The notes under the pieces were generated by a model, which was not told where the DNA came from, made no database searches, and was given only the letters and a program-made list of their open reading frames with translations. The translations under genes were made by a program, and so were the position numbers. 64,000 bases of DNA from Patescibacteria group bacterium (GTDB lineage Bacteria; Patescibacteriota; Microgenomatia; PFEM01; JAHIFH01), in contig DATKWU010000009.1 of NCBI GenBank assembly GCA_035529375.1, positions 157,848-221,847 of the forward strand, in the 5' to 3' direction. Of the stretch, positions 1 through 64,000 are shown piece by piece. How positions within the stretch are numbered: position 1 is the stretch's first letter; the number at the start of each line of letters is the position of its first letter.

Positions 1-43
1 GAATATTTTTTGTCCCCTAAAAAATTATACTATTCTATTATTT

Positions 44-463
44 TTAATTTTTCTGAAGCTTAGCTAATTCTTTTCTCAGTCTGGTCATTTCCTTGGCTAA
101 ATCTTTTTGAACTCGTTTAATCTCCGTTAATTGTCTATCGGCTTTCTCATCAAGTTTAATGTCGTGTTCTATTCTCTTTCTGTCTCGTTTTCTTTGTCTA
201 GCTTCTTGCAAATCTCTTTTTACTTCTGCTTTATTAGCGGACATTAAAAGAAAGATGCCAATGAAAATTGCTTCCAAAGAAACACTGAAAGTTAATAGAT
301 TAATATCAAAATTAAGAATCAACCAAAGACTAAACCAAAGAGTATGAAAGATAACTGCCCACCAACTACCCAAAAAACAAGAAACAAGATCAGTAAATTT
401 CTCTATTAAACTTTTAGTTTTCTTGGGAATTTTAGTAGTTTTAATTAAAGGCTCAATTGGCAT
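44..463 (-). CDS. Small membrane protein with two TM helices and a C-terminal charged coiled-coil (DUF1003-like)
   Basis: ORF of 139 aa. Hydrophobic core WWAVIFHTLWFSLWLILNF is followed by a K/E/R-rich helical tail. Family assignment is from memory only. Confidence 0.4.
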   Translation of the reverse strand: MPIEPLIKTTKIPKKTKSLIEKFTDLVSCFLGSWWAVIFHTLWFSLWLILNFDINLLTFSVSLEAIFIGIFLLMSANKAEVKRDLQEARQRKRDRKRIEHDIKLDEKADRQLTEIKRVQKDLAKEMTRLRKELAKLQKN

Positions 464-502
464 TAGTCTACCCTACTATACTAAAGAAAAAAATAAGTGA
501 AT

Positions 503-1039
503 TCAACTTTTCCAACCAAGCTTACTAAAAACAAGTTTGACTTCTTCTTTGGGTGTCATCTTGTCTGTTTCAACAATTAAATGAAAATAGTTTTTATCAA
601 ATTGATCTTTAATTTTGTAAAGCCGTTGGTGTTTTTCTATGGTCGTTTTGTCACGAAAAGTAACTTTTTCTCTGGCTTCTTTAAGAGAAACTTTTTCTCT
701 CTGGGCAAATCTTTTAATCCGAACTTCTAAAGGAGCCACACAAAGAACCCGGAAAACATGAGGCATTTCTCTAGTCAACCAACCAGCTAACCAACCCTCA
801 TAAACAATCTTTTCTTCTTTCTCCATCATTTTTTTGGCTTTTTCATCCACTTCTTTATCAATTTCTTCAGGGACATCTTGGTATCGCTCAATTGGCCAAC
901 TTTTTTTCTGACAGTACTGGCGAAAAATTTCTCCGGCCGTATGAAACCGCCAACCAAGTTTTTTGGCCAATTCCCAAGCCAAAGTAGTTGAACCCGAAGC
1001 AATGATTTTGCCAGTCACGGCAATGTTTTTATATTTCAT
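503..1039 (-). CDS. Cytidylate kinase-like P-loop NMP kinase family protein
   Basis: N-terminal Walker A-like IAVTGKIIASGSTTLAWELAKKLG, typical of the CMP/AMP kinase fold. Length is 178 aa. Confidence 0.5.
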   Translation of the reverse strand: MKYKNIAVTGKIIASGSTTLAWELAKKLGWRFHTAGEIFRQYCQKKSWPIERYQDVPEEIDKEVDEKAKKMMEKEEKIVYEGWLAGWLTREMPHVFRVLCVAPLEVRIKRFAQREKVSLKEAREKVTFRDKTTIEKHQRLYKIKDQFDKNYFHLIVETDKMTPKEEVKLVFSKLGWKS

Positions 1040-1530
1040 TAGCGTTCAATTAATTCACTGGTTGCCTCATTCCAACATTCAGGTACCATATCAACTGGGA
1101 AATAATAAGGTTCAATCTCCTCACACATCACCGTACCGTTACCATCAGCGACAATAATCCAGTCACTACCATCATTGTAAGCCAGCCACCAACCACCACC
1201 TATTTCACCAGCAAAACTAACGCCGCCTTTAGCATAAGTACCTGTATTATCACTCATCGTGACATTAACATCATTAAGGGGTTTACTATATTCCTCGGCA
1301 AAAGCCTCTTTTATTTGCTCAAGGTCTGATTTAGTCGCTTTGGTTGAAGCTGTTGGTGCTGGTAAGGCGACTGGCTCAAGTGTTGCTTCAGGACTCATCA
1401 ACGGTGTGGGTAACGGACTAGATTCAGCTAAAGATGAGCTAGATTTCATTGACCAATATAAAGCCACGCCACCTATAACAACTACTAAAACTAAAATTAT
1501 TCCTAAAAACAAAAAAATCTTTTTATTCAT
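1039..1530 (-). CDS. Hypothetical membrane-anchored or secreted protein
   Basis: N-terminal TM/signal segment IFLFLGIILVLVVVIGGVALYW, then a Pro/Thr/Ser-rich linker and a globular domain. No recognisable motif. Confidence 0.4.
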   Translation of the reverse strand: MNKKIFLFLGIILVLVVVIGGVALYWSMKSSSSLAESSPLPTPLMSPEATLEPVALPAPTASTKATKSDLEQIKEAFAEEYSKPLNDVNVTMSDNTGTYAKGGVSFAGEIGGGWWLAYNDGSDWIIVADGNGTVMCEEIEPYYFPVDMVPECWNEATSELIER

Positions 1531-1556
1531 CGAGAAAATTCACCTCCTTTTAAAAA

Positions 1557-2300
1557 CTAACTAAAAAAAACAATCAAACCAATGACCAGACAATAAAAAC
1601 CAAAAAACCAAAACTTGGCCTTCATCAAGACTCTTTCCAAAATCTTTAAAGCAAAATAGCCAATAATGCCGGCAATTATCATTCCCAGAACACCTTGTCC
1701 CAAATAGCCACAAGGTGAATAAATCAAATCCGGAATTTGTAAAACCAAAGCGCCTAGAATGGCAGGCACGACTAAATAAAAAGAGAATCGAAAAGCCGTT
1801 TTTCTTTCTGTCTTGCGTCCTAAAGCAGAAACAATTGTTGCCCCTGAACGAGAGATTCCAGGAATAATCGCCAAGGCTTGGAAAATACCAATAAAAAGAG
1901 CATCTCGCCAGTTTAATTTATCAAACTGGCGGTTTAATGATTTAAATCGATAAGTGAGAAAAAGCAAAACACTGGTAAATAATAAAGCCAATCCCACTAA
2001 TCTTAATGAATTGAAAATTTGAGTAATATAATTTTGGAGAAAAAGACCAACGATAGCGGCGGGAATTGTGCCGACAATAATCAAGTAAATGGTTTTCTTA
2101 GAAATCTTTAACCACTCTTTTCTAAAATAAAAAATAATCGCTCCTAGAGTGCCAAGATGAACTAAAATATCAAATAAAACCGGGGGTTCGGGTAGAGCAA
2201 AGAGTTTTTGGAAGATAACCAAATGACCTGAAGAAGAAATCGGTAGGAATTCTGTTAAACCCTGGACAAGACCAAGAATGATTGCCTGAAGGTAACTCAT
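1557..2300 (-). CDS. uppP: Undecaprenyl-diphosphatase
   Basis: N-terminus MSYLQAIILGLVQGLTEFLPISSSGHL and the later GISRSG motif are hallmark UppP/BacA motifs. It is a multi-TM protein of 247 aa. Confidence 0.85.
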   Translation of the reverse strand: MSYLQAIILGLVQGLTEFLPISSSGHLVIFQKLFALPEPPVLFDILVHLGTLGAIIFYFRKEWLKISKKTIYLIIVGTIPAAIVGLFLQNYITQIFNSLRLVGLALLFTSVLLFLTYRFKSLNRQFDKLNWRDALFIGIFQALAIIPGISRSGATIVSALGRKTERKTAFRFSFYLVVPAILGALVLQIPDLIYSPCGYLGQGVLGMIIAGIIGYFALKILERVLMKAKFWFFGFYCLVIGLIVFFS

Positions 2301-2328
2301 TAGCCCAATTCTATTAAATTTCTCTCTT

Positions 2329-2355
2329 TAAAACAAGAAAGCCACCTGACGGTGG
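2329..2355 (-). terminator. Rho-independent terminator after the RNase P RNA
   Basis: The minus strand reads CCACC-GUCA-GGUGG followed by CUUUCUUGUUUU, immediately 3' of the rnpB P1 helix. Confidence 0.5.
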
Positions 2356-2359
2356 TTTC

Positions 2360-2670
2360 CTTGTTGTTCCTAAAAAACCCGTAAGCCGGATTCTGTTTTA
2401 GCAGCCATCTGTCTAGGCCCTCGAACTTTGGTGCTTGGGAAGACGCCTAATAACGCACCCTTCGGAGGTTGCAGCGGGGAGGGTTACCTCTTTTCACCCT
2501 CTATCTCAAACCAATTAGGTTTAAGATGAGTTGTTGTCTCTGTGGCCCTATCTAGCTCCATACGACCAGGCGCATGGAGTGACGCCTTTCGGCGCCCACC
2601 CTGTCTTCGGCTGTCCGGACTTTCCTCCCGCCTTAAGCGGGTAGCTGCCAGTTTTTTAGGAACGGGGTTA
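2360..2670 (-). ncRNA. rnpB: RNase P RNA (bacterial-type ribozyme)
   Basis: GC-rich gap of about 400 bp with no ORF. The minus strand contains the universal GGAAAGUCCGG (P4) motif, AGGGUGAAA...GGUAACC, and a 3' ACAGAAUCCGGCUUACGG that nearly matches E. coli ACAGAACCCGGCUUAUCGG. The 5' CCGUUCCUAAAAAAC pairs with the 3' GUUUUUUAGGAAC to form P1. An extended -10 (TGcTAAAAT) lies just upstream. Confidence 0.8.
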
Positions 2671-2707
2671 TTTTAGCATAAAAAAGCGAAAAAATCCAGT
2701 TTTTGAG

Positions 2708-3718
2708 CTAAAACCGGTTAAATTTTTCGGAAGAAAAAAATTCTGAAGTAATTACTTGAATTAACAAAACACAAGGGACCGCTAAAACTGCCCCTAAAAT
2801 ACCGCCAAGTTTAAAGCCAATTGTTAAAGAAATGATTATTATTAAAGGATTAACGCCAGCTTCTTTGCCAACGATTTGAGGATAAATAAAGGTACTTTCA
2901 ATCTGTTGAATTAAAAAATAGAGAGCGGCAACTGCTAAAGCCATTAATGGCGAAACAGTTATGCCGGCTAAGATAGCTGGTATTGAAGCCGCTACTGGCC
3001 CAATATTGGGAACGACCTCAAAAAGTCCGGCTAAAAGCGCTAAAGGCAAGGCAAATTCAATCCCCAGTAAACGCAGTCCCAAATAGGACATTACTCCAAT
3101 AATTATCATGGAAACCATTTGGGCTCTTATCCAACCACCAATTTTCTCTTCCATGGCATCAATAAATTTCTCTGCCCTTCTCTCGCCATCACCACCAAAA
3201 AGAATATGGAGATAACGATTAAGATTTTTTCTTTCTAAAAGAAGGTAGAAAGTAATCACTAGGAGGGCGACAATCGCCACAACATTAGTTAAAATTCCCA
3301 CACTTATTTTAACAAGATTAGCTGGGACTGAACCTAGTTGTTGAATCTGACTCTCTATAATTCGCTGATCAATATTAGGAATACGTAGATCCTCAATGAA
3401 TTTTGGGGTATTGGCAATTAAAGTTGAAGTTTGATCAACCAAGGGTGGAATCACACCAGCAATTACCAGACCGATAATAAACAAAATTAAAATATAAACT
3501 AAAATAATTCCCAAAATCCGAGGAACTTTCATTTTCTCCAAACGGTCAATCGTGGGATTAATGGCCGTCATTAAAACTAAAGCAACAAATAAACCAATAA
3601 TTATTTGTCTTATTTGCCAAAGTAAACCGAGAAGAATTAAAAAAGCAGCGGTGAAGATAATCGTTCGATGAGAAATTTCAATTTTCTTAGGCATCGTTTT
3701 TAGAGTACCATTTTTCAA
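2708..3718 (-). CDS. AI-2E family transporter (PerM/UPF0118-like permease)
   Basis: 336 aa polytopic membrane protein whose TM pattern and length fit the AI-2E family. Confidence 0.7.
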   Translation of the reverse strand: MKNGTLKTMPKKIEISHRTIIFTAAFLILLGLLWQIRQIIIGLFVALVLMTAINPTIDRLEKMKVPRILGIILVYILILFIIGLVIAGVIPPLVDQTSTLIANTPKFIEDLRIPNIDQRIIESQIQQLGSVPANLVKISVGILTNVVAIVALLVITFYLLLERKNLNRYLHILFGGDGERRAEKFIDAMEEKIGGWIRAQMVSMIIIGVMSYLGLRLLGIEFALPLALLAGLFEVVPNIGPVAASIPAILAGITVSPLMALAVAALYFLIQQIESTFIYPQIVGKEAGVNPLIIIISLTIGFKLGGILGAVLAVPCVLLIQVITSEFFSSEKFNRF

Positions 3719-4598
3719 CTAAATCTTCTACCTTATTTTCCCATCCTTTTTGATTAATGTCAAACCAATTAATTCGTTTATCTTTTTTAAACCAAGTCAT
3801 TTGCCGACGAGCAAAAGCGTGTTCGGCCATCTGCCAACGTTCAATAACGGTTTCTCGATTAACTTTTCCTTCAAAAAAAGGTTTCCATTGAAGATAACCC
3901 ATGGCGTTCATGGCTGGCAAATCCCAAGAATAATCTTGATCAATTAAATCTTTAACTTCTTTTTCGGCTCCCTCTTTGACTCGTTCTCTCACTCGCCTAT
4001 CTATTCGTTTGTAGAGTTTTTTGTAGTCAGTTTTTAAACCAATAAACAAAACTGATGGTTTTTGATGTTTTTTTGGCTGCCAATCAGGGTTTTCCTTTTT
4101 CCAAGCCACAATCTCAATCGCTCGGATTAAGCGCCTAGGATTCTGACGATCAGACTGATTTAAAGAAGCCACTTTAATTGGATCAAGCTCTTCTAAATAT
4201 TGATAAAGTTTTTTAGGAGACCAATCCTTCATGCCTTCACGAATCCGAGGATTAGGAGGAATATCTTTGGTAGCTAAACTATCGATCACAGCTTTAATAT
4301 AAAAACCAGTGCCACCCACTAAGATTGGCAGTTTGTCTTTTTTCCAAATCTTTTTAATTACTTGCCACACTAAACGATAATATTTAGAAACACTAAATTC
4401 CTGGTCGGGTTTGACCACATCAACCAGATGAATTTTAACTGTTTCAGGATGATCTTTACCCGTCCCAATATCCAAACCCTGATAAACCTGACGAGAATCA
4501 GCCGAAATCAACTCACCTTTAAACTTTTTTGACAAACTAACAGCAAGAGCTGTTTTTCCAGTAGCGGTTAACCCGCAAATAATAAGAAGCTTATTCAT
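3687..4598 (-). CDS. miaA: tRNA dimethylallyltransferase
   Basis: N-terminus LLIICGLTATGKTALAVSLSKKF...ISADSRQVYQGLDIGTGK is the classic MiaA P-loop and DSxQVY motif. Confidence 0.85.
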   Translation of the reverse strand: MNKLLIICGLTATGKTALAVSLSKKFKGELISADSRQVYQGLDIGTGKDHPETVKIHLVDVVKPDQEFSVSKYYRLVWQVIKKIWKKDKLPILVGGTGFYIKAVIDSLATKDIPPNPRIREGMKDWSPKKLYQYLEELDPIKVASLNQSDRQNPRRLIRAIEIVAWKKENPDWQPKKHQKPSVLFIGLKTDYKKLYKRIDRRVRERVKEGAEKEVKDLIDQDYSWDLPAMNAMGYLQWKPFFEGKVNRETVIERWQMAEHAFARRQMTWFKKDKRINWFDINQKGWENKVEDLVEKWYSKNDA

Positions 4599-4617
4599 TT
4601 ATGTTATATTTTAGCAA

Positions 4618-5302
4618 ATGGAGTCCAGAAAAATTATCAAAAAGCTAAAATCCCTCTCCAATCCCAAGAATGTTGAGGGAATGATTCGTTTTGGGATTAA
4701 TTCTAAAAATATTTATGGTGTTACTATGCCTTTTTTTAAAGAAAATAGCGAAACAGATTGGCAAAGATCATCAAATATCCCAACAGCTTTGGGATTCTGG
4801 AATTTATGAAGCAAGAATTCTGGCTGGGTTAGTTGGAAAACCAAATAAGGTTACAAAAAGACAAATGGAAAAATGGGTTAATGATTTTGATTCTTGGGGT
4901 GTTTGTGATTCAATTTGCAGTAATCTTTTTGATAAAACTCAATTTGCCTATTCAAAAGCCTTTGAATGGAGCAAAAGAAAAGAAGAATTTATTAAAGGAG
5001 TGGGGTTGGTGATGATAGCTTGTTTGTCAGTTCATGATAAAGAAGCCAATAATAAAAAGTTTGAGCAATTTTTTCCCATTATCAAAAGAGAAGCTGATGA
5101 TCAAAGAAATTTTATTAGAAAAGCGATCAATTGGGCCTTAAGACAGATTGGTAAAAGAAATATTGTTTTGAACAAGAAAGCAATTGTTGTCGCCAAACAA
5201 ATCCAAAAGATGGACTCTAAAAGTGCTAAATGGATTGCTAATGATGCTTTGCGAGAATTAACCAGTGAAGCCGTTCAGAAAAGACTGGTTGCGAAAAAAT
5301 GA
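4618..5302 (+). pseudogene. DNA alkylation repair enzyme (AlkD-like HEAT-repeat glycosylase) disrupted by a +1 frameshift
   Basis: ORF 4618..4809 encodes the family N-terminus (EGMIRFGINSKNIYGVTMPF). ORF 4691..5302, in the +1 frame, continues it (KKIAKQIGKDHQISQQLWDSGIYEARILAGLV...WVNDFDSWGVCDSICSNLF...NFIRKAINWALRQIGKRN). The two frames meet at a T7 homopolymer at 4731..4737, and six T's would restore a single 227-aa ORF. Confidence 0.6.
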
Positions 5303-5338
5303 TAAAATAGTTGTTGAAAATAAAGGAGGTGATAAATA

Positions 5339-5722
5339 ATGACAGGATACGTAGGAAAAATAGAGGAGATTACCGAAAAAAATACTAACTTTAGGCAAGT
5401 CCTTTTTACAGGTAAATACTGCCAGTTGGTGGTAATGAGTCTAAAACCAAAAGAAGAGATCGGGATGGAAGTCCATTCTCAAGTGGACCAATTTTTTCGA
5501 ATTGAAGAAGGGGAAGCAAAGGTAATTATTGATGGGGAAGAATCTCTTATTGGCGATGGCGATGCGATTATTGTTCCCGCCGGCAGTCAACACAATGTTA
5601 TTAACAACTCAGAGACTGAAGCCCTTAAACTTTATACAATCTATTCCCCACCCAATCATCCTGAGGGAACCGTTCATAAAACAAAAGAGGAAGCAGACGC
5701 CGCTGAGCATGAAGGACATTAA
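5339..5722 (+). CDS. Cupin domain protein
   Basis: 127 aa small beta-barrel with the metal-site-like pattern GMEVHSQVDQFFRIEEGEAKVIIDGEE...VPAGSQHNVIN. Confidence 0.55.
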   Translation: MTGYVGKIEEITEKNTNFRQVLFTGKYCQLVVMSLKPKEEIGMEVHSQVDQFFRIEEGEAKVIIDGEESLIGDGDAIIVPAGSQHNVINNSETEALKLYTIYSPPNHPEGTVHKTKEEADAAEHEGH

Positions 5723-5731
5723 GGTAACAAC

Positions 5732-6790
5732 TTAGGATTTTTTGTTAATCAATTTCTCTAAAATTTGCCACCGTTGTTTTTTCTCTTTTGGCAAAACATT
5801 GTCTTTTAATTTAAAAGCTGTCGTACCGGGTCTCGATGAATATTTAGCAATGTAGGCTTTAACAAAACCGACTTTTTGGCAGAGTTTAACCGTATTCTCA
5901 AAAGCTTCTCTAGTTTCTTCAGGAAAACCGACAATAATATCAGTACTTATCTGAATATTAGGAATTTTCTTTTTGATTTTTACAACTAATTTTAAATATT
6001 GAAAGGCCGTGTAGGGTCGATTCATCTTCTTCAAAATCTGATTATCACCAGACTGAACTGGCAAATGAAGTTCCCGACTAATCTTTGGCAAACTCATGGC
6101 TTCAATAATGTCATCAGTTAAATCCCAAGGATTGGAAGTAAGAAAAGAAATTTTCTTAATTCCCTTTATCTCGTGAAGTTGACGAAGTAAATCACTAAAT
6201 TTCCTCTCTGGCTTAAGGCCCTTACCATAACTATTAACGTTTTGGCCTAACAGAATAATTTCCTGGTAGCCTCTTTTAGCCAATGTCTCTACCTCACCAA
6301 TAATTTCTTCAAAAGGCCGACTAATTTCTTTACCTCGAGCATAAGGAACAACACAATAAGAACAAAAATTATCACAACCTTCCATAATCGAAACCAAAGC
6401 ACTAACTTTCTTTTTTCTCTTAGGCTTAACTTTTTCAGAGGTGACTAATTCTTCAATAGTTTTAAATTCGTCAACTTGGGGTAACTTCTTTTTCAATTGA
6501 CGCAAGGTGTAACGTCGTTTCTCACCTAGAGCCGAGCCAAGAATGCAACCAGTTACAATAATTTTTTGATCTTTCTTTTTTTGCTGACTAAGATTATTGA
6601 TTAAACCAAAAACTCTGTTTTCAGCTGATTCTCGAACTGAACAAGTATTAATTACAATAACCTCAGCCTTTTCAATTTTCTTGGCTAACTGATAACCTTT
6701 TTTCTCAAAAACACCAGCCATTCTTTCTGAATCCGCCTCATTCATCTGACAGCCAAAAGTTTGAATGAAATAAGTTTTTAGTTTTAACAT
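5732..6790 (-). CDS. Radical-SAM methylthiotransferase of the MiaB/RimO family, apparently lacking a TRAM domain
   Basis: MTTase N-domain YFIQTFGCQMNEADSE and radical-SAM CxxxCxxC (CDNFCSYCVVPYARG). The likely start is MLKLKTYF at 6790; the ORF track begins at 6814. Confidence 0.7.
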   Translation of the reverse strand: MLKLKTYFIQTFGCQMNEADSERMAGVFEKKGYQLAKKIEKAEVIVINTCSVRESAENRVFGLINNLSQQKKKDQKIIVTGCILGSALGEKRRYTLRQLKKKLPQVDEFKTIEELVTSEKVKPKRKKKVSALVSIMEGCDNFCSYCVVPYARGKEISRPFEEIIGEVETLAKRGYQEIILLGQNVNSYGKGLKPERKFSDLLRQLHEIKGIKKISFLTSNPWDLTDDIIEAMSLPKISRELHLPVQSGDNQILKKMNRPYTAFQYLKLVVKIKKKIPNIQISTDIIVGFPEETREAFENTVKLCQKVGFVKAYIAKYSSRPGTTAFKLKDNVLPKEKKQRWQILEKLINKKS

Positions 6791-6876
6791 AATTCTTAAC
6801 TCTCGAAATCTCAATCATTTAAATACTTATCTGAGGGAAATTTTGGGTGAAAAAGGAAGGATTTTAATGAGTTGAC

Positions 6877-7269
6877 TCATTTTTCTACGCATGGAGCAAT
6901 TTTTGCTTTGGAAATCCTCTCATACCCTTCAGGAGTATATTTACCAATTTCTGCTTTTGTAACAATTCCCTTATCACCAGCTCTCAAGGTTTCTCCTTCT
7001 CTGACGTCGTAAGCACCTGGATCAAACTCAACAACTCTCTCCCAAAAAAGTGTGCCTATTTCACCACCAACAACTAATCCATGTTGAGCGGCTATTTTAT
7101 GCATTTTTCGCCAATTTTCCCTCACTTGCTTCTCATAAGCTTTTCTATTAAATTCGGAAAGATCGGGATTTTTCAAAGCATTTCTAGGTCCAGACCAAAT
7201 AACCTCAGCTTCTCGGAATTCCCCTACTGCCTTCTCTAAAGCTTCCTGGTCTTCTCCGTATTCAGTCAT
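6877..7269 (-). CDS. Hypothetical protein
   Basis: 130 aa acidic soluble ORF in a coding-dense context, with no motif recognised. Confidence 0.35.
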   Translation of the reverse strand: MTEYGEDQEALEKAVGEFREAEVIWSGPRNALKNPDLSEFNRKAYEKQVRENWRKMHKIAAQHGLVVGGEIGTLFWERVVEFDPGAYDVREGETLRAGDKGIVTKAEIGKYTPEGYERISKAKIAPCVEK

Positions 7270-7440
7270 TCTATTACCTCCTCTTTAACTAAAAAATTGA
7301 TTTACTACTTATTATATTAGTTATAATAACTCCTTCTATATTTTTAATCAAGAATGGATAATAATTTTTTCAAAAAATCGAATCGGTTTCTTCATCATTC
7401 ATTTCACTCATCCGACAATCAAAAGTTTTAATAAAATATT

Positions 7441-8034
7441 TCATATAAAACAAAAATACATTATTATTAATCCTATTAAAATATGAGCAATTGTAATAAA
7501 AACAACATTTCTTGTTTTCATGAACCACCAGACTACATAAATACCAAAAAAGAAGGAACCTAAAACAAGCTGTGCTCCCCAAGCAAGGTGAAGTAAAGAA
7601 AATAAAGTTACACTTAAAATAAAAATGAGTTTTTTGTTTTTCAGAACCATTTCTAAGTGATTTATAAGAAATGGCCGATAGATGACTTCTTGAACAGGAG
7701 TATTAATTAAAGCATAAATTAACAAATATAACCAAGTTGGTATTTTTTCTAGGATAGTTAATGGTTCAGGCGGGCAGAAATAGGAAAGTTTAAATCTAAT
7801 AAACAACATCAAAAGTAAAAATGAAAACGGGATCATAGGAAGAAAAAAAAGATAATCTTGCTTAGTCGGCTTAAAGTAACCAAGCTGTTTAAAATTGTAT
7901 TTTGTAAAAGTCTGATAAAAAAGAAAAATTACAAAAATAGTGACAAAAAAATATCTGACCCACATTAAAGGCAAATCTTTTATAAGAAGAAAGGGAAAGA
8001 TTGAAAATAATAAAATAATCAAATATTTCTTCAT
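7441..8034 (-). CDS. CPBP family intramembrane metalloprotease (CAAX protease/Abi-like)
   Basis: Polytopic membrane protein with the ordered motifs QEVIYRPFL (EExxxR-like), FSLLHLAW (FxxxH) and a later TIAHILIG His motif. Confidence 0.55.
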   Translation of the reverse strand: MKKYLIILLFSIFPFLLIKDLPLMWVRYFFVTIFVIFLFYQTFTKYNFKQLGYFKPTKQDYLFFLPMIPFSFLLLMLFIRFKLSYFCPPEPLTILEKIPTWLYLLIYALINTPVQEVIYRPFLINHLEMVLKNKKLIFILSVTLFSLLHLAWGAQLVLGSFFFGIYVVWWFMKTRNVVFITIAHILIGLIIMYFCFI

Positions 8035-8091
8035 TGTGACAATTTTACCATTTTAAGGCTCTTTATTTTACTCTTGTGATAAAATCAAACC

Positions 8092-8487
8092 ATGTATCAA
8101 TTCAAAGTGGCTAAATTAGTTAGAGATAAAATCGCTCAAAGAATGATTGCTAATGAAAATGCTAGTTATCGAGTTTTGAATGATAAGGATTTTATTAGCC
8201 AATTAAAAAAGAAGATTCTTGAAGAAGCCAAAGAACTAATACCTGTCAAAGATAAGGAAAAAATTATTAAGGAAATTGCTGATCTTCAAGAGATTATTGA
8301 TACTTTAATCAAAACTTTAAAATCTTCAAAAAAGGAAATTAAAACAAAACAAAGAGAAGAAAATAAAAAATCAAGTTCTTTTAGAAAAAGGCTTTATATC
8401 GAAAAGATTGAATTAGAAAACAATCACCAATGGCTTGATTATTACCTCTCTCACCCTAAAAAATATCCTAAAATCAAAAACAAGTGA
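8092..8487 (+). CDS. All-alpha MazG-like NTP pyrophosphohydrolase (COG4997-like house-cleaning NTPase)
   Basis: N-terminal KLVRDKIAQRM...YRVL and an acidic helical EEAKELI...EIADLQEIIDTL region resemble the KLVRDKIPE-type MazG family. This is from memory. Confidence 0.45.
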   Translation: MYQFKVAKLVRDKIAQRMIANENASYRVLNDKDFISQLKKKILEEAKELIPVKDKEKIIKEIADLQEIIDTLIKTLKSSKKEIKTKQREENKKSSSFRKRLYIEKIELENNHQWLDYYLSHPKKYPKIKNK

Positions 8488-8537
8488 ATTCTTTTTTTTT
8501 AATTGCCTTTTAAAGCTAATTCTGATATTATAGGGTT

Positions 8538-9431
8538 ATGAGTCTTGAAGCTGTCAGACGACTTGACGAACAAGCGATTGAAGCATCTGAATATCTTAGA
8601 AAAAATAATAATGTGATTGAAGCAGCCGAGGTGGCTGCTTATGCCTTAGGTTTTCCTGAAAATCCTCTTGATTCAGAAGAGATCGCTCAGATTTGTGAAG
8701 ACCCAGAACAGCGAGCCATTCTTGGTTGTTTAATCAGACTTCACGTAGATTCTCTAAAAAGTGTTGCTAATGAAAGAATCTTTCCGCCAGGAATCTTAAA
8801 ACCACTTGCTGAAGCAACTGAGACAATCAATTCTGTTTACAGAGACGAAAATTTTGTGACAGCGATTAGTGATGTTAGTCAAGACCATCGAGGTAGAGAT
8901 CATAATTTTCTCCCGGAAATGCAAAGAGATGTTGCTAAAACCGCCAAAGTCGCTTCCGTCCTTTTTACTGGCGAAGAGGAAGCCTCTTTAATTGAATACG
9001 GAGAAAGACTCTTAGAAGAAACTTACAAGACTCTTCTTGATGGCCATTTAACTAAACCCTTGATTAAAATAGAACTAGAACTAAGTCGACTTAATCGGGG
9101 AGCTGAATTTGACCGAGAGGCTTTACTTGAAGAGTTTAATAAATTAATAGTCACCGACCAAGCAGGTAACCCTCACCGAGCGGCGACAGTGGCTTCGTGG
9201 TTAGTGGTCCTTGGCCAAAGGAATAATGATGAAGAAATTAAAGAAATTGGTTGGCGAGTCTTTCAAGCAATTGTTTCAAAACACCCAGAATGGCAGTTTA
9301 TGATTCCCTATGAAAGAAAAAAACAAGTTTTAGCCCAACAAAGAAAAAGATTAGTCACTATTCTTAAACTATTCACTACTTCGCCTCAAACAAGAAGGGA
9401 ATTAAGAAAAGAGCTAATCGAAGAAAAGTAA
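8538..9431 (+). CDS. Hypothetical protein
   Basis: 297 aa soluble ORF with no recognisable catalytic motif, co-directional with the MazG-like gene. Confidence 0.4.
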   Translation: MSLEAVRRLDEQAIEASEYLRKNNNVIEAAEVAAYALGFPENPLDSEEIAQICEDPEQRAILGCLIRLHVDSLKSVANERIFPPGILKPLAEATETINSVYRDENFVTAISDVSQDHRGRDHNFLPEMQRDVAKTAKVASVLFTGEEEASLIEYGERLLEETYKTLLDGHLTKPLIKIELELSRLNRGAEFDREALLEEFNKLIVTDQAGNPHRAATVASWLVVLGQRNNDEEIKEIGWRVFQAIVSKHPEWQFMIPYERKKQVLAQQRKRLVTILKLFTTSPQTRRELRKELIEEK

Positions 9432-9433
9432 AA

Positions 9434-10219
9434 CTAACTACTAGCGCTAGAATATTGAGTCAGAGCATAACGCCAAAGACGAAGTGACCCCCATAAAAAC
9501 AAACCGTTAACCAAAAAGGCAGCGACTACCCAAGGCCAAGAAATTAAGCCCATTAAGGCTTTAGTGGGAATTGTAAAAAGAAAAACCACGGGAATGGTAA
9601 AAGTTAAAACCCATCTAATTACTTCCCTATAAATATCAGTCGGAAAACGAGCCATACCGGTCATATCACGATAAATCCAAAGTAAATGGTCTACTTCCAT
9701 AGTAATGATACCAACGCTGCAAGCAAAAAGATGAAAAGAAAAACCCAAGATAAAACTATTAAACAAAAGAAGCATCGCTAAAAATAAGTGATTAAAACCA
9801 GCAAAGAGTTGTTGGGAAAAGATAAACCAAACAAAGAAAATCAAAAGAGGAATTAAAGTGATTAAATCCAAAATATCGGTGTAACCAAAAATTGGTCGGA
9901 AAAAAGAAGGCAGAGGTCTTAATAAATCTAAATCAAAATTACCTGAAGTAATCAGAGATCGGAAATGGTAAGCGCCTCGAAATAAAAACTGGGTAAAGAT
10001 ATCAACGATGTTAAAAATTAAAAAGAATAAAATTACTTGTTCGCGAGAATAACCGGCCAGAGTTTTTGTTTGGGATAAAACTACTAGCAAAAAGACAATC
10101 ATAAAAAGAAATCTCAAAACCTTACCAGTAATAAAGAAAAAACCTGACGATGAAGTCAGTAATTGCTCTTGGGCTGCATTTTTAGCCATTAAAAGCCAAA
10201 TTTTAGTCAAGCGTTTCAT
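9434..10219 (-). CDS. ABC-2 type transporter permease
   Basis: 261 aa protein with six predicted TM helices. It is the last gene of an ATPase-permease-permease operon. Confidence 0.55.
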   Translation of the reverse strand: MKRLTKIWLLMAKNAAQEQLLTSSSGFFFITGKVLRFLFMIVFLLVVLSQTKTLAGYSREQVILFFLIFNIVDIFTQFLFRGAYHFRSLITSGNFDLDLLRPLPSFFRPIFGYTDILDLITLIPLLIFFVWFIFSQQLFAGFNHLFLAMLLLFNSFILGFSFHLFACSVGIITMEVDHLLWIYRDMTGMARFPTDIYREVIRWVLTFTIPVVFLFTIPTKALMGLISWPWVVAAFLVNGLFLWGSLRLWRYALTQYSSASS

Positions 10220-10223
10220 TAAT

Positions 10224-11021
10224 TTAACCTCCCCAGGCAGAGTAATGCCTTAAACCTTTTCGCCAAACTAATCGCGAAAGATAAAACATCATCACTAACC
10301 AGAAAATCATCATCCCCGTCACTCTGATTATTTCGATTGTTGAAACTTGTTCCAACCAAACTTTTAAAGGAAAATAAATTAAATAAGGAAAGGGAGTGGC
10401 GAGAATAAAGCGGGTTAGCCAATAAGGCAAAATGTCAATCGGGAAAAAAGCTCCAGACATAAATTCAACCACCACCAACATAATTAACCAGCGCGGCGCC
10501 CAAGTAGATTCTGTCCAAAAAGCTAAAGAACAAGCAATCAAATTAATAAAGAAAAAAAGAAAGGCTGATAAGAAAATCAAGAGAATAAAAAAGAGGAGAT
10601 TAAGCGGATTTTGAGGGAACCAAAAAGGCGGTTTAAAAAGATAAAGAACCAGACCAATCTCAACTAAAACAAAAGAAAGATTCAAAAGTTTGTCAGCCAG
10701 ATCGCGAGTAAAGTAAAAGCTTCTAAGAGACAAAGGTTTGACCAGAAAACTATTAATCTTGCCACTATAAATATCGGCTTCAAGATCAGTACTTCGATTA
10801 GACATTACCAATCCCCTTAAAAAGGCAATCCCAATCACGTAAGTCAACATTTGGGCTTTTTGGTAGCCAAAAATTTCACCCCGGCCTTGATAAATAGCGG
10901 CCCAGAAGAAAAAAAGAGTCAAAAAAAGAACAAAACTGCGAAACCGCCAAAGAACAAAGTTTAAACGGTAAACAAAATATTCTTCAAGCGTATTTTTAAT
11001 TAACTGAAAATACTTAGCCAT
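10224..11021 (-). CDS. ABC-2 type transporter permease
   Basis: Polytopic membrane protein immediately downstream of the ABC ATPase. The start was chosen at MAKYFQL; the ORF track extends to 11060. Confidence 0.55.
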   Translation of the reverse strand: MAKYFQLIKNTLEEYFVYRLNFVLWRFRSFVLFLTLFFFWAAIYQGRGEIFGYQKAQMLTYVIGIAFLRGLVMSNRSTDLEADIYSGKINSFLVKPLSLRSFYFTRDLADKLLNLSFVLVEIGLVLYLFKPPFWFPQNPLNLLFFILLIFLSAFLFFFINLIACSLAFWTESTWAPRWLIMLVVVEFMSGAFFPIDILPYWLTRFILATPFPYLIYFPLKVWLEQVSTIEIIRVTGMMIFWLVMMFYLSRLVWRKGLRHYSAWGG

Positions 11022-11997
11022 ACTTCTTACCGGTGAATAATTCTCGAATAATATCTTCAATCGCCGGTTCTTCGATATTCAGATCAGCTACCGGTAATTT
11101 ATCCAAAGCTCTGGCCGCAATCATCGAAACCTCATTCCTCTTAGCAGTAAGAATTAACTCTGGATAATTAAATTCCTTCACCTTCCCTATCGCTTCTAAT
11201 TTTTTAGGATCCACCTCTTTAGCTAAAATAATTGAGATTTGTTTATGGTCAGCATATTTTTTAGTAATTTCCCTAAGCTGACCGTCAAAAACAATTTTGC
11301 CCTTATCAATAATAATGACTCGCTGGCAAAGTTCTTTAACATCACTCATGTAATGAGAGGTGAGGATAATGGTTGATTTGGAGCTCCGGTTGTATTCTTT
11401 AATAAAGTCACGCATCCTTTTTTGCATGACCACATCAAGACCAATCGTTGGCTCGTCAAGAAAAAGTACCTTGGGTGAATGAAGTAAAGCCGCCACTAAT
11501 TCACATTTCATTCTCTGACCTAAGGAAAGTTTTCTCACTTGGACCCTAAGGAGATCTTTAACCTCAAGTAACCGAGTCAGTTCGTCTAAAGTTTTTTCAA
11601 ACTGCTCATCAGAAATTCCATAAATCTCCTTATTCAATAAAAAAGTTTCCATGGCTGGCAAATCCCACCAAAGCTGATTTTTTTGTCCCATGACTAAAGC
11701 AATTTGTTTGAGAAATTCTGGTTTTCTCTCCCAAGGATCAAAACCCAAAACCGAAATCTTACCCGAACTAGGATAAAGTAATCCCGAAAGACACTTTAAA
11801 GTTGTTGTTTTGCCTGCCCCATTAGGACCAATAAAACCAATTAACTCACCCTCATCAATAGAAAAGGAAATATTATTAACCGCCTTAACATCAACGTATT
11901 TTCTCTTAAAAAGAGATTTAACTGAACCGGTTAATCCCGGTTCTTTCTGATGAACTCGATAGAATTTTTTTAGACGAGAAACTTGAATTGCTGCCAC
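11014..11997 (-). CDS. ABC transporter ATP-binding protein
   Basis: Walker A GPNGAGKTTTLK, ABC signature LSLGQRMKCEL and Walker B VLFLDEPTIGLD. Confidence 0.85.
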   Translation of the reverse strand: MAAIQVSRLKKFYRVHQKEPGLTGSVKSLFKRKYVDVKAVNNISFSIDEGELIGFIGPNGAGKTTTLKCLSGLLYPSSGKISVLGFDPWERKPEFLKQIALVMGQKNQLWWDLPAMETFLLNKEIYGISDEQFEKTLDELTRLLEVKDLLRVQVRKLSLGQRMKCELVAALLHSPKVLFLDEPTIGLDVVMQKRMRDFIKEYNRSSKSTIILTSHYMSDVKELCQRVIIIDKGKIVFDGQLREITKKYADHKQISIILAKEVDPKKLEAIGKVKEFNYPELILTAKRNEVSMIAARALDKLPVADLNIEEPAIEDIIRELFTGKKYG

Positions 11998-12033
11998 TGC
12001 AGTTTAAAGTTTAACATATCTGAAGGAGAAAAA

Positions 12034-12306
12034 TTACCTGACCGCCTTCTTTAATGGTTTTCCTGGAGAAAATCTAGGAGCCCGATGACTTTTAACCATT
12101 TTCTTTTCACCGCTTCCAGGAACAATAACTGACTTTTCTTTAACCTTAGCAACTCGAAAAGTACCAAAACCAGAAAGAACGACTTTATCACCCTTTTTTA
12201 AAGCATTAGCAATTTCAGTTAAAAAAGTGTCAATTGCCTCTCGAGAAGCCCTTTTAGTCAAATGGGCCTTAGTCGCTACTAAAGTCACAATTTGTTTTTT
12301 AGTCAT
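12034..12306 (-). CDS. hup: HU family DNA-binding protein
   Basis: 90 aa protein with GFGTFRV...R.PR...G arm motifs typical of HU/IHF. A TTGACA-N17-TATCCT-like promoter lies in the upstream gap. Confidence 0.8.
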   Translation of the reverse strand: MTKKQIVTLVATKAHLTKRASREAIDTFLTEIANALKKGDKVVLSGFGTFRVAKVKEKSVIVPGSGEKKMVKSHRAPRFSPGKPLKKAVR

Positions 12307-12421
12307 AAATTCACCTCCTTTTTACCACTCTTAAATGGTGAGCAGGAGATTCCTCTAAAGGATAGCTTAAAATAAGAAGATTGTCAAGCTAATTCGGCCT
12401 TTTTGTTTATTGATTAGTTAA

Positions 12422-13810
12422 TTATTTTGCTTTAGTCGTCTCACTGGCGGAAGTCTCGCGGATACAAGTCACCTTAATCTGGCCAGCATAGGTAACTTTT
12501 TCTTCTAATTTTTGGGCAATCTTATTAGCTAAAACTACCAGTTCGTCATCACTAACTTCTTCCGGTTTAACCATCACCCGAACATCCCGGCCGGCCTGAT
12601 AAGCAAAAGCTTCCTCAACTCCCTCGAACTTGTTAGCGATTTCTTCAATTCCCTCCATCCGCTTCACATATTCTTCATGAGCGGCGTATCTAGCACCTGG
12701 TCGGGAACCGGAAATAGCGTCAGCAACCCAAATAATCCGCGATTCAGCTGACGAAAAAGGTTTATCTTCATGATGTTCAGCAATACAAGCAATCACTTCT
12801 TTGGGAATACTGTATTTCTTGGCCAAATCAACTCCTAACTGGACATGGGTACCTTCTTCTTCAGTAACCACTTTGCCAATATCGTGGAGGAGACAACCCA
12901 AACGGATGATATTAACATCGGCCCCAACTTCATGAGCAATTTGAAGACCAATTTTGGTTTCTTCAAGAGTATGAGCAATCATGTTTTGACCATAAGAAAA
13001 TCTGAATTTGAAACGGCCTAGAAGTTTAATTAGATCAGGATGAAGTCGATAAACATCAACCGCATGACAAAGCCTTTTACCTTCCTCGAACATAATCTTC
13101 TCAACCTCTTTCTTAGTTTGACTAACAACTTCTTTAATTCTGGCTGGTTGAATTCTCTGATCTCTAACTAATTTTTGCAAAGCTCTTTTGGCAATTTCCC
13201 GGCGAATTGAATCAAAAGAAGAAATAATAATGTCATTAGCATCACCTAATTCAATCTCCACTCCCGTAGCCTGTTCAAAAGCACGAATGTTTCTACCTTC
13301 ACGACCAATCACCCTGCCTTTCAATTCTTCACTCGGTAGTTGAACCGAAGAAACCGTGTATTCGGCCACATAATCAGTTGCTCCATGCTGCATGGCTTCA
13401 ACCAATAACTCTTTGGCTTTCTCTTCAACTGTCTCTTCAACTTCTTCTTCCGCTTCTTTGACTTTGCGAGCCATACTTTCAGCTAGACGTTTCTCAGTTG
13501 CTTCCAATAAAAGATTTTTTGCTTCCTCACGAGTTAATTCGGCAATCTTTTCTAATTTAGCAATTTCTTTTTTTCTTATTTCTTCAACTTCAGTTAATTT
13601 CTTATCCAAATCTTTTTGGCGCTTATCAAGCTGGTTTTCTTTTTCCTCTAAAGCCCCTTCTCTTCTTTCAATTTCTGCAATTTTAGTTGCCAGCTCTTTA
13701 GCGATTTTTTTACTGTTCACTTTTTTTATCGATTTTACTTTTTCCCCACTTTTTTGAGTTGCCTTTTCTTCATCTAAAGCTTTTGTTAATAAATTATCTA
13801 ATAATCCCAT
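12422..13810 (-). CDS. rny: Ribonuclease Y
   Basis: Coiled-coil N-region, KH domain (VIGREGRNIRAFEQATGVEI) and HD domain (LLHDIGK). The usual N-terminal TM helix is not evident in this ORF. Confidence 0.8.
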   Translation of the reverse strand: MGLLDNLLTKALDEEKATQKSGEKVKSIKKVNSKKIAKELATKIAEIERREGALEEKENQLDKRQKDLDKKLTEVEEIRKKEIAKLEKIAELTREEAKNLLLEATEKRLAESMARKVKEAEEEVEETVEEKAKELLVEAMQHGATDYVAEYTVSSVQLPSEELKGRVIGREGRNIRAFEQATGVEIELGDANDIIISSFDSIRREIAKRALQKLVRDQRIQPARIKEVVSQTKKEVEKIMFEEGKRLCHAVDVYRLHPDLIKLLGRFKFRFSYGQNMIAHTLEETKIGLQIAHEVGADVNIIRLGCLLHDIGKVVTEEEGTHVQLGVDLAKKYSIPKEVIACIAEHHEDKPFSSAESRIIWVADAISGSRPGARYAAHEEYVKRMEGIEEIANKFEGVEEAFAYQAGRDVRVMVKPEEVSDDELVVLANKIAQKLEEKVTYAGQIKVTCIRETSASETTKAK

Positions 13811-13984
13811 AAAACCTCCATATTAATAATCATTGGCGATTTGGCTTTTGGCAACGGAAAATGGCCGTTAGAAGATAACGGTTTATATCAAATTTAGATA
13901 TAATCTACATTTTTTAGAAGCCATGATTCGTAATACCAACTTCGCCAAAAAAACTAATAATAACTGAATTTCAACAACTTTATT

Positions 13985-14602
13985 TTACCAGTTTTCTAAG
14001 TATTTCGCAATAACTGTTCTAATTACTTCCCAAGAAAAACCGCGCCGAGCCAAAAAAGCCGACATTTTTCGATAAAATTCATTTTTGGACAGGTTTTTAT
14101 AAGTCTTTAATTTCTTTTGGGCTAATTCTTCAGCCAAACGCAATTCACTGACACTCTCAACCGTTTCTTTAATAACAGCCTTATCAATTCCTTTTTGACG
14201 CAATTCCATGGTTAGACCATACTTGCCTCGGGGCCGAAAACTCGTTCTTTGATCAACCCACCAACGGGCAAATTCCCGATCATCTATTTGTTTTAATTCT
14301 TTTAATTTAGCAATTACTTTTTCGGCTACTTTTGAAGATGATTTCTTTTTCTTAAAATAATTGCTGATTTCTTTTTCAGATCGAGGTCGCCTGGAGATTA
14401 AACGAAAAGCCCTATCCAGTAATTTTTGAAATTCATTCTTAAAAATTAAATCATCTATTTGTTTTTGATTTAATTTTTGGCCAATTTTTAAACGGGCTTT
14501 TAAAAAATTATCAGCATCTAAACCAAAAAAGAATTTGCCATCAAGATAAAGATTGACACGCTTTTTGTTTTTTTGGGCTTTGATTTTGGTTACTTGGGGC
14601 AC
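13985..14602 (-). CDS. recX: Regulatory protein RecX
   Basis: 205 aa helical-repeat protein directly downstream of recA, and its N-terminus matches the RecX family pattern. Confidence 0.7.
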   Translation of the reverse strand: MPQVTKIKAQKNKKRVNLYLDGKFFFGLDADNFLKARLKIGQKLNQKQIDDLIFKNEFQKLLDRAFRLISRRPRSEKEISNYFKKKKSSSKVAEKVIAKLKELKQIDDREFARWWVDQRTSFRPRGKYGLTMELRQKGIDKAVIKETVESVSELRLAEELAQKKLKTYKNLSKNEFYRKMSAFLARRGFSWEVIRTVIAKYLENW

Positions 14603-14614
14603 TGAATTAGGAAG

Positions 14615-15697
14615 CTACTCTTTCTTTTTTTCGCCAATTTCTCTAGACAAATCTAACTTACCAGCTTTAACTTTTTCCCAAATTTCTTTCTCAATTTTTT
14701 TCGTTATTTGAGGGTGTTCTTCTAGATAAGCCTTAGCTGCCTCTCTACCTTGACCGAGCATGATTTTGTCAAACTTAAAAAAAGCACCCGACTTTTCAAT
14801 AATCTCTAGTTCAACCGCAACATCAACCAAATTACCTGACTGAGAGATACCGCCAACATTCATAATATCAAATTCGGCCACTCGAAAAGGCGGCGCTACT
14901 TTGTTCTTAACCACCCTAGCTCGATGACGCGAACCAATTACAATCTCACCATCCTTAATGGCCCCAATTTTCCGTAAATCAATTCTGACAGAGGAATAAA
15001 ACTTTAAAGCTAAACCGCCAGGGGTGGTTTCCGGATTACCAAACATCACTCCAATTTTATGACGCAGTTGGTTAGTAAAGATAACAATTGTTTTTGACTT
15101 GGAAATGGCCGCAGTTAACTTTCTTAAAGCTTGAGACATTAATCTGGCCTGAACACCAATCATTGCCGCGCCCATCTCGCCTTCAATCTCGGCCCGGGGC
15201 GTCAAAGCAGCCACTGAATCAATAGCAACAACATCAATTGCTCCAGAGCGAACCAATGTCTCAACAATTTCCAAAGCTTGCTCGCCAGTATCAGGCTGAG
15301 AGATTAATAATTCATTTAAGTTAACCCCAATGGATTCGGCTCTAGCTGGATCCATGGCGTGTTCCGCATCAACAAAAGCGGCTGAACCACCTCTTTTTTG
15401 GGCTTCAGCAATAACATGCAAAGCCAAAGTGGTCTTACCTGAAGCTTCAGGTCCGTAAATCTCGACTACCCGACCTCTTGGCAAACCACCGACACCAAGA
15501 GCGACATCTAAAGCAATTGAGCCAGTGGGAATAACATTAACTTTTTTCACTTCACCCTTGCTACCCATTCTCATAATCGCCCCTTTACCATATTGTTTTT
15601 CGATCTGTTCCATGGCCATTCTAACAGCTAGAGCTTTTTTACTAGAGGTGTCTTTTTTAACAACAGGGTTTTTAGGAGCTTTTTTCTTTCTTGCCAT
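14615..15697 (-). CDS. recA: Recombinase RecA
   Basis: [40 protein letters not shown]...AFVDAEHA is unmistakable RecA. Confidence 0.95.
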
Positions 15698-15741
15698 CTT
15701 TTTAGATTTTTACACAAAATGTGATAAAATTCAAGATGTAA

Positions 15742-15815
15742 CGGGGTGTGGCGCAGTTGGCTAGCGCGCACGCATGGGGTGCGTGAGGTCGCCGGTTCGA
15801 GCCCGGCCACCCCGA
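15742..15815 (+). tRNA. tRNA-Pro (anticodon GGG)
   Basis: Hand-folded cloverleaf: acceptor CGGGGUG/CACCCCG with the C1:G72 pair typical of bacterial tRNA-Pro, D-stem GCGC, anticodon stem CACGC/GCGUG, loop AUGGGGU (anticodon GGG), T-arm GCCGG-UUCGAGC-CCGGC, discriminator A. No CCA is encoded. Confidence 0.8.
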
Positions 15816-15820
15816 CAAAT

Positions 15821-16405
15821 ATGGAAGAAGAAAAATCAGAGGTCACTCCTTTTTGGTTAGGAACCACTTGTTCTGATCGTTCTTTTGAAGAATATAGAGA
15901 TCTACTTGGTTTTTCTGAAAACGAATTTAAAGGAAAATCAATTCTCGATATTGGTGCTGGAACAACCCAAGAATTTACCAAGCAAGCTGCAAAGAAAGGT
16001 ATCAAAGTCACTACCATCAATCCCGAATTAAATAATAAATTTTACCGAATGGCCCCAGATCAAAGAAGTTGGTGGCAATTAAGAAAACCAAAAAGACCTC
16101 TATCTGTCGCAGCTTTAGGACAAAATTTACCCTTTAAAGACGAATCTTTTGACGATATCACTTCTCTAATTGCTGTCCCACATTATTTACCAAATGATAG
16201 TCAACTAATCCGTCAGTCTTTCCGAGAAATGTTAAGAGTTTTGAAACCAGGCGAAAAAGCTTATTTATGCTTTAAAAAAAGAGATTTAATTGATCAAGAA
16301 CTATCGAAACTAGAGACGGAAGGTATTTCTGTTCTATCTGAAGACATGCCAGGGTATTCCCAGAGACAAAGAACTATTTTAGAAAAGCCTCTCCAAAAAA
16401 TCTAA
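15821..16405 (+). CDS. Class I SAM-dependent methyltransferase
   Basis: Motif I ILDIGAGT and a Rossmann-fold pattern. The ORF track start (15746) lies inside the tRNA, so the true start is the ATG at 15821. Confidence 0.6.
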   Translation: MEEEKSEVTPFWLGTTCSDRSFEEYRDLLGFSENEFKGKSILDIGAGTTQEFTKQAAKKGIKVTTINPELNNKFYRMAPDQRSWWQLRKPKRPLSVAALGQNLPFKDESFDDITSLIAVPHYLPNDSQLIRQSFREMLRVLKPGEKAYLCFKKRDLIDQELSKLETEGISVLSEDMPGYSQRQRTILEKPLQKI

Positions 16406-17532
16406 TGCTGTTTCCTATCTCTAAAAGCAATCTTACTGGCTAAAATCGTTGTAATGGGAACGGCCAAAATAAGACCGACACTTCCTACTAAAGTCCTAAC
16501 AATTTCTTCAGCGATCATCTGGTAATTAATAATCTCTGAAAACGGTCGGGGATTATCAATGAAAAGAAGCATTAAAGGCAAAGCGGCGCCAGTGTAAACT
16601 AAAACTAAAGTGTTAATCATTGAGGCAATATGGTCTTGACCAACATCCATGGCTCTTAAAAACAATTCTTTTGTTTTCATTTTCGGATTAGCCTTTTTTA
16701 ATTGCTGAATAATCGCCGCTTGAGAAATAGTAATGTCATCCAAAATTCCTAAAGTACCAATAATAATGCCAGCTAATAAAATCCCTTTTATATTAATTTG
16801 TCCTCGTCTGGCTAAATGAAGAAAGGCTGCTTCTTCTGAAGCATAACCAGTCAATTTGGTTAATTCAATAAAAAACTTTGATAAAAGGCCAACAATTAAC
16901 AAAGCTATTAATGTTCCAGCCATGGCCACTAAGGTTTTTCGGTTTAAACCATGAGAAAGAAGAAAAGTTGCCGGAATAATAATTAATGAACCAACAATGG
17001 CAATAATAATCGGATCTTCGCCTTTATAAATCTGAGGTAAAATAAACAAGAAAATAACGGCAAAAGAGATAACTAGGCCTAATAAAGACATACCACCCCG
17101 CCATTGACCCACTATCAAAGCCAAAACAACAAAGATCAAAAAAAGCCAAACTAATGGTTTTCGCCGAATAAAATCAGTGATAATAAAAATGTTCTTGCCT
17201 TCAAAATCCTTAGAATAACTAATCATCACCTCATCACCCACTTGATATTTCGGCTGACCAACTATTGGAATATCGCCTACCTCGATCTTAATTTTTTCTC
17301 CAGCTAAAGAACCCTTGGATATCCTAACTTCTAATTCTTGATAAAGTAGTTTCTCACCATCTCTAATCATGGATTTTTCATCAAGAAGACTAATTACCTT
17401 TCCTTCAAGGAGTTCTTCTTGAAAAAGACTCGTTTCCATTTCTTGAGTCTCCTGCGACCAAATATAATCAATGGGTAAGCAAAAAAAGATTAAAATAAAA
17501 AAAAAGAAAGCTAATAGTTTTTTTATAACCAT
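16402..17532 (-). CDS. YibE/F family membrane protein
   Basis: Signal/TM segment, a roughly 120-aa extracytoplasmic domain, then six or more TM helices. This architecture and the 376 aa length match YibE/F-like proteins. Confidence 0.45.
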   Translation of the reverse strand: MVIKKLLAFFFFILIFFCLPIDYIWSQETQEMETSLFQEELLEGKVISLLDEKSMIRDGEKLLYQELEVRISKGSLAGEKIKIEVGDIPIVGQPKYQVGDEVMISYSKDFEGKNIFIITDFIRRKPLVWLFLIFVVLALIVGQWRGGMSLLGLVISFAVIFLFILPQIYKGEDPIIIAIVGSLIIIPATFLLSHGLNRKTLVAMAGTLIALLIVGLLSKFFIELTKLTGYASEEAAFLHLARRGQINIKGILLAGIIIGTLGILDDITISQAAIIQQLKKANPKMKTKELFLRAMDVGQDHIASMINTLVLVYTGAALPLMLLFIDNPRPFSEIINYQMIAEEIVRTLVGSVGLILAVPITTILASKIAFRDRKQH

Positions 17533-18707
17533 CCCAAGAACATCGCTAAACCTAAACCTAAAATAATGAGACCGGCTACTAAATGAAGATATTTGATATT
17601 CTTATCTTTCCAACCAGCTACATTTTCAACCGTGGTAAAGCCAATATAACAAGCGCCAGTAATTAATAACATTGGTAAAACAAAAATCAGATTATAAAGT
17701 AACAACCAAGGAATTACTTGAACTAAATCAAAGGTACATAAAATACCACCGCAAATCACATAAGGACCAATCGTACAAGGAAGCAAAAAAAGAGTAACTA
17801 AAGCCCCAACCACAAAAGCACCTCTAGGGCTAGTAACCTTAAACATTAGACTTTGGACTTTGGGACGCAGAAACATGGGCATCTCAGTTAAAAAACCTCC
17901 GGGTTTATAACGAATAAAATCTCTAAGATTTAAAATTCCTAAAATAATGGCCGCTAATCCTAAAATTCTATAAAGCCATAATTTAATACTCGTTAGAGCT
18001 TGGATTAATTGGAAAAACCTAATAATCACCAAACCATAGAAGAAATACATTACAAAAACGGCCGTGGTGAAAGCTAAGCCAGCTAAGAGGATATTGTAAC
18101 GCTTTTTCGGAGCAAAGGCTAAAATAGCAAAAAGCATCATCACTAAGACTGCCAGAGCGCAAGGATTGATGGCATCAACCGCGGCCAAAGAAATAATCTT
18201 GGGTAAGGTCAATTCTGTTTGAATTGTCTCGCCCGAAGACACAGAGATACTGCCAGCTGACGCTGACAAAATTTCTGGCTTGCCTGGCAAAGTTGAAATA
18301 TCCAAGTCTCCAAAGCTGGTCGAACTACCATCAGTCAAAGGGCAGGCATTACCTTCTAATTGCTCAAGCTTGGTTTCAATATTCTCTAAAATTGGCCTAT
18401 CGCCAATAAGGAAATTATCCTTACCAAAAATAATTAAAGGAATACTTAACCCCGAACCATAAATTTCATTATATTTAGTTAATAAGGGTGCATTATTTCT
18501 TTGTTGATAAATTTCATATTCAATGATAACTAAATTGGGATACTTTTTAGGTAATTCTTTAAGGAGAACTGGATCAACTTGAGCGCAATGAGGACAACCA
18601 ACTCCAGTAAAGTAAATCAGGCAAGTTTTCTCTTCGGCCTGGAGAGACGATGAAAACAAGACTGTCAGTAATAAAATGGAAATAAAAAAAATGGCTAATT
18701 TCTTCAT
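17523..18707 (-). CDS. Thioredoxin-like domain fused to a CcdA/DsbD-type transmembrane disulfide transporter
   Basis: Signal peptide followed by a thioredoxin fold with a CPHC active site (LIYFTGVGCPHCAQVDPVL). The C-terminal polytopic domain carries the two conserved CcdA cysteines (DAINPCAL and LLPCTIGPY). Confidence 0.65.
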   Translation of the reverse strand: MKKLAIFFISILLLTVLFSSSLQAEEKTCLIYFTGVGCPHCAQVDPVLLKELPKKYPNLVIIEYEIYQQRNNAPLLTKYNEIYGSGLSIPLIIFGKDNFLIGDRPILENIETKLEQLEGNACPLTDGSSTSFGDLDISTLPGKPEILSASAGSISVSSGETIQTELTLPKIISLAAVDAINPCALAVLVMMLFAILAFAPKKRYNILLAGLAFTTAVFVMYFFYGLVIIRFFQLIQALTSIKLWLYRILGLAAIILGILNLRDFIRYKPGGFLTEMPMFLRPKVQSLMFKVTSPRGAFVVGALVTLFLLPCTIGPYVICGGILCTFDLVQVIPWLLLYNLIFVLPMLLITGACYIGFTTVENVAGWKDKNIKYLHLVAGLIILGLGLAMFLGWL

Positions 18708-18745
18708 TCAGCTATTCTTTAGGATAAGTAATTTTAGCCTTTTTT

Positions 18746-19045
18746 TCAACCACGAATCATTTTCACTCGACCTCCCTCAATCCTAATCGCTTTACCTTCA
18801 ACCAAACCTTCACTTACTTTTTTTCTGGCGGAAGTGAGGATTCGTTGAAAAGTGGATTGAGAAACTTTCATCTTTCTAGCCGCTTTAATTTGGTCAACAC
18901 CCTGATAATCAGCCGAACGAATGGCTTCTAATTCATCGACACTTAATTTAACCTCCCTTAAATAGCGCAAAGGTACTCCCCGAGGTTTGTAGTAAGTCAC
19001 CCCTGGTCGAAATGATATCCACCGCCATCTTTTTGGTCTAGGCAC
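18746..19045 (-). CDS. DUF134 family predicted DNA-binding protein (sigma-70 region-4-like HTH)
   Basis: 99 aa. The pattern [25 protein letters not shown]...[37 protein letters not shown] matches the DUF134/UPF0251 family. Confidence 0.55.
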
Positions 19046-19052
19046 GGTTAAA

Positions 19053-19301
19053 TTACTTGCCTTGAATTTCTTTTTCTTCTTTTGCGACGTCTTCTAATTC
19101 TTCTTGAAGCGCTTTTTTGTATTCTTTTAAAGCCTCAACTTCCTCTTCTTTGGATTGAGGCCAGCGCCAACCAAAATAACGGCCCATGCCCCGGCCGGGC
19201 GCAAAACGTCGGCGCCAACCCAAACCTAGTCCACAAGGACCAAAACCACGACCTGTTGAAGGTCCTTGACCTCTTGGTCCTGTTTGATCAAATCCTGGCA
19301 T
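19053..19301 (-). CDS. DUF5320-like small protein with a Gly/Pro-rich N-terminus and a coiled-coil C-terminus
   Basis: [29 protein letters not shown]... resembles the small proteins that commonly pair with DUF134 genes. It has a strong SD, GGAGGTGA. Confidence 0.45.
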
Positions 19302-19340
19302 AAATATTCACCTCCTCTCTCTTATTATGAATATATACCC

Positions 19341-19368
19341 ATTATAACATGAACAGGAGAGTTGTCAA
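19341..19368 (-). promoter_or_regulatory. Near-consensus sigma-70 promoter for the DUF5320-DUF134-Trx::CcdA-YibE/F operon
   Basis: The minus strand reads TTGACA - 16 nt - (TG)TTATAAT about 35 nt upstream of the GGAGGTGA SD and the ATG at 19301. Confidence 0.5.
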
Positions 19369-19391
19369 GGATTATTTTTTTTCTAAGAGAA

Positions 19392-19835
19392 TTATCTTTT
19401 CGGAGATTGTTTCTTCGCTCGGGCTGATTGGGCAAGGCCGGCTTTGCGGCGCTCTTTCATTCGGGGGTCACGAGTTAAAAGACCAGCTTTTTTTAAAGGT
19501 AGATGATAAAGTTCAGAGTTTTCTTTGTCCAAAGCTCTGGCTAAGCCATGGACAACCGCTCCCAATTGACCATTTTTACCTGATCCTCTAACCTTAACCG
19601 TCGCGTAATATTTCCCTTCAGTTTTGGTGACCTGAAACGGCTTCATGTAAATAAGTTCATTGACTTCACCCGGAAACCATTCTTCAATTGGCCGATTATT
19701 GACCATCAAATCGCCTTTACCTTTGAAGAGTCTTACCCGGGCCACTGCCTCTTTCCTTCGGCCAAGAGCATAAGTATAGGCTTTTTTCCGACCTCGCTTG
19801 GTTTTTCTAACCTTAACTGTTTTTTTAGTCGTCAT
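19392..19835 (-). CDS. rpsI: 30S ribosomal protein S9
   Basis: The C-terminal ...ARKQSPKR and the overall match to S9, with an N-terminal basic extension. Confidence 0.9.
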   Translation of the reverse strand: MTTKKTVKVRKTKRGRKKAYTYALGRRKEAVARVRLFKGKGDLMVNNRPIEEWFPGEVNELIYMKPFQVTKTEGKYYATVKVRGSGKNGQLGAVVHGLARALDKENSELYHLPLKKAGLLTRDPRMKERRKAGLAQSARAKKQSPKR

Positions 19836-20254
19836 TATTTTTTAAATTTATCCTGATAAAGATGTTGATCGTCGCTAAACACTTTCAATCTCCTTAATCT
19901 TCGATCTCTTAATTTATTTTTAGGTAGCATGCCATTGACAGCGTAGTGAATTATTTTTCTCGGATCACGCTTCATCAACTCCTCAAAAGTTTTTTCCTTA
20001 AAACCACCAGGATAACCAGAATGATGTTGGTAGAGTTTTTGTTTTCTTTTACGGCCACTGACTTCAACCTCGGCCGCATTAATAACAACAACATAATCAC
20101 CGCAATCTAAATTGGGCGAGTAATAAACTTTGCTCTTACCAATCAATAATTCCGCAATCTGACTTGCTACCCGACCAAGTCTCTTATCCTTAACATCAAT
20201 CAGGTACCAACCTCTTTTAATTTCACTTGCTTTGGTTGTCTTTGTTTTTTTCAT
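19835..20254 (-). CDS. rplM: 50S ribosomal protein L13
   Basis: KRGWYLIDVKDKRLGRVASQIAELLIGK is the L13 signature. Confidence 0.9.
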   Translation of the reverse strand: MKKTKTTKASEIKRGWYLIDVKDKRLGRVASQIAELLIGKSKVYYSPNLDCGDYVVVINAAEVEVSGRKRKQKLYQHHSGYPGGFKEKTFEELMKRDPRKIIHYAVNGMLPKNKLRDRRLRRLKVFSDDQHLYQDKFKK

Positions 20255-20687
20255 TTTTTCCTCGCGCTAAGTCTTTCTTTTTCTTGTTCGACTTTTTTGT
20301 TTTTTCTTTTCCTGACTTTTCTTCAGATTTGGGTTTAACCACTAATTCTAACTTCACCATGGTGGCATCATCACCACGACGTTGACCTAGGCGAATTATT
20401 CTAGTAAAACCACTTGATCTATCTTTAAATTGGGGAGTAATATTATCTACCAACTTATTAACAACCTTTCTATCATTAAAGAAAGCCTCTATCGTTCGTC
20501 GAGTGTGGAGAGTATTCTTTTTGCCCTTGGTAACTAAGCGATCAAAAAGTCGACGGACTGCCTTAGCCTTACTCTCGGTTGTTTTGATTTCCCCATGCAA
20601 AATCAAAGCGCTGAGTAAATTTTTAAACAGCGCTCTACGGTGACTTCTGCTTCGAGATAGTTTCTTTTTAGCCACTCTATGCTTCAT
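20223..20687 (-). CDS. rplQ: 50S ribosomal protein L17
   Basis: MKHRVAKKKLSRSRSHRRALFKNL...HGEIKTT, followed by a Lys-rich C-terminal extension. Confidence 0.85.
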   Translation of the reverse strand: MKHRVAKKKLSRSRSHRRALFKNLLSALILHGEIKTTESKAKAVRRLFDRLVTKGKKNTLHTRRTIEAFFNDRKVVNKLVDNITPQFKDRSSGFTRIIRLGQRRGDDATMVKLELVVKPKSEEKSGKEKTKKSNKKKKDLARGKNEKNKDNQSK

Positions 20688-20734
20688 TTTACTCGATTCT
20701 CAGAAAAATAAGATTCTTGCTAAAGCAATCTCTC

Positions 20735-21658
20735 TTATTTCTTCTTTTTCTTGAGAGAAACTCCTTTTTGGGATAAGGCAGCTTCAACGATGTTGACCGA
20801 CTTTTCACCTAAATTTTTGACTTTAGCCAAATCGGCTTCGGTCGCCTCAACCAGATTAGCGACCGTACCATAACCTCCTTTACGAAGAGCGTTGGCGATT
20901 CTGGTTGGTAAGTCAAGCTCCTCCACTGTCAATCTCAAATTTAAATTAGGCATTTCACTCTTGGCCTTCTCCTTTTTAGGCATCTTTTTAGGAGAAGCTA
21001 TTTGTTGGAAATAGCCAACCAGAATCTCAGCTGCCTGTTTTAAGGCCTGACTGGGTTTAAGACTACCATCAGTGGTAATCTCGAAAACCAACCGATTCAA
21101 GTCAGTTCTCCGACCAACTCGAGTAGATTCGATTCGATAATTAACCTGAAGAATGGGACCAAAAATAGCGTCAATCGGAATCTCACCTAATTTTTCTACT
21201 TCTCTCTCTTCGGCCGGTAGATAACCATAACCAGTTTCAACAATCATCTCTGCCTTAAATCGATTCTTCCGACTAGCTAAATTGCCAATAACCAAGTCTG
21301 GATTAGCAATTTTAACATTAGCCGGTGTTTTAATATCACCAGCCTTAATTTCACCAGGACCAGTTTTTTCTAAAGTCAATTTGACTGGTTTTTTTCCTTC
21401 ATAACCAACCTTAACCTGTTTAAGGCCAAGAATAAACTCAATAATATCTTCCTTTAATCCTTCAAGAGTAGAAAATTTATGCTTAACGCCCGCGATCTTT
21501 ACTTGAGTGATGGCAGCACCTGGCAAAGCCGAAAGCAAAACTCGCCGCAAAGCATTACCCAGAGTGTGTCCAAATCCAAGCTCTAGGGGTTCAATCACAA
21601 AATGACCAAAATCTTGGGTTTCCTTTTCTTTTTTAATTCGAAATAATGGTTCTATCAT
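20735..21658 (-). CDS. rpoA: DNA-directed RNA polymerase subunit alpha
   Basis: GHTLGNALRRVLLSALPGAA within the N-terminal domain, and a C-terminal domain is present. Confidence 0.9.
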   Translation of the reverse strand: MIEPLFRIKKEKETQDFGHFVIEPLELGFGHTLGNALRRVLLSALPGAAITQVKIAGVKHKFSTLEGLKEDIIEFILGLKQVKVGYEGKKPVKLTLEKTGPGEIKAGDIKTPANVKIANPDLVIGNLASRKNRFKAEMIVETGYGYLPAEEREVEKLGEIPIDAIFGPILQVNYRIESTRVGRRTDLNRLVFEITTDGSLKPSQALKQAAEILVGYFQQIASPKKMPKKEKAKSEMPNLNLRLTVEELDLPTRIANALRKGGYGTVANLVEATEADLAKVKNLGEKSVNIVEAALSQKGVSLKKKKK

Positions 21659-21680
21659 AGACCTCCTTTTATTATTAAAA

Positions 21681-22304
21681 TTATCTTGAATAATATTCGA
21701 TTATTAACTTGTCGTCAATGGCAGCTTCAATTTCTTCTCTTTTTGGCAGACGCATCATTTTACCAATTGGGCCCTTCCTTTGCAACCATTTAGGCATATT
21801 TTTAGTCCTATCAGTCCAATTTTTCTCCACCGCTGCTATTTTCATCGCCTTCTCACTAATTCGAATAAGATCACCGGGTTTGACTTGATAAGAAGCAATG
21901 TTAACTTTCTTTTCATTAACATAAGCATGACCATGACTAACTAATTGCCTAGCAATTGACCGAGAAGGCGCTAAGCCTGAACGATAAACTACATTATCCA
22001 ACCTTGATTCTAAGAGTTGAAAAAGAACTTCACCGGTCACTTGAGGATTTTTAGATGCCTTATCAATATAGCGGCGAAATTGTTTCTCTAAAATACCATA
22101 GAGTCTCCTCGCTTTTTGTTTTTCCCTCAACTGCTGACCATATTCACTTAATCTTTTCCTTAACCTAGGACCATGCTGGCCTGGAGGTACTGCACCCTTT
22201 CTTTCAATCGGGCACTTGGGCGAATAACAACGCTCACCCTTTAAAAAAAGTTTGATTCCTTCGCGTCGGCAGAGTCGACATTTAGCATCAGTATATCTTG
22301 CCAT
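21681..22304 (-). CDS. rpsD: 30S ribosomal protein S4
   Basis: MARYTDAKCRLCRREGIKLFLKGERCYSPKC is the S4 zinc-ribbon N-terminus. Confidence 0.9.
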   Translation of the reverse strand: MARYTDAKCRLCRREGIKLFLKGERCYSPKCPIERKGAVPPGQHGPRLRKRLSEYGQQLREKQKARRLYGILEKQFRRYIDKASKNPQVTGEVLFQLLESRLDNVVYRSGLAPSRSIARQLVSHGHAYVNEKKVNIASYQVKPGDLIRISEKAMKIAAVEKNWTDRTKNMPKWLQRKGPIGKMMRLPKREEIEAAIDDKLIIEYYSR

Positions 22305-22712
22305 TTAAACTCTCCTTTTCTTTTTTGGCCTTGGTCCATTATGAGGAATTGGGGTCACGTCAGCAATCAAACTCATTTTGATGCCAGCGGCTCTCAGAGC
22401 CCTTAAGGCTGAATCGCGGCCCGATCCTGGGCCTTTAATGTAAACTTCAACTTCCCTGAAACCGTGAGCTAAAGCTTTTTTAGCGGCTTTTTCAACGGTA
22501 CTAATAGCCGCAAAAGGAGTTGATTTCCTTGCTCCCTTAAAACCGACTTCACCCGAACTCCCCCAACAAACGGTATTACCTTTTAAATCAGTAAAGGTAA
22601 TGATCGTGTTGTTAAAAGTAGCCTGAATGTAAACTTTTCCTTTAGCCACAATCTTAGGCTCTTTCTTTTGGGGTTTGGTTTTAGTTTTTTCTTTTTTAGC
22701 TTTAACCATCAT
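22305..22712 (-). CDS. rpsK: 30S ribosomal protein S11
   Basis: The ...[24 protein letters not shown] pattern and the rpsM-rpsK-rpsD order. Confidence 0.9.
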
Positions 22713-23152
22713 GCCTCCTTGTCCTCTTTAGCTACTTTTTCCTCTTCTGGATTCTTCTCGGCAACACCAAACTTAGTTAAATCCTTCTTGCGCATTGCTC
22801 CAATTGTCTTTCGCTTACCCCTTTTTGTCCGAGCATTTGATCGAGTTCTCTGGCCACGAGAAGGTAAGCCCTGTAAATGTCTTGTTCCTCGATAACTTCC
22901 CGTCACTTTCAGTTGTTTAATATTCTCGTTCACAATCGTTCTTAACTCTCCCTCCGTAGGTATTTTTTCAACCGTCTTTTGTAAACGAGTAATTTCTTCA
23001 GCCGTCAAATCCTTAATTCTTTTATTAGCATCAACGGCCGCTGTTTCTAAAACCCCTTGAACATTCTTACGACCAATACCATAAATTGCGGTTAAACCAC
23101 TATCAACTTTCTTTTCAACTGGTAAATCAACTCCGGCAATTCGAACAGCCAT
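22709..23152 (-). CDS. rpsM: 30S ribosomal protein S13
   Basis: [28 protein letters not shown] is the S13 N-terminus. Confidence 0.9.
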
Positions 23153-23154
23153 GA

Positions 23155-23268
23155 TTAACCCTGTCTTTGCTTATGGCGAGGATTAGAACAAATAACGTAG
23201 ACTCGCCCTCGCCGGCGAGCAATTTTACAATTTTTACAACGTTTTTTAACTGACGCTTTAACTTCCAT
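23155..23268 (-). CDS. rpmJ: 50S ribosomal protein L36
   Basis: This gene is absent from the ORF track because it is under 60 aa. The minus strand translates to [37 protein letters not shown] (37 aa), a near-canonical L36 with Cys3His zinc ligands. Confidence 0.8.
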
Positions 23269-23270
23269 AA

Positions 23271-23489
23271 TTATTTCTCCCGATAAACTATTCTTCCTTT
23301 CGTCTCATCATAAGGTGTCAATTCTACCCGAACCTTATCTCCAGGCATCACTCGAATGTGATGGATTCTTATCTTGCCTGAAAGATGACACAAAAGCTTT
23401 CTACCATCTTCCAGTTCGACCCTAAACATTGTATTGGGCAAGGCTTCGGTGACTGTCCCGGTAGTTTCTTCTTTTTTCTCTTTAATCAT
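23271..23489 (-). CDS. infA: Translation initiation factor IF-1
   Basis: [31 protein letters not shown]...[13 protein letters not shown] is the S1-like IF-1 fold. Confidence 0.9.
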
Positions 23490-23542
23490 TGATTGAATTT
23501 TAACAAAATTTAGTTACTTTTTCAAGCTTAATTAGGCATAAA

Positions 23543-24301
23543 TCATTTTCGAGTCAAAACTAATGGCTCTCCTGGAGTCACAAGAATTGTGTCTTCAAAA
23601 AGAGCCGCTAAATGACCATCAACTGTTTCTACTGTCCAACCATCTTCTCCTACCATGACTTCCGAATTTCCTTGGGTATAAATTACCTCAATGGCCAAAG
23701 TCATGCCAGGCTTCAATTTTTCAGTCTCCTCTATTCTTTTTTGCAAATAACAGGGTATTTGAGGTGGTTCGTGTAATTTTTTTCCCACCCCATGACCCAC
23801 TAAAGCCTGAACTGGTTGCCAACCTTTGCTCTTAATTGTTGTTTGGATTGCCTGAGAGAGATGGCCAATCCGATTACCTAGTCTGACTGACTTAATAGCA
23901 ACCTCTAAAGCCTCCCTACCAACCGATAGAAATTCTCTTTCCTTAAGTCGTTGATTGGTGCCTATGTCACCTACTAGCAAGCTATTAGCCTTATCAGTGT
24001 GATAGCCTTTGTAAAAAATACCAATATCGACACTAAGAAGATCACCTACCTTTAATCGATAGTCATTAGGAATTCCATGAACAACTCCCTGATTAACATT
24101 TAAACAAGTCGCCCAATGATAATCCTTAACCATTTTGAAAGAAGGTTTCCCATTTTGTTTTTTAATGAGCTCTTCAGCCAGAGTATCGACCTCTTTTAAA
24201 CTCATTCCTGGCTTAATTTTGAGTTGTTCAAAAACCCAAGCCAATTTCTTGCCTCCCTCTTGCATTATCTTGATCTCTTTAGCTGTTTTTAGGGGAATCA
24301 T
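23543..24301 (-). CDS. map: Type I methionine aminopeptidase
   Basis: 252 aa pita-bread fold (VVHGIPNDYRLKVGDLLSVDIG) in the conserved position after adk. Confidence 0.85.
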   Translation of the reverse strand: MIPLKTAKEIKIMQEGGKKLAWVFEQLKIKPGMSLKEVDTLAEELIKKQNGKPSFKMVKDYHWATCLNVNQGVVHGIPNDYRLKVGDLLSVDIGIFYKGYHTDKANSLLVGDIGTNQRLKEREFLSVGREALEVAIKSVRLGNRIGHLSQAIQTTIKSKGWQPVQALVGHGVGKKLHEPPQIPCYLQKRIEETEKLKPGMTLAIEVIYTQGNSEVMVGEDGWTVETVDGHLAALFEDTILVTPGEPLVLTRK

Positions 24302-24945
24302 TGATTCAACCGTTTCATAATCTCCTGATGAATCACTTCGATTGGCCTCTCACCATCAATCTCTATCAAAATTCCCTGTTGGCGAACATAATTAATTAAA
24401 GGTTCAGTTAGTCGATGGTAAGTTTCCAATCTCTTCTTGACTATTTTTGGTTTGTCATCTTGGCGCAAAACTAACTTCACCTGACAAAAGTCGCAAAGTT
24501 TATCTTTTTTAGGCGGTCTTGTTACTAAATTATATTCTTTATCACATTTTGGACAGACTCGTCGAGAGCTAATTCTCTTAATTGAAGTCATCTCGATTAC
24601 CTTTAAATGAATTACTTTATTAATCTTAGTTCCTCGTTCAGTTAAAATTTTTTCTAAATCCTGATATTGGCTCAATTTTCTTGGATAGCCATCAAAAACA
24701 ATTCCCTTACTAGTTTTGACTTTATCTAGCCAAGAATTGGCTACCTTTTTAATAACTGAGTCAGGAACTAAAGTACCTTGTTGATAAATAATTTGATTGA
24801 TCTTTTCGCCAAGAGATGTCTTTTGTTTAGCAATCTCTCTAAGAACTTCGCCCATCTCAAGATGAGCAAACCCAAGTTTTTTAGCTAAAAGCTCTGCTTG
24901 AGCACCCTTACCTGAAGCTTGTGGTCCTAAAACAATAAAATTCAT
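24298..24945 (-). CDS. adk: Adenylate kinase
   Basis: P-loop [11 protein letters not shown] and a zinc lid with CPKC...CDFC. Confidence 0.9.
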
Positions 24946-26228
24946 TTTAAAAAGCCCTCATAGCTTCTCATTGTCATCATCGCTTCTAGTTGACGAGTTG
25001 TCTCCAAAATGACCGAAACGACAATCAAAATCCCGGTACCGCCAATCGTCATAGTGGCAATCCCAGTTAAACCTTGGGCAATTGAGGGTAAAATGGCAAT
25101 CAAACCTAGGAAAATCGCTCCGGCTAAAGTGATTCGATTTAAAATTCGATTAAGATAATCAGCCGTTGGTTGACCCGGTCGAATTCCGGGAATGAAACCA
25201 CCATATTTACGAATTTCCTCAGCAATTTTGTCTGGATTAAAAACCACCGCCGTGTAAAAATAGGTGAAACCAACCACTAATAAGAAATAGGTAAGATTAT
25301 AGACAACACCGCCTGGTTGAAAGATGGTGGCCAAACTAACCGCTATTTTAGCAATCATTGGTTGAGGAACTCCCTGAAGAAAATTACCCAACATTGAGGG
25401 TAAAAGAATCAGGGAAACCGCAAAAATAATAGGAATCACTCCGGCTTGATTAATTTTCAAAGGTAAATAAGTTGATTGACCACCATAAATCTTTCTGCCT
25501 CTCATCCGACGGGCATACTGAATCCTAATTTTTCGACTCGCCTCGTCAACCACTATAATAGCCACAATTACCGCTAAGGCCATTGCTAGAAAAATGATGA
25601 GATTAAATAAATTACCTGGTTCGAAAATACTAAAAGTTTGACCAAGTTGGACCGGATAACGAGCGACAATACCGGCAAAAATTAACATGGAAATTCCGTT
25701 GCCAATGCCGTATTCACTAATCAGTTCGCCTAACCACATCAAGAAAATCGTTCCAGCCACCATGGTGATAACTAAACTAATTAAACTCAATGGTAAAAGG
25801 CTAGTAATGATCTGTTGGTTTTTTAAAAGAGCATACATACCCAAAGATTGAACCACAGCTAAAGGAACGGTTAAAATCCGAGTATATTGGTTAATTTTTT
25901 CTCGACCATATTCACCTTCTTTAGAAAGTTCTTCTAATTGAGGAATCACCATCGTCAATAATTGGAAAATAATTGAGGCATTAATATAGGGGTTAAGGCC
26001 AAGAGCCATAATTGAAAAATTAGCTAAAGTGCCACCCGAAAAAATATCTAATAAACCTAATAATTGATTGCGGGCAAAGAGCTCTCGCAGAGCGATGGTA
26101 TTAACTCCACCTACGGGAACATGGGCGGCAAAGCGAAAAACAATAAAAATCCCGGCCGTAAAAAGGATTTTTTTTCTTAATTCGGCAATCTTCCAGGCGT
26201 TAAGAAGAGTATTAAGAATTCTATTCAT
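24942..26228 (-). CDS. secY: Preprotein translocase subunit SecY
   Basis: 428 aa protein with ten TM helices, placed between rplO and adk. Confidence 0.9.
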
Positions 26229-26815
26229 CTCTTAACTTCTTTTTTATTAACTTTGGTTATTTCTTTTTTCTTCTTTGCTGCTTCCTTTTGGGTTTTAACT
26301 GGTTTTGTTTTCTTTTTCTTGGCCGGCTTAGACTTTAATCGATTGGCCTTAGGTTGCTTTTCAACCTCAACTACCTTGCCTCCGGCTTTTTCAATTTTTT
26401 TAGTCGCTCCTTTAGAGGCGGGTAACTCAATCGTCAGCGCCACGTTCAAATCACCATCACCTAAAATTTTAACTCCTTGTTTTTCAGCTTTATCACTTGT
26501 TATAATTCTCTTTTTGGCCAGAGTGGTCAAATTAACCTTTTCCCCTTTCTTAAAAAGATTAAGATATTTAAGGTTAACCACCAAGGGTTTAGGCTTTAAT
26601 GACTTAAATCTTCCTTTACCTCGCTGAAGCGGCAATTTTTTGATAAAGGATTTTTTTGTTTTAGTTCCTTCAAAGGTCAAACCAACCTTGCCTCGAGCTT
26701 TTAATCCCTTCGCACCTCGACCAGAAGTATGACCACCTTTTCCCGAACCATAACCCCGACCAACTCTTTTCTTTTTCCTCTTAGTAGTTTTTGGTAATTT
26801 ATCTAATTTTATCAT
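26225..26815 (-). CDS. rplO: 50S ribosomal protein L15
   Basis: [21 protein letters not shown], followed by a long Lys-rich C-terminal extension. Confidence 0.85.
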
Positions 26816-26819
26816 TTTA

Positions 26820-27305
26820 TTAATTTCCTTTTGGATGTTTAAGCTGCTTCAAAGCTTCAAGCGTCGCATAAACATTATTAATCTTATTATTACTCCCCAG
26901 GATTTTAGAAACAATATCCTTTATTCCCGCCGCTTCAACCACCACCCGAACCGCACCACCGGCTTTAACCCCTGTGCCCGGAGGAGCTGGTTTGATTAAG
27001 ATTTTGGCAGCACCCCGTTTAATCCGCACCTCGTGAGGAATGGTAGTTCCTTTAATAGGCACCTCAATCATTTTCTTTTTAGCTTGTTTCATTCCTTTTT
27101 TGATTCCAGAAATAACGTCAGGCGCCCTGCCCAAACCAACACCAACCTTTCCCTTTTTATCACCAACAACGGTCAGAACCGAAAAGCTAATCCGATTACC
27201 TCCCTTTGTCTTTTTCGAAACTCGATTGACTTGAACCACCTTCTCTTCAAATTCTCTTTCTCCTTGATTTTCTTCCATCATTCTTCTTCTAGGTTGATTA
27301 AACAT
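26820..27305 (-). CDS. rpsE: 30S ribosomal protein S5
   Basis: Match to S5, directly followed by rplO with no L30 gene in between. Confidence 0.85.
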
Positions 27306-27348
27306 TGTTTTATTTTTCTTAATTTTAAATTAATTTTTTAAACCTTAA

Positions 27349-27699
27349 TTAAAATTTAAGACCTCCTTCTCTGGCGCCTTCAGCAAGCGCTTTAACTCGT
27401 CCGTGATAGCGATAAGGACCGCGATCAAAAATAACCTTTTTGATCTTTTTCTTCAGCGCTTTTTTCGCCAAGGCTTCCCCAATTAACTTAGCTTTCTTGA
27501 TTTTGGTAACTGGCTTAGCTTCTTTACCAAGATCTTTCTCACTCGATCCCACTAAAGTTTTACCCTGCTCATCATTAATAAGTTGAGTATAGATCCTCTT
27601 ATTAGAACGAAAAACCGATAGTCTGGGTCTCTCGTTTGTCCCTTTAATTTTCTGTCTGACTCTGTTTTTTCTTTTTAATTCTTGCTCTTTTTTAGTCAT
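27349..27699 (-). CDS. rplR: 50S ribosomal protein L18
   Basis: 116 aa basic protein in the L6-L18-S5 order. Confidence 0.85.
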
Positions 27700-27711
27700 C
27701 TTCCCTCCTGA

Positions 27712-28278
27712 TTATTCACCACCACCAAAACCACCTTCGCCTGTCTTACCGGCTTTACCTGGTTTTCGCCTTACTTCTTCGTCTTGATAACGAACACCTT
27801 TGCCTTTATAAGGTTCGGGTGGTCTAATCTGACGAATTTTGGCGGCTACTTGACCAACTAAGGCTTTATCGATTCCAGAGATTTTGATTGTTTCTTTATC
27901 CTCAACTTCAAATTGGATTTCTTTAATTGGTTCAACTACCACTGGATGAGAAAAACCTAAAGACAAAACCAAATTTTCCTCCTGCTTTTCTACCCGATAA
28001 CCTGTGCCTACTAATTTTAAGACTTTACTGTAGCCTTGAGTGACACCTGTAATCATATTAGCCACTAAAGTTCTTATTAGGCCGTGCAAAGAACGGCTGA
28101 ATTTATCATTCTTTTTTCGAATGACTTTAATTTCATCTTGGCCAATCTCCAACTTGATTTCCGACCGAATCTTTTGCTTCAACTCGCCTAGGGGGCCTTT
28201 TACTGTCAAAGTTGAACCATGATAATTAATTTCGACTCCCTCTGGTATTTTAACTGGTTGTTGACCTATTCTCGACAT
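27712..28278 (-). CDS. rplF: 50S ribosomal protein L6
   Basis: Start taken at MSRIGQQPVKIP (the ORF track begins 13 codons earlier). There is a Gly-rich C-terminal tail. Confidence 0.85.
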   Translation of the reverse strand: MSRIGQQPVKIPEGVEINYHGSTLTVKGPLGELKQKIRSEIKLEIGQDEIKVIRKKNDKFSRSLHGLIRTLVANMITGVTQGYSKVLKLVGTGYRVEKQEENLVLSLGFSHPVVVEPIKEIQFEVEDKETIKISGIDKALVGQVAAKIRQIRPPEPYKGKGVRYQDEEVRRKPGKAGKTGEGGFGGGE

Positions 28279-28285
28279 TTTTCCT

Positions 28286-28678
28286 TTACCATAATTGACA
28301 AATAACTTCGCCGCCAAGTTTTTTCTTTCTGGCTTGTTTATCGGTCATTAAGCCTTTAGAGGTAGAAAGAATTCTCATCCCAAAACCACTCCGAACTGGC
28401 TTCAATTCTTCAGCTTGAAGATAAACCCTCAGACTAGGCTTCGAAACGCGTTCTATACTTGTAATCGCCGGCTCCTGGTAAGGATATTTCAAACCAACAA
28501 CTAATTGTTTCTCTTGAGGTTTTTTACCTTCAACTTCTATCTTTTTGAGATAGCCTTCCTGAACCAAAATCTTAGTTAAATTTTCTTTAGCAGCCGAATA
28601 AGGCACTTCAAATTTCCTTTTTCGAACGGCATAGCCATTTCTAATTCTGGTAATCAAATCACCAATTGGATCAGTCAT
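28286..28678 (-). CDS. rpsH: 30S ribosomal protein S8
   Basis: MTDPIGDLITRIRNGYAVRK is the S8 N-terminus. Confidence 0.9.
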   Translation of the reverse strand: MTDPIGDLITRIRNGYAVRKRKFEVPYSAAKENLTKILVQEGYLKKIEVEGKKPQEKQLVVGLKYPYQEPAITSIERVSKPSLRVYLQAEELKPVRSGFGMRILSTSKGLMTDKQARKKKLGGEVICQLW

Positions 28679-28679
28679 T

Positions 28680-28865
28680 TTACCAACTTGCCTTGGTCAC
28701 CCCAGGCAACTCTCCTCTATGAGCTAATTCACGAAAACAAAGCCGACAAAGACCAAAAAGACGTAAAAAGCCTCTTGGCCGACCACAAAGCTGACAGCGA
28801 TTGTGTTGTCGAGTCGGATACTTTGGTTTTCGACCATCTTTAACGACTTTTGATTTTTTTGCCAT
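28680..28865 (-). CDS. rpsZ: 30S ribosomal protein S14 type Z (zinc-binding)
   Basis: 61 aa protein with a CQLCGRPRG...CRLCFRE zinc ribbon. Confidence 0.85.
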
Positions 28866-29419
28866 TATTTTTCTCCTTTTTCAAAAGGCATACCTAATAA
28901 CTCTAACAATCTCTTGGCCTTTTCGTTTGTTCGGGCATTAGTCACAAGCGTCATCTCCAAACCTCTGACTTTGTCCACCCTAGAATGGTCAATCTCTGAA
29001 AAAACAATCTGTTCTGATATCCCAAGACTGTAATTACCCTGACCATCAAAGCTCTTCAAAGAAACCCCTTGAAAATCTCTTAACCGAGGTAAAACGACGC
29101 TTATCAGCTTTTCTAAAAAATCATACATCCGGCGGCCTCTTAAAGTAACCATGAGGCCAATTGGCTGGCCTTTGCGCAATTTAAAACCAGCAATTGATTG
29201 CCGAGCCAGAGTCATTTTAGGTCGTTGGCCAGTAATCACCGCTAAATCTTCACTGGCTGACTTTAAAGCCTTCTTGTCAGTTAAAGCATCACTTAAACCA
29301 ATATTAACCATAATCTTCTCCAATCTTGGTGCCGCTAAAGAATTACCTAGATCAAATTCTTTAGCCAGTTGAGGAGCAATTTCCTTCTGATATTTTTCTT
29401 TTAAATTGTTGCTTGACAT
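28865..29419 (-). CDS. rplE: 50S ribosomal protein L5
   Basis: Conserved position and match to L5. Confidence 0.9.
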
Positions 29420-29730
29420 TTTCGACAGATTCTTGTTTTAACCGCCTTACTATGAACCTTGCCACTCTTTTGTTCAATTCGATAACCGACTCGGGTCGGT
29501 TTTTTACATTTCGGACAAAAAAGGGCGACGTTAGCCACGAATAAAGGTTTAACAATTTCAATAATCCCGCCTGGTTTTTTCTCGCTTTGCTTCCGAGCAT
29601 GTTTTTTATAAACATTAATGCCGGGAATAAGCACCTTATTGGTCTTGGGAAAAATTTTTTCAATTTTTCCTTTTCGACCTTTATCTTTACCTTTAAGAAC
29701 GATAACTGAATCACCTTTCCTTATTTTCAT
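29401..29730 (-). CDS. rplX: 50S ribosomal protein L24 (Cys4 zinc-ribbon variant)
   Basis: KOW N-terminus [23 protein letters not shown]. The C-terminal region carries CPKC...CRKC where E. coli L24 has no cysteines. Confidence 0.85.
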
Positions 29731-30095
29731 ATAACCTCCTTAGCCAAAGAAACAATCTTAGCATAACCTAAATCTTTAATTTCCCTAGCCACTGGACCTA
29801 AAATTCTGGTTCCTTTTGGGTTGCCATGCTTATCAATAATCACCGCCGCATTATCATCAAAACGAACAAAAGAACCATCAGCCCGACCCTGTTCCTTCTT
29901 GGTTCTAACAATGACAGCCTTAACTATCTCGGCATCTTCAACCACGCCATTAGAATCAGCCTGATCAACAACGGCCACGACAACGTCACCAATTTTACCG
30001 AATCGCCTCTTCGAACCACCTAAAACCCGGATTACTTTTAATTTTTTTGCCCCAGCATTATCGGCTGGTTTTAAGACCGTTCTTAATTGAATCAT
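29727..30095 (-). CDS. rplN: 50S ribosomal protein L14
   Basis: [31 protein letters not shown] is the L14 N-terminus. Confidence 0.9.
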
Positions 30096-30322
30096 TTTTT
30101 AACCACCTCTAAAACCTTCCATTTTTTAGTTTTGCTGATTGGTTTTGTCTCCGTAATAATGACTTGATCGCCAACTTTAACCCCCAATTCATCATGGGCA
30201 TGAAATTTTTTCTTAACTTTCATTCTCTTTTTATAAATAGGATGAGTCTTAAACCTAATAATCTCAACAGTAGCCGTTTTATTCATTTTAGTCCTAACAA
30301 CTTCACCTTTAAATTTTTTCAT
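30092..30322 (-). CDS. rpsQ: 30S ribosomal protein S17
   Basis: 76 aa OB-fold protein between L14 and L29. Confidence 0.85.
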
Positions 30323-30522
30323 TTAGTTAACTCCTTTTCTCTTAGAATTGTTTTTAAAACCGCCAGATGATGACGCTGATTCATTAACTGACGAGTGTTC
30401 TTAAGTTTACCTGCTCTTAATTCTAATCTTAACTTAGTTAATTTTTCCTCTACCTTAATAATTTCTTTTTGTAATTGAGCGATGGTTTTTTGATGCAATT
30501 CCTGTTTTTCTTTATCTTTCAT
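30319..30522 (-). CDS. rpmC: 50S ribosomal protein L29
   Basis: Only the last 67 codons of the 157-aa track ORF, MKDKEKQELHQKTIAQLQKEIIKVEEKLTKLRLELRAGKLKN..., are L29-like. The start at 30522 abuts the L16 stop at 30524. Confidence 0.75.
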   Translation of the reverse strand: MKDKEKQELHQKTIAQLQKEIIKVEEKLTKLRLELRAGKLKNTRQLMNQRHHLAVLKTILREKELTK

Positions 30523-30523
30523 T

Positions 30524-30931
30524 CTACTCCTTCTTAATAAACTTAATTTTAAAAGGTAATTTGGCTCCGGCTCGCCTAATCGCTTCTTTAGCCATCTTTT
30601 CATCAACACCAGCCAATTCAAAAATAATTCTACCAGGTGTAACCACAGCAACGTGATGATCAATAGCGCCTTTACCCGATCCCATCCTGACGCCTGCTGG
30701 TTTCTTGGTAACTGGTTTATCGGGAAAAACTCGAATCCAAATTTTACCTTGTCTTTTGGTTTGATGGGTAATCGCTTTCCGAGCCGCTTCAATTTGCCGG
30801 GCCATCAGCCAACCGCGACCAAGACTTTTCAAACCATAATCACCAAAAGCCAAAGTTGAACCTTTAATTGACTTACCTTTCATTCTGCCTCGAAATTGTT
30901 TTCGGTATTTAGCTCTTTTTGGTTCTAGCAT
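30524..30931 (-). CDS. rplP: 50S ribosomal protein L16
   Basis: [19 protein letters not shown] is the L16 N-terminus. Confidence 0.9.
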
Positions 30932-30933
30932 GA

Positions 30934-31668
30934 TTATTCTTCTTTCTCGCCTTTATAAACCCAAACTTTCACTCCAACATAACCAAATCTAGTGGTGGCT
31001 GGAATTTGAGCATAGTCAATTTCCGCTCGCAAAGTCTGTAAAGGAATGGCTCCCTTTTTAAAAGTTTCTGTTCGACTAATTTCCGCCCCGCCGACTCGAC
31101 CTGAGAGAGCAATCTTAATCCCCTGAGCGCCGGCATCCATGGCTCGTTCAACCGTTTTATTGGCCACTCGCCGATAAGGCATCCTTTTCTCTAATTGCTG
31201 AACGACTCGAACCGCTATCAATTGGGCTGATAGTTCTGGTTCTTTGACTTCTTCAACATCCAACTCCAGATTCTTTTCTGGTTCAGTTAGACTAACCATT
31301 TTTACTAATTCCTTTTTTAAAAGCTCTAGGCCAGAACCGCCTCGACCAATGACCACTCCTGGCCGGGAAACTTTTAAGGTAATTTTCATTTTGTTAATTG
31401 ATCGTTCAATCTGAGCTTCAACGATACCGGCTAAAGCCAATTTATCCATAAGATAACGACGGATTTGATGATCCTCCAAAATATTTTTTCGATATTGTTT
31501 GGAATCACGAGCAAACCAACGTGATCGCCACTGCTTAGAATTTGTTAATCTAAATCCAAAAGGATTAACTTTTTGTCCCACGTTTTTTTCCTTTTTTAAC
31601 TTTAGTAGAAATCGGTTTTTTCTCTTTCTTGATTGATTTTTTAGCCTTTTTTTCTTCCTCACCTTCAA
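30934..31668 (-). CDS. rpsC: 30S ribosomal protein S3
   Basis: [11 protein letters not shown]... is the S3 KH domain. The true start may be the GTG at about 31581 (V-GQKVNP), since the ATG at 31668 overlaps the rplV tail by about 100 nt. Confidence 0.85.
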
Positions 31669-31987
31669 GAATAATTTTAATATGAGCCATTTTCTTCAAA
31701 ATCTGATGAACTCTGCCTTTGGCAACAAAACGATAACGTTTCATTTGAGGGCCTTCACCAATTTCTAATCTTTTAATTTTCAGATCATCTTTCTTAAGAT
31801 GAAAATTATTTTCGGCATTGGCAATCCCTTGTCTTAAAGTTTTTAATAATAATCTGGCAGCCTTTTTATTGAAACTTTTCAAGATTATCTCTGCTTCTAG
31901 AGCCTTTAGACCACGAACCTCAGCCGCTACTAAACGTAACTTCCTTGGTGTCTGGCGAACAAATTTGGTTTGAGCAATAATTTCCAT
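31565..31987 (-). CDS. rplV: 50S ribosomal protein L22
   Basis: Match to L22 with a Lys-rich C-terminal extension. Confidence 0.8.
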   Translation of the reverse strand: MEIIAQTKFVRQTPRKLRLVAAEVRGLKALEAEIILKSFNKKAARLLLKTLRQGIANAENNFHLKKDDLKIKRLEIGEGPQMKRYRFVAKGRVHQILKKMAHIKIILEGEEEKKAKKSIKKEKKPISTKVKKGKKRGTKS

Positions 31988-31993
31988 TTTTCT

Positions 31994-32278
31994 TTAAGTT
32001 TTAGTAACCATTCGCTTAACTACTCGACCATGGCCTCGAAAAGTCCGAGTCGGCGCAAATTCACCTAATCGTTGGCCAACCATGGACTCGGAAACAAAAA
32101 CATCAATAAAATTTCGACCATTATGGACCTGAAAAGTATGACCCACAAATTCTGGTGGAATTTGACTAGCTCGAGCCCAAGTTTTAATCGGCTCCTTTTT
32201 ACCTGTTCCTTTCTGGGTCATAACCTTTTTAAATAATTTTTGGTCGATATATGGTCCTTTTTTACTGGATCTACTCAT
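31994..32278 (-). CDS. rpsS: 30S ribosomal protein S19
   Basis: [15 protein letters not shown]...[10 protein letters not shown] is the S19 pattern. Confidence 0.9.
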
Positions 32279-33035
32279 AGCGCCTCTTTCTGCCTTTAAT
32301 GATTAACTTATCACTATATTTCTTTGATTTTCGCGTCTTTTTCCCTAAGGTCTTTTTTCCCCAAGGTGACTTAGGGCTAGGCATACCAATCCCGGAACGA
32401 CCTTCACCACCACCGTGCGGATGAGAACTGGGATTTTGGGCCACTCCTCGAACCGAGGGGCGAATCCCCATATGCCTTTTTCTGCCCGCTTTACCTAATT
32501 TTCTGGTTTTCAATTCTGGCTTACCAACCTGACCAACAGTGGCGTAACAATCTTCCTTAATTAATCTTTGCTCGCTTGATGGTAATTTGACAATAACATA
32601 ACCTTTTTCCTTACTGGCAATCGTTGCCCCAGTACCCGCGCCGCGAACAATTTGACCACCCTTACCTGGCATTAACTCGATATTGTGGATAACTGTTCCC
32701 ACTCTAATCATCTTTAAGGGTAAGGCATTACCAGGTTTAATTTCCGCTTTTTCACCAGCCATAACCAGATCACCAACTTTTAAACCAACTGGGGTAAGAA
32801 TGTACCTTTTTGCTCCATCCGGATAGTGCAAAAGAGAGATATCGGCTCCACGATTAGGCGAGCATTCAATCGAAACGACTTTAGCTTCGATATCTCTTTT
32901 ATTTCTCCTGAAATCAATTTCCCTCAGAAACCTTTTTTGTCGACCACCCTGGTGGCGAGTTGTTACCTTGCCAAGAGCATTCCTACCCGAATGTTTCTTT
33001 AAGATTTTCTTTAATTTTTTTTCTTTTCTTGCCAT
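32271..33035 (-). CDS. rplB: 50S ribosomal protein L2
   Basis: Match to L2, including the [10 protein letters not shown]... C-terminal region. Confidence 0.9.
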
Positions 33036-33040
33036 CTTTA

Positions 33041-33334
33041 TTATTCTCCAGTTTCAAAAATATCAATTTTTTCTCCTTCAGCTAATTCAACTACGGCTTT
33101 TTTCCAATCTGGCTGCTTAATCGGTTGGCGATTACGACCACTCCGCTTAGTTTTTCCTCGAAAATTAACCGTTCTCACCTTGATAACCTTAACACCAAAT
33201 GTCTTTTCAATTACTTGGGCAATCTCTAACTTATTGGCTCTCCGATCAACCTCAAAAACATAGCGCCCCCAGGCTGACTCTTGGGTTCCTTTTTCAGTAA
33301 CAATTGGTCTTTTAAAAATATCTTTAGCTTTCAT
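33041..33334 (-). CDS. rplW: 50S ribosomal protein L23
   Basis: 97 aa protein with the conserved position and an L23 pattern. Confidence 0.85.
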
Positions 33335-33981
33335 TATTTCAAAAAAGTCTCTTTTAATTTTTTAATACTTTCTTCCATTAAAACAATCTGTTGATGATTC
33401 AAAACTTGGTAAGTATTAAGCTGATTAGCCTGAACCAACTCAATCCCAACTAGATTCCTTGAAGCCCGAATAACGTTTTCCAAAACTTCTGGCAAAACCA
33501 AAAGAATCTTCACTTTTTTTTCCTTTTTTTCTTTTAAAGGCAAACTCGCAAGAACCGCAGCCATGATCTTAGTCTTTGGTTCCACCTTGCTCAATCCCTT
33601 AACCGCAACTATTTCTTTTTCCTTAAATTTACTTGTTAAAGCGGAAAACAAGGCTTGGCGTTTCATTTTCTTGCTCATTTTCAATTTATAATTTTCCTTG
33701 CCCGTCGGACTGTGAGCCCGACCACCACCAACAAAAATCGGGGCATAACGATCACCGTGACGGGCCCGACCCGTGCCTTTTTGACGCCAAATTTTTCTTC
33801 GGGAACCTGTGACTTCGGCCCGAGTTTTGGTTTTAGCACCGGCTTTTCTTTGATTTGAAAGATAAACCCTAATAGCCTGAGTCATTAAGAGCTGGTTAAT
33901 TTTAGCTTCAAATATCTCTTTAGGTAAACTAACTTGACCTGCCTTTCTACCAGAAATTGTGTAGAGATCTGCTTTAGCCAT
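33334..33981 (-). CDS. rplD: 50S ribosomal protein L4
   Basis: 215 aa protein with the conserved position and an L4 pattern. Confidence 0.85.
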   Translation of the reverse strand: MAKADLYTISGRKAGQVSLPKEIFEAKINQLLMTQAIRVYLSNQRKAGAKTKTRAEVTGSRRKIWRQKGTGRARHGDRYAPIFVGGGRAHSPTGKENYKLKMSKKMKRQALFSALTSKFKEKEIVAVKGLSKVEPKTKIMAAVLASLPLKEKKEKKVKILLVLPEVLENVIRASRNLVGIELVQANQLNTYQVLNHQQIVLMEESIKKLKETFLK

Positions 33982-34837
33982 TTTCTTTTACCTCCTCAGT
34001 TTGTTTTTCTTTTGGTTTTTCCTCTTTTTTCTCTCCTGGTTTTTCCTCTTGACCTGATTCTGGTTTAGTTTTAGCTGCTTCGGCGGCAGTCAAAGATTCT
34101 TTAGCTTCTTTTTCTCGCCGCAAACGCTCAATTCGCTGTCCCTCAGTTTCTTCAATCTCTTTCTTACCCATCTCCATTAAAGGTACAAACCGCTTGTCTT
34201 TGCCTGTTTTGGTAATAATCAAAAACCCATTTCGGGCTCCTGGAACCAATCCTTTAATTAATAATTCTTCATTTTCCTCATCAACTGCCTGGAGTGTTAA
34301 TCCCTTAACCGCTATTCGGGCGTTACCGGATCGACCTGGCATTTTCTTGCCTTTGTGAACCCTACCGGGTGTGGTGCCTTGGCCAATTGAACCTGGTGCT
34401 CTTTCTCGATCAGATTGACCATGAGTTCGCGGTCCACCTTTAAAGCCCCAGCGTTTCATTACACCGGTAAAACCCTTGCCTTTTGACCAACCAGTCACTT
34501 TTACCTGGTCGCCCGGCTGAAAAATATCAGTAATCTTAATTCGTCCGCCCACTTTAATCTCATCCCCAAAAGGCTTCTCTAATCTAATTTCCCGCAAAAA
34601 ACGAGGAGCCTTTTCTAATTTGGCTCCTTTTAAGTGTCCTTTTAATGGCTTCTTAATCTTAGTTATTTTTTTCTCCCCCCAACCAATCTGAACTGCATGA
34701 TAGCCGTCTTTCTTCTCTTTCCGAACCTGAACCACATGACAAGGCCCAGCTTTAACTCTGGTTACTGGTATTCTTGTTCCGTCTTGAGTAAATCTCTGAT
34801 TTACCTCTTTTTTTATGCCTAAAATCGCGTTCAGCAT
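33974..34837 (-). CDS. rplC: 50S ribosomal protein L3, with an acid/Lys-rich C-terminal extension of about 85 aa
   Basis: The start is taken at MLNAILGIKKEV (34837), whereas the ORF track extends to 34867. The ...FTGVMKRWGFKGGPRTHGQSDRERAPGSIGQ core is L3. The tail EEKPGEKKEEKPKEKQTEEVKENG is atypical for L3. Confidence 0.85.
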   Translation of the reverse strand: MLNAILGIKKEVNQRFTQDGTRIPVTRVKAGPCHVVQVRKEKKDGYHAVQIGWGEKKITKIKKPLKGHLKGAKLEKAPRFLREIRLEKPFGDEIKVGGRIKITDIFQPGDQVKVTGWSKGKGFTGVMKRWGFKGGPRTHGQSDRERAPGSIGQGTTPGRVHKGKKMPGRSGNARIAVKGLTLQAVDEENEELLIKGLVPGARNGFLIITKTGKDKRFVPLMEMGKKEIEETEGQRIERLRREKEAKESLTAAEAAKTKPESGQEEKPGEKKEEKPKEKQTEEVKENG

Positions 34838-34846
34838 TTTGACCAC

Positions 34847-34870
34847 CAAAAAGAGTGCCGGAGGCACTCT
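34847..34870 (-). terminator. Hairpin plus T-run immediately upstream of the rplC start (terminator or attenuator)
   Basis: The minus strand reads AGAGUGCC-UCC-GGCACUCU followed by UUUUUGGUGG and then 6 nt to the rplC ATG. The perfect 8-bp stem sits about 155 nt downstream of the methyltransferase stop. Confidence 0.5.
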
Positions 34871-35025
34871 TAGGATTACTCCATTAACTAAATTAGTTTA
34901 ATTTCAATAGGTGTTTAACCTCACCTCCATTACTGAGTATTATAGAAAAATTTAGGATAAAAAGCAAGCTGATTCTTAGTGTAATAGAAAATGTTCGAAC
35001 CGCGACAATTTTAAGAGAAAATTCT

Positions 35026-35721
35026 TTATTTTTTAATCGCTTTTATTAATAGCCTGGTAGGAACAGAAGAATATTTCTTATATTCCGTCAAGTTTTTTTT
35101 GGCTTCTTCGCCCATAGGAATTGGCTCTTCAACAGTCATTAAGTCAAAACCAGAATTTATTGTTGTATTAATGTAATCTGAAATCTTTTTCGGATGATAT
35201 TCAATTTCTGTTCCCCAAGGCGTTTTTTCTATCTTTACTTTATTACTGAAGTATTCTGAATGATTAGTAACAAACCGAAGTGGGTGAATAGCAATAAGAA
35301 ATAGATATCCTCCTCTTACTAACCATCTGGAGATATTCTCCATTGTTTTCTTAAAATCCTTTTGACTTAAGTAATTAAAAGTCATATTACTTACGACAAG
35401 GTCTAAGCTTTCACTCCGTAGTTTTAAATTAGGCAAGTCTGCCTGTATAAGTTTCACATTAGGAAAAGACTTTCGGGTGATATTTAGCATATCGGAACTT
35501 ATGTCAGTTCCGATAAGATTTTTTTCCTGCACTCCCAAATCGAAAAGAAGTTTCATTGTTCTCCCAGCCCCACAACCAGCATCAAGAACCTGCATATCAC
35601 TTTTCAATATTGGTTTTAAGTGCTTTTCTATTGCTGGTTTTTCTATAAATTTCCAACTAAATGATTTCTCTGAAAACTGGACATACTTGGCGGCTTGGGC
35701 GCCTGAATACTTTATTTTCAT
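35026..35721 (-). CDS. Class I SAM-dependent methyltransferase
   Basis: Motif I VLDAGCGAGR and a DISSDM acidic motif II region. Length is 231 aa. Confidence 0.6.
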   Translation of the reverse strand: MKIKYSGAQAAKYVQFSEKSFSWKFIEKPAIEKHLKPILKSDMQVLDAGCGAGRTMKLLFDLGVQEKNLIGTDISSDMLNITRKSFPNVKLIQADLPNLKLRSESLDLVVSNMTFNYLSQKDFKKTMENISRWLVRGGYLFLIAIHPLRFVTNHSEYFSNKVKIEKTPWGTEIEYHPKKISDYINTTINSGFDLMTVEEPIPMGEEAKKNLTEYKKYSSVPTRLLIKAIKK

Positions 35722-35753
35722 GGGGCTAATTATACTTGAAAAACAAATTATAT

Positions 35754-36965
35754 TCAGTCAACAAAAGTCAGGGCTACACCCTTTTTTCCCATTCTTCCTG
35801 TTCTACCTATCCGATGGACATAATCACCATATGTTCTTGGTACGTCATAGTTGATGACATGAGTCACATTCTCTATGTCAATCCCTCTGGAAGCCACATC
35901 TGTCGCCAGTAAAATCTGAACCTCATTATTCTTTAACATATTCAAAGCCCGCAACCTCTGTCCCTGGCTCTTGTTACCATGAATCGCCGCAGCTTTGAAA
36001 CCTCTCTGGGTTAGATTTGCTTCAAGCTTGTTCACTCCCCATTTGGTTCGGCCAAAAACCAAAACCTTCCTAAATTCCTCTTTAATCAACAGCTGGTGAA
36101 GAATCTCAAGTTTGTTTTTGCCCCGAGTTCGAATTATGTCTTGATCAACATTTTGAGGAGTCACACCGGTTTTTACCGACACTGTTACTGGATCAACTAA
36201 AAAACTTTGCATAATCACCTCAGTTTCCTTTGGTATCGTTGCCGAGAAGAATAAAGATTGGCGACTCTTTGGTAAAAATGAAATAATATGTCGGATATCG
36301 TTGATAAATCCCATGTCCAACATACGATCAACTTCATCTAAGACCACGTTTCCGTATTGACTTAAGTTCAAAATCCGTCGTCCTTCTAGATCCTTTATCC
36401 TCCCAGGGGTTCCAATCACAAAATTTGGCTGACGTGACAACTCGCGTGCCTGGACATTCAGTGAGGCACCTCCAATACATAGTGTTGAGAAAACTCTCGT
36501 ACCCAAACTAAACAATTTAAATTCGTCTTGAATCTGTGAAGCTAGTTCGCGAGTAGGTGCCACGATTAAAACCTTTTGACTTCGATCTTTTGACACTTTT
36601 GTAATCAAAGGTAGTAAAAAAGCCGCTGTTTTTCCAGTTCCTGTGTTGGCAAGACCAACCAAGTCCCTTCCTTCCAATACGGGAAGTATTGCCTGGTCTT
36701 GAATTGCAGTCGGCTTGTCAAAACCACGCACTAGAATATTCTTTTTTACAGTTTCATCCAAAGGAAAGTCTGAAAAACTATTCGCTGGCACATATGGCAT
36801 TTCGACAACGTCAATAGCCTTTTTGACAAACATAAGTGGGTTCAAGGAAGCACCTTTGCTTCGGTATCTACCTTGACCTCCTGATCTGTTTGGTCGATAT
36901 TGACCAAAAGATCTATTATTCTGCCCGCGAAAACCACGGGAACGATCGCGCTTAAAATTTCTCAT
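35754..36965 (-). CDS. DEAD-box ATP-dependent RNA helicase with an arginine-rich N-terminal leader
   Basis: Q-motif and motif I GLANTGTGKTAAF, motif II VLDEVDRM, SAT, and motif VI HRIGRTGR. The 40-aa N-terminal leader MRNFKRDRSRGFRGQNNRSFGQYRPNRSGGQGRYRSKG is unusual. Confidence 0.85.
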   Translation of the reverse strand: MRNFKRDRSRGFRGQNNRSFGQYRPNRSGGQGRYRSKGASLNPLMFVKKAIDVVEMPYVPANSFSDFPLDETVKKNILVRGFDKPTAIQDQAILPVLEGRDLVGLANTGTGKTAAFLLPLITKVSKDRSQKVLIVAPTRELASQIQDEFKLFSLGTRVFSTLCIGGASLNVQARELSRQPNFVIGTPGRIKDLEGRRILNLSQYGNVVLDEVDRMLDMGFINDIRHIISFLPKSRQSLFFSATIPKETEVIMQSFLVDPVTVSVKTGVTPQNVDQDIIRTRGKNKLEILHQLLIKEEFRKVLVFGRTKWGVNKLEANLTQRGFKAAAIHGNKSQGQRLRALNMLKNNEVQILLATDVASRGIDIENVTHVINYDVPRTYGDYVHRIGRTGRMGKKGVALTFVD

Positions 36966-37135
36966 TTTTATTATATTAATGGCTTTAAAGGAGACGATTT
37001 GAAAAAAGGGGAAGATACGAATACCTAAACCAAATAAACCGACTCAAATCAGTATTAACTACTGATCAATATTTAAAGCTAACGGAAAGCATTGTAACAC
37101 ATCTAATTATCACTGTCAAACTATAGGATATTTGC

Positions 37136-37639
37136 TCACTTTTTCCCTTTAGTATCTTTTTTCTTGACTGGCGTTAACACTTCAATAGCTTTATCTGCTT
37201 TCTTGATTGTTGATTTTTTACTCTTTTTCGCCTTATTCTCTACCAACTTTGGTTTCTTCTCCCCGACCGACGATAGCAAATCAATAATTATATCAAGCCT
37301 GGTATTTAGAATTTCAATTTTTTCTACAAGTTGTGAAATGCTACGACTATTTATATCGCTTTGCGAAGGCCTTCTTGAATCTCTGTCGCCAAAACTTCTT
37401 CTGGGAGAACCTCTTCTGTCTCTTGATCTATCACTATCGCTTCCGCCTTTCTTCTCAAAACAGTCACTGCAATATACTGGCTTCTCACCGCTTGGCCTGA
37501 AGGGTACTTGACAATCCTTGCCACATTCATCGCAAACTGCATTGTGCAATAAAGGCCTTCTTGAATCTCTGTCGCCAAAACTTCTTCTGGGAGAACCTCT
37601 TCTGTCTCTTGATCTATCACCTGGATTAAAGTTTCTCAT
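37136..37639 (-). CDS. Arginine-rich (RSFG-repeat) protein with a CxxC...CxxC zinc ribbon and a Lys-rich coiled-coil tail
   Basis: MRNFNPGDRSRDRRGSPRRSFGDRDSRRP appears twice, flanking CDECGKDCQVPFRPSGEKPVYCSDCF. The N-terminus is homologous to the leader of the downstream DEAD-box helicase. Confidence 0.5.
   Translation of the reverse strand: MRNFNPGDRSRDRRGSPRRSFGDRDSRRPLLHNAVCDECGKDCQVPFRPSGEKPVYCSDCFEKKGGSDSDRSRDRRGSPRRSFGDRDSRRPSQSDINSRSISQLVEKIEILNTRLDIIIDLLSSVGEKKPKLVENKAKKSKKSTIKKADKAIEVLTPVKKKDTKGKK
37367..37620. repeat. Exact 69-bp direct repeat (copies at about 37367..37435 and 37552..37620) inside the arginine-rich gene
   Basis: aaggccttcttgaatctctgtcgccaaaacttcttctgggagaacctcttctgtctcttgatctatcac occurs twice, identically, about 116 bp apart. 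It encodes the duplicated DRSRDRRGSPRRSFGDRDSRRP peptide. Confidence 0.8.
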
Positions 37640-37883
37640 AAATGCTCCTACTAAATATTAAATATATTAGTGAGTATATGTATTATTAGTATAAATAGCA
37701 AGGAATACTGTAAAAAAATGCAAATAATTGATGAAATAGGAACGGTTTTTAAATAGTCTCGATACTCGTAATTTTGGTTATATTAAGTTGTAAACTGCTC
37801 AGGATAATAGAAAATGTTTGAACTGCTGTTCAGACTAAAGAATACGCTTATACTTCTTGTTAAATAAAAGCTTTTTAATAACC

Positions 37884-38930
37884 TTAATCTTTTAAGGCTT
37901 TATCAAAAAAATCTACTGAACGTTGGAGTGCTGTATCTAAGTTATTAGAAAGATTATGATTGTCTCCTTCATAAGTGTATAACTCTACGGGCTTGCCGGC
38001 ATTTCTCAACGCTTCATCTAATCTCTGACTAAACAGGAGTGGTACTTCATCATCTGCCGTCCCATGTTGAAGCTGTATCGGGCCGGAAATGTCTTTGACA
38101 AACGATATGGGTGAAATTGACTGCCAAAACTGGGGATTTTCTTCAAAGTTACCGTATTTATCAATCAGTTCCTGTCTTCCTGGCCGTCTTTCCGCCTGTT
38201 CTCTTTGCGAAGGCACCCAAGGCTGAGGATTATGAACTGGATGATGCCAGTTTATGGCTAAATCTTCATAAGAAGCCACTACTCCTGCCCAGATTTCTCC
38301 TGCCTTAATATCTTCTGTTACTACCATTGAACGCAAAACTATCATTCCTCCCATAGAATGACCCCACATGCCGATTCTTTCTGGGTCAGCATCTTTATAT
38401 TTTTTCATCGATGAAACAGCATTCAAAACATCTACTGTATAGGCTGATGAATAATAAGCGCCTTCTGGTTTGCCTTCTGAATTGCCGTGCCCCCTAAAAT
38501 CGGGTTTAAAAACAAGATATCCATTCCTGGAGAAAGCATCAATGTAAGCAACATATTTCTCGGTTGTTCTATACTGTTCTGGTTGAATGTAGCCGTGGTT
38601 AAAAACAATCACCGGCCAGCCGGTCTCAGGTTGTTCTCCTTGTGGTATCGTTAACAGAGCATAAATTTTTAAACCGTCTGATTTATAAGAAGCAATGTAT
38701 CTATTGTAATTTGAGCCGGGAGGCAGTGTCTGTTCGATAACAATATCGCTTCCGGGGTATTCCTGCTTCCTCATATATTCTATGGAGAGAGAGTTGGGTT
38801 CGTTTGTCAATCCGCCGAGGTTCTGCTCATTTATTTCTTTGGGAATACTTTTAAAGAAGCGGTTATAAGTGATAGTGCCGCCGAATATACATACAACAAT
38901 AATAGAAATAACAAGAGTACGTTTTCTCAT
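37884..38930 (-). CDS. Secreted or membrane-anchored alpha/beta hydrolase (prolyl-oligopeptidase/S9 or dienelactone-hydrolase-like)
   Basis: N-terminal TM/signal segment TLVISIIVVCIFGG and a nucleophile elbow GHSMGG, with later Asp/His residues (GTADDEV, GDNHNL). A TATAAT box lies 12 nt upstream with no SD. Confidence 0.6.
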   Translation of the reverse strand: MRKRTLVISIIVVCIFGGTITYNRFFKSIPKEINEQNLGGLTNEPNSLSIEYMRKQEYPGSDIVIEQTLPPGSNYNRYIASYKSDGLKIYALLTIPQGEQPETGWPVIVFNHGYIQPEQYRTTEKYVAYIDAFSRNGYLVFKPDFRGHGNSEGKPEGAYYSSAYTVDVLNAVSSMKKYKDADPERIGMWGHSMGGMIVLRSMVVTEDIKAGEIWAGVVASYEDLAINWHHPVHNPQPWVPSQREQAERRPGRQELIDKYGNFEENPQFWQSISPISFVKDISGPIQLQHGTADDEVPLLFSQRLDEALRNAGKPVELYTYEGDNHNLSNNLDTALQRSVDFFDKALKD

Positions 38931-39076
38931 TTTGCACAAAAAAAATTATTATACCAGGTTTTTCTGACAAAATCATAAAGAAAATTACTTCTGGTTTTTG
39001 AAGATTTTAAGTTTGTGCAGGAATTGAGGGAGGAAATAAAAAAACTAACCTCTCAAGAGGCATTAATAGGCTGTTG

Positions 39077-39745
39077 TTAATTACTCAGCCTATTTCCCCT
39101 CCCTGGATGGGCCGGAACCTGTGCGCCAGCAAACCAATCATTGATTCCGTTATATAAAGATTGGGCAATCTGCTGTTGCCGGTTTCCAGTACCATCAGTT
39201 AATAAACCACATTCAGTCATATTTGATATAAAAGCTACTTCCTGAATAGTGGCGGGCATTTCCGCTTTAAGAATTACTCCAGAGGCAAACTGCAATAATC
39301 CTCCATTGCCAATTCCCAAGCTCGGATATAGTTGATTATGGATTGTCGAGGCTAAATCAATGTCTTTTTTCCATTTAGCGTACAATCCTTGAGTGTAATT
39401 CAATTCATGGTCGGTTGAACCGTTGAAATGAATGGAAACCAGAATTTCACCATCTGTATTGTTGGCAAGAGTGTATCTATCTCTATTGGTCATATAGACA
39501 TCGCTTTCTCTAGTCATGTAAACTGTTACATCGGGCTCAAGCAGTGCTTTTAGCCTTTTTGCTACATCTAAATTTGCATCAGCCTCTGATAAACCAGGAC
39601 ACTCCATTGAACCAGGCTCATCGCCGCCGTGTCCAGCGTCAATGACTATTTTGTGGCCAGTTGCCTCTGCCGTATTGGAAACAAACACTAATGACGCAAC
39701 CCACAATAACAAAACCAAAACAAGAAATACTATTTTTTTATTCAT
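39077..39745 (-). CDS. N-acetylmuramoyl-L-alanine amidase (Amidase_3 family) with a signal peptide
   Basis: KIVIDAGHGGDEPG zinc-site motif and SIHFNG. The start is at the ATG (MNKKIV...) downstream of the AAAGGGGGTGA SD. Confidence 0.7.
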   Translation of the reverse strand: MNKKIVFLVLVLLLWVASLVFVSNTAEATGHKIVIDAGHGGDEPGSMECPGLSEADANLDVAKRLKALLEPDVTVYMTRESDVYMTNRDRYTLANNTDGEILVSIHFNGSTDHELNYTQGLYAKWKKDIDLASTIHNQLYPSLGIGNGGLLQFASGVILKAEMPATIQEVAFISNMTECGLLTDGTGNRQQQIAQSLYNGINDWFAGAQVPAHPGRGNRLSN

Positions 39746-39775
39746 CCATTTCACCCCCTTTCAAACACTAGTTTT

Positions 39776-40378
39776 TTATCTGTAAAACAGTCTGATAAGC
39801 CAGCCGAAAATACTTCCGACCTGCTCTTCTGCCTGAATCTGCTCTTCTAAACTCGTATTCTGCTCAACCAGAGCCTGAATCGCTTCCTCAAGTTGGGTTT
39901 CATCAGCCTGGTTAGCTACTTGGTTTTGCAGTTGAGTTAACTGCCGGATTCTAAGCTGATTTTGTTCCATTTGTTGCTTGAGGTTTTTGATGGCTCCGTA
40001 GTCAGGACCAAACAACTTTTTCATTAAACCTGACCTGGATTCCAATTTGTTCAATTGAGTCTGAGTCTGTGTTTGAGTCTGGACCTGTTCCTGGGCAATA
40101 TTTCTTACCTGACTGCCGACTTCCTCATTTAAACCTTCCATGTCCATTAACTGCTCCATGTGCTGTGTGGCCACCTGCAATTGGGTTTCTTCTCCTTGAT
40201 TTTGAGTTTGGACCTGATTTTGATTCTGAACTTGGTTGCCTTGGGGAGTTGGCGAACCGCTAAGGTGGGTAGATGGGTCCTGGACTTTATTTTGCTGCTG
40301 GACTCCTTGAGCTGATACAAAAGAGGGAACAAGTATTAACGCTAACGCGATTATTGATGTTGCAATCAATTTCTTCAA
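39776..40378 (-). CDS. Secreted Gln-rich coiled-coil protein with a C-terminal hydrophobic tail
   Basis: Signal peptide KKLIATSIIALALILVPSFVSA, QTQTQTQ tracts and a C-terminal SIFGWLIRLFYR. A probable TTG start lies 8 nt after AAGGAGGTG. Confidence 0.45.
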   Translation of the reverse strand: MKKLIATSIIALALILVPSFVSAQGVQQQNKVQDPSTHLSGSPTPQGNQVQNQNQVQTQNQGEETQLQVATQHMEQLMDMEGLNEEVGSQVRNIAQEQVQTQTQTQTQLNKLESRSGLMKKLFGPDYGAIKNLKQQMEQNQLRIRQLTQLQNQVANQADETQLEEAIQALVEQNTSLEEQIQAEEQVGSIFGWLIRLFYR

Positions 40379-40607
40379 TTTTCTCACCTCCTTTTCCAGT
40401 AATTTTACTATATTTTACCTCAAGTTAAAGAAATTTATAAGTTTTAACTCTACTCTACAAAGTTAAAATATTAAAAACCTCTCATTATCTATAATTCGGC
40501 CAGTGAATTTAGCCAGACAGTCTTTCAAGGCTTTAAATAGGCGCGGGAATTGAGAAAGGAAATTGATAGGGTTAAAAACCCTACCACAATACCCGCAATT
40601 ATCTAAT

Positions 40608-41312
40608 TCACTCGTTATAAAGCTCTTGAATTCCTAGCCAGTCTCCGGTTCCTAAGGTTTGCTTATCAATCTCTCCGTAACCGCTATATCCATACATGGT
40701 CAACGCCGTGCTTGGCGGCATGTATAAGTCACTTAATCCATTGTGCCCGAATTCATGAGTGGCAATGTTTTGCAGGTCCATTTTGCCGCTTTCACCAGCC
40801 AAACTCCAAGTGAAACCTGTACTAAATACAACATCAGATTCTACTATAATTTTTAATGCTGGATTATACCAAAATTGATTTACTGCAATAATTCCTGATC
40901 CTAGACTTCCCCATGTTACTGTATTAGTATAATCTCTGTTTTCATTAAAACTTACGCTATCATCTAACTCTGGTGTTGCAAAAAGCTCAAATGAAGTTTC
41001 AATATCCCATGTTTCTAAACTTTCGCTTAGAGTAGCTATCACTTCATTTTCATTTAAGTAGCTTCCATAGGGGTTCACTTCATAAGTCATGGTGTCGGCC
41101 CACCTTATTCCACCGGCAATGAATTTGAATTTATCTACCGTGTCATCCCAAACTGGTTTGGAATTTTTAGCAGATTTTGCGTAGTGAATAAAGGTTATTT
41201 TTTCTAAATCCGGCGGAGTGGTTTCTGGTTTTCCTGGCTGTTCTTTTGCCAATACCGGAAAAGCTAAAGCCAAAAACAGCAAACAACTAGCTCCAATTAA
41301 AAATTTCCTCAT
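40608..41312 (-). CDS. Secreted zinc metalloprotease, metzincin-like with a snapalysin-type HExxHxxGxxD site
   Basis: Signal peptide, then HEFGHNGLSDLY and a Met-turn TALTMYGY. The start is at MRKFLIG after the AAAGGGGGTGA SD. Confidence 0.6.
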   Translation of the reverse strand: MRKFLIGASCLLFLALAFPVLAKEQPGKPETTPPDLEKITFIHYAKSAKNSKPVWDDTVDKFKFIAGGIRWADTMTYEVNPYGSYLNENEVIATLSESLETWDIETSFELFATPELDDSVSFNENRDYTNTVTWGSLGSGIIAVNQFWYNPALKIIVESDVVFSTGFTWSLAGESGKMDLQNIATHEFGHNGLSDLYMPPSTALTMYGYSGYGEIDKQTLGTGDWLGIQELYNE

Positions 41313-41388
41313 ATATTTGTTCACCCCTTTCTAAACACTAAAATTGCTAAATAATCTTACGCGAAAATCGCAAAAGAATATCTATAAA

Positions 41389-41592
41389 TTAGTTCAGAGG
41401 TCCCCAAGGTCCAGCCGGGGCTTCATCCTCCATGTCAAATCGACAACGAGCCTCAGGGCCCCAAGGACCGGACCGATGTTCCGTGCAGTCGCCATCTTCA
41501 GGCTGGCTGGCCGCCATAACGCTCACGCTGAGTACCGACATGATTACTGTCATCAACAGCCCCACGGCCACAATGAAAGTTAATTTCTTCAT
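41389..41592 (-). CDS. Small secreted Cys-containing peptide precursor (67 aa) with GPWGP repeats
   Basis: MKKLTFIVAVGLLMTVIMSVLSVSVMA | ASQPEDGDCTEHRSGPWGPEARCRFDMEDEAPAGPWGPLN. It has the same AAAGGGGGTGA SD as its neighbours, and its GC content is markedly higher than the flanking DNA. Confidence 0.45.
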   Translation of the reverse strand: MKKLTFIVAVGLLMTVIMSVLSVSVMAASQPEDGDCTEHRSGPWGPEARCRFDMEDEAPAGPWGPLN

Positions 41593-41623
41593 TTTATTCA
41601 CCCCCTTTCAATTTCAAATTTTC

Positions 41624-41650
41624 AATAAAAAATCCGCATAAAAGCGGATT
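41624..41650 (-). terminator. Rho-independent terminator downstream of the 2H-phosphoesterase gene
   Basis: The minus strand reads AAUCCGC-UUUUAU-GCGGAUU followed by UUUUUAUUG. It lies only about 25 nt upstream of the peptide gene's SD. Confidence 0.5.
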
Positions 41651-41932
41651 AATAAATTTTCTTTGAATTGGGCAGGCAAGTGACTTGCCTCATTAGTCAG
41701 ACGATAACAAGTTTTTCACGAATAGTCAACCAGCGGGTCAATCGAGATGTAAATAGTAAAAATGAAGCCCATCTAGTTTTAGCCTCATAATTCCCTTACA
41801 ACTAGGGGATTTTATTAGAGGCGATTTAAGGCTAGTTTCTGCCTGAAGTTTTAAACCAAAGCTAACTTGGGTATATTAAATTCCAACTAGCTCACCCGAT
41901 GGGACGATTTTCGAACCTTTATAAAATATTAC

Positions 41933-42487
41933 TTAATAGAAAGTTATTTCTCGAAGCATACCCCATGACTTTGCGTCTGTTGCTTTTTTAAATACAAATA
42001 TTGACTCAACCTTAAAGGAAAACACATTGTTAAAATTTTTTAATTCCTTTTTAATCTTAGGAAGTGAGTTGTTTGGTATTTTCTCCGCAATAGTCATATG
42101 AGGATTAAACTTGTCAGGAGTTGGACTATATTCACTGTAAACACTTTTTGTATAACCTTCTAAGAACTTAACAGTTTTTACTAGTAAGTTAATAATATAT
42201 TTAGACGATTTAGAATCAGGTTTTACAAACGCAACATTATTTCTACCTTTAAAATAATCAATTGAATTAAGAGTAACTTCACCACATTTCGTTTTAGAAA
42301 AGTCGTTTACAAGTTTTGTAAGAAATCGTCTTTCCGTAATACCTTTTAAAAAGAATGGTGGATATACGGTAATGTGTGAGGGAATAGTGTAACTTGTGTA
42401 TTTTGCATACAATCTGCGATATTTATCCATTGTTTTAATAACTTCTTTTGGAGGGAGAATGACTATTAGGTAAGAGTAAGAGTTCAT
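41933..42487 (-). CDS. 2H phosphoesterase superfamily protein (LigT/cyclic-phosphodiesterase-like)
   Basis: Two H-x-T-x motifs (PSHITVYP and NPHMTIAE) with appropriate spacing. The gene is AT-rich and has a leaderless-type promoter. Confidence 0.5.
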   Translation of the reverse strand: MNSYSYLIVILPPKEVIKTMDKYRRLYAKYTSYTIPSHITVYPPFFLKGITERRFLTKLVNDFSKTKCGEVTLNSIDYFKGRNNVAFVKPDSKSSKYIINLLVKTVKFLEGYTKSVYSEYSPTPDKFNPHMTIAEKIPNNSLPKIKKELKNFNNVFSFKVESIFVFKKATDAKSWGMLREITFY

Positions 42488-42637
42488 ACGTGAAGTATAT
42501 CATCTGAGGCTAAAGGTCGTGGCTCGAGGATCTTAACGCTAATATAACCAGTCAATTCGTGCGTATTTTCAAGGTATTTGAGGATTCCAAGTTTATCAGT
42601 CAACTACAGGAAGAAATGAATAGAGTGATACCAGCAG

Positions 42638-43042
42638 TCAATCTTTCAAGTGGTACGATTCGTTCATCCATTCAATGATTTCATCGTCTATTTCTTGCTT
42701 GCTGCTTATATCAAAACAATTCTTATATACCATGCTGGACATTGGTACACATACTTTCAACCTTGGGCTATCAAGTTTTCTATCTAATGCAAACCTTATC
42801 TCTAACCTATCATTTTTAGGTAACGCTGCCAAAAAGTCATATTTACCAAACAAATGAACACAGCAAGGAATAGAAATTATTTTGCATTTACCAATCTTGC
42901 TGTCAATTTGTTCTACTAAAAAGTCAAACAGCTTTTTTGCTTGCTTCTTACCTACAAAATGCTTTTGCAAAGGAATCTTTTTACAACTATGAGGTTGGTT
43001 GGCGCCTCTGAAAATTCGTTTGCATTTAGGACACGTCCACAT
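42638..43042 (-). CDS. Hypothetical protein with an N-terminal C2HC zinc finger
   Basis: MWTCPKCKRIFRGANQPHSC. A TACAAT box ends 6 nt before the ATG. Confidence 0.4.
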   Translation of the reverse strand: MWTCPKCKRIFRGANQPHSCKKIPLQKHFVGKKQAKKLFDFLVEQIDSKIGKCKIISIPCCVHLFGKYDFLAALPKNDRLEIRFALDRKLDSPRLKVCVPMSSMVYKNCFDISSKQEIDDEIIEWMNESYHLKD

Positions 43043-43260
43043 GGTTCAATTGTACTAGTTTTATCAGGAAATGATAAATGGAAGGTTATATTAAAGACTA
43101 TTCGACTAATTTAATTTCATGGCTAAATTTCTTTATGCTCCCCAAACCAAAAGATATTATATCCAAGGTTTTAGGCACAATTCTTACTGCTTTTGAGGAT
43201 GTAAACCAGATGGAAGTGATTAAAGTGAGGTGGGAGGAGATAAAGAAGTTACAGCCACAA

Positions 43261-43545
43261 CTAGCGACTTCCTAGTTTTTTTATCCTCTCAGCTAATAAA
43301 CCAGTTAATGAACCTATCCCAAACCAGAAAATTCCAACAAAAAGAACATTAAAAATAAAATTGTCAGAAAATGCTCGGCAACAGGTTTCAAAAATCTCTT
43401 CAAAAATGATTGAGGGAATAACCATCCAAAATAAAATACTTATTTTACCTCCAGTAATGAGTCCGAAGAGTAACCCCAAAACTATCAAGACTGGAAAAAT
43501 CATAACTCCGGAAACTAACCAATAAGGTAAGTTTTTAAGTTTCAT
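43261..43545 (-). CDS. Small membrane protein
   Basis: 94 aa with three predicted TM helices and a leaderless-type promoter (TGATATAAT 4 nt before the ATG). Confidence 0.4.
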   Translation of the reverse strand: MKLKNLPYWLVSGVMIFPVLIVLGLLFGLITGGKISILFWMVIPSIIFEEIFETCCRAFSDNFIFNVLFVGIFWFGIGSLTGLLAERIKKLGSR

Positions 43546-43648
43546 TATTTTAATTATATCAGAAGTTCGAAGGGCAACACTTGGTATATTAAAAACGAGA
43601 CTAAATTTCTAAGCCCTCCCTTGCGGACGATGTTCTAACTAGCCTATT

Positions 43649-44050
43649 TTAGTAGATTTTTTTTCGAAGATGTGTTAAATAGGCAGAAAAAATTGTTGTT
43701 AAAAGTTGCAAGAAAGGAGAAATAACAACCATCAAGACTAACCATCCCCAAAAACTAGCAACTGGAGTAAAAAGTATTAGAGGTTCACCAAAATTAGCAA
43801 TATCTTTTGTAGAGTCTAAACAATATGGCAACATCGCTAATAACCAAATAACAGCAAGGATTAAAAAGGTAAATAACGAGGCGAAGATTGAATATCTAAA
43901 AACCTTCCGCTCATCAATAAAATTACGAGCAAGAAAATATCCCAGAGGAAAACCTAAAAGTATATTAAAAAACGGGACTCCCATGCCCATGCCTATACAA
44001 ATAATGTCAATTGCCAGATAACCTAAAATCCATTTTTTCTTTATTTTCAT
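43649..44050 (-). CDS. Small membrane protein
   Basis: 133 aa with four predicted TM helices. It has a classical SD (AAGGAGG) and a TATAAT box after the upstream terminator. Confidence 0.45.
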   Translation of the reverse strand: MKIKKKWILGYLAIDIICIGMGMGVPFFNILLGFPLGYFLARNFIDERKVFRYSIFASLFTFLILAVIWLLAMLPYCLDSTKDIANFGEPLILFTPVASFWGWLVLMVVISPFLQLLTTIFSAYLTHLRKKIY

Positions 44051-44140
44051 TTTTCCTCCTTATGCCAATATTTTACATCAATCTTATAAAAGACTAAACC
44101 ATGTCCAGGGTGGGGTGGTAGATGGAAATTATTATAACCA

Positions 44141-44183
44141 ACAAAAAAGGACGTAGTATCGGAATAATTTGATACCTGCGTCC
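44141..44183 (-). terminator. Rho-independent terminator after the 172-aa hypothetical gene
   Basis: The minus strand reads GGACGCAGGUAUC...GAUACUACGUCC followed by UUUUUUGUUGG. Confidence 0.5.
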
Positions 44184-44258
44184 AACCGAGCTCCCCCTAA
44201 AGGACCTATTCTGCAACCAAGAACTAGAATTTGATTTGAGCCTACAGGAAGTTAAAAC

Positions 44259-44777
44259 TTACTTTCTAGTCCAACTCGCTGATTGACTCATTGTTACGCT
44301 CAATCTATCTCCATATAGACACATCTCATCTATCACAACTCGATACTCCAGTGCACTTTCTATCATTGATTTAAGATAAATTGCTACAGGCAGAGTTCCA
44401 TCGCTTTCTTGTCCGAAAGCTTCTAATACTCGTATTCGTGTGTCCTTATCTGTATGGATAACTACACTTTCTTCGCTAGAAAGAACTCCTTGAGAATCAT
44501 TCTTCACTCTACCCTCTATTACCAGGCCGACCCTTTCTTTGGGGTTATCGAGGTCTGAAACTGTATATGGTGTAAGGAGGTATAAACCGTCTTGTGTAAC
44601 TTCGGCCACAAAATTAGACAGAAGAACCGGATGGTCCTCAGAGTCATCAATCTCAGCCTGCCTTTTGAATAACTCGTGTAGTTCATCCATGGTTAGAGAA
44701 TATTCACCTCTGCTTTTTTCCGCCACAACCTCTATTAAAGCAATGTGCACTGGTCTTAACTCTGGTCTCTCAGGCAT
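44259..44777 (-). CDS. Hypothetical protein
   Basis: 172 aa acidic soluble protein with higher GC than its neighbours and an extended -10 (TGATATACT) ending 8 nt before the ATG. Confidence 0.4.
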   Translation of the reverse strand: MPERPELRPVHIALIEVVAEKSRGEYSLTMDELHELFKRQAEIDDSEDHPVLLSNFVAEVTQDGLYLLTPYTVSDLDNPKERVGLVIEGRVKNDSQGVLSSEESVVIHTDKDTRIRVLEAFGQESDGTLPVAIYLKSMIESALEYRVVIDEMCLYGDRLSVTMSQSASWTRK

Positions 44778-44879
44778 GTCCGAAGTATATCAAATCTGAA
44801 GCTAAAATCCTAGCTCCCCACGGTATACAGGCTTCGAGACTGGCTAACAGACAACTTTTTAGATATTCCGGCTCTAAGA

Positions 44880-45272
44880 CTAAGCGTTGCTATCTAAGAA
44901 TTGCTTAAGCGCTTGCAGGTCTTTTTTATCGGGGTCGTAATAATATGAGGTTATACCGAGCGATTGAGCGCTTTTTGTTGCTTCTGGACTGTGTTCAAAA
45001 TAGACAACATCTTCCGGTTGGAGGCTAAAGTGTTCTAGCATTTTCCTAAAATACTCGGGGTCAGTCTTTTCCGGATTGTGCTTTAGTGTAAAAACCTCAT
45101 AGGGCATTTTGTCCAAGCCAAACTTCTTAAATTGCTTATCGTTCGCGCCGGTTAAGATTATTTTTTGATTTGGAAAGCCCTCAAGAAGATCGTGCATTTC
45201 CTTAAAAATCTTAAAGGCATCCTTACCCTTAACCACAAAAGCGCCAATTGCGTCTACTAAAATAGTTTTCAT
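44880..45272 (-). CDS. Hypothetical protein, possibly a degenerate HAD-like fold
   Basis: ILVDAIGAF (a weak DxDG-like motif I) and a VVYFEHSPEATKSAQSLGI motif III/IV-like stretch. The assignment is tentative. Confidence 0.3.
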   Translation of the reverse strand: MKTILVDAIGAFVVKGKDAFKIFKEMHDLLEGFPNQKIILTGANDKQFKKFGLDKMPYEVFTLKHNPEKTDPEYFRKMLEHFSLQPEDVVYFEHSPEATKSAQSLGITSYYYDPDKKDLQALKQFLDSNA

Positions 45273-45347
45273 AATTGAAGTATAACAAAAAGCGTTTTAG
45301 GGTTACATTCTATGCTCCGCGAACAGGACTCGAACTAATATTAAAAT

Positions 45348-45656
45348 TTACATTTTGATTTCAATATCCACTCCTGAAGGAAGTTCAAGATGCATTAAGG
45401 AGTCAATTGTTTTACTGGTTGGTTCAAGAATATCAATCAATCTTTTATGAGTGAGGATTTGGAAGTGTTCTCTGGCGTCTTTGTCAGTGTGGGGACTGGT
45501 GGTAACCGTAATCAGTTTTCGGTGGGTTGGTAGAGGCACAGGACCCACTACTTTGGCACCACTAGCTAAGGCTGTTTCTAAGATTTTTTCGCAACTCTCA
45601 TCGATGACTCGATGATCATATGCTTTTAAACGTACCCTTATTCTGCCCTTTGGCAT
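45348..45656 (-). CDS. rpsJ: 30S ribosomal protein S10
   Basis: [25 protein letters not shown] is the S10 N-terminus. The start is taken at 45656 (the ORF track extends further), directly after the tuf stop. Confidence 0.85.
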
Positions 45657-45663
45657 TCTCTCC

Positions 45664-46854
45664 TTAGGCGATAATTTTACTAATTGCTCCCGCCCCAACA
45701 GTGTGACCACCCTCACGGATAGCAAAACGGAAGCCTTCTTCCATAGCGACCGGCTGAATAAGCTTGACTGTCATCTTGGCATTATCACCAGGCATGACCA
45801 TTTCTACTCCCTTAGAGAGAGTGACTTCACCGGTTACATCTGTAGTTCGAACATAAAATTGAGGTTTGTAACCACTGAAGAAAGGGGTATGACGACCACC
45901 TTCTTCTTTGGTAAGGATATAAACTTCTGCCTCAAATTCTTGATGAGGCTTAATGGTACCAGGTTTTGCTAAAGCTTGACCTCGTTCCACGTCTTTCTTT
46001 TCGACTCCTCGAAGAAGAATACCAACGTTATCACCAGCTTCACCTTCATCAAGAGTTTTACGGAACATCTCAACACCAGTGACCGTTGTCTTTTGGGTGT
46101 CGCGAAGACCGATGATTTCGATTTCATCACCAACTTTAATTTTACCTCGTTCGATTCTTCCAGTGACAACAGTCCCTCGACCTTTAATAGAGAAAACATC
46201 CTCAAGAGGCATCAAGAAGGGTTTGTCTAAAGGCCGTTTAGGTGTCGGAATATTTTCATCAACCGCCTTCATCAGTTCAAGAACGGCTTTTTCTGCTTCA
46301 GCATCGCCCTCAAGGGCCTTAGCGGCGGAGCCTCGAATAATCGCAATTTTGTCACCAGGGAATTTATATTTAGTTAAAAGTTCCCTAATTTCCATTTCAA
46401 CCAGATCAAGCATCTCTTTGTCCTTAACCAAATCGACTTTATTTAGGAAAACGATCATGGCTGGCACATCAACCTGACGAGCCAAGAGAATATGCTCTCG
46501 AGTCTGAGGCATTGGACCATCATCGGCGGCGACAACAAGAATGGCACCATCCATTTGAGCAGCACCGGTAATCATGTTTTTAATAAAGTCTTTGTGTCCG
46601 GGACAGTCAATGTGAGCATAGTGACGCTTTTCCGTCTCATACTCAATGTGGGAAATAGAAATTGTCAAACCCCGTTCTTTTTCTTCAGGAGCGTTATCAA
46701 TCTGATCAAAGGGAATATATTTTGTCCCCGTATTTGCTTTCTCTAAAACCTTGGTAATTGCTGAGGTTAAAGTCGTCTTACCATGGTCAACGTGACCAAT
46801 GGTCCCAATATTAACGTGAGGTTTTTCTCTTTTAAATTTTGTTTTTTCAGCCAC
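45664..46854 (-). CDS. tuf: Elongation factor Tu
   Basis: [24 protein letters not shown]... is full-length EF-Tu. Confidence 0.95.
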
Positions 46855-46927
46855 TTTTTCTCCTTGATGCTATTTTAGCTAATTCTCGAGTATTTTACAA
46901 GACTGTTTTTTCTTTTGCAAGCCCTAT

Positions 46928-49054
46928 TTATTTTCCTCTGTCAGAAGCAGCTCCAGTTTTGGCGGAAACAATTTTTTCCGTAATATTAGCCGGCACTTCT
47001 TGATAATGAGAAAATTCCATATAGGGATTGGCCCTACCCTGAGTAATACTCCTCAAAGTTGTGGCATAACCTGAGACTTCAGCCAAAGGAATGAGAACCG
47101 TAATCACCCGAATATTGCCCCGTGCCTCTGTCTCCTGAATTTGAGCCCGTTTACTAGACAAATCGCCAATAACATCACCCATAAACCCATCAGGCGTAGT
47201 CACTTCTAATTTCATAATCGGTTCTAAGAGAACCAAATTGGCTTGCTTAGCCGCATCTTGAAAACCCATTGAACCAGCAATCTTAAAAGCAATATCTGAA
47301 GAGTCAACTTCATGATAACTGCCGTCATAGACAGCCACAAACACATCAGTCACCGGATAACCTGCTAAAATTCCTTTATCCATCGCCTCCTTAACGCCCT
47401 TTTCAATCGCCGGAATGTAAACAGAAGGAATGGCTGTCCCTCGAATTTCATTGGTAAACTTAAAGCCCTCGCCTCGACCTAAAGGTTCCAGTCTAAGAAA
47501 ACAATGACCATATTGACCTCGGCCACCTGATTGACGAATATATTTACCTTCGCCTCTAGCCATCCGGGTAATCGTTTCCTTATAGGCAACTTGGGGCCGT
47601 CCAGTCCTGGCTTCGACCCCAAATTCCCGCTTCATTCGGTCAACAATAATTTCCAGATGCAACTCACCCATACCAGAAATAATTGTCTGGCCAGTCTCCC
47701 GATCAGACTTGATTTGAAAAGTCGGATCTTCTTCAGAAAGACGATTAAGAGCATAACCGAGTTTCCCTTGGTCAGCCCGGGTTTTAGGTTCAATCGCAAG
47801 AGAAATGACTGGCTCAGGAAAAGTAATCGATTCTAAAACAATCGGCTTGGCTTTGTCACAGAGAGTATCACCCGTCGCCGCTTCTTTCAAACCAACAATG
47901 GCAATAATTTCCCCGGCTTCAGCCGTTTCAATTTGCTCTCGATTGTTGGCATGCATCAGTAATAAACGCCCAACTCTTTCAGACCGTTTTTTGGTACTAT
48001 TGTAAACTTCCTCACCGGCTTTTAATGTTCCCGAATAAATACGAATATAAGTTAGTCTACCCACATGGGGGTCAGATTGAATTTTAAAAGCCAGAGCTGC
48101 AAAAGAACCTTTAGGATCACATGTTCTTCTTTCTTCCTTACCCGTTTCAGGGTTAGTCCCTTTAATCGCCGGAACATCAAGCGGATTGGGTAAAAAATCG
48201 ATCACTCCATCCAAAATAGGTTGGACACCTTTATTACGCAAGGAGGCTCCGGTATAAACCGGGACAAGTTGATTAGCGATGGTTGCTTGACGAATGCCTG
48301 TTTTTAATTCTTCAAGGCTAATTTCTTCACTCCGTAAAAATTTTTCTGTGAGGTCTTCATTGGTTTCGGCCACTAACTCAACCAATTCTTCTCGATATTT
48401 TTTCGCTTGCTCAATTAGATTAGCGGGAATTTCTTTGGTTTCAAATTTCTCTCCGGTTTTATCCTTTTCTTCCCAAATCAAGGCTTTTTGATTGAGGACA
48501 TCAACCACGCCGACAAAATCTTTCTCACTACCAATCGGCATCGTAAGAACAATCGGCTTGGCCCCTAAACGATCTTTAATCATTTCCACTGTCCGTTCAA
48601 AGTTTGCTCCCAATTTATCCATCTTATTAATGAGACAGAGACGAGGAACGTGATAGCCATCAGCTTGGTGCCAAACTTTTTCTGATTGAGATTGAACGCC
48701 TTCTTCAGCATCAAAAACAACAATCCCACCGTCTAAAACTCTTAAAGAGCGTTCCACTTCAGCCGTAAAATCAATATGGCCAGGAGTATCAATGATATTA
48801 ATCCGATAGTCACGCCAAAAAGCGGTTGTCGCTGCTGACATAATCGTAATTCCCCGTTCCTTTTCCTGCTCCATCCAATCCATCTGGGTAGTACCTTCAT
48901 CGATATCGCCGATTTTATAGCTCTTGCCAGTATAATAAAGGACCCGCTCGGTCGTGGTCGTTTTACCGGCATCAATATGGGCAATAATACCAATGTTCCG
49001 AACTTTTTCAATCGGGACTTTTCTTTTAGTAACTGTTTCGTTTTTTTCGGCCAT
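46928..49054 (-). CDS. fusA: Elongation factor G
   Basis: 708 aa protein with the G-domain [12 protein letters not shown] and the EF-G domains. Confidence 0.95.
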
Positions 49055-49169
49055 CTTTCTGTCTTTATTTTATCAATTTTTAGGCAAATAAAAAACCGCC
49101 TCTGTCAAGAAGCAGGCTTGCTTCGAGCTCATTTTAACAAAATCCTATTGATTACTCAAGCGTAATGTC

Positions 49170-49526
49170 CTAATAACCTCGCTCTTTCCCTAGGCTTCTT
49201 GTTTCCTTAAGCAATTCTTGTTGAATCTCATTATCTTCCGTTTCGAAATGATGGCCGCTTGCAAAATTTCTTACTTCCATCATCCCAAATATCCCTGAAC
49301 CATCAAAAACAACAAAAATGTCATGTTGAGGTAATCTGTAATTACCTACGACCCTATTAGTTTGGTGGTGTTCAATACAAAGTTCGGCTAAATCACCTTC
49401 AGCCCTGATAACAAGTCTATTTCTCGCCCAAGCAACCATCTCACTCTTTCTAAGGGAAAGTGGGCCTTCCATTTCGTCCCAACAATCCCGACAGATTGCT
49501 TTTACTTTAGGTTTTCTAATCGACAT
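49170..49526 (-). CDS. Hypothetical protein
   Basis: 118 aa ORF with no recognised motif. It is unusually placed between rpsG and fusA. Confidence 0.4.
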   Translation of the reverse strand: MSIRKPKVKAICRDCWDEMEGPLSLRKSEMVAWARNRLVIRAEGDLAELCIEHHQTNRVVGNYRLPQHDIFVVFDGSGIFGMMEVRNFASGHHFETEDNEIQQELLKETRSLGKERGY

Positions 49527-49587
49527 AAACTAAAAAATTGCTTTTGGGCAGGCAATAAAATAAAAATAATAGAATCCTGACTTCTAC

Positions 49588-50163
49588 TCAAGAACCTCTT
49601 TGTCGGTAAAGCTTGGGATCAATCACCTTTGCCATAGCTTGAGTATCAAGAGTTCCATCTAAAAATTGGTTAATCTTTTTTACTTGACTCGCTGGCTTTT
49701 TCAAAACTTGATTATAGTCAATATAGATGACTTCAATATTGGGCTGTTTTCCCAACCATAATTTGGCCTCTTTTAAATGCTTTTTGAATAAGGCAGCCAT
49801 CTTCTTATCACTGGCTTTATTTACTGGCTTACCTCTTCTTTTAAGCATTTGTCTTTGGGAAGCAAGAATCTCTTCCATCTTCCGTTGCATAAAAATTACT
49901 TTGTAATTGTAGCTTCTGGGTAAATATTTTAAGAATTCAGAAACCATCTTGACGGTCTTACCTTGAGCCTGTTTAAGCCAAGTTTTATCCCGCCTAATTT
50001 GTTTAACTTTTTCAAATTCATAATAACCCTTAGGATTATCTTCATCGGCCTTTCTCAAATTATCCGTCAAAACAGATATCCCACCGGCTTTCATCATCTT
50101 CATCATCATTGAGGTACCAGAACGAGGTAAACCAGAAACAATCGTAATCGTTTTTTGTTTCAT
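49588..50163 (-). CDS. Sulfotransferase-family-like P-loop protein
   Basis: IVSGLPRSGTSMMMKMM resembles the PAPS-binding 5'-PSB motif (PKSGTT) of Stf0-type sulfotransferases. A small nucleotide kinase is the alternative reading. Confidence 0.5.
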   Translation of the reverse strand: MKQKTITIVSGLPRSGTSMMMKMMKAGGISVLTDNLRKADEDNPKGYYEFEKVKQIRRDKTWLKQAQGKTVKMVSEFLKYLPRSYNYKVIFMQRKMEEILASQRQMLKRRGKPVNKASDKKMAALFKKHLKEAKLWLGKQPNIEVIYIDYNQVLKKPASQVKKINQFLDGTLDTQAMAKVIDPKLYRQRGS

Positions 50164-50199
50164 TAAGTCAATTTTAGCAAACGTGGTGAATAAAAAAAA

Positions 50200-50676
50200 T
50201 TACCACCTGAAGTGAGCAAAGGCTTTATTAGCTTCAGCAATTTTATTAATTTCTTCTTTCTTAGCGACCGCGCCGCCTTCTTTTTTAGCCGCCTCGATTA
50301 ACTCAACCGCTAATTTCTCATAAAAGTGATGGTATTCCTTATTGGGCCTTGCTTGGGCGGCCTGAATAAGCCAACGAATAGCCAGTGATTCTCGCCGGTC
50401 ACCTTTAACCGGTATCGGTACTTGGTAAGCAGCACCGCCAACTCGACGAGGTCGAACCTCCATTTGAGGTTTAACATTTTCCAAAGCTTGATGAAAAATT
50501 TCCAAAGGATTGCTTTTGGTTTTTTCTTCAATAAGTTTAAAAGCCTGATAAACATGTTTTTGGGCAACTGATTTCTTTCCCTGACGCATCGTCCGATTGA
50601 TCAACTTGGTCACTAACCGGCTTTTATAGACTTCATCAGGAACGACCGTTCTTTTTGGTGCTCTTTTACCTCTCAT
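50200..50676 (-). CDS. rpsG: 30S ribosomal protein S7
   Basis: [39 protein letters not shown] is the S7 N-terminus. The start is taken at 50676; the ORF track extends upstream into the rpsL tail. Confidence 0.85.
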
Positions 50677-51160
50677 TGTTTTCTCCTTTCTCTTCTCCTT
50701 TTTTCTCAGTTCTTTCGTCACTCTTTCCGCCACCAGCTGCTGGTGTGGCGGCGGCGCCCTTACGGGTACCATATTTGGATCGAGCCTTTTTTCTGTCCTC
50801 TACGCCGGCCGTATCAAATTTACCTCTAACCACATGATATTTCACTCCTGGTAAATCTTTAACTCGACCACCCCTAACTAAAACAACCGCATGTTCAGCC
50901 AGATTATGACCTTCACCAGCAATATAGGCGGTCACTTCCTTTTTATTAGAAAGCCTAACTCGAGCCACTTTTCTTAAAGCCGAATTAGGTTTCTTAGGAG
51001 GCATTGTTTTGACATAAAGAACTACTCCTCGTTTAAAGGGATTGGTTGCTTCTGTCATTCGCCTGTCTTTGGCATTAAAAGTTTTTCGCAAGGCAGCCGC
51101 TTTGACCTTTTTTCTTGTTTTCTTTCTGCCTTTACGAATTAATTGACTGATTCTTGGCAT
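50666..51160 (-). CDS. rpsL: 30S ribosomal protein S12
   Basis: [14 protein letters not shown]...[15 protein letters not shown] is S12, with a Gly/Ala/Glu-rich C-terminal extension of about 35 aa. Confidence 0.9.
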
Positions 51161-51203
51161 ATTTTTATTCTATCATGAATTTAGGTTCAAATAAAGGAGT
51201 TTT

Positions 51204-54200
51204 TCACTCTTCAATCTTAGCTCTCTCTGGAGTCACTGGAATTAAACGACCAATAATTACATTTTCTTTAAGACCAAGTAGCTTATCTTCTTTCCCTTCA
51301 ACTGCGGCATCGGTCAAAACAATGGTGGTTCTTTCAAAGGAGGCAGCCGAAAGCCAGGATTCGGTGTAAATTGAAGAACGACTTATCCCCAGGATCACCA
51401 CTTGAGCTGAGGCCGGCTCGCCACCCTCCGCCAGTACTTTTTCATTCTCCTCTTCAAAAGTAGTCCGATTAACAAACTGACCAGGTAACAAAGAAGTATC
51501 GCCTGAAGTTTCTATCCGAACTTTATCGCTCATTTTCTTGACAATCACCTCAAAATGCTTATCTTGAATCTGAATTCCTTGTGATTCATAAACCATCTGT
51601 AGTTCCTCAATCAAATAGGCCTGAGCGGCTTTTAGGCCTCTGACTTCTAAGACTTCTCTTGTGTCAAGCGATCCAGTCGCCAATTGAGTTCCGGCATCAA
51701 CCAAGTCTCCATCACTAACATTAATTTCACTAACGGCTGGAATAAGATATTCTTTTTCTTCAGGAGGTTTAACACCAACTGTCTTTATCTTTATTTTATA
51801 ACTTTCTTCTGTTTCCAAAACTTCAACCTTCCCAGCAATTTCGGCTAGGGGCGCCAAAATTTTGGGCTTTCTAGCTTCAAATAACTCTTCAACTCTCGGC
51901 AAACCTTGAGTCACGTCAGAAACAGCAATCCCACCAAAATGATGAGTTCTTAAAGTCAGCTGAGTACCTGGTTCGCCAATTGATTGAGCCCCGATTACCC
52001 CCACTGGTGTTCCTATTTCTACCATGGTTTTAGTGGAAAAATCCCAACCATAACATTGAACACACATACCATGCTTCGTCTCGCAGGTCAAAGGTGAACG
52101 AATTTGGAGATTATTGATATTGTGTTTTTCTAAAAGGCCAATATTATTTTCGGTAATTAACTCGCCTTTTTTAAGGATGATTTTCTTTGTTTTAGGATCA
52201 CTAACCTTCTTAGCCAAAACCCGACCCAAAGCTCTCTCCAAAAACTTATCGCCCCTCTTGCCGGAACGATTAATTTCAATTGAATCTTTCGTCCCACAAT
52301 CTTCTTCACGAACAATAACGTCATGGGCGACATCAATCAATCGCCGCGTTAAATAACCGGCATCAGCGGTCTTCAAAGCCGTATCAGTTAAACCCTTGCG
52401 TCCACCTCTAGCGGAAGTAATGTATTCAAAAACCGATAAACCTTCTCTGAAATTCGATTTGACCGGCAACTCAACAATTTTACCCAAAGGGTCAACCACG
52501 AGCCCTTGCATGGCTGAAAGTTGCTTAACCTGTTCTTTAGAAGCTCTGCCTACTTTAGCTTCAATAATTAAGCGAACACTGTTTTCCAAATCAAATTTTT
52601 CCCAAGTTTTATCCGCCAATTCCTCTGTTGTTTCCATCCAAACTTCTTGGGTCAAACGTCGCTTTTCCTGATCAGTAATTAATCCTTTATTAAAGTTATT
52701 CTCGATTTCGGCCACCTTCTGATTCGCCTGATCAATCACCTTCTTTTTATCATCTAACATTGTGCAATCCATCACCCCAACTGAAAGACCAGAAAGAGTT
52801 GATCCCCAAAAACCAATCATCTTAATATCATCGACTAAATTGACCACCGTCTTTTTCTGACAGATCTGGATGGCTCGGGTAATCAAAGCTTTCACGGTCG
52901 GTCCTTTAACTTCATCATTGATAAAGGCTAATTCTTTAGGCAGAATTTTGTTGAAGATAATTCTTCCAGGAGTGGTTTCCATAATTTTGCCGTCAATTTT
53001 AACTTTAACCAATCGACGCAGTTCAACCTTCTTCCCCTGATAAGCTAAAATTACTTCTACTTGACTGGCAAAAATCGTTGGGTAGATTGGCAACTTAGTA
53101 TTAACCGCAGTGACAAAAAAGCAACCTAAAGCCATTTCTTTACTCGGAATTGTCACCGGGCTGCCATCAGAAGGTTTAAGTAAATTTTGTTCGGGGAACA
53201 TTAAATCTATAGATTCTTTCTTTGCTTTGGCGCTCAGAGGAATATGAACCGCCATTTGGTCACCATCAAAATCAGCGTTAAAACCAGCACAAACACAAGG
53301 ATGAATTTGAATAGCTTCACCCTCAATTAAAACAGGGTAAAAGGCCTGGATGCCTAATTTATGGAGGGTTGGTGCTCGATTGAGGAGAACAGGATGATCT
53401 TTGGTGATTCTTCCAAGAATATCAAAAACTTCAGGTGGTTTTTGATCAAGAACATTTTTGGCATTCTTAACATTAGGAGCAATCCCGGTCAAAATCATCT
53501 CTCGTAAAACAAAAGGTTTAAACATTTCCAAAGCCATTTCTTTCGGTAAACCACATTGATTAAGCTTTAATTCTGGCCCAACCACAATGACCGAACGACC
53601 CGAGTAATCAACTCGCTTACCCAATAAATTCTGCCTAAAACGTCCTTGTTTACCTCGCAACATATCAGAAAGAGACCGTAATGGTTGGTTACCCCGACGA
53701 TAACGACGAATTGGCCTTTTGGAAGCATCAATTAGCGTATCGACTGATTCTTGAAGCATTCTCTTTTCATTTCGAAGAATGATTTCTGGGGCTCCTAAAT
53801 CAATTAAATGCTTCAAACGATTATTCCGATTGATAACCCGGCGATAAAGATCATTCAAATCACTAGTTGCAAACCGGCCACCTGAAAGTTGAACCATCGG
53901 TCGTAGATCTGGAGGAATAACGGGCAAATTCTTTAAAATCATCCAGGCTGGATCAATTTCAGCTTTTCTAAATCCTTCAACTACTTGCAATCTCTTAATC
54001 GCTTTGATATGACGAGCACCTTTACTTTCCTTAACTACTTTCCTCAAATCAGCCGCTAGCTTCTCGAGATCAATCATTTTAATAGCTTCTATGACTGCCT
54101 CAGCTCCCATATTCACCTTGAAAAAACCAGCTGCTTTATACTCAACCAGCTTCAAATATTCATCTTCACTTAAAAGGGCTTTTTCTTTCAAACCATTGGC

Positions 54201-54908
54201 AAGATTAATAATCGCTTGGTAAATTTCTTCAGCCCGCTCTCCTTCAGCTAGATATTCATCCCGAAGATTTTGGATTTTTTGTTTAGTTTTAAGTTCAATT
54301 TCTCCCAGAGCTAATGTCTGTCGTTCTTTATCCTTAATTTCTTTTCTAATTCTGGTCTTTTCTTTATTAACTTTTTCTTTGGCTTCCCTGATCTTTCCTT
54401 CGCACTCTTCTTTAAGGGTATTTTTCTTTTCCAATAAGTCTTTCTTTAAACGGTCAATTATTTTTTGCTGTTTTTTCTCGTCAACTCCAAAAATTAAATA
54501 TTGAGAGAAATAAATCACCGATTCTAAACCACGTGGAGAGATATCAAGAAGAAGGGATAATTTCGAAGGCATCCCTTTGAAAAACCAAATATGGGCTATT
54601 GGTGAGGCTAAGCTAATATGACCCATTCTCTCTCGCCTGACTCGAGATTGGGTTACTTCAACACCACATTTATCACAAATAATACCGCGATAGCGAATTC
54701 GTTTATATTTACCACAGTAACACTCCCAATCTTTGGTTGGACCAAAAATCCTCTCACAAAAAAGACCGTCCTTCTCTGGTTTTAAAGTTCGATAATTAAT
54801 CGTTTCTGGTTTGGTCACTTCACCATGAGACCAATCCTTAATCTCCTGGGGCGAAGCCAGTTTAATTCTTAAACCAGAAAAATCAACAATTTTTCTACCA
54901 AAAATCAC
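51204..54908 (-). CDS. rpoC: DNA-directed RNA polymerase subunit beta'
   Basis: 1234 aa protein with the NADFDGDQM catalytic motif and a zinc-binding CYCGKYKRIRYRGIICDKCGVEV. Confidence 0.95.
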   Translation of the reverse strand: MIFGRKIVDFSGLRIKLASPQEIKDWSHGEVTKPETINYRTLKPEKDGLFCERIFGPTKDWECYCGKYKRIRYRGIICDKCGVEVTQSRVRRERMGHISLASPIAHIWFFKGMPSKLSLLLDISPRGLESVIYFSQYLIFGVDEKKQQKIIDRLKKDLLEKKNTLKEECEGKIREAKEKVNKEKTRIRKEIKDKERQTLALGEIELKTKQKIQNLRDEYLAEGERAEEIYQAIINLANGLKEKALLSEDEYLKLVEYKAAGFFKVNMGAEAVIEAIKMIDLEKLAADLRKVVKESKGARHIKAIKRLQVVEGFRKAEIDPAWMILKNLPVIPPDLRPMVQLSGGRFATSDLNDLYRRVINRNNRLKHLIDLGAPEIILRNEKRMLQESVDTLIDASKRPIRRYRRGNQPLRSLSDMLRGKQGRFRQNLLGKRVDYSGRSVIVVGPELKLNQCGLPKEMALEMFKPFVLREMILTGIAPNVKNAKNVLDQKPPEVFDILGRITKDHPVLLNRAPTLHKLGIQAFYPVLIEGEAIQIHPCVCAGFNADFDGDQMAVHIPLSAKAKKESIDLMFPEQNLLKPSDGSPVTIPSKEMALGCFFVTAVNTKLPIYPTIFASQVEVILAYQGKKVELRRLVKVKIDGKIMETTPGRIIFNKILPKELAFINDEVKGPTVKALITRAIQICQKKTVVNLVDDIKMIGFWGSTLSGLSVGVMDCTMLDDKKKVIDQANQKVAEIENNFNKGLITDQEKRRLTQEVWMETTEELADKTWEKFDLENSVRLIIEAKVGRASKEQVKQLSAMQGLVVDPLGKIVELPVKSNFREGLSVFEYITSARGGRKGLTDTALKTADAGYLTRRLIDVAHDVIVREEDCGTKDSIEINRSGKRGDKFLERALGRVLAKKVSDPKTKKIILKKGELITENNIGLLEKHNINNLQIRSPLTCETKHGMCVQCYGWDFSTKTMVEIGTPVGVIGAQSIGEPGTQLTLRTHHFGGIAVSDVTQGLPRVEELFEARKPKILAPLAEIAGKVEVLETEESYKIKIKTVGVKPPEEKEYLIPAVSEINVSDGDLVDAGTQLATGSLDTREVLEVRGLKAAQAYLIEELQMVYESQGIQIQDKHFEVIVKKMSDKVRIETSGDTSLLPGQFVNRTTFEEENEKVLAEGGEPASAQVVILGISRSSIYTESWLSAASFERTTIVLTDAAVEGKEDKLLGLKENVIIGRLIPVTPERAKIEE

Positions 54909-57900
54909 TCTACCTCCTTTTCTTTAACAATAGTTGCGCCTGACGCTTGGGCTAATTCCTCTGCTTCCCCTCTCGCTTCTTCTTCTTCCTTCAACTCTTC
55001 TTCTGTTTCCTCTTTTTCTTTTTCTTCAATCACGCCAGTAGGTTCAATTTTTAAGCTAAGACTATTTAATTCCTTAACCAAAACTTTAAAAGATTCAGGG
55101 ACAGTTGATTCCGGAATTTCTGTTCCCTTAACAATCGCTTCAAAGCTTTTTGCCCGACCAACAACATCATCACTCTTAATCGTTAACATTTCCTGAAGGG
55201 TATTAGCCGCTCGATGGGCTTCGAGTGCCCAAACTTCCATCTCTCCCAAACGTTGACCACCCATTTGGGCTTTACCTCCTAATGGCTGTTGGGTGACTAA
55301 GGAATAGGGACCAGTTGAACGGGCGTGACTTTTATCTTCAACCATGTGAGCCAGCTTGAGAATATAGCTAATTCCAACTACACTTTTCTTCTCAAAGGTT
55401 TCACCTGTTCGTCCGTCGTAAAGAGTGACTTTACCGTCAACCGGTAAACCTGCCTTCTTCAAAGCTTGAACGATTTCTTCTTCACTAAGTTTCTCAAAAA
55501 CAGGTAAATCAACTTTATAGCCATCTTTCTTGGCTGCCCAGCCTAAGTGAGTTTCTAATAATTGACCTAGATTCATTCTCGTCAAAACCGAGAGGGGAGA
55601 AATGATGATATCCACAGGTGTACCGTCCGCCAGATAGGGCATGTCAGCTTCGGGAACAATCTTAGAAATAACTCCTTTATTACCATGACGACCAGCAATT
55701 TTATCACCCGCAGTTAATCGTCGCATTTGGGCCACTTTGACAATTACTTTCTTAAGAGTCCCTGGTTCGAGTTCATCACCCTTGATCCGATCCAATATCT
55801 GAACATCAATGACGGTTCCTCTTTCTCCGTGAGGCACCCGTAGAGAGGTATCACGAACTTCTCTTGCTTTTTCACCAAAAATCGCCCTTAGTAGCCTTTC
55901 TTCAGCCGTCAATTCTGTTTCCCCTTTAGGAGCAATCTTACCCACTAAAATATCGTGGGTGCCAACCTCGCTGCCAACCACTACAATACCATCCTCAGCC
56001 AGATTAGCCAGGTCAGACTCACCGACATTGGGAATATCCCGAGTGAGTTCTTCAGGACCAAGTTTTGTTTCCACCACCGAGGCTTCATATTCCTCAATCG
56101 TAATTGAAGTCAAAGCATCGTCTCTAACAACTCGATCAGAAACAACAATAGCATCTTCATAGCCTAGACCCTCAAAAGAAGCATAAGTAATCACCAAGTT
56201 TGTTCCTAAAGCCAGTTCACCTTGATCACAAGCCGGTCCATCAATCAATAAATCACCTTTTTTAACTAAATCTCCAGTCAAAACTAAGGGGTGCTGAGAG
56301 TAACAAGTGCTACTGGGACTAGTTCGTTTAAACTTAGTTAGATAATAAATCTCTTCCCTACCTTTGATTTTAATATATTCCGTATCCTGAAGATCATTCT
56401 TCTTACCATTAATTTTTAAGATAATCTCTTCGCTGTCAACATAAATGACTTTACCATCATGCCGAGCTCTAATAACCCAACCCATCTGTTCGGGAACAAC
56501 CGACTCCATGCCTGTACCAATTATTGGCATCTCTGGCTTGACTAAAGGAATTGCCTGACATTGCATATTGGTTCCCATTAAAGCTCGATTGGCCATATCA
56601 TGGGATAAGAAAGGAATCAAAGAAGCGGAAGTACCCACGATTTGTCGGGGAACAACATCAATATATTCCACTTTTTCCACCGGTGTTTCAAGGAATTCGC
56701 CCTGATAACGAACCGGTACCCAACTATCAATGATATAACTATTCTTATCGGTATGAACACCGCAATGAGTAATATAATGTTCCTGTTCATCATCAGCTTG
56801 GAGATAAACAATTTCATCGGTAATTTTCACTCGGTCTTTCCCCAGAATCTTCTTTCTAATCACCTTCCGATAAGGGGCTTCAAGAAAACCATATTCGTTC
56901 ACTCGAGTATAAAGAGCCATATAAGTCACCAAACCAATATTAGGTCCTTCAGGAGAACGAACCGGACAAATTCGGCCATATTGAGAAGCGTTGATATCGC
57001 GAATCGAGAAACTGGCTCTTTCTCGAGTAATACCTCCCGGTCCAGTAACTGAAAGTCGCCGCAAATTATCAATTTCGGAAAGGGGATTAACCTGATCTAG
57101 AATTGCGGAAAGTTGACTGGAACGGAAAAACTCATTAAGTAAAGCCACGACTGGCCGGGCATTAACCAATTGAACTGGACTTGCCTTCTCCTCAGTTGAA
57201 ATCAAACTCATTTTTTCTTTAATAGAACGCTCTAAACGAAGAAGGCCAACCCGAAAAACAGTATCAGTAACAATCTCGCCTACCCGGCGAACCCGGCGAT
57301 TAGACAAGTGATCAATATCATCAACTCTCCCTTCACCATTTTGGAGTTTAATCAAGTAACGAATGGAGGCGATAACGTCTTCTTGACGAAGAATCCAGTT
57401 CTTTTTTTCATTGGCGACTTTTAAATCCAAACGCCTATTGATTTTGTAACGACCAACCTTACCTAAGTTATAGCGCCGACTGTCAAAAAACATATTCTCA
57501 AACATCTCTCGGGCGTTATCCAAAACCGCAGGCTCACCCGGTCGCATTTTTTGATAAATCTCGATTAAAGCTTCTTCTTTGGTTTTAGTTGAATCTTTTT
57601 CTAAAGTGGCAAGAATATAATCGTTACTTTCCTTAATTAAATCCTTAAAAGTATCAATAATTTCTTCATCACTAACTAAACCAAAAGCCCGCAAAAGAAC
57701 TGTGATAGGAAATTTTCGCCTTCGGTCCAAACGACAACTGATAACGTCGTTGCGATTAATCTTAAACTCCAGCCAAGAACCTCGTAAGGGACGAATTTCC
57801 GCATTATAAAGCATTCGGCCGCTGACCCGGTCTATTTCACCAAAGAAAAACGCGCCCGGAGCGCGTATAATCTGGTTGATAACCCCTCTCTCGATCCCGT

Positions 57901-58267
57901 TAACAATAAAAGTCGCCCTTTCGGTCATCTGGGGAATATCACCCAAGAAAACTTCTCGAGTTACCTTCCGGTCATTCTTTTTGTTAATCAGAGTGGCTTC
58001 GACTCTTAGAGGGATATCATAAGTCAAACCTTTCCTAAGAGCTTCAGAAGGAGTTACTCGAGGTTTACCAAAATAATAATCACCGAAAGCCAATTGCCAA
58101 TTTTTACCGGTAAAGTCATCAATTGGAGAAATTTCTTCCAATGCCTCCTTAATCCCCTCTTTAATGAACCATTGGTACGACTCTCTCTGAGTTTCCAGGA
58201 GATTTAATGGTGGCAGATTTTTATATTCATGTCCCCAGTTTAGGCGCTTTATTTTAGCGGTGGGCAT
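54905..58267 (-). CDS. rpoB: DNA-directed RNA polymerase subunit beta
   Basis: Full-length rpoB. The start is taken at MPTAKIKRLNWG (58267), whereas the ORF track extends to 58315. Confidence 0.95.
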   Translation of the reverse strand: MPTAKIKRLNWGHEYKNLPPLNLLETQRESYQWFIKEGIKEALEEISPIDDFTGKNWQLAFGDYYFGKPRVTPSEALRKGLTYDIPLRVEATLINKKNDRKVTREVFLGDIPQMTERATFIVNGIERGVINQIIRAPGAFFFGEIDRVSGRMLYNAEIRPLRGSWLEFKINRNDVISCRLDRRRKFPITVLLRAFGLVSDEEIIDTFKDLIKESNDYILATLEKDSTKTKEEALIEIYQKMRPGEPAVLDNAREMFENMFFDSRRYNLGKVGRYKINRRLDLKVANEKKNWILRQEDVIASIRYLIKLQNGEGRVDDIDHLSNRRVRRVGEIVTDTVFRVGLLRLERSIKEKMSLISTEEKASPVQLVNARPVVALLNEFFRSSQLSAILDQVNPLSEIDNLRRLSVTGPGGITRERASFSIRDINASQYGRICPVRSPEGPNIGLVTYMALYTRVNEYGFLEAPYRKVIRKKILGKDRVKITDEIVYLQADDEQEHYITHCGVHTDKNSYIIDSWVPVRYQGEFLETPVEKVEYIDVVPRQIVGTSASLIPFLSHDMANRALMGTNMQCQAIPLVKPEMPIIGTGMESVVPEQMGWVIRARHDGKVIYVDSEEIILKINGKKNDLQDTEYIKIKGREEIYYLTKFKRTSPSSTCYSQHPLVLTGDLVKKGDLLIDGPACDQGELALGTNLVITYASFEGLGYEDAIVVSDRVVRDDALTSITIEEYEASVVETKLGPEELTRDIPNVGESDLANLAEDGIVVVGSEVGTHDILVGKIAPKGETELTAEERLLRAIFGEKAREVRDTSLRVPHGERGTVIDVQILDRIKGDELEPGTLKKVIVKVAQMRRLTAGDKIAGRHGNKGVISKIVPEADMPYLADGTPVDIIISPLSVLTRMNLGQLLETHLGWAAKKDGYKVDLPVFEKLSEEEIVQALKKAGLPVDGKVTLYDGRTGETFEKKSVVGISYILKLAHMVEDKSHARSTGPYSLVTQQPLGGKAQMGGQRLGEMEVWALEAHRAANTLQEMLTIKSDDVVGRAKSFEAIVKGTEIPESTVPESFKVLVKELNSLSLKIEPTGVIEEKEKEETEEELKEEEEARGEAEELAQASGATIVKEKEVE

Positions 58268-58401
58268 TGGCGATTTTTTATAATAAAAAGGACAGAGAAA
58301 ACCTAAGTATAGCAAAGAAGCGTACGCTTAGGTACGCCTACCCTACTATTGCTTAACTGGAAAAAGATTAACACATTAAAAGAAATCTGTCAAGGACAAA
58401 A

Positions 58402-59427
58402 TCACCTCAAATATTTTTCTATATTCTCGCTATGTTCCTCGGCTGTTTTAGCGTAATAAATTTTTCCCTGACTATCAGAAAGGTAAAACCAATAATCAGT
58501 TTCTTGTGGATAAATCACGGCTTCGATTGAAGCTAGACCCGGATTGCAAATTGGTCCTAACGGTAAACCTTTATATTGATAAGTGTTATAAGGGGAATTA
58601 ATTTTCAAATCATCTTTAGTTAACTTTGCTGGCCACCAATCAACTTCTTGCCAGTCCTTACCCATTGAATTTCTTTGATTAGCAAGAGCATATTGAACCG
58701 TCGCATCGGCTTGAAGCGGCCAGCCCTCTCGCCAGCGTTTAAGTAGGATTCCAGCGATAATCGGACTGTCTTTACCTCCCTTTGATTCTCTTTCGACAAT
58801 CGACGCCAAAGTAATTACTTCTACCTGAGTTAAACCCGCTTTTTTAGCGGCAAGTTCTAATTCCAAAGAATATTTTTTTTCAGAGTTATTAGTTAAAATC
58901 TCTAAGACAGCTGAAGAACTGGCATCTTTAGGAATAAGATAGGTATCAGGAAAAAGATAACCCTCAAGATCATCTGTCAGTTGAAGAAATTGTGGATAAC
59001 TAAAATCTTCCAGATTACTGGCCAGGCGCCGGCCGAACTCTTCCCGACGCCAACCCTCAGGAAAAGTTAACCAAAGATCTAGACTGCCGTGAGTCAAAAG
59101 ATAAACCACCTCTTCAGCTGTCCAAGAAGGATTAATCCGAAAATCGCCAGCCTGAATCTTGCCTGATAAATTTTTAACCAGGACGAGAACCTTAAAAGCC
59201 GAAGCGCTTTTAACAAGACCTTCATCTTCTAATCGCTGAGCAATCAGAGATAAACCTTCGCCTTTGTGAATAACAAAAATCTGGCTTTGGCCTGGAGGTG
59301 ATTGAACTGGAGAAACTGCCCAGCGCCACCAAAAAAAGCCGCCAATAACAGCGGCAATCAGGAAGAAAAAGACAAGACTAAACTTCTTCAAAAAGGGCAC
59401 GACGATATTTTTTGGTTTTCGGATCAT
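58402..59427 (-). CDS. mltG: Endolytic murein transglycosylase MltG (YceG-like)
   Basis: N-terminal TM segment and a YceG-like domain (ARERGYSEDDLVTLASIVERESK-type region, here TQVEVITLASIVERESK). Confidence 0.75.
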   Translation of the reverse strand: MIRKPKNIVVPFLKKFSLVFFFLIAAVIGGFFWWRWAVSPVQSPPGQSQIFVIHKGEGLSLIAQRLEDEGLVKSASAFKVLVLVKNLSGKIQAGDFRINPSWTAEEVVYLLTHGSLDLWLTFPEGWRREEFGRRLASNLEDFSYPQFLQLTDDLEGYLFPDTYLIPKDASSSAVLEILTNNSEKKYSLELELAAKKAGLTQVEVITLASIVERESKGGKDSPIIAGILLKRWREGWPLQADATVQYALANQRNSMGKDWQEVDWWPAKLTKDDLKINSPYNTYQYKGLPLGPICNPGLASIEAVIYPQETDYWFYLSDSQGKIYYAKTAEEHSENIEKYLR

Positions 59428-59578
59428 AAATAAAAATCCGACCGCACTTACAAGTTACTTTGACGATACCGTCTTTTCTTTTAACTCTTTTTCCTTTATC
59501 TAATGGTGTTCCACAACCCACACACTGGCCACGACTTAAAAGCCAAGCTTGAACTGGAGCAATAATATTTTTAAACAT
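59378..59578 (-). CDS. Small zinc-ribbon protein (hypothetical)
   Basis: 66 aa protein with CVGCG...CKCG Cys4 spacing. It overlaps the 5' end of mltG by 50 nt. Confidence 0.3.
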   Translation of the reverse strand: MFKNIIAPVQAWLLSRGQCVGCGTPLDKGKRVKRKDGIVKVTCKCGRIFIYDPKTKKYRRALFEEV

Positions 59579-59954
59579 TTTGTTTATCTAAATAAGCTTG
59601 CAAAATAATCGCTGCGGCAAAAGCATCTTCCTTTTCTTGACGATATTTCTTTTTTTTGCCTACCTCTATCATTTTAGCAATTGCCTCTTTAGTGGTCAAG
59701 GTTTCGTCTTGGAAAAAAACTTCCAAGCCCGTGGCTTCTTTTAATCTTTGACCATACTCTTGTGCCTTCTGACCAATTTTGCCTTCGCTAACACCAATGA
59801 CAATCTCTTCTATTCCCTCCTGCTCAATTATTTGAATAATCTTGCTTAATGTTTCTCGATGATTCTTAATCACTACTAAGGGCTGAGCCAAACTATTATC
59901 AGTGATCGCGAGGCCAATCTTTACTATTCCAAAATCGACTCCTAGAATTCTCAT
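59571..59954 (-). CDS. ruvX: Putative pre-16S rRNA nuclease / Holliday junction resolvase-like YqgF
   Basis: MRILGVDFGIVKIGLAITD is the RuvX N-terminus. The start is taken at 59954. Confidence 0.7.
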   Translation of the reverse strand: MRILGVDFGIVKIGLAITDNSLAQPLVVIKNHRETLSKIIQIIEQEGIEEIVIGVSEGKIGQKAQEYGQRLKEATGLEVFFQDETLTTKEAIAKMIEVGKKKKYRQEKEDAFAAAIILQAYLDKQNV

Positions 59955-60667
59955 ATTGCTACCAGTTGAGCCCGAATAACTAGCCTTCTTAAATAAGTAC
60001 CTGGAGGAACGCAAGTAATTAGAGAAAGCCATTGACTATCATAATTCTGTTCTAAAACAGTAATATCTCCAGGTTCTGTTTCAACCAGCTTTCTGACTAG
60101 ATAACGGTATTTGATACCGTCAAAGTCAACCAGAATCTCATCTCCCTTTTCAAGTTTAGGCAGAGTAGAAAAAATTGTTTTATAGTTTTTAGGGTTAAAA
60201 AACTGGGGTAAGACCGAATGACCAAAGATAACGGTGTTACCATATTGACCTGGTAAAGCGGTTCCCGGATACTGAACTAAACTAACCATCAAATCCTCCC
60301 CGCCAATTTGAACCGCAGCCTGGTTAATCTTCAACTTTGGAATATAAAGACTGTAATGGGTAATCCTGCTTGGTTGAGGCGGTAAGATTGGGACCGCCGG
60401 AAACCAAGTTTTAGGATTAGCGTAATTAATGTTGGCATCTTCGCCTAAAATAACACCCTGGGAAGAAACTGGACTGACTAGTTTTTGGGTAAAACGACTA
60501 TTAGTCAACTCATAATAAAGAATAGGCAAAACAGCATTGCTGATTAAAATCAAACCAGTTGTTAAGATCAAAAGAGACAAACCCCGCCAGATAAAAGCCG
60601 TTTTTCTCTGATAGGCTAATCGTTCTCCAAGAGGGGCAGATTTTAAATAGCGGTAAGGAACGGTCAT
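59951..60667 (-). CDS. Sortase family transpeptidase
   Basis: N-terminal TM segment, catalytic His (VIFGHS) and the LITC active-site motif, followed by the conserved Arg region. Confidence 0.7.
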   Translation of the reverse strand: MTVPYRYLKSAPLGERLAYQRKTAFIWRGLSLLILTTGLILISNAVLPILYYELTNSRFTQKLVSPVSSQGVILGEDANINYANPKTWFPAVPILPPQPSRITHYSLYIPKLKINQAAVQIGGEDLMVSLVQYPGTALPGQYGNTVIFGHSVLPQFFNPKNYKTIFSTLPKLEKGDEILVDFDGIKYRYLVRKLVETEPGDITVLEQNYDSQWLSLITCVPPGTYLRRLVIRAQLVAI

Positions 60668-63036
60668 TGAATTTCTGTGATTATTTCAATTCGTTTGGCG
60701 ATTCTGGGAAAAGTACCCAGTCGGCCAGGTAATTTAGGCGTAATTTCGACTTCAAATCCGGCTACTTTAGAAAGATTGTTCAAATAAGATTCACCTATTA
60801 GCAAATACTTACCAGCTAGATTTTCCCTTATTTGTTCTAAATCTTGCTGGGGAATTAGCCTGGCCTTAAGGTGAGCTTCTACGATTGCCTTGCCTTCTTC
60901 ATCGATTTCGCCTAAATCAAAAGAAAATTCGGTTTCTTCAGGCAAATATTCAAAACCCTCGGTAACGGATTCTAAAACACTATCTTCGACTAATTCCTGA
61001 AGTTCTTTCTCAGTGTAAATAAGGGCTTTTGCTTGAACTTTTAAGGATAATTCCAAATTGTCAATTTCCTCACCTACATCATGACTGTAATCACTGCTAA
61101 CTACCTTGGTAGAAATTGATTCTTCGACTAATTTATCTTCTGGTGAAAGCTGAGAAATTAATTTTTCCCTCGCCTCTTTTTCTAACTTGGCTTCCAAATC
61201 AGCTAGGAGAACTTCCTGGTCTTCTTTGGAAACAGCCTGAATTTGACGACTCATACCGCCACTAAAAGCTGATTCATTTTTGGCGACATAATCCGATTTA
61301 GCATAATTAGCGATTGTGAATTCCGTTCCTGAGGCTAAATTAGCCTCAGTTCCAATCTCTACCGCCGTCACCTTAACCACGGCTTTACCTGGTGGATCAG
61401 CGGCACTACTCTGAGAAGCAACAGTGACATCATCATCTAAAGTAAACTCTAAATCGGCCGTACTACTAATGACTGTGTTGGCATCGAATTTCTTCTCATT
61501 AGAAGTTCCATTATAAATAGTCACCTCTCCCTTGGCTGGGTCGCCAATATCTTTAGTTCCAGTCGTCGTTCGACTCTCGGTCCCTTCAACCTCCTCACCA
61601 ACTTGCTGGGCAGGCAAAATAAAATTCTCTTTGTCTGGAGAACCAATCGTTGGATCTAATTCAACCGTAAAGTCTTTTTCTAAAATTTCTGGTTCTAAAT
61701 AGAGAGTTATTTTGGCTTGGGGTAAATACCAATAGCCGGCAAAGGCACTTCCAGCCAGAATAAGGAAAAGAGCAAGAACAATAATTAGGATTGGCGAGCC
61801 CCGAAAAGAGGCAGGCATCAGCTCTTTAAAGAAAGCTAAATTAAACTTCTTCAATCCCGAAAAACCACCGAGAAAAGAAGTTATCTTAGAAAAAAAGTCT
61901 GCTCTGGCAAAAACAGGCTGTTTTGTCTTCATCTCTGGCTCTCCCATAAGAGATGGTTTTTCAACTGACTCTAATTCTTCTGGTTTTTCTAATACCTCTG
62001 GTTCCTCTAATGACTCTTCTAGTGGAGATGGTGGTGACTCCATAGCGATATCACCACCTTTAACAAAACCTAAATCCTCAGCCGGAATAAAACCTGGTTT
62101 TTCAATTCCTTCCTTAGCTTCTTCTTCAACTGCCTCTGTTTCTTTTTCCTCTTTAACTCCCTCTTCGGCTTCTGCTTCTTTCTTTTTCTCTTCTTCTCCT
62201 GGTTCCTCTTCAAGCACAAAACCAGCCGCTTTGACCACTTCTTTACCACCTGCTAAAGCAATTGCCTGAATATCAAAATCAAGAGGGAGAATCTCAACCT
62301 TAGGTAGATGAAGAAATTCAACTCCTTCTTTCTTTTTCTCCAGCCAGGGATAAGTAGTTAATTGTTGTCTCGCTTCTTCTAGATTTTCCTCGCCATTATA
62401 GATTAAAATTCGGGCAGGCAACGGTTCGTGAGTTTCAAATCGAGACAGACCTTCAATTAAATCATCAGCTAAATTATCGCTTTTATCAACTAGCTGGGGG
62501 CCAAAAATTCTGCCAATTCTCACTAAACCAATATCCACTTTCTTAAGACCAAGGTGAACCAAAACGGCTGTCGGCGGAATACCTTCAGTGGTTTTTAAAT
62601 GATGAATAATTGCCTCAATAATCACCACAAAACCAGCTGGTTTAAGATCAAGCTTCTCGGAAACTTTCTTAAGAAGTTTTAATTTATCTTCAACAATCTT
62701 TTCCCCATCAACCCAACTAAAAGGCAAACCAAAAACAACCTTATCTGGTTCCTGAACTTCTCCTTCTACTGGTAATTTCTCAGCTGCCGAAGATAAACTA
62801 GCGTCAATAGCCTCAATCAATTCCTCTTCAGCCTGCCACCTCTCGGTATTACCCAGAGAAAGAACTTTAATCTGATTATCGACAATCGAGAAGACGGCAC
62901 TTTTGACAAATTCTAAGCCGATCTCTAAAGCAAAATAATATTCAGAAGGTTGGCCTTCTTTTTGACGAATCTTACTTAAAATAGTTTTAACTTCCATGGG
63001 CAAGTTGAATGTATATTCGGCGCCGACCGGCACCAA
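60664..63036 (-). CDS. Large membrane protein with an FtsA/PilM-like actin-fold N-region, a Glu/Lys-rich linker, one TM helix and a large extracellular domain
   Basis: The N-terminus YFALEIGLEFVKSAVFSI...KVLSLG resembles an FtsA/PilM phosphate-1 loop. The EEPGEEEKKKEAEAEEG linker precedes the TM helix ILIIVLALFLILAGSAFAGYWYL, and no LPxTG motif is present. Confidence 0.45.
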   Translation of the reverse strand: MVPVGAEYTFNLPMEVKTILSKIRQKEGQPSEYYFALEIGLEFVKSAVFSIVDNQIKVLSLGNTERWQAEEELIEAIDASLSSAAEKLPVEGEVQEPDKVVFGLPFSWVDGEKIVEDKLKLLKKVSEKLDLKPAGFVVIIEAIIHHLKTTEGIPPTAVLVHLGLKKVDIGLVRIGRIFGPQLVDKSDNLADDLIEGLSRFETHEPLPARILIYNGEENLEEARQQLTTYPWLEKKKEGVEFLHLPKVEILPLDFDIQAIALAGGKEVVKAAGFVLEEEPGEEEKKKEAEAEEGVKEEKETEAVEEEAKEGIEKPGFIPAEDLGFVKGGDIAMESPPSPLEESLEEPEVLEKPEELESVEKPSLMGEPEMKTKQPVFARADFFSKITSFLGGFSGLKKFNLAFFKELMPASFRGSPILIIVLALFLILAGSAFAGYWYLPQAKITLYLEPEILEKDFTVELDPTIGSPDKENFILPAQQVGEEVEGTESRTTTGTKDIGDPAKGEVTIYNGTSNEKKFDANTVISSTADLEFTLDDDVTVASQSSAADPPGKAVVKVTAVEIGTEANLASGTEFTIANYAKSDYVAKNESAFSGGMSRQIQAVSKEDQEVLLADLEAKLEKEAREKLISQLSPEDKLVEESISTKVVSSDYSHDVGEEIDNLELSLKVQAKALIYTEKELQELVEDSVLESVTEGFEYLPEETEFSFDLGEIDEEGKAIVEAHLKARLIPQQDLEQIRENLAGKYLLIGESYLNNLSKVAGFEVEITPKLPGRLGTFPRIAKRIEIITEIQ

Positions 63037-64000
63037 CTGCTTTCTCCTTTATTATCTTAACACGACCAATCTCTCTCGTCGACTTGACATGAGGACCACC
63101 GCAAACCTCTTGGGAATAATTTCCAATCGAATAAACTTTAACTTGATCGCCATACTTCTCACCAAAAAAAGCTAAAGCCTCTTTTTTCTTGGCTTCTTCT
63201 AAAGAGATTGTCTCTGCCTTAACTGGTAAATTAGCTTTAATTTTGGCATTAATAATTGCTTCAACTTTCTTTATTTGTTCATCAGTTAGTTTTTCTGGAT
63301 GACTAAAATCAAAACGCAATCTTTCCGGAGTAATATTACTGCCTACTTGCTGAACATGTTTACCAAGAACATCTCGAAGGGCCTGATGAAGTAAGTGAGT
63401 AACGGTGTGGTATTTGGTAACAGTTTCTGAATGATCAACTAACCCACCAGCAAATTTCTTTTCTGCGCTTATTTTTGAAACTTCTTGATGCTTTTTTTGA
63501 AGTTCTTGAAAAGACGCATTAGATTTATTTTCGTCGAAAGGACGAATATATTTTTTAAGTATATTTGTAGTACCTTCAATTGGCCTGCCAAATACACTCT
63601 TTTGAGTAAAAACTATAGTACCAGCTACTCCTGAAGGTGAAGAAACATAAGGCAAAAAAGAATCATAATCTTTTTTATTCTTAATCAATCCCTTTAATTT
63701 AGGCAAAACCTCTGCCTTAAAAACCTCTGCCGGTTTATCCCCTTTTTTCAATCTTTTAGCTGGATTTTCTATTTTTTTTCTTTCTGAAGGTTTTTCTAAG
63801 TCTTTATCTTTTTCAATAAGCTTTTCTACTTTTTCTTTATACTCTTTTTCAATTTTTTTCTTTTTATCTTTAAGATATTCATACTCCTCTTGATAATTAT
63901 TTATTACTGTTTTTACTATTTCGACTGTGAATTCGTCCTCAATACCTAATTTTTTTCCTTCGAACCTCGCATCCTTAATCAAGAGATGGATAATATTGCC
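62987..64000 (-). CDS. alaS: Alanine--tRNA ligase C-terminal editing region (or AlaX-like), 5'-truncated at the window edge
   Basis: Editing-domain motifs HTVTHLLHQAL...LRFDF.H and CGGPHV...GAGRRRIY. The ORF runs off the window end. Confidence 0.55.
   Translation of the reverse strand, partial: GNIIHLLIKDARFEGKKLGIEDEFTVEIVKTVINNYQEEYEYLKDKKKKIEKEYKEKVEKLIEKDKDLEKPSERKKIENPAKRLKKGDKPAEVFKAEVLPKLKGLIKNKKDYDSFLPYVSSPSGVAGTIVFTQKSVFGRPIEGTTNILKKYIRPFDENKSNASFQELQKKHQEVSKISAEKKFAGGLVDHSETVTKYHTVTHLLHQALRDVLGKHVQQVGSNITPERLRFDFSHPEKLTDEQIKKVEAIINAKIKANLPVKAETISLEEAKKKEALAFFGEKYGDQVKVYSIGNYSQEVCGGPHVKSTREIGRVKIIKEKAVGAGRRRIYIQLAHGS

Follow-up and report, generated by a model that had tools for sequence, protein, structure and literature searches.

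What, if anything, is encoded by a short GC-rich reading frame that lies beside the gene for a secreted metalloprotease in a patescibacterial genome? The frame is found in a stretch of 64,000 nucleotides, called the window hereafter, and its position and that of the protease gene are as follows.

41389..41592, minus strand: open reading frame of 67 codons from ATG to TAA, with the precursor MKKLTF...GPWGPLN by translation
40608..41312, minus strand: gene for a secreted M10 (matrixin-like) metalloprotease with HEFGHNGLSD, the Met-turn LTMYGY and the Shine-Dalgarno sequence GAAAGGGGTGAA

A preliminary description of this locus had proposed a small gene for an exported peptide, and such a gene does look genuine in its extended Shine-Dalgarno sequence, in its signal-peptide character and in the synonymous differences between its two GPWGP strings. 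What that description stated as fact is borne out throughout. The explanation preferred here, with modest confidence, is an orphan, lineage-restricted gene for a small Sec-exported peptide, which probably opens a two-gene unit that has the M10 gene as its second cistron.

The product of the frame, MKKLTFIVAVGLLMTVIMSVLSVSVMAASQPEDGDCTEHRSGPWGPEARCRFDMEDEAPAGPWGPLN, matches exactly the 67-residue precursor and the 40-residue acidic tail with two cysteines and two copies of GPWGP that had been described at first. An identical protein of 67 aa is recorded in NCBI, JGI, ENA and Logan, and it is labeled as a hypothetical protein from a Patescibacteria MAG. The precursor can be divided into two parts.

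41512..41592, minus strand: signal-peptide-like N-terminus of 27 aa (heuristic scan)
41392..41511, minus strand: predicted mature peptide of 40 aa (composition calculation)

The N-terminus starts with MKK, continues with an uncharged hydrophobic core of 22 residues, LTFIVAVGLLMTVIMSVLSVSV, and ends with VMA followed by A, so that the putative cleavage site after VMA is compatible with the -3/-1 rule. According to a heuristic based on the charge of the n-region, the h-region and small residues at -3 and -1, it has the features of a type I (Sec) signal peptide, and single-sequence AF2 places a helix at residues 2-28 of the precursor with pLDDT of 85-92. A non-cleaved signal anchor may be an alternative to a cleaved signal peptide here. 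A lipoprotein (type II) signal peptide was also considered and rejected, as there is no lipobox, residues 1-35 contain no cysteine, and the first cysteine is residue 36.

The predicted mature peptide has a mass of 4.37 kDa, a pI of 4.2 and a net charge of -6, and Pro, Gly, Glu and Asp are abundant in it. Its two cysteines, at positions 36 and 50 of the precursor with 13 residues between them, correspond to Cys9 and Cys23 of the mature form, and the sequence around Cys50 is EARCRFDME. In AF2 this part has pLDDT of about 50-57 and no secondary structure, and it is thus predicted to be unstructured. The GPWGP string occurs twice.

41455..41469, minus strand: first copy of GPWGP, encoded by GGT CCT TGG GGC CCT, within the Cys9-Cys23 segment
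41398..41412, minus strand: second copy of GPWGP, encoded by GGA CCT TGG GGA CCT

At the DNA level the two copies form a direct repeat of 15 nt with 13/15 identity, and both differences fall on synonymous third positions, for which the probability by chance, from position alone, is about 0.06, a weak piece of evidence.

Is this frame really translated? One indication lies just in front of it.

41597..41609, minus strand: Shine-Dalgarno sequence GAAAGGGGGTGAA, ending 4 nt upstream of the ATG

The exact 13-mer GAAAGGGGGTGAA is found only twice in the window, upstream of this frame and upstream of the amidase gene (39750-39762), while 100 dinucleotide shuffles contain no match at all. It had been suggested that a special Shine-Dalgarno sequence is shared with both the protease and the amidase; this is true to the letter for the amidase, and the M10 gene has GAAAGGGGTGAA. 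Another indication comes from applying the signal-peptide heuristic to 472 ATG-started variants of reading frames of at least 40 aa, taken from all six frames of the whole window. A signal- or TM-like N-terminus was obtained for 12 of the 472, every one of them on the minus strand, which is the gene strand, and its combination with a Shine-Dalgarno sequence is limited to the amidase, the M10 protease, one other secreted protein and the peptide frame. In addition, the GC content of the signal-peptide part by codon position is 0.41/0.30/0.70, which is a periodicity of the coding type in the frame of the peptide. Taken together, we regard it as rather likely that the frame is a real, translated gene.

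The most conspicuous property of this frame is its base composition. The preliminary description had stressed its GC richness, and indeed the highest GC content over 120 nt in the 64-kb window, 0.64 against 0.38 for the window overall, is located at 41395 inside the frame. Elsewhere a GC content of at least 0.58 is reached only in RNase P, in tRNA-Pro and in four other patches; by their coordinates, two of the four (32357-32489 and 33700-33822) lie within rplB and rplD. To what extent does this richness merely reflect the amino acids encoded? If the peptide is back-translated with the codon usage of the window, a GC content of 0.477 +/- 0.019 is obtained while 0.554 is observed. Codons ending in G or C number 38/66, compared with 24.6 expected from the codon usage of the window (z about 3.8), and GC3 is 0.58 in this frame against 0.32 +/- 0.04 in 54 long reading frames of the window, whose maximum is 0.45. 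About half of the GC excess thus comes from amino-acid composition and the remainder from synonymous codons ending in G or C. Since the neighboring genes of the cassette are ordinary in GC3 (0.32-0.45), the compositional anomaly is real and restricted to this frame, whose choice of codons is foreign to the rest of the genome.

Such foreign composition has another side. The frame might have arisen by chance, or be a decaying remnant, in a short piece of GC-rich foreign DNA and yield no functional product, a possibility to which we give a minor but appreciable weight. A GC3 well beyond the range of the genome is what it would lead us to expect; so is the disorder predicted for the mature part, and so are the two antisense frames, which are largely open as well. 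In AT-rich genomes, GC-rich tracts stay open in several frames. A chance frame, however, has to be reconciled with a perfect extended Shine-Dalgarno sequence at the correct spacing and identical to that of a real neighboring gene, with a canonical tripartite signal peptide of a kind otherwise confined to the coding strand, with codon-position periodicity of the coding type, and with two GPWGP copies that differ only synonymously, while the antisense frames have neither a Shine-Dalgarno sequence nor a family match. Could one of those antisense frames be the real gene instead? As had been stated, reading frames are present on the opposite strand at 41344..41583 and 41432..41641, and both are open for 69-79 codons. 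Their starts, however, have no Shine-Dalgarno sequence, the sequence there being the complement of minus-strand Shine-Dalgarno sites or of coding sequence; they match no Pfam family; and the neighboring genes are all on the minus strand. A GC-rich tract is expected to leave long antisense frames open as a side effect, and a gene on the opposite strand is extremely improbable. Thus, a translated gene on the minus strand is still the preferred interpretation.

How would this gene be transcribed? The following elements are found around it.

41701..41729, minus strand: promoter-like site TTGACT-17-TATCGT with TG (consensus match only)
41674..41690, minus strand: hairpin of 7 bp, AGGCAAG-TCA-CTTGCCT, possibly part of a leader
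41631..41650, minus strand: intrinsic-terminator-like hairpin AATCCGC-TTTTAT-GCGGATT with a T-run behind it; it separates the LigT-like gene from the peptide frame
41348..41384, minus strand: AU-rich imperfect hairpin in the spacer between the peptide frame and the M10 gene, not scored as a terminator
40564..40586, minus strand: terminator-like hairpin after the M10 gene, likely the 3' end of a two-gene unit

The LigT-like gene lies upstream of the frame and the M10 gene downstream. The latter begins 76 nt after the stop codon of the peptide on the same strand, in agreement with the adjacency reported before, no terminator is called in this 76-nt spacer, and hairpins resembling terminators flank the pair. 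The peptide and M10 genes are therefore probably co-transcribed. A terminator hairpin had been placed about 25 nt upstream of the Shine-Dalgarno sequence; it is indeed there, at a distance of 21 nt (41650-41631), and an alternative pairing is possible between its 5' arm and the Shine-Dalgarno sequence. No evident promoter is seen between this hairpin and the Shine-Dalgarno sequence of the frame. The promoter-like site, the 7-bp hairpin and the terminator could form a leader of roughly 100 nt, in which, judging from the possible pairings, a switch between the terminator and a helix sequestering the Shine-Dalgarno sequence may take place.

If the leader is so structured, one may ask whether RNA is what matters at this locus. 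The GC-rich stretch and the leader would then constitute a cis-element, or an upstream reading frame, that controls M10, and the peptide itself would be irrelevant. The leader (41696-41586) folds better than shuffled sequences, with z of -3.0 to -3.8, and its capacity to alternate between a terminator and a sequestering helix would suit such control. Moreover, an M10 homologue in another Patescibacterium (L008) is located behind a c-di-GMP-II riboswitch, whose 58.6 bits exceed the gathering score (53.5), and leader-based control thus exists in this protease family. No such riboswitch is seen in the leader in the window when searched with Rfam, a further 20 bacterial M10 loci lack it too, and control of the present operon by c-di-GMP was set aside. 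The GC-rich region of the frame, however, folds no better than shuffles (z of -1.8 on one strand and -1.7 on the other), and Rfam applied to 41250-41950 with E values up to 10 gives nothing approaching a family cut-off; the best match overlapping the frame is IS605-orfB-I at 41543-41721, which at 17 bits stays short of its cut-off of 94. For the 308-nt spacer upstream, the folding z is -2.2. With gathering thresholds, Rfam finds only RNase P and tRNA-Pro in the window. Leader peptides are also unlike a 67-codon frame with a full signal peptide. A purely regulatory RNA element at this locus is hence given very little probability.

Does the peptide have relatives? No credible one was found among 15 billion predicted proteins or in DNA of metagenomes, viruses, plasmids and phages. 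When 5.8 billion protein clusters were searched through a word index, the peptide itself was the sole result. At the DNA level, where gene calls play no part, neither tblastn against plasmids and phages nor scanning viral and metagenome contigs for the back-translated pattern gave a relative, and phmmer against PDB sequences gave no match. That no family is recognized for the peptide, as had been noted at the beginning, holds for both Pfam and NCBIfam: in a Pfam scan with E values up to 10 no family appears, ankyrin and TSP_1 included, and in an NCBIfam scan with E values up to 0.01 nothing appears for Inh/AprI. A degenerate DNA pattern for C-x2-H-x2-GPWGP-x3-C gave 8 matches in metagenome contigs, all of which fall in GC-rich contigs, in junk frames that lack a signal peptide. 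Comparison within the lineage gives no help either. Five loci from contigs carrying the peptide (L001-L005) agree with the window in every position (100% identity) across as much as 20 kb, so that dN/dS is impossible to calculate and no conservation signal is available. It is to be admitted that a singleton without relatives is also what would be expected of a chance frame.

An exhaustive phmmer search of 1.84 billion representatives added three weak matches, P0122, P0123 and P0124, and these deserve some comment. P0122 and P0123 are eukaryote-like ankyrin proteins of 1500-1900 aa, with a repeat-summed alignment of DGDTPLHLAAPWGHSEA against DGDCTEHRSGPWGPEA. The ankyrin repeat is a helix-turn-helix of 33 residues that occurs in tandem arrays, and membership of the peptide, a single secreted 40-mer without a profile match, was rejected. 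In P0124, a secreted Cys-rich metagenomic protein of 240 aa with four repeats, the spacing C-x2-H-x2-GP-x-GP-x2-R-C is identical to that in the peptide and the alignment of CTEHRSGPWGPEARC against CGDHIGGPTGPNYRC has 9/19 identities. Each of its repeats, however, has four cysteines in about 50 aa, and P0124 itself does not belong to a recognized family. Its library-wide E value of 1e-4 comes from four near-identical repeats summed up. The significance of all three matches originates in such summation, while the 20-25 bits of a single repeat are too low for a library of this size, and they are treated here as chance matches that appear to be non-homologous, with the motif of P0124 recorded as a curiosity. 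A further likeness is found in thrombospondin type-1 repeats (TSRs), which are about 55 aa long with six cysteines and a WxxWxxW ladder. The literal GPWGP is contained in the thrombospondin type-1 repeat of ADAMTS4, GGWGPWGPWGDCSRTCGGG (PMC9620172). As in that repeat, a cysteine follows three residues after GPWGP in the peptide, and Trp and Arg that could stack are present. With only two Trp, two Cys and no match to TSP_1 (PF00090), however, the likeness is that of a five-residue string.

If the peptide has no relatives, where did its gene come from? The region in which it is located may tell something about this.

34968..45313, no strand assigned: accessory island containing the peptide frame, between rpsJ and rplC
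39776-40387, minus strand: Gln-rich secreted protein
39077-39745, minus strand: Amidase_3 cell-wall amidase
39077..40387, minus strand: rest of the secreted-protein cassette, comprising these two genes

In the contigs that carry the peptide, which come from a Microgenomates (CPR) bacterium, a hypervariable island of ~10 kb lies between the tuf-rpsJ genes and rplC, and nucleotide alignment sets its bounds at about 34968-45313, with flanks 90-94% identical to those of L092. The closest relatives were picked by ranking EF-Tu homologues. In genomes with 88-89% EF-Tu identity (L093, L095, L096 and L107), rpsJ is directly followed by rplC, and in one with 91% identity (L105) the site is occupied by just one gene, which has the opposite orientation. 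Microgenomates RBG_19FT_COMBO_39_10, which has 97% EF-Tu identity (L091/L092), has a different island of ~6.7 kb with only a methyltransferase in common. The genes neighboring the frame are likewise absent from the closest relatives. Thus, the frame lies within a strain- or species-specific accessory block. It had been proposed from the GC richness that the coding sequence is of different origin or under strong constraint, and the foreign composition and the strain-specific location both fit a different origin.

The block is a mosaic. Its rpsJ-proximal part (41933-45272) has a GC content of 30-36%, and its genes seem to be leaderless, with the extended -10 element TGnTATAMT just upstream of the ATG, while the cassette for secreted proteins (37884-41592) has a GC content of 40-47% and uses Shine-Dalgarno sites. 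Signal or anchor sequences are found on five consecutive products, namely the peptide, the M10 protease, the Gln-rich protein, Amidase_3 and a membrane-anchored S9-type hydrolase that adjoins the cassette. Location in a mosaic, recently assembled island also speaks in part for the chance frame described above, to be set beside the features of the frame itself. A defense island was considered as well and rejected, because PADLOC finds in the surroundings only a generic DEAD-box helicase and a methyltransferase.

Then, what would the peptide do, if it is made? According to the explanation preferred here, a single transcript would carry both cistrons, and the precursor would leave the cell through Sec, cleavage after VMA then releasing, at the cell surface, a very acidic, Pro/Gly-rich and flexible 40-mer of 4.4 kDa. 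The redox state of the surroundings would decide whether its two cysteines, Cys9 and Cys23, are present as free thiols or are joined, with the first GPWGP enclosed in a loop of 15 residues. From the position of the gene, the likeliest role would be an extracellular one linked to the M10 protease expressed along with it. A stoichiometric partner or inhibitor, which holds M10 latent or targets it, is our preferred guess, though a doubtful one. A dedicated substrate of M10 ranks next; the roles of substrate and signal are improbable even when counted jointly. The remaining probability goes to another extracellular role or to no function.

The protease itself is one of a subfamily in which HEFGHNGLxD is invariant and a Met-turn is present, and which CPR bacteria have in common with many archaea of the DPANN and methanogen groups; its nearest homologue is only 64% identical. 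If the peptide were a conserved partner of this family, comparable genes should accompany other members. The genomic contexts of P0012, P0009, P0023, P0003 and P0004 and 80 genome loci were inspected for this purpose, and a small upstream frame with a signal peptide and cysteines occurs in 0 of the 80+ loci of M10 homologues, with tblastn also empty. Upstream of the closest homologue (L108) there is a gene of 75 aa that has neither a signal peptide nor cysteine and is unrelated. The peptide is therefore not a conserved partner of the M10 protease family, and it is adjacency alone from which a partnership in this strain may be suggested. Adjacency of M10 to Amidase_3, on the other hand, recurs in L006 and L010.

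Precedents for such a partnership can be sought among known regulators of metalloproteases. Inh/AprI (MEROPS I38) are inhibitors of serralysins (M10B), encoded beside the protease and forming beta-barrels of about 100 aa, and to our knowledge they are the sole well-known paradigm of a protease with an adjacent cognate small protein in the M10 family. The peptide resembles them in being a small exported product whose gene lies beside an M10 gene with no terminator called between the two, but it is only 40 aa long, predicted to be disordered, without a profile match and not conserved together with the protease. Another model is the cysteine switch in the pro-domain of MMPs, PRCGxPD. Here again, a cysteine of the peptide follows Arg (ARC) and is associated with a matrixin-type catalytic domain, and a free thiol of the peptide could in principle cap the catalytic zinc. 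The motif in the peptide is, however, ARCRFD and is carried by a separate polypeptide, while in the M10 protein a conserved segment at the N-terminus, EKITFxHY..., probably acts as a pro-region of its own. It is imaginable, though improbable, that the peptide is the first known case of a new class, encoded in trans and serving the matrixin-like proteases of CPR and DPANN as regulators or as dedicated substrates. An acidic 40-mer with Cys, His and Trp would then keep the protease latent via a thiol or His-zinc contact, or, alternatively, the protease would cleave the peptide at the GPWGP sites during interaction with a host cell.

The relationship between the two products might also be the reverse, that is, M10 might act on the peptide for the sake of the peptide. 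The precursor would then be a Sec-dependent signaling pro-peptide or antimicrobial, trimmed outside the cell by M10 into an active short form. In its size, with a signal peptide and a short tail, the precursor may resemble the Sec-exported pro-peptides of Gram-positive bacteria, an extracellular protease is encoded next door, and the repeated GPWGP could mark processing sites. Sec-dependent class II bacteriocins have a cationic mature peptide and an adjacent immunity gene. The present peptide was rejected as one of them, as it is acidic (pI 4.2, -6), unlike these pore-forming peptides, and its neighbors encode a LigT-like protein and M10. An RRNPP-type signaling pro-peptide was also rejected, no gene for a TPR-type receptor or regulator being present within the island. 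The acidic charge and a neighborhood without genes for a receptor, regulator, immunity protein or transporter make both a bacteriocin and a quorum signal less likely, and no family match points to either. Hence such a pro-peptide has only a slim probability, and the orphan exported peptide co-expressed with M10 is preferred over it.

Should the peptide be produced and have an effect on the protease, it would offer a way into the control of secreted hydrolases in ultra-small episymbiotic bacteria, which presumably aim these enzymes at the envelopes of host cells or at their own, and a very small modulator would join the known repertoire for metalloproteases. Orphan small secreted reading frames in variable islands are common in CPR genomes, and nothing in the observations on the peptide contradicts this expectation. 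The peptide is best filed among such orphan small secreted proteins of Patescibacteria, as it is short, has a signal peptide but no homologues, and is encoded beside hydrolases in a strain-variable region; it is set apart from them only by its GC-rich codon usage and its repeated GPWGP. In terms of general interest, the peptide may be outranked by the 10-kb island itself, which splits the otherwise tightly conserved junction between rpsJ and rplC.

In the subfamily to which the secreted matrixin-like M10 metalloprotease encoded at 40608-41312 (minus strand) belongs, the motif HEFGHNGLxD is invariant, its third His being replaced by Asp (alignment A1 of the subfamily; loci L011-L090, which carry M10 homologues), and an N-terminal segment, EKITFxHY, is also conserved across the members in A1. 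The subfamily is common to CPR bacteria and to archaea, namely DPANN, Altiarchaeota and methanogens. Because it thus spans domains, among small-celled or episymbiotic lineages, horizontal transfer is suggested. An Amidase_3 gene adjoins the M10 gene again at two further loci with homologues, L006 and L010.

How is such a protease controlled? At locus L008, a riboswitch of the c-di-GMP-II class (RF01786; 4794-4877), whose 58.6 bits exceed the gathering score, is accompanied by a terminator (4861-4890) and lies directly 5' of an M10 homologue with 60% identity to that of the window; the riboswitch is also found at L009. This position directly upstream of the homologue suggests that the secreted M10 protease is under second-messenger control in at least one Patescibacterium. 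The riboswitch was found neither in the window nor at 20 other bacterial M10 loci.

In the window, the M10 gene is preceded by the orphan peptide ORF (41389-41592, minus strand), and 41593-41729 (minus strand), just 5' of that ORF, is a structured leader (folding z -3.0 to -3.8). Elements of the leader and of the spacer of 340 nt that precedes the peptide gene are as follows.

Within 41593-41729, minus strand: promoter-like site, followed by the hairpin and then the terminator of the leader
41690-41674, minus strand: 7-bp hairpin of the leader
41650-41631, minus strand: terminator of the leader
Within 41668-41809, plus strand: 40-codon ORF without a Shine-Dalgarno site (SD), which stops 2 nt short of the plus-strand terminator-like hairpin
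41792-41809, plus strand: terminator-like hairpin in the spacer

An alternative pairing is possible in which the 5' arm of the leader terminator pairs with the SD, and the leader may act as an attenuator or else represent a small RNA whose 3' end lies at the terminator. The spacer as a whole has a folding z of -2.2, with zero matches in Rfam.

Many genes of the window lack an SD and have instead an extended -10-like TGnTATAMT whose end is just 6-9 nt from the ATG (for example, those starting at 42487, 43545, 44777, 45272, 36965, 38930 and 51160), and this combination suggests that leaderless mRNAs are widespread. Unlike these genes, the secreted-protein cassette uses an SD variant, GAAAGGGG(G)TGAA, which also stands upstream of a 163-aa gene in the island of the relative with 97% EF-Tu identity (L092 15376-15386). 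One cassette member, flanked by the M10 and amidase genes, encodes a secreted, very Gln-rich protein of about 200 aa with QNQVQTQ-type repeats (39776-40387, minus strand), for which no family match was found. Its called length is 203 aa in L004/L005 versus 200 aa in L001-L003, the DNA being identical.

In this Microgenomates lineage the rpsJ-rplC junction, contiguous as a rule, is a hypervariable site of insertion, as seen when the window is compared with L091/L092, L093, L095, L096, L105 and L107. In the window the two genes are separated by 10.3 kb that hold about 15 others (34968-45313), and the 97% relative (L091/L092) has about 6.7 kb of other content, a methyltransferase being the only gene in common; a single gene lies there in the 91% relative, and nothing is inserted in the 88-89% relatives. 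Neither an integrase nor a flanking repeat was found. A second variable junction is rpsG-fusA (window 49170-50163; L092 6693-7686; L095 3799-7678), where the window and L092 have a sulfotransferase and a 118-aa gene between S7 and EF-G, and L095 has a glycosyltransferase/deacetylase block in their place. Inside the rpsJ-rplC island, a perfect 69-nt direct repeat, with copies 186 nt apart (about 37552-37620 and 37366-37434; 13973-14041 and 14159-14227 in L001, a contig identical to the window), falls entirely within the gene at 37136-37639 for a 167-aa CxxC-x17-CxxC zinc-ribbon protein.

Follow-up and report, generated by a model that had tools for sequence, protein, structure and literature searches.

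The block of small genes between rpsJ and rplC of the Patescibacteria contig studied here, which spans approximately 41866 to 45335 of the window (the whole 64,000-nt stretch of DNA that was analysed), is probably a decayed integrative-element island whose independent cargo genes would be transcribed from ordinary leaderless promoters. The sequence motif recurring in the block appears to consist of att-site scars derived from the end of a tRNA gene, and related elements carry a recombinase, which makes a decayed island the most likely interpretation. Of 6 Patescibacteria relatives, 4 have rpsJ directly next to rplC and the other 2 have different inserts at this place. The features of the block are collected in Table 1. 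Of the two terminator-like hairpins listed there, the one after hyp172 was missed by a simple scan because its loop exceeds 8 nt, and the one at 41631..41650 closes a 330-nt non-coding stretch past the 2H gene.

Table 1 Features of the block and its surroundings (window positions)
Feature	Position	Strand	Description
2H phosphoesterase	41933..42487	-	LigT/YjcG-like, 184 aa, predicted leaderless
2H start	ATG 42485-42487	-	TGATATACT + 6 nt + ATG
Zinc finger	42638..43042	-	C2HC + DUF5655, 134 aa, predicted leaderless
Zinc-finger start	ATG 43040-43042	-	TACAAT without TG + 6 nt + ATG
Zinc-finger -10 box and spacer	43043..43054	-	
mem94	43261..43545	-	small membrane protein, predicted leaderless
mem94 start	promoter 43546..43561; ATG 43543-43545	-	extended -10 TGATATAAT + 7 nt + ATG
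mem133	43649..44050	-	small membrane protein
hyp172	44259..44777	-	172-aa protein without assigned function, predicted leaderless
hyp172 start	ATG 44775-44777	-	TGATATACT + 6 nt + ATG
HAD-superfamily-like small hydrolase	44880..45272	-	130 aa, predicted leaderless
HAD-like start	promoter 45273..45287; ATG 45270-45272	-	extended -10 TGTTATACT + 6 nt + ATG
R1	45313..45335	-	23-nt fragment of true tRNA-Asn 3' end, T-loop to acceptor end, GTTCGAGTCCTGTTCGCGGAGCA
R2	44782..44838	-	degenerate, fused to hyp172 promoter: decayed tRNA-like part TCTCGAAGCCTGTATACC, then GGAGCTAG, TTTAGCTTCAGA, TGATATACTTC
R3	43579..43640	-	decayed pseudo-tRNA-Asn end GTTAGAACATCGTCCGC, then GGGCTTAG, flank-like TTTTTAATATACCAAGT
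R4	42492..42526	-	right-hand part only, fused to 2H promoter, CGAGCCACGACCTTTAGCCTCAGA-TGATATACTTC
R5	41866..41921	-	best copy: pseudo-tRNA-Asn 3' end GGTTCGAAAATCGTCCCATCGGGTGAGCTA, then tRNA-Asn downstream flank GTTGGAATTTAATATACCCAAG
Hairpin after hyp172	44143..44183	-	intrinsic-terminator-like, GGACGCAGGTATC...GATACTACGTCC, then TTTTTT (sequence and fold)
Hairpin past 2H	41631..41650	-	terminator-like, with T-run, scored on + strand too

Inspection of the sequence showed that five minus-strand block genes (2H, zinc-finger, mem94, hyp172 and HAD-like) have a -10 box at a distance of 6-7 nt upstream of the ATG, and no GGAG-type Shine-Dalgarno motif was found at these starts. Four of the five boxes have the extended TG and that of the zinc-finger gene is a plain TACAAT, with a -35-like TTATCA 17 nt upstream; the boxes and spacers described in the initial annotation were recovered exactly. 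The sole block gene with a Shine-Dalgarno motif is mem133 (start 44050), which has a strong AAGGAGG 4 nt before its ATG. In sigma-70 promoters the canonical +1 lies 7 nt past the last T of the -10 box, so that a 6-nt spacer puts the A of the ATG at this very position. The layout is retained upstream of homologues in three related loci (L001, L089 and L002) and of a zinc-finger homologue in L213, and 2H orthologues of 184 aa have an identical start position. Leaderless mRNAs for the five genes, with predicted starts, are thus supported by geometry and conservation. Every block gene except mem133 would form its own transcription unit with a housekeeping-type -10 promoter, and the position of the box would direct transcription from the A of the ATG, yielding a leaderless mRNA.

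This part of the earlier prediction stands, but it does not set the block apart. An extended -10 box (TGNTANNNT) is found 5-8 nt upstream at 11 of the 80 starts in the window, compared to ~0.7% for other ATG trinucleotides in the window, and 7 of the 11 are located outside the block (8034, 8092, 8538, 23489, 38939, 50163 and 51160, the latter being rpsL). Over the whole window the spacers of TGNTANNNT are most often 6 nt long, in 6 genes, or 7 nt, in 4 genes, and a sharp peak at 6 nt is also present in 8 related loci (7 genes). The peak recurs in 44 further loci, in which 32 of 255 starts have a box at 5-8 nt, with TATACT as second commonest hexamer, versus 3 of 270 control starts in Bacilli and 0 of 131 in Clostridia. 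Shine-Dalgarno motifs occur at 27 of the 80 window genes, mostly operon-internal. The promoter-at-start-codon layout is usual for operon-first genes in this Patescibacteria lineage and not specific to the block, which is therefore unremarkable on this count; the initial annotation had itself named a widespread layout as what would make it so, and for operon-first genes this is largely what the survey of the window and the related loci found. Operon-first genes would be leaderless, and internal operon genes use GGAGG-type Shine-Dalgarno sites. A comparable organization is known from the GeneMarkS-2 study, which describes bacterial genomes where 25-50% of operons have a Pribnow box at 6-8 nt from their first gene (PMC6028130). 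The group C genomes of that study (Actinobacteria, Deinococcus-Thermus) share the -10 box 6-8 nt upstream of operon-first starts, the lack of Shine-Dalgarno motifs at operon-first genes and their presence at internal ones, and a proportion of leaderless transcription units of about a quarter to half (PMC6028130), which compares with ~13 of the 31 window genes that are preceded by a gap of 50 nt or more. They differ in being high-GC Actinobacteria rather than AT-rich Patescibacteria; the boxes found here are moreover mostly extended (TGN) and the starts are predicted. A literature search returned no description of this leaderless layout for Patescibacteria/CPR.

The 2H phosphoesterase assignment of the initial annotation is confirmed: both HxT motifs are present (H38-I-T40 and H130-M-T132) and the protein matches Pfam 2_5_RNA_ligase2 (E=2e-14) and LigT_PEase (E=1.3e-7), its match to NCBIfam PRK13679 (E=2.3e-10) reaching 40.6 bits with a curated cut-off of 129 bits. 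The zinc-finger protein matches Pfam DUF5655 (E=1.5e-6) and is widely conserved in Patescibacteria, with 526 homologues that are mostly 134 aa long and have the same N-terminus. The HAD-like protein matches NCBIfam HAD-SF-IA-v3 (E=1.4e-7) and, just below the curated cut-off, Pfam HAD_2 (E=7e-5). No match to hyp172 was found in Pfam, NCBIfam, PHROG or PADLOC; it has just 15 relatives among 1.8 billion representatives, and its AF2 model (pLDDT 86.9) has no fold match in the PDB.

It had been proposed that these genes form one co-regulated stress/defence or nucleotide-signalling module, with the upstream motif as the shared operator of one regulator. The presence of a 2H phosphoesterase fits this proposal, as do several features of the promoters. 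TGNTATACTTC is common to three block promoters and occurs nowhere else in the 64 kb (3 occurrences, 0.12 expected), the 2H and hyp172 promoters are alike over ~25 nt, and the block has a higher density of extended -10 boxes (4 of 6 genes) than the rest of the window (7 of 74; Fisher p=0.003), although the excess is only borderline (p=0.06) when the comparison is restricted to genes preceded by a gap of 50 nt or more. However, the PADLOC defence profiles gave no match in 8 proteins, the block has no regulator gene, and no two block genes were found to co-occur conservedly in other genomes; 2H homologues are found in four different gene neighbourhoods, and the neighbourhoods of hyp172 and zinc-finger homologues differ as well. 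Promoters of the TGATATACTT type, followed by ATG, also precede unrelated genes in L001, L002, L116 and L130. The motif itself has no fixed register, lying at about -25, -40, -57 and -60 from the ATG, and it is homologous to the tRNA-Asn end and flank. In L001 and L089 the copies begin 0-41 nt past stop codons, and two of them precede convergent genes, i.e. follow genes without a downstream gene on the same strand. A common operator does not agree with these findings, and the existence of a single regulated module is considered extremely unlikely.

Judged by alignment, the motif, which had been rendered as ACAGG-CTCGA-ACTAA, is a direct repeat in degenerate form that corresponds to the tRNA-Asn(GTT) 3' end together with the flank downstream of this gene. 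A real repeat had thus been noticed, although it is loose inside the window and the coordinates quoted for it were several bases off (acaggcttcgagactggctaacag is located at 44827-44850 and cgaacaggactcgaactaat at 45320-45339). The GAAGTATA that was reported as a separate motif is the reverse complement of TATACTTC, i.e. the -10 box plus 2 nt. Similarity is marginal in pairs of copies within the window (R3 vs R5: z=4.3, 3/2000 shuffles), where the YTCGAR core is not enriched (65 found vs 74 expected), and is clearly significant only against copies in other genomes. The best copy, R5, begins 11 nt past the 2H stop, with the exact 17-nt core 17 nt past it, and has a 5-nt insertion in the T-loop; it was recovered by an independent 42-copy profile (E=4.6e-11) and aligns over 53 nt with the tRNA-Asn 3' end and flank of L001 (z=18.1, 0/2000). 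R1, which begins 12 nt past the rpsJ stop and lacks a tRNA body, is identical at 20 of 23 positions to the tRNA 3' end at 1-31 of L163 (z=10.5, 0/2000 shuffles), which in turn has a single difference to the tRNA-Asn that ARAGORN called in L110; neither ARAGORN nor Rfam reported a tRNA at R1. R2 and R4 are recognised mainly via the parts flanking the tRNA-like core and the promoter itself: R2 (44782-44816) matches the repeat-plus-promoter module before the 2H homologue of L089 (z=12.3, 0/2000; also in a multiple alignment), and R4, in which the tRNA-like core is absent, matches the sequence after the full repeat core in L130 (z=11.0, 0/2000) and is kept upstream of the 2H orthologue in L001. 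Similarly, TATACTTCAATTATG of the HAD-like promoter is also found after a repeat copy in L116. R3 begins 9 nt past the mem133 stop and agrees with the core at 13 of 17 positions; it was missed by the 42-copy profile and is therefore the weakest of the assigned copies. The remaining 7 kb from the block to rplC contain no detectable repeats.

The related contigs connect the repeats with a tRNA gene and a recombinase. In 7 loci (L001, L169, L116, L152, L158, L110 and L166) the repeats are preceded by a tRNA-Asn(GTT) gene in the same orientation, and tRNA-Asn is the only tRNA type heading these arrays. A zinc-finger homologue adjoins tRNA-Asn in L211, and in L159 one lies ~1 kb past a repeat. On its opposite strand the repeat codes for W-D-D-F-R-T at the C-terminus of a large serine recombinase (…L-L-A-R-W-D-D-F-R-T…), and the plus-strand translation of R5 reads LGILNSN*LTRWDDFRT. 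The 17-mer has two variable positions, and changes at either are synonymous in this antisense frame; because the metagenome copies were collected by exact 17-mer, the conservation of the 17-mer among them is by construction, and about half of them are without the second block and could represent chance matches or unrelated coding sequence. The recombinase of L163 (ORF 3-1637) matches Resolvase (1e-19), Recombinase (3.5e-17) and Zn_ribbon_recom (1.6e-5). It abuts the tRNA 3' end and is followed by ~8.5 kb of cargo and a repeat at 8510-8536, before which the displaced 30-codon recombinase tail (after W-D-D-F-R-T) is found. L159 has a 62%-identical recombinase with a repeat ~5.5 kb away. Integrases of the SSV1 type have attP inside the integrase gene, which is split by integration; the SSV1 enzyme, a tyrosine recombinase found in archaeal viruses, is divided close to its 5' part. 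L163 resembles this in that the recombinase body lies at the tRNA end and its last 30 codons ~8.5 kb off beside the other repeat, but its enzyme is a bacterial serine recombinase, which would lose only a short C-terminal tail. An attP located within the 3' end of the recombinase gene would give rise to this arrangement.

Islands at tRNA genes are delimited in the same manner, a tDNA and its displaced 3' fragment, in direct orientation, marking the island ends (PMC4383910). The repeats described here are likewise direct repeats homologous to a tRNA 3' end with variable cargo between them, and related loci have an intact tRNA-Asn heading the array and an adjoining integrase. They differ in that the repeat has a 5-nt T-loop insertion and overlaps the 3' coding end of the recombinase, and in that a large serine recombinase acts as the integrase; according to the Islander paper (2014), no serine integrase was known to use a tRNA gene as its target (PMC4383910). 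Within the window no recombinase gene and no tRNA-Asn gene were found, so that the window island lacks two of its defining parts. In Prochlorococcus, which likewise has streamlined genomes, tRNA-adjacent islands are filled by successive integrations of tycheposons; partial tRNAs and cargo genes remain there from tandem and degraded elements, and a minority of the tycheposons have large serine recombinases (10.1101/2020.12.28.424599). Phylum and target tRNA are different here, no replication genes were found, and the cargo consists mostly of single small genes with their own leaderless promoter fused to the repeat.

The latter organization could also indicate a cassette platform at tRNA-Asn, a functional analogue of integrons, in which the repeats are active serine-recombinase sites for capturing and shuffling units of a repeat, its own leaderless promoter and one small ORF. 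Co-oriented repeats 0.25-2.7 kb apart without an integrase between them occur in L145, L153, L169, L089, L001 and L130, a spacing that is not obviously predicted by simple decay of 7-9 kb elements; L145 has 3 copies ~335 nt apart with one 67-81-aa ORF per interval. The cargo stop and the repeat core are 0-5 nt apart in many copies, in L089, L116 and L130 the promoter is fused straight to the repeat, and the 2H genes of the window and L001 have different upstream neighbours and the same downstream repeat. Integron arrays similarly hold unrelated small ORFs in the same orientation with a recurring site at or right past the stop, but here IntI tyrosine recombinase and attC-like imperfect palindromes are absent (fold z-scores of the intergenic regions -1.8 to +1.5), the units have their own promoters and the repeats are tRNA-derived. 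Large serine recombinases normally use unlike attP/attB pairs and not arrays of like sites, the window and most arrays have no recombinase, and no cassette with boundaries running precisely from repeat to repeat was found to be shared by two arrays. Deletion within tandem elements could also give such arrays, and the exact-17-mer search introduces ascertainment bias. Active shuffling of cassettes is thus regarded as unlikely.

A role at the RNA level was also considered, in which the repeats are tRNA-like punctuation for 3'-end processing or termination between packed transcription units. The origin of the repeats in the 3' part of a tRNA and their position 0-41 nt past stops are in line with this, terminator hairpins bracket or follow repeats in L153 and L109, and in some copies pairing of GAGCTA with TAGCYTC is feasible. 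The GAGCTA/TAGCYTC pairing is lost in R4, R1 and L001, however, and a cloverleaf is impossible because only the 3' third of the tRNA, with the 5-nt T-loop insertion, is present. No fold in the block beats shuffled sequence and no Rfam match was found. Since such a role would also leave the antisense coding frame and the adjacency of the recombinase unexplained, it appears very improbable.

For the decayed island, we infer the recombination mechanism, the crossover point and the history as follows. The repeats would be att-site junction scars of integrative elements with a tRNA gene as their insertion site, and the elements in related contigs carry a large serine recombinase of which the gene ends antisense inside the element's own copy of the tRNA end. 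One or more insertions just after rpsJ would have built the island, which would since have lost the recombinase and the tRNA body and retained small unrelated cargo genes with their own promoters. In more distant relatives no tRNA adjoins rpsJ; R1 could be a scar brought in with an element instead of a remnant of a resident tRNA. With the motif read as copies of the tRNA-Asn end, i.e. as scars of mobile DNA, the block resembles a mosaic of imported genes and not a single functional system.

The genes rpsJ and rplC, which are normally adjacent, are split in the window (33974-45725) by ~10.5 kb with ~14 accessory genes. Adjacency was found in four of six Patescibacteria relatives (L009, L010, L012 and L014), and the other two (L011 and L013) carry different inserts of 1.2-1.4 kb between rpsJ and rplC. 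The region is thus absent or different in relatives, as is expected of a genomic island, and no tRNA gene was found beside rpsJ in the relatives examined. The window is part of a metagenome-assembled genome of the Patescibacteria (CPR), which is present in the data sets ERZ27256828, JGI 3300031566 and SRR8554511/2. Nearly all window genes are located on the minus strand, including the six genes of the block next to rpsJ, between which degenerate direct repeats (R1 to R5) are found. Accessory genes beyond the block include those for an M10 peptidase, an amidase, a hydrolase, a DEAD helicase and a methyltransferase. The motifs H38-I-T40 and H130-M-T132, read directly, place one block protein in the 2H phosphoesterase superfamily, and it matches Pfam PF13563 above the gathering score (E=2e-14). 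The genes rpsG and fusA are also separated in the window, with a sulfotransferase gene and a 118-aa ORF between them. The start of rpsJ is ambiguous (45664-45725): the TTG start gives a protein of 125 aa and a 62-nt overlap with tuf, while an alternative protein of 102 aa, used in one public call, agrees with relatives.

Genes of the block, its ribosomal protein neighbours and the repeats R1 to R5 (window coordinates)
Feature	Position	Strand	Remark
rpsJ	45348-45725	-	one side of the block
R1	45313-45335	-	right after rpsJ
HAD-like hydrolase	44880-45272	-	block gene
R2		-	5' of hyp172
hyp172, 172 aa, no family	44259-44777	-	block gene
mem133, small membrane protein	43649-44050	-	has AAGGAGG
R3		-	after mem133
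mem94, small membrane protein	43261-43545	-	block gene
C2HC zinc finger and DUF5655 protein	42638-43042	-	block gene
R4		-	5' of the 2H gene
2H phosphoesterase	41933-42487	-	block gene
R5	41866-41921	-	after the 2H gene
rplC	33974-34867		~10.5 kb beyond rpsJ

The initial annotation had described five genes with a -10 box abutting the ATG and without a Shine-Dalgarno sequence, and this description was confirmed. In five of the six block genes a -10 hexamer ends 5-8 nt upstream of the start codon, with spacers, from the 2H gene towards rpsJ, of 6, 6, 7, 6 and 6 nt. The box is TGATATACT for both the 2H gene and hyp172, TGTTATACT for the HAD-like gene, TGATATAAT for mem94 and a plain TACAAT for the zinc-finger gene. 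All five genes start with ATG, and GGAG, GAGG and AAGGA are absent 3-12 nt from the start in each of them. A stretch earlier listed as a separate motif, GAAGTATA, is the reverse complement of TATACTTC, and hence the -10 box itself. Start codons are backed by homologues with the same N-termini and lengths for the 2H protein (184 aa) and hyp172 (166-172 aa), and the zinc-finger protein shares its N-terminus and its length of 134 aa with most of the best 120 of 526 homologues; those of the HAD-like and mem94 genes rest on public gene calls. The seventh base after a -10 hexamer is the canonical +1, and with a 6-nt spacer this base is the A of the ATG. From this standard promoter geometry it is reasonable to predict that the five genes are leaderless. 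Some public gene calls begin such genes too late, at an ATG further downstream: P0001 gives the 2H protein 165 rather than 184 aa, and P0017 gives the zinc-finger protein 110 rather than 134 aa.

This layout is not special to the block. The box TGNTANNNT is located 5-8 nt upstream of the start in 11 of 80 window genes, with a sharp peak at 6 and 7 nt, against a background of only ~0.7% of the other ATG trinucleotides in the window. Seven of these 11 genes lie outside the block, among which rpsL (start 51160) and the genes starting at 8034, 8092, 8538, 23489, 38939 and 50163, and a plain -10 box stands at this spacing in several further window genes. Of the 31 window genes preceded by a gap of 50 nt or more, approximately 13 look leaderless, and operon-internal genes carry GGAGG-type sites (27/80 window genes). 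Eight related Patescibacteria loci show this spacer peak too, as do another 44 loci (215 kb), in which the box was present at 5-8 nt in 32 of 255 starts, TATACT being the second commonest hexamer, whereas the layout is nearly absent in Bacilli (3/270 starts) and absent in Clostridia (0/131). It is also kept upstream of homologues of the 2H gene in L001 and L089, of hyp172 in L002 and of the zinc-finger gene in L213. The window layout agrees with the "group C" genome type of GeneMarkS-2 (PMC6028130); no paper stating a leaderless layout for CPR bacteria was found in the literature searched. Extended -10 boxes are denser in the block than in the rest of the window (4/6 vs 7/74, p=0.003), because every block gene forms a unit of its own; when only genes with an upstream gap are compared, the excess becomes borderline (p=0.06). 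The leaderless layout is therefore ordinary, the normal way in this lineage to start operon-first genes.

The initial annotation had also proposed a related motif upstream of four of these genes as a common operator. The motif exists, a few bases away from the positions first quoted; its interpretation had to be replaced. Within the window its YTCGAR core is not enriched, its distance to the ATG is variable, and the pairwise similarity of upstream regions is marginal: the best non-trivial pairs reached only z=4-5 in 171 comparisons, and one pair includes a gene outside the block. The region upstream of the 2H homologue in the related locus L089 joins GTTCGAAAATCATCCCA…GCGAGCTAG directly to TTAGCCTCAGATGATATACTTC…ATG, and the window counterpart of the first part is located downstream of the 2H gene. 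With a small profile, more copies were detected in both L001 and L089, all on the coding strand 0-41 nt after a stop codon, and two of these precede convergent genes, which rules out a promoter-upstream operator. A DNA uptake sequence was rejected, the 64 kb window holding only one or two copies, as was an alternative sigma promoter (sigma-54 or ECF), the consensus dinucleotides of which do not, by eye, fit the conserved 17-mer GTTCKAAAATCRTCCCA.

Comparison with related loci suggests a different origin. A metagenome scan with this 17-mer yielded >120 loci, and 80 of them were retained; the conservation of the 17-mer among the retrieved copies is by construction, since it was the query. A second block, G.GAGC, follows 4-5 nt further on in about half of 103 copies. 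Several loci harbour co-oriented arrays of the repeat (L145, L153, L169, L130 and L136), and tRNA-Asn(GTT), the sole tRNA type at the head of repeat arrays, precedes the repeats in the same orientation in L001, L169, L116, L152, L158, L110 and L166. The clearest link of the window to tRNA-Asn is R5, which aligns over 53 nt with the tRNA-Asn 3' end and downstream flank of L001 (z=18.1), the main difference besides point substitutions being a 5-nt insertion in the T-loop; an independent 42-copy profile scored R5 at E=4.6e-11. R1 matches a true tRNA-Asn end at 20 of 23 positions (z=10.5). R2 and R4 match repeat-plus-promoter modules of L089 (z=12.3) and L130 (z=11), respectively, whereas R3 is a decayed copy with 13/17 of the core (z=4.3 vs R5). 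All window copies are on the minus strand, and displaced 3' tRNA fragments in direct orientation are thus present. On these alignments, the motif is probably a recombination scar derived from tRNA-Asn.

Neither ARAGORN nor Rfam, at the gathering score or at E<=10, detected a tRNA gene or tRNA-like RNA in the block, and no known RNA family covers the repeat in nine repeat-bearing loci. The sole Rfam and ARAGORN matches in the window are RNase P RNA (class A, 114 bits; 2366-2659, minus strand) and tRNA-Pro(GGG) (15742-15816, plus strand), the promoter of which also has an extended -10 box (TGTGATAAAAT). A stretch of ~260 nt without an ORF (41602-41865) separates R5 from the next gene and is closed by a terminator-like hairpin (41631-41650, scored on both strands); the fold z-score of 41602-41750 is -1.8. 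This stretch may represent a former flank of the chromosome, the remains of a gene or a small RNA. A 65-aa ORF in public annotations (43078-43275, plus strand) lacks a family match, overlaps a flank-like TTTAATATAACC motif and may be spurious. Elsewhere, three repeat copies in L153 (2724-4044) are bracketed by terminator hairpins and adjoin a reverse-transcriptase ORF (1134-2207). Six co-oriented copies in L109 (2414-5303) form a sub-family without the second block, and a terminator follows every one of them. L089 has an intergenic group I intron match near its 2H homologue (1438-1651; Rfam RF00028, 66 bits, E=7.6e-15).

The repeat is connected to a serine recombinase. Antisense, the 17-mer reads TGG GAY GAT TTT MGA AC, encoding W-D-D-F-R-T, with both variable positions synonymous; the frame M-G-R-F-S-N was rejected, since common variants yield stop codons there. 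The W-D-D-F-R-T frame is open far upstream in L160, L094 and L119, and L160 matches PHROG 95, "integrase" (E=1.3e-14). Pfam gave no matches for the C-terminal recombinase fragments, so that the recombinase was identified only via PHROG and a full-length ORF in L163. This ORF (3-1637) harbours Resolvase (PF00239, 1e-19), Recombinase (PF07508, 3.5e-17) and zinc ribbon (PF13408, 1.6e-5) domains and thus encodes a large serine recombinase. At the start of the contig the 3' end of this ORF leads into a genuine tRNA 3' end, read antisense, which matches the tRNA-Asn called by ARAGORN in L110 at all but one position. A repeat is found ~8.5 kb away (8510-8536; 8400-8536 with the tail), preceded by the antisense of a conserved 30-codon "tail" that continues W-D-D-F-R-T. 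This suggests that the attachment site lies inside the recombinase gene's own 3' end; the crossover is predicted at or near GAGC(A). L159 likewise has a 62%-identical recombinase with a repeat ~5.5 kb away.

Sequence states resembling all four types of att site were found. A tRNA-Asn followed by flank (L001) resembles an unoccupied site, a tRNA end followed by the recombinase (L163) resembles attL, a pseudo-tRNA end followed by flank (R5 of the window, L104 and L159) resembles attR, and the tail, pseudo-tRNA end and recombinase of L094, the recombinase-side part of which is only loosely tRNA-like, resemble attP. These states fit the rule that an island is bounded by a tRNA gene and a displaced fragment of it (PMC4383910), and they also fit islands in which degraded elements accumulate together with partial tRNAs (10.1101/2020.12.28.424599). 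The most likely reading of the block is an integrative-element island that was inserted after rpsJ and has since decayed, the unrelated cargo genes of which would each keep an ordinary leaderless promoter. The tRNA-Asn-derived scar would explain why unrelated genes stand together here.

Several observations sit less easily with a decayed island. A recombinase is present in L163 and L159, but tblastn with the L163 enzyme found nothing in the window at E<=1e-4. An intact tRNA-Asn is present in L001, L116, L166, L169, L152, L158 and L110, but the sole tRNA of the window is the tRNA-Pro at 15742. R3 is weak, and the repeats are limited to the rpsJ-proximal 3.5 kb of the insert, leaving the remaining 7 kb to rplC without any. 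Furthermore, the repeats of several arrays are spaced at 0.25-2.7 kb, unlike what simple decay of 7-9 kb elements would give; in L145 (1-1090) three copies lie ~335 nt apart with a single ORF of 67-81 aa between each pair. This short spacing leaves room for an integron-like cassette system peculiar to Patescibacteria, in which a serine recombinase would move units of a repeat, a built-in leaderless promoter and one small ORF, the block being an array now without its recombinase. The attachment site in the 3' end of the recombinase gene would mimic the tRNA-Asn 3' end, the element would insert at tRNA-Asn, and the same enzyme or a relative would move the cassettes. The promoter is indeed physically fused to the repeat in several genomes (L089, L116 and L130). 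The block differs from an integron in that no IntI tyrosine recombinase gene is present, and structured attC sites are absent, intergenic folds being no better than shuffles (fold z-scores were non-significant except for two terminators). Integron cassettes are also promoterless, whereas each block unit has its own -10 box. We consider such a cassette system rather unlikely.

That the genes form a nucleotide-signalling or defence module, as had been suggested from their content, is unsupported. PADLOC-DB 2.0 gave no match at E<=0.01 for eight proteins, and in PHROG only the HAD-like protein matched, weakly. The block genes are not neighbours in the other loci compared: 2H homologues occur in four different neighbourhoods (the contexts in L001, L089 and L090 differ), hyp172 homologues in another (L002-L004), and zinc-finger homologues in three further contexts (L211, L213 and L215), one directly after tRNA-Asn. 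A 185-aa ORF near the zinc-finger homologue of L215, considered as a hidden 2H protein, is unrelated. The AF2 models of the zinc-finger protein (pLDDT 91.7) and of hyp172 (confident) gave no significant PDB fold or sequence match. The zinc finger-DUF5655 protein has 526 matches across Patescibacteria, the best 120 of which are 65-81% identical. Its gene directly follows tRNA-Asn in L211 (3855-4405) and lies ~1 kb after a repeat in L159 (6917-8316), so that it may belong to the resident genes beside the tRNA-Asn locus.

The leaderless layout and the genes as originally described are of little importance, the layout being ordinary and the genes forming no system; a caution for annotation is that gene callers truncate leaderless genes of this kind. 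The tRNA-Asn-derived scar is the more interesting result, although systems of its kind are already known. Of more weight is what the motif is: accessory genes of very small genomes can arrive via serine-recombinase elements that use tRNA-Asn, and even rpsJ and rplC can be separated by such insertions. GTTCKAAAATCRTCCCA followed by G.GAGC provides a searchable island signature for Patescibacteria MAGs. If the cassette system were real, a platform for gene capture resembling the integron would have been invented independently a second time, with a serine rather than a tyrosine recombinase.
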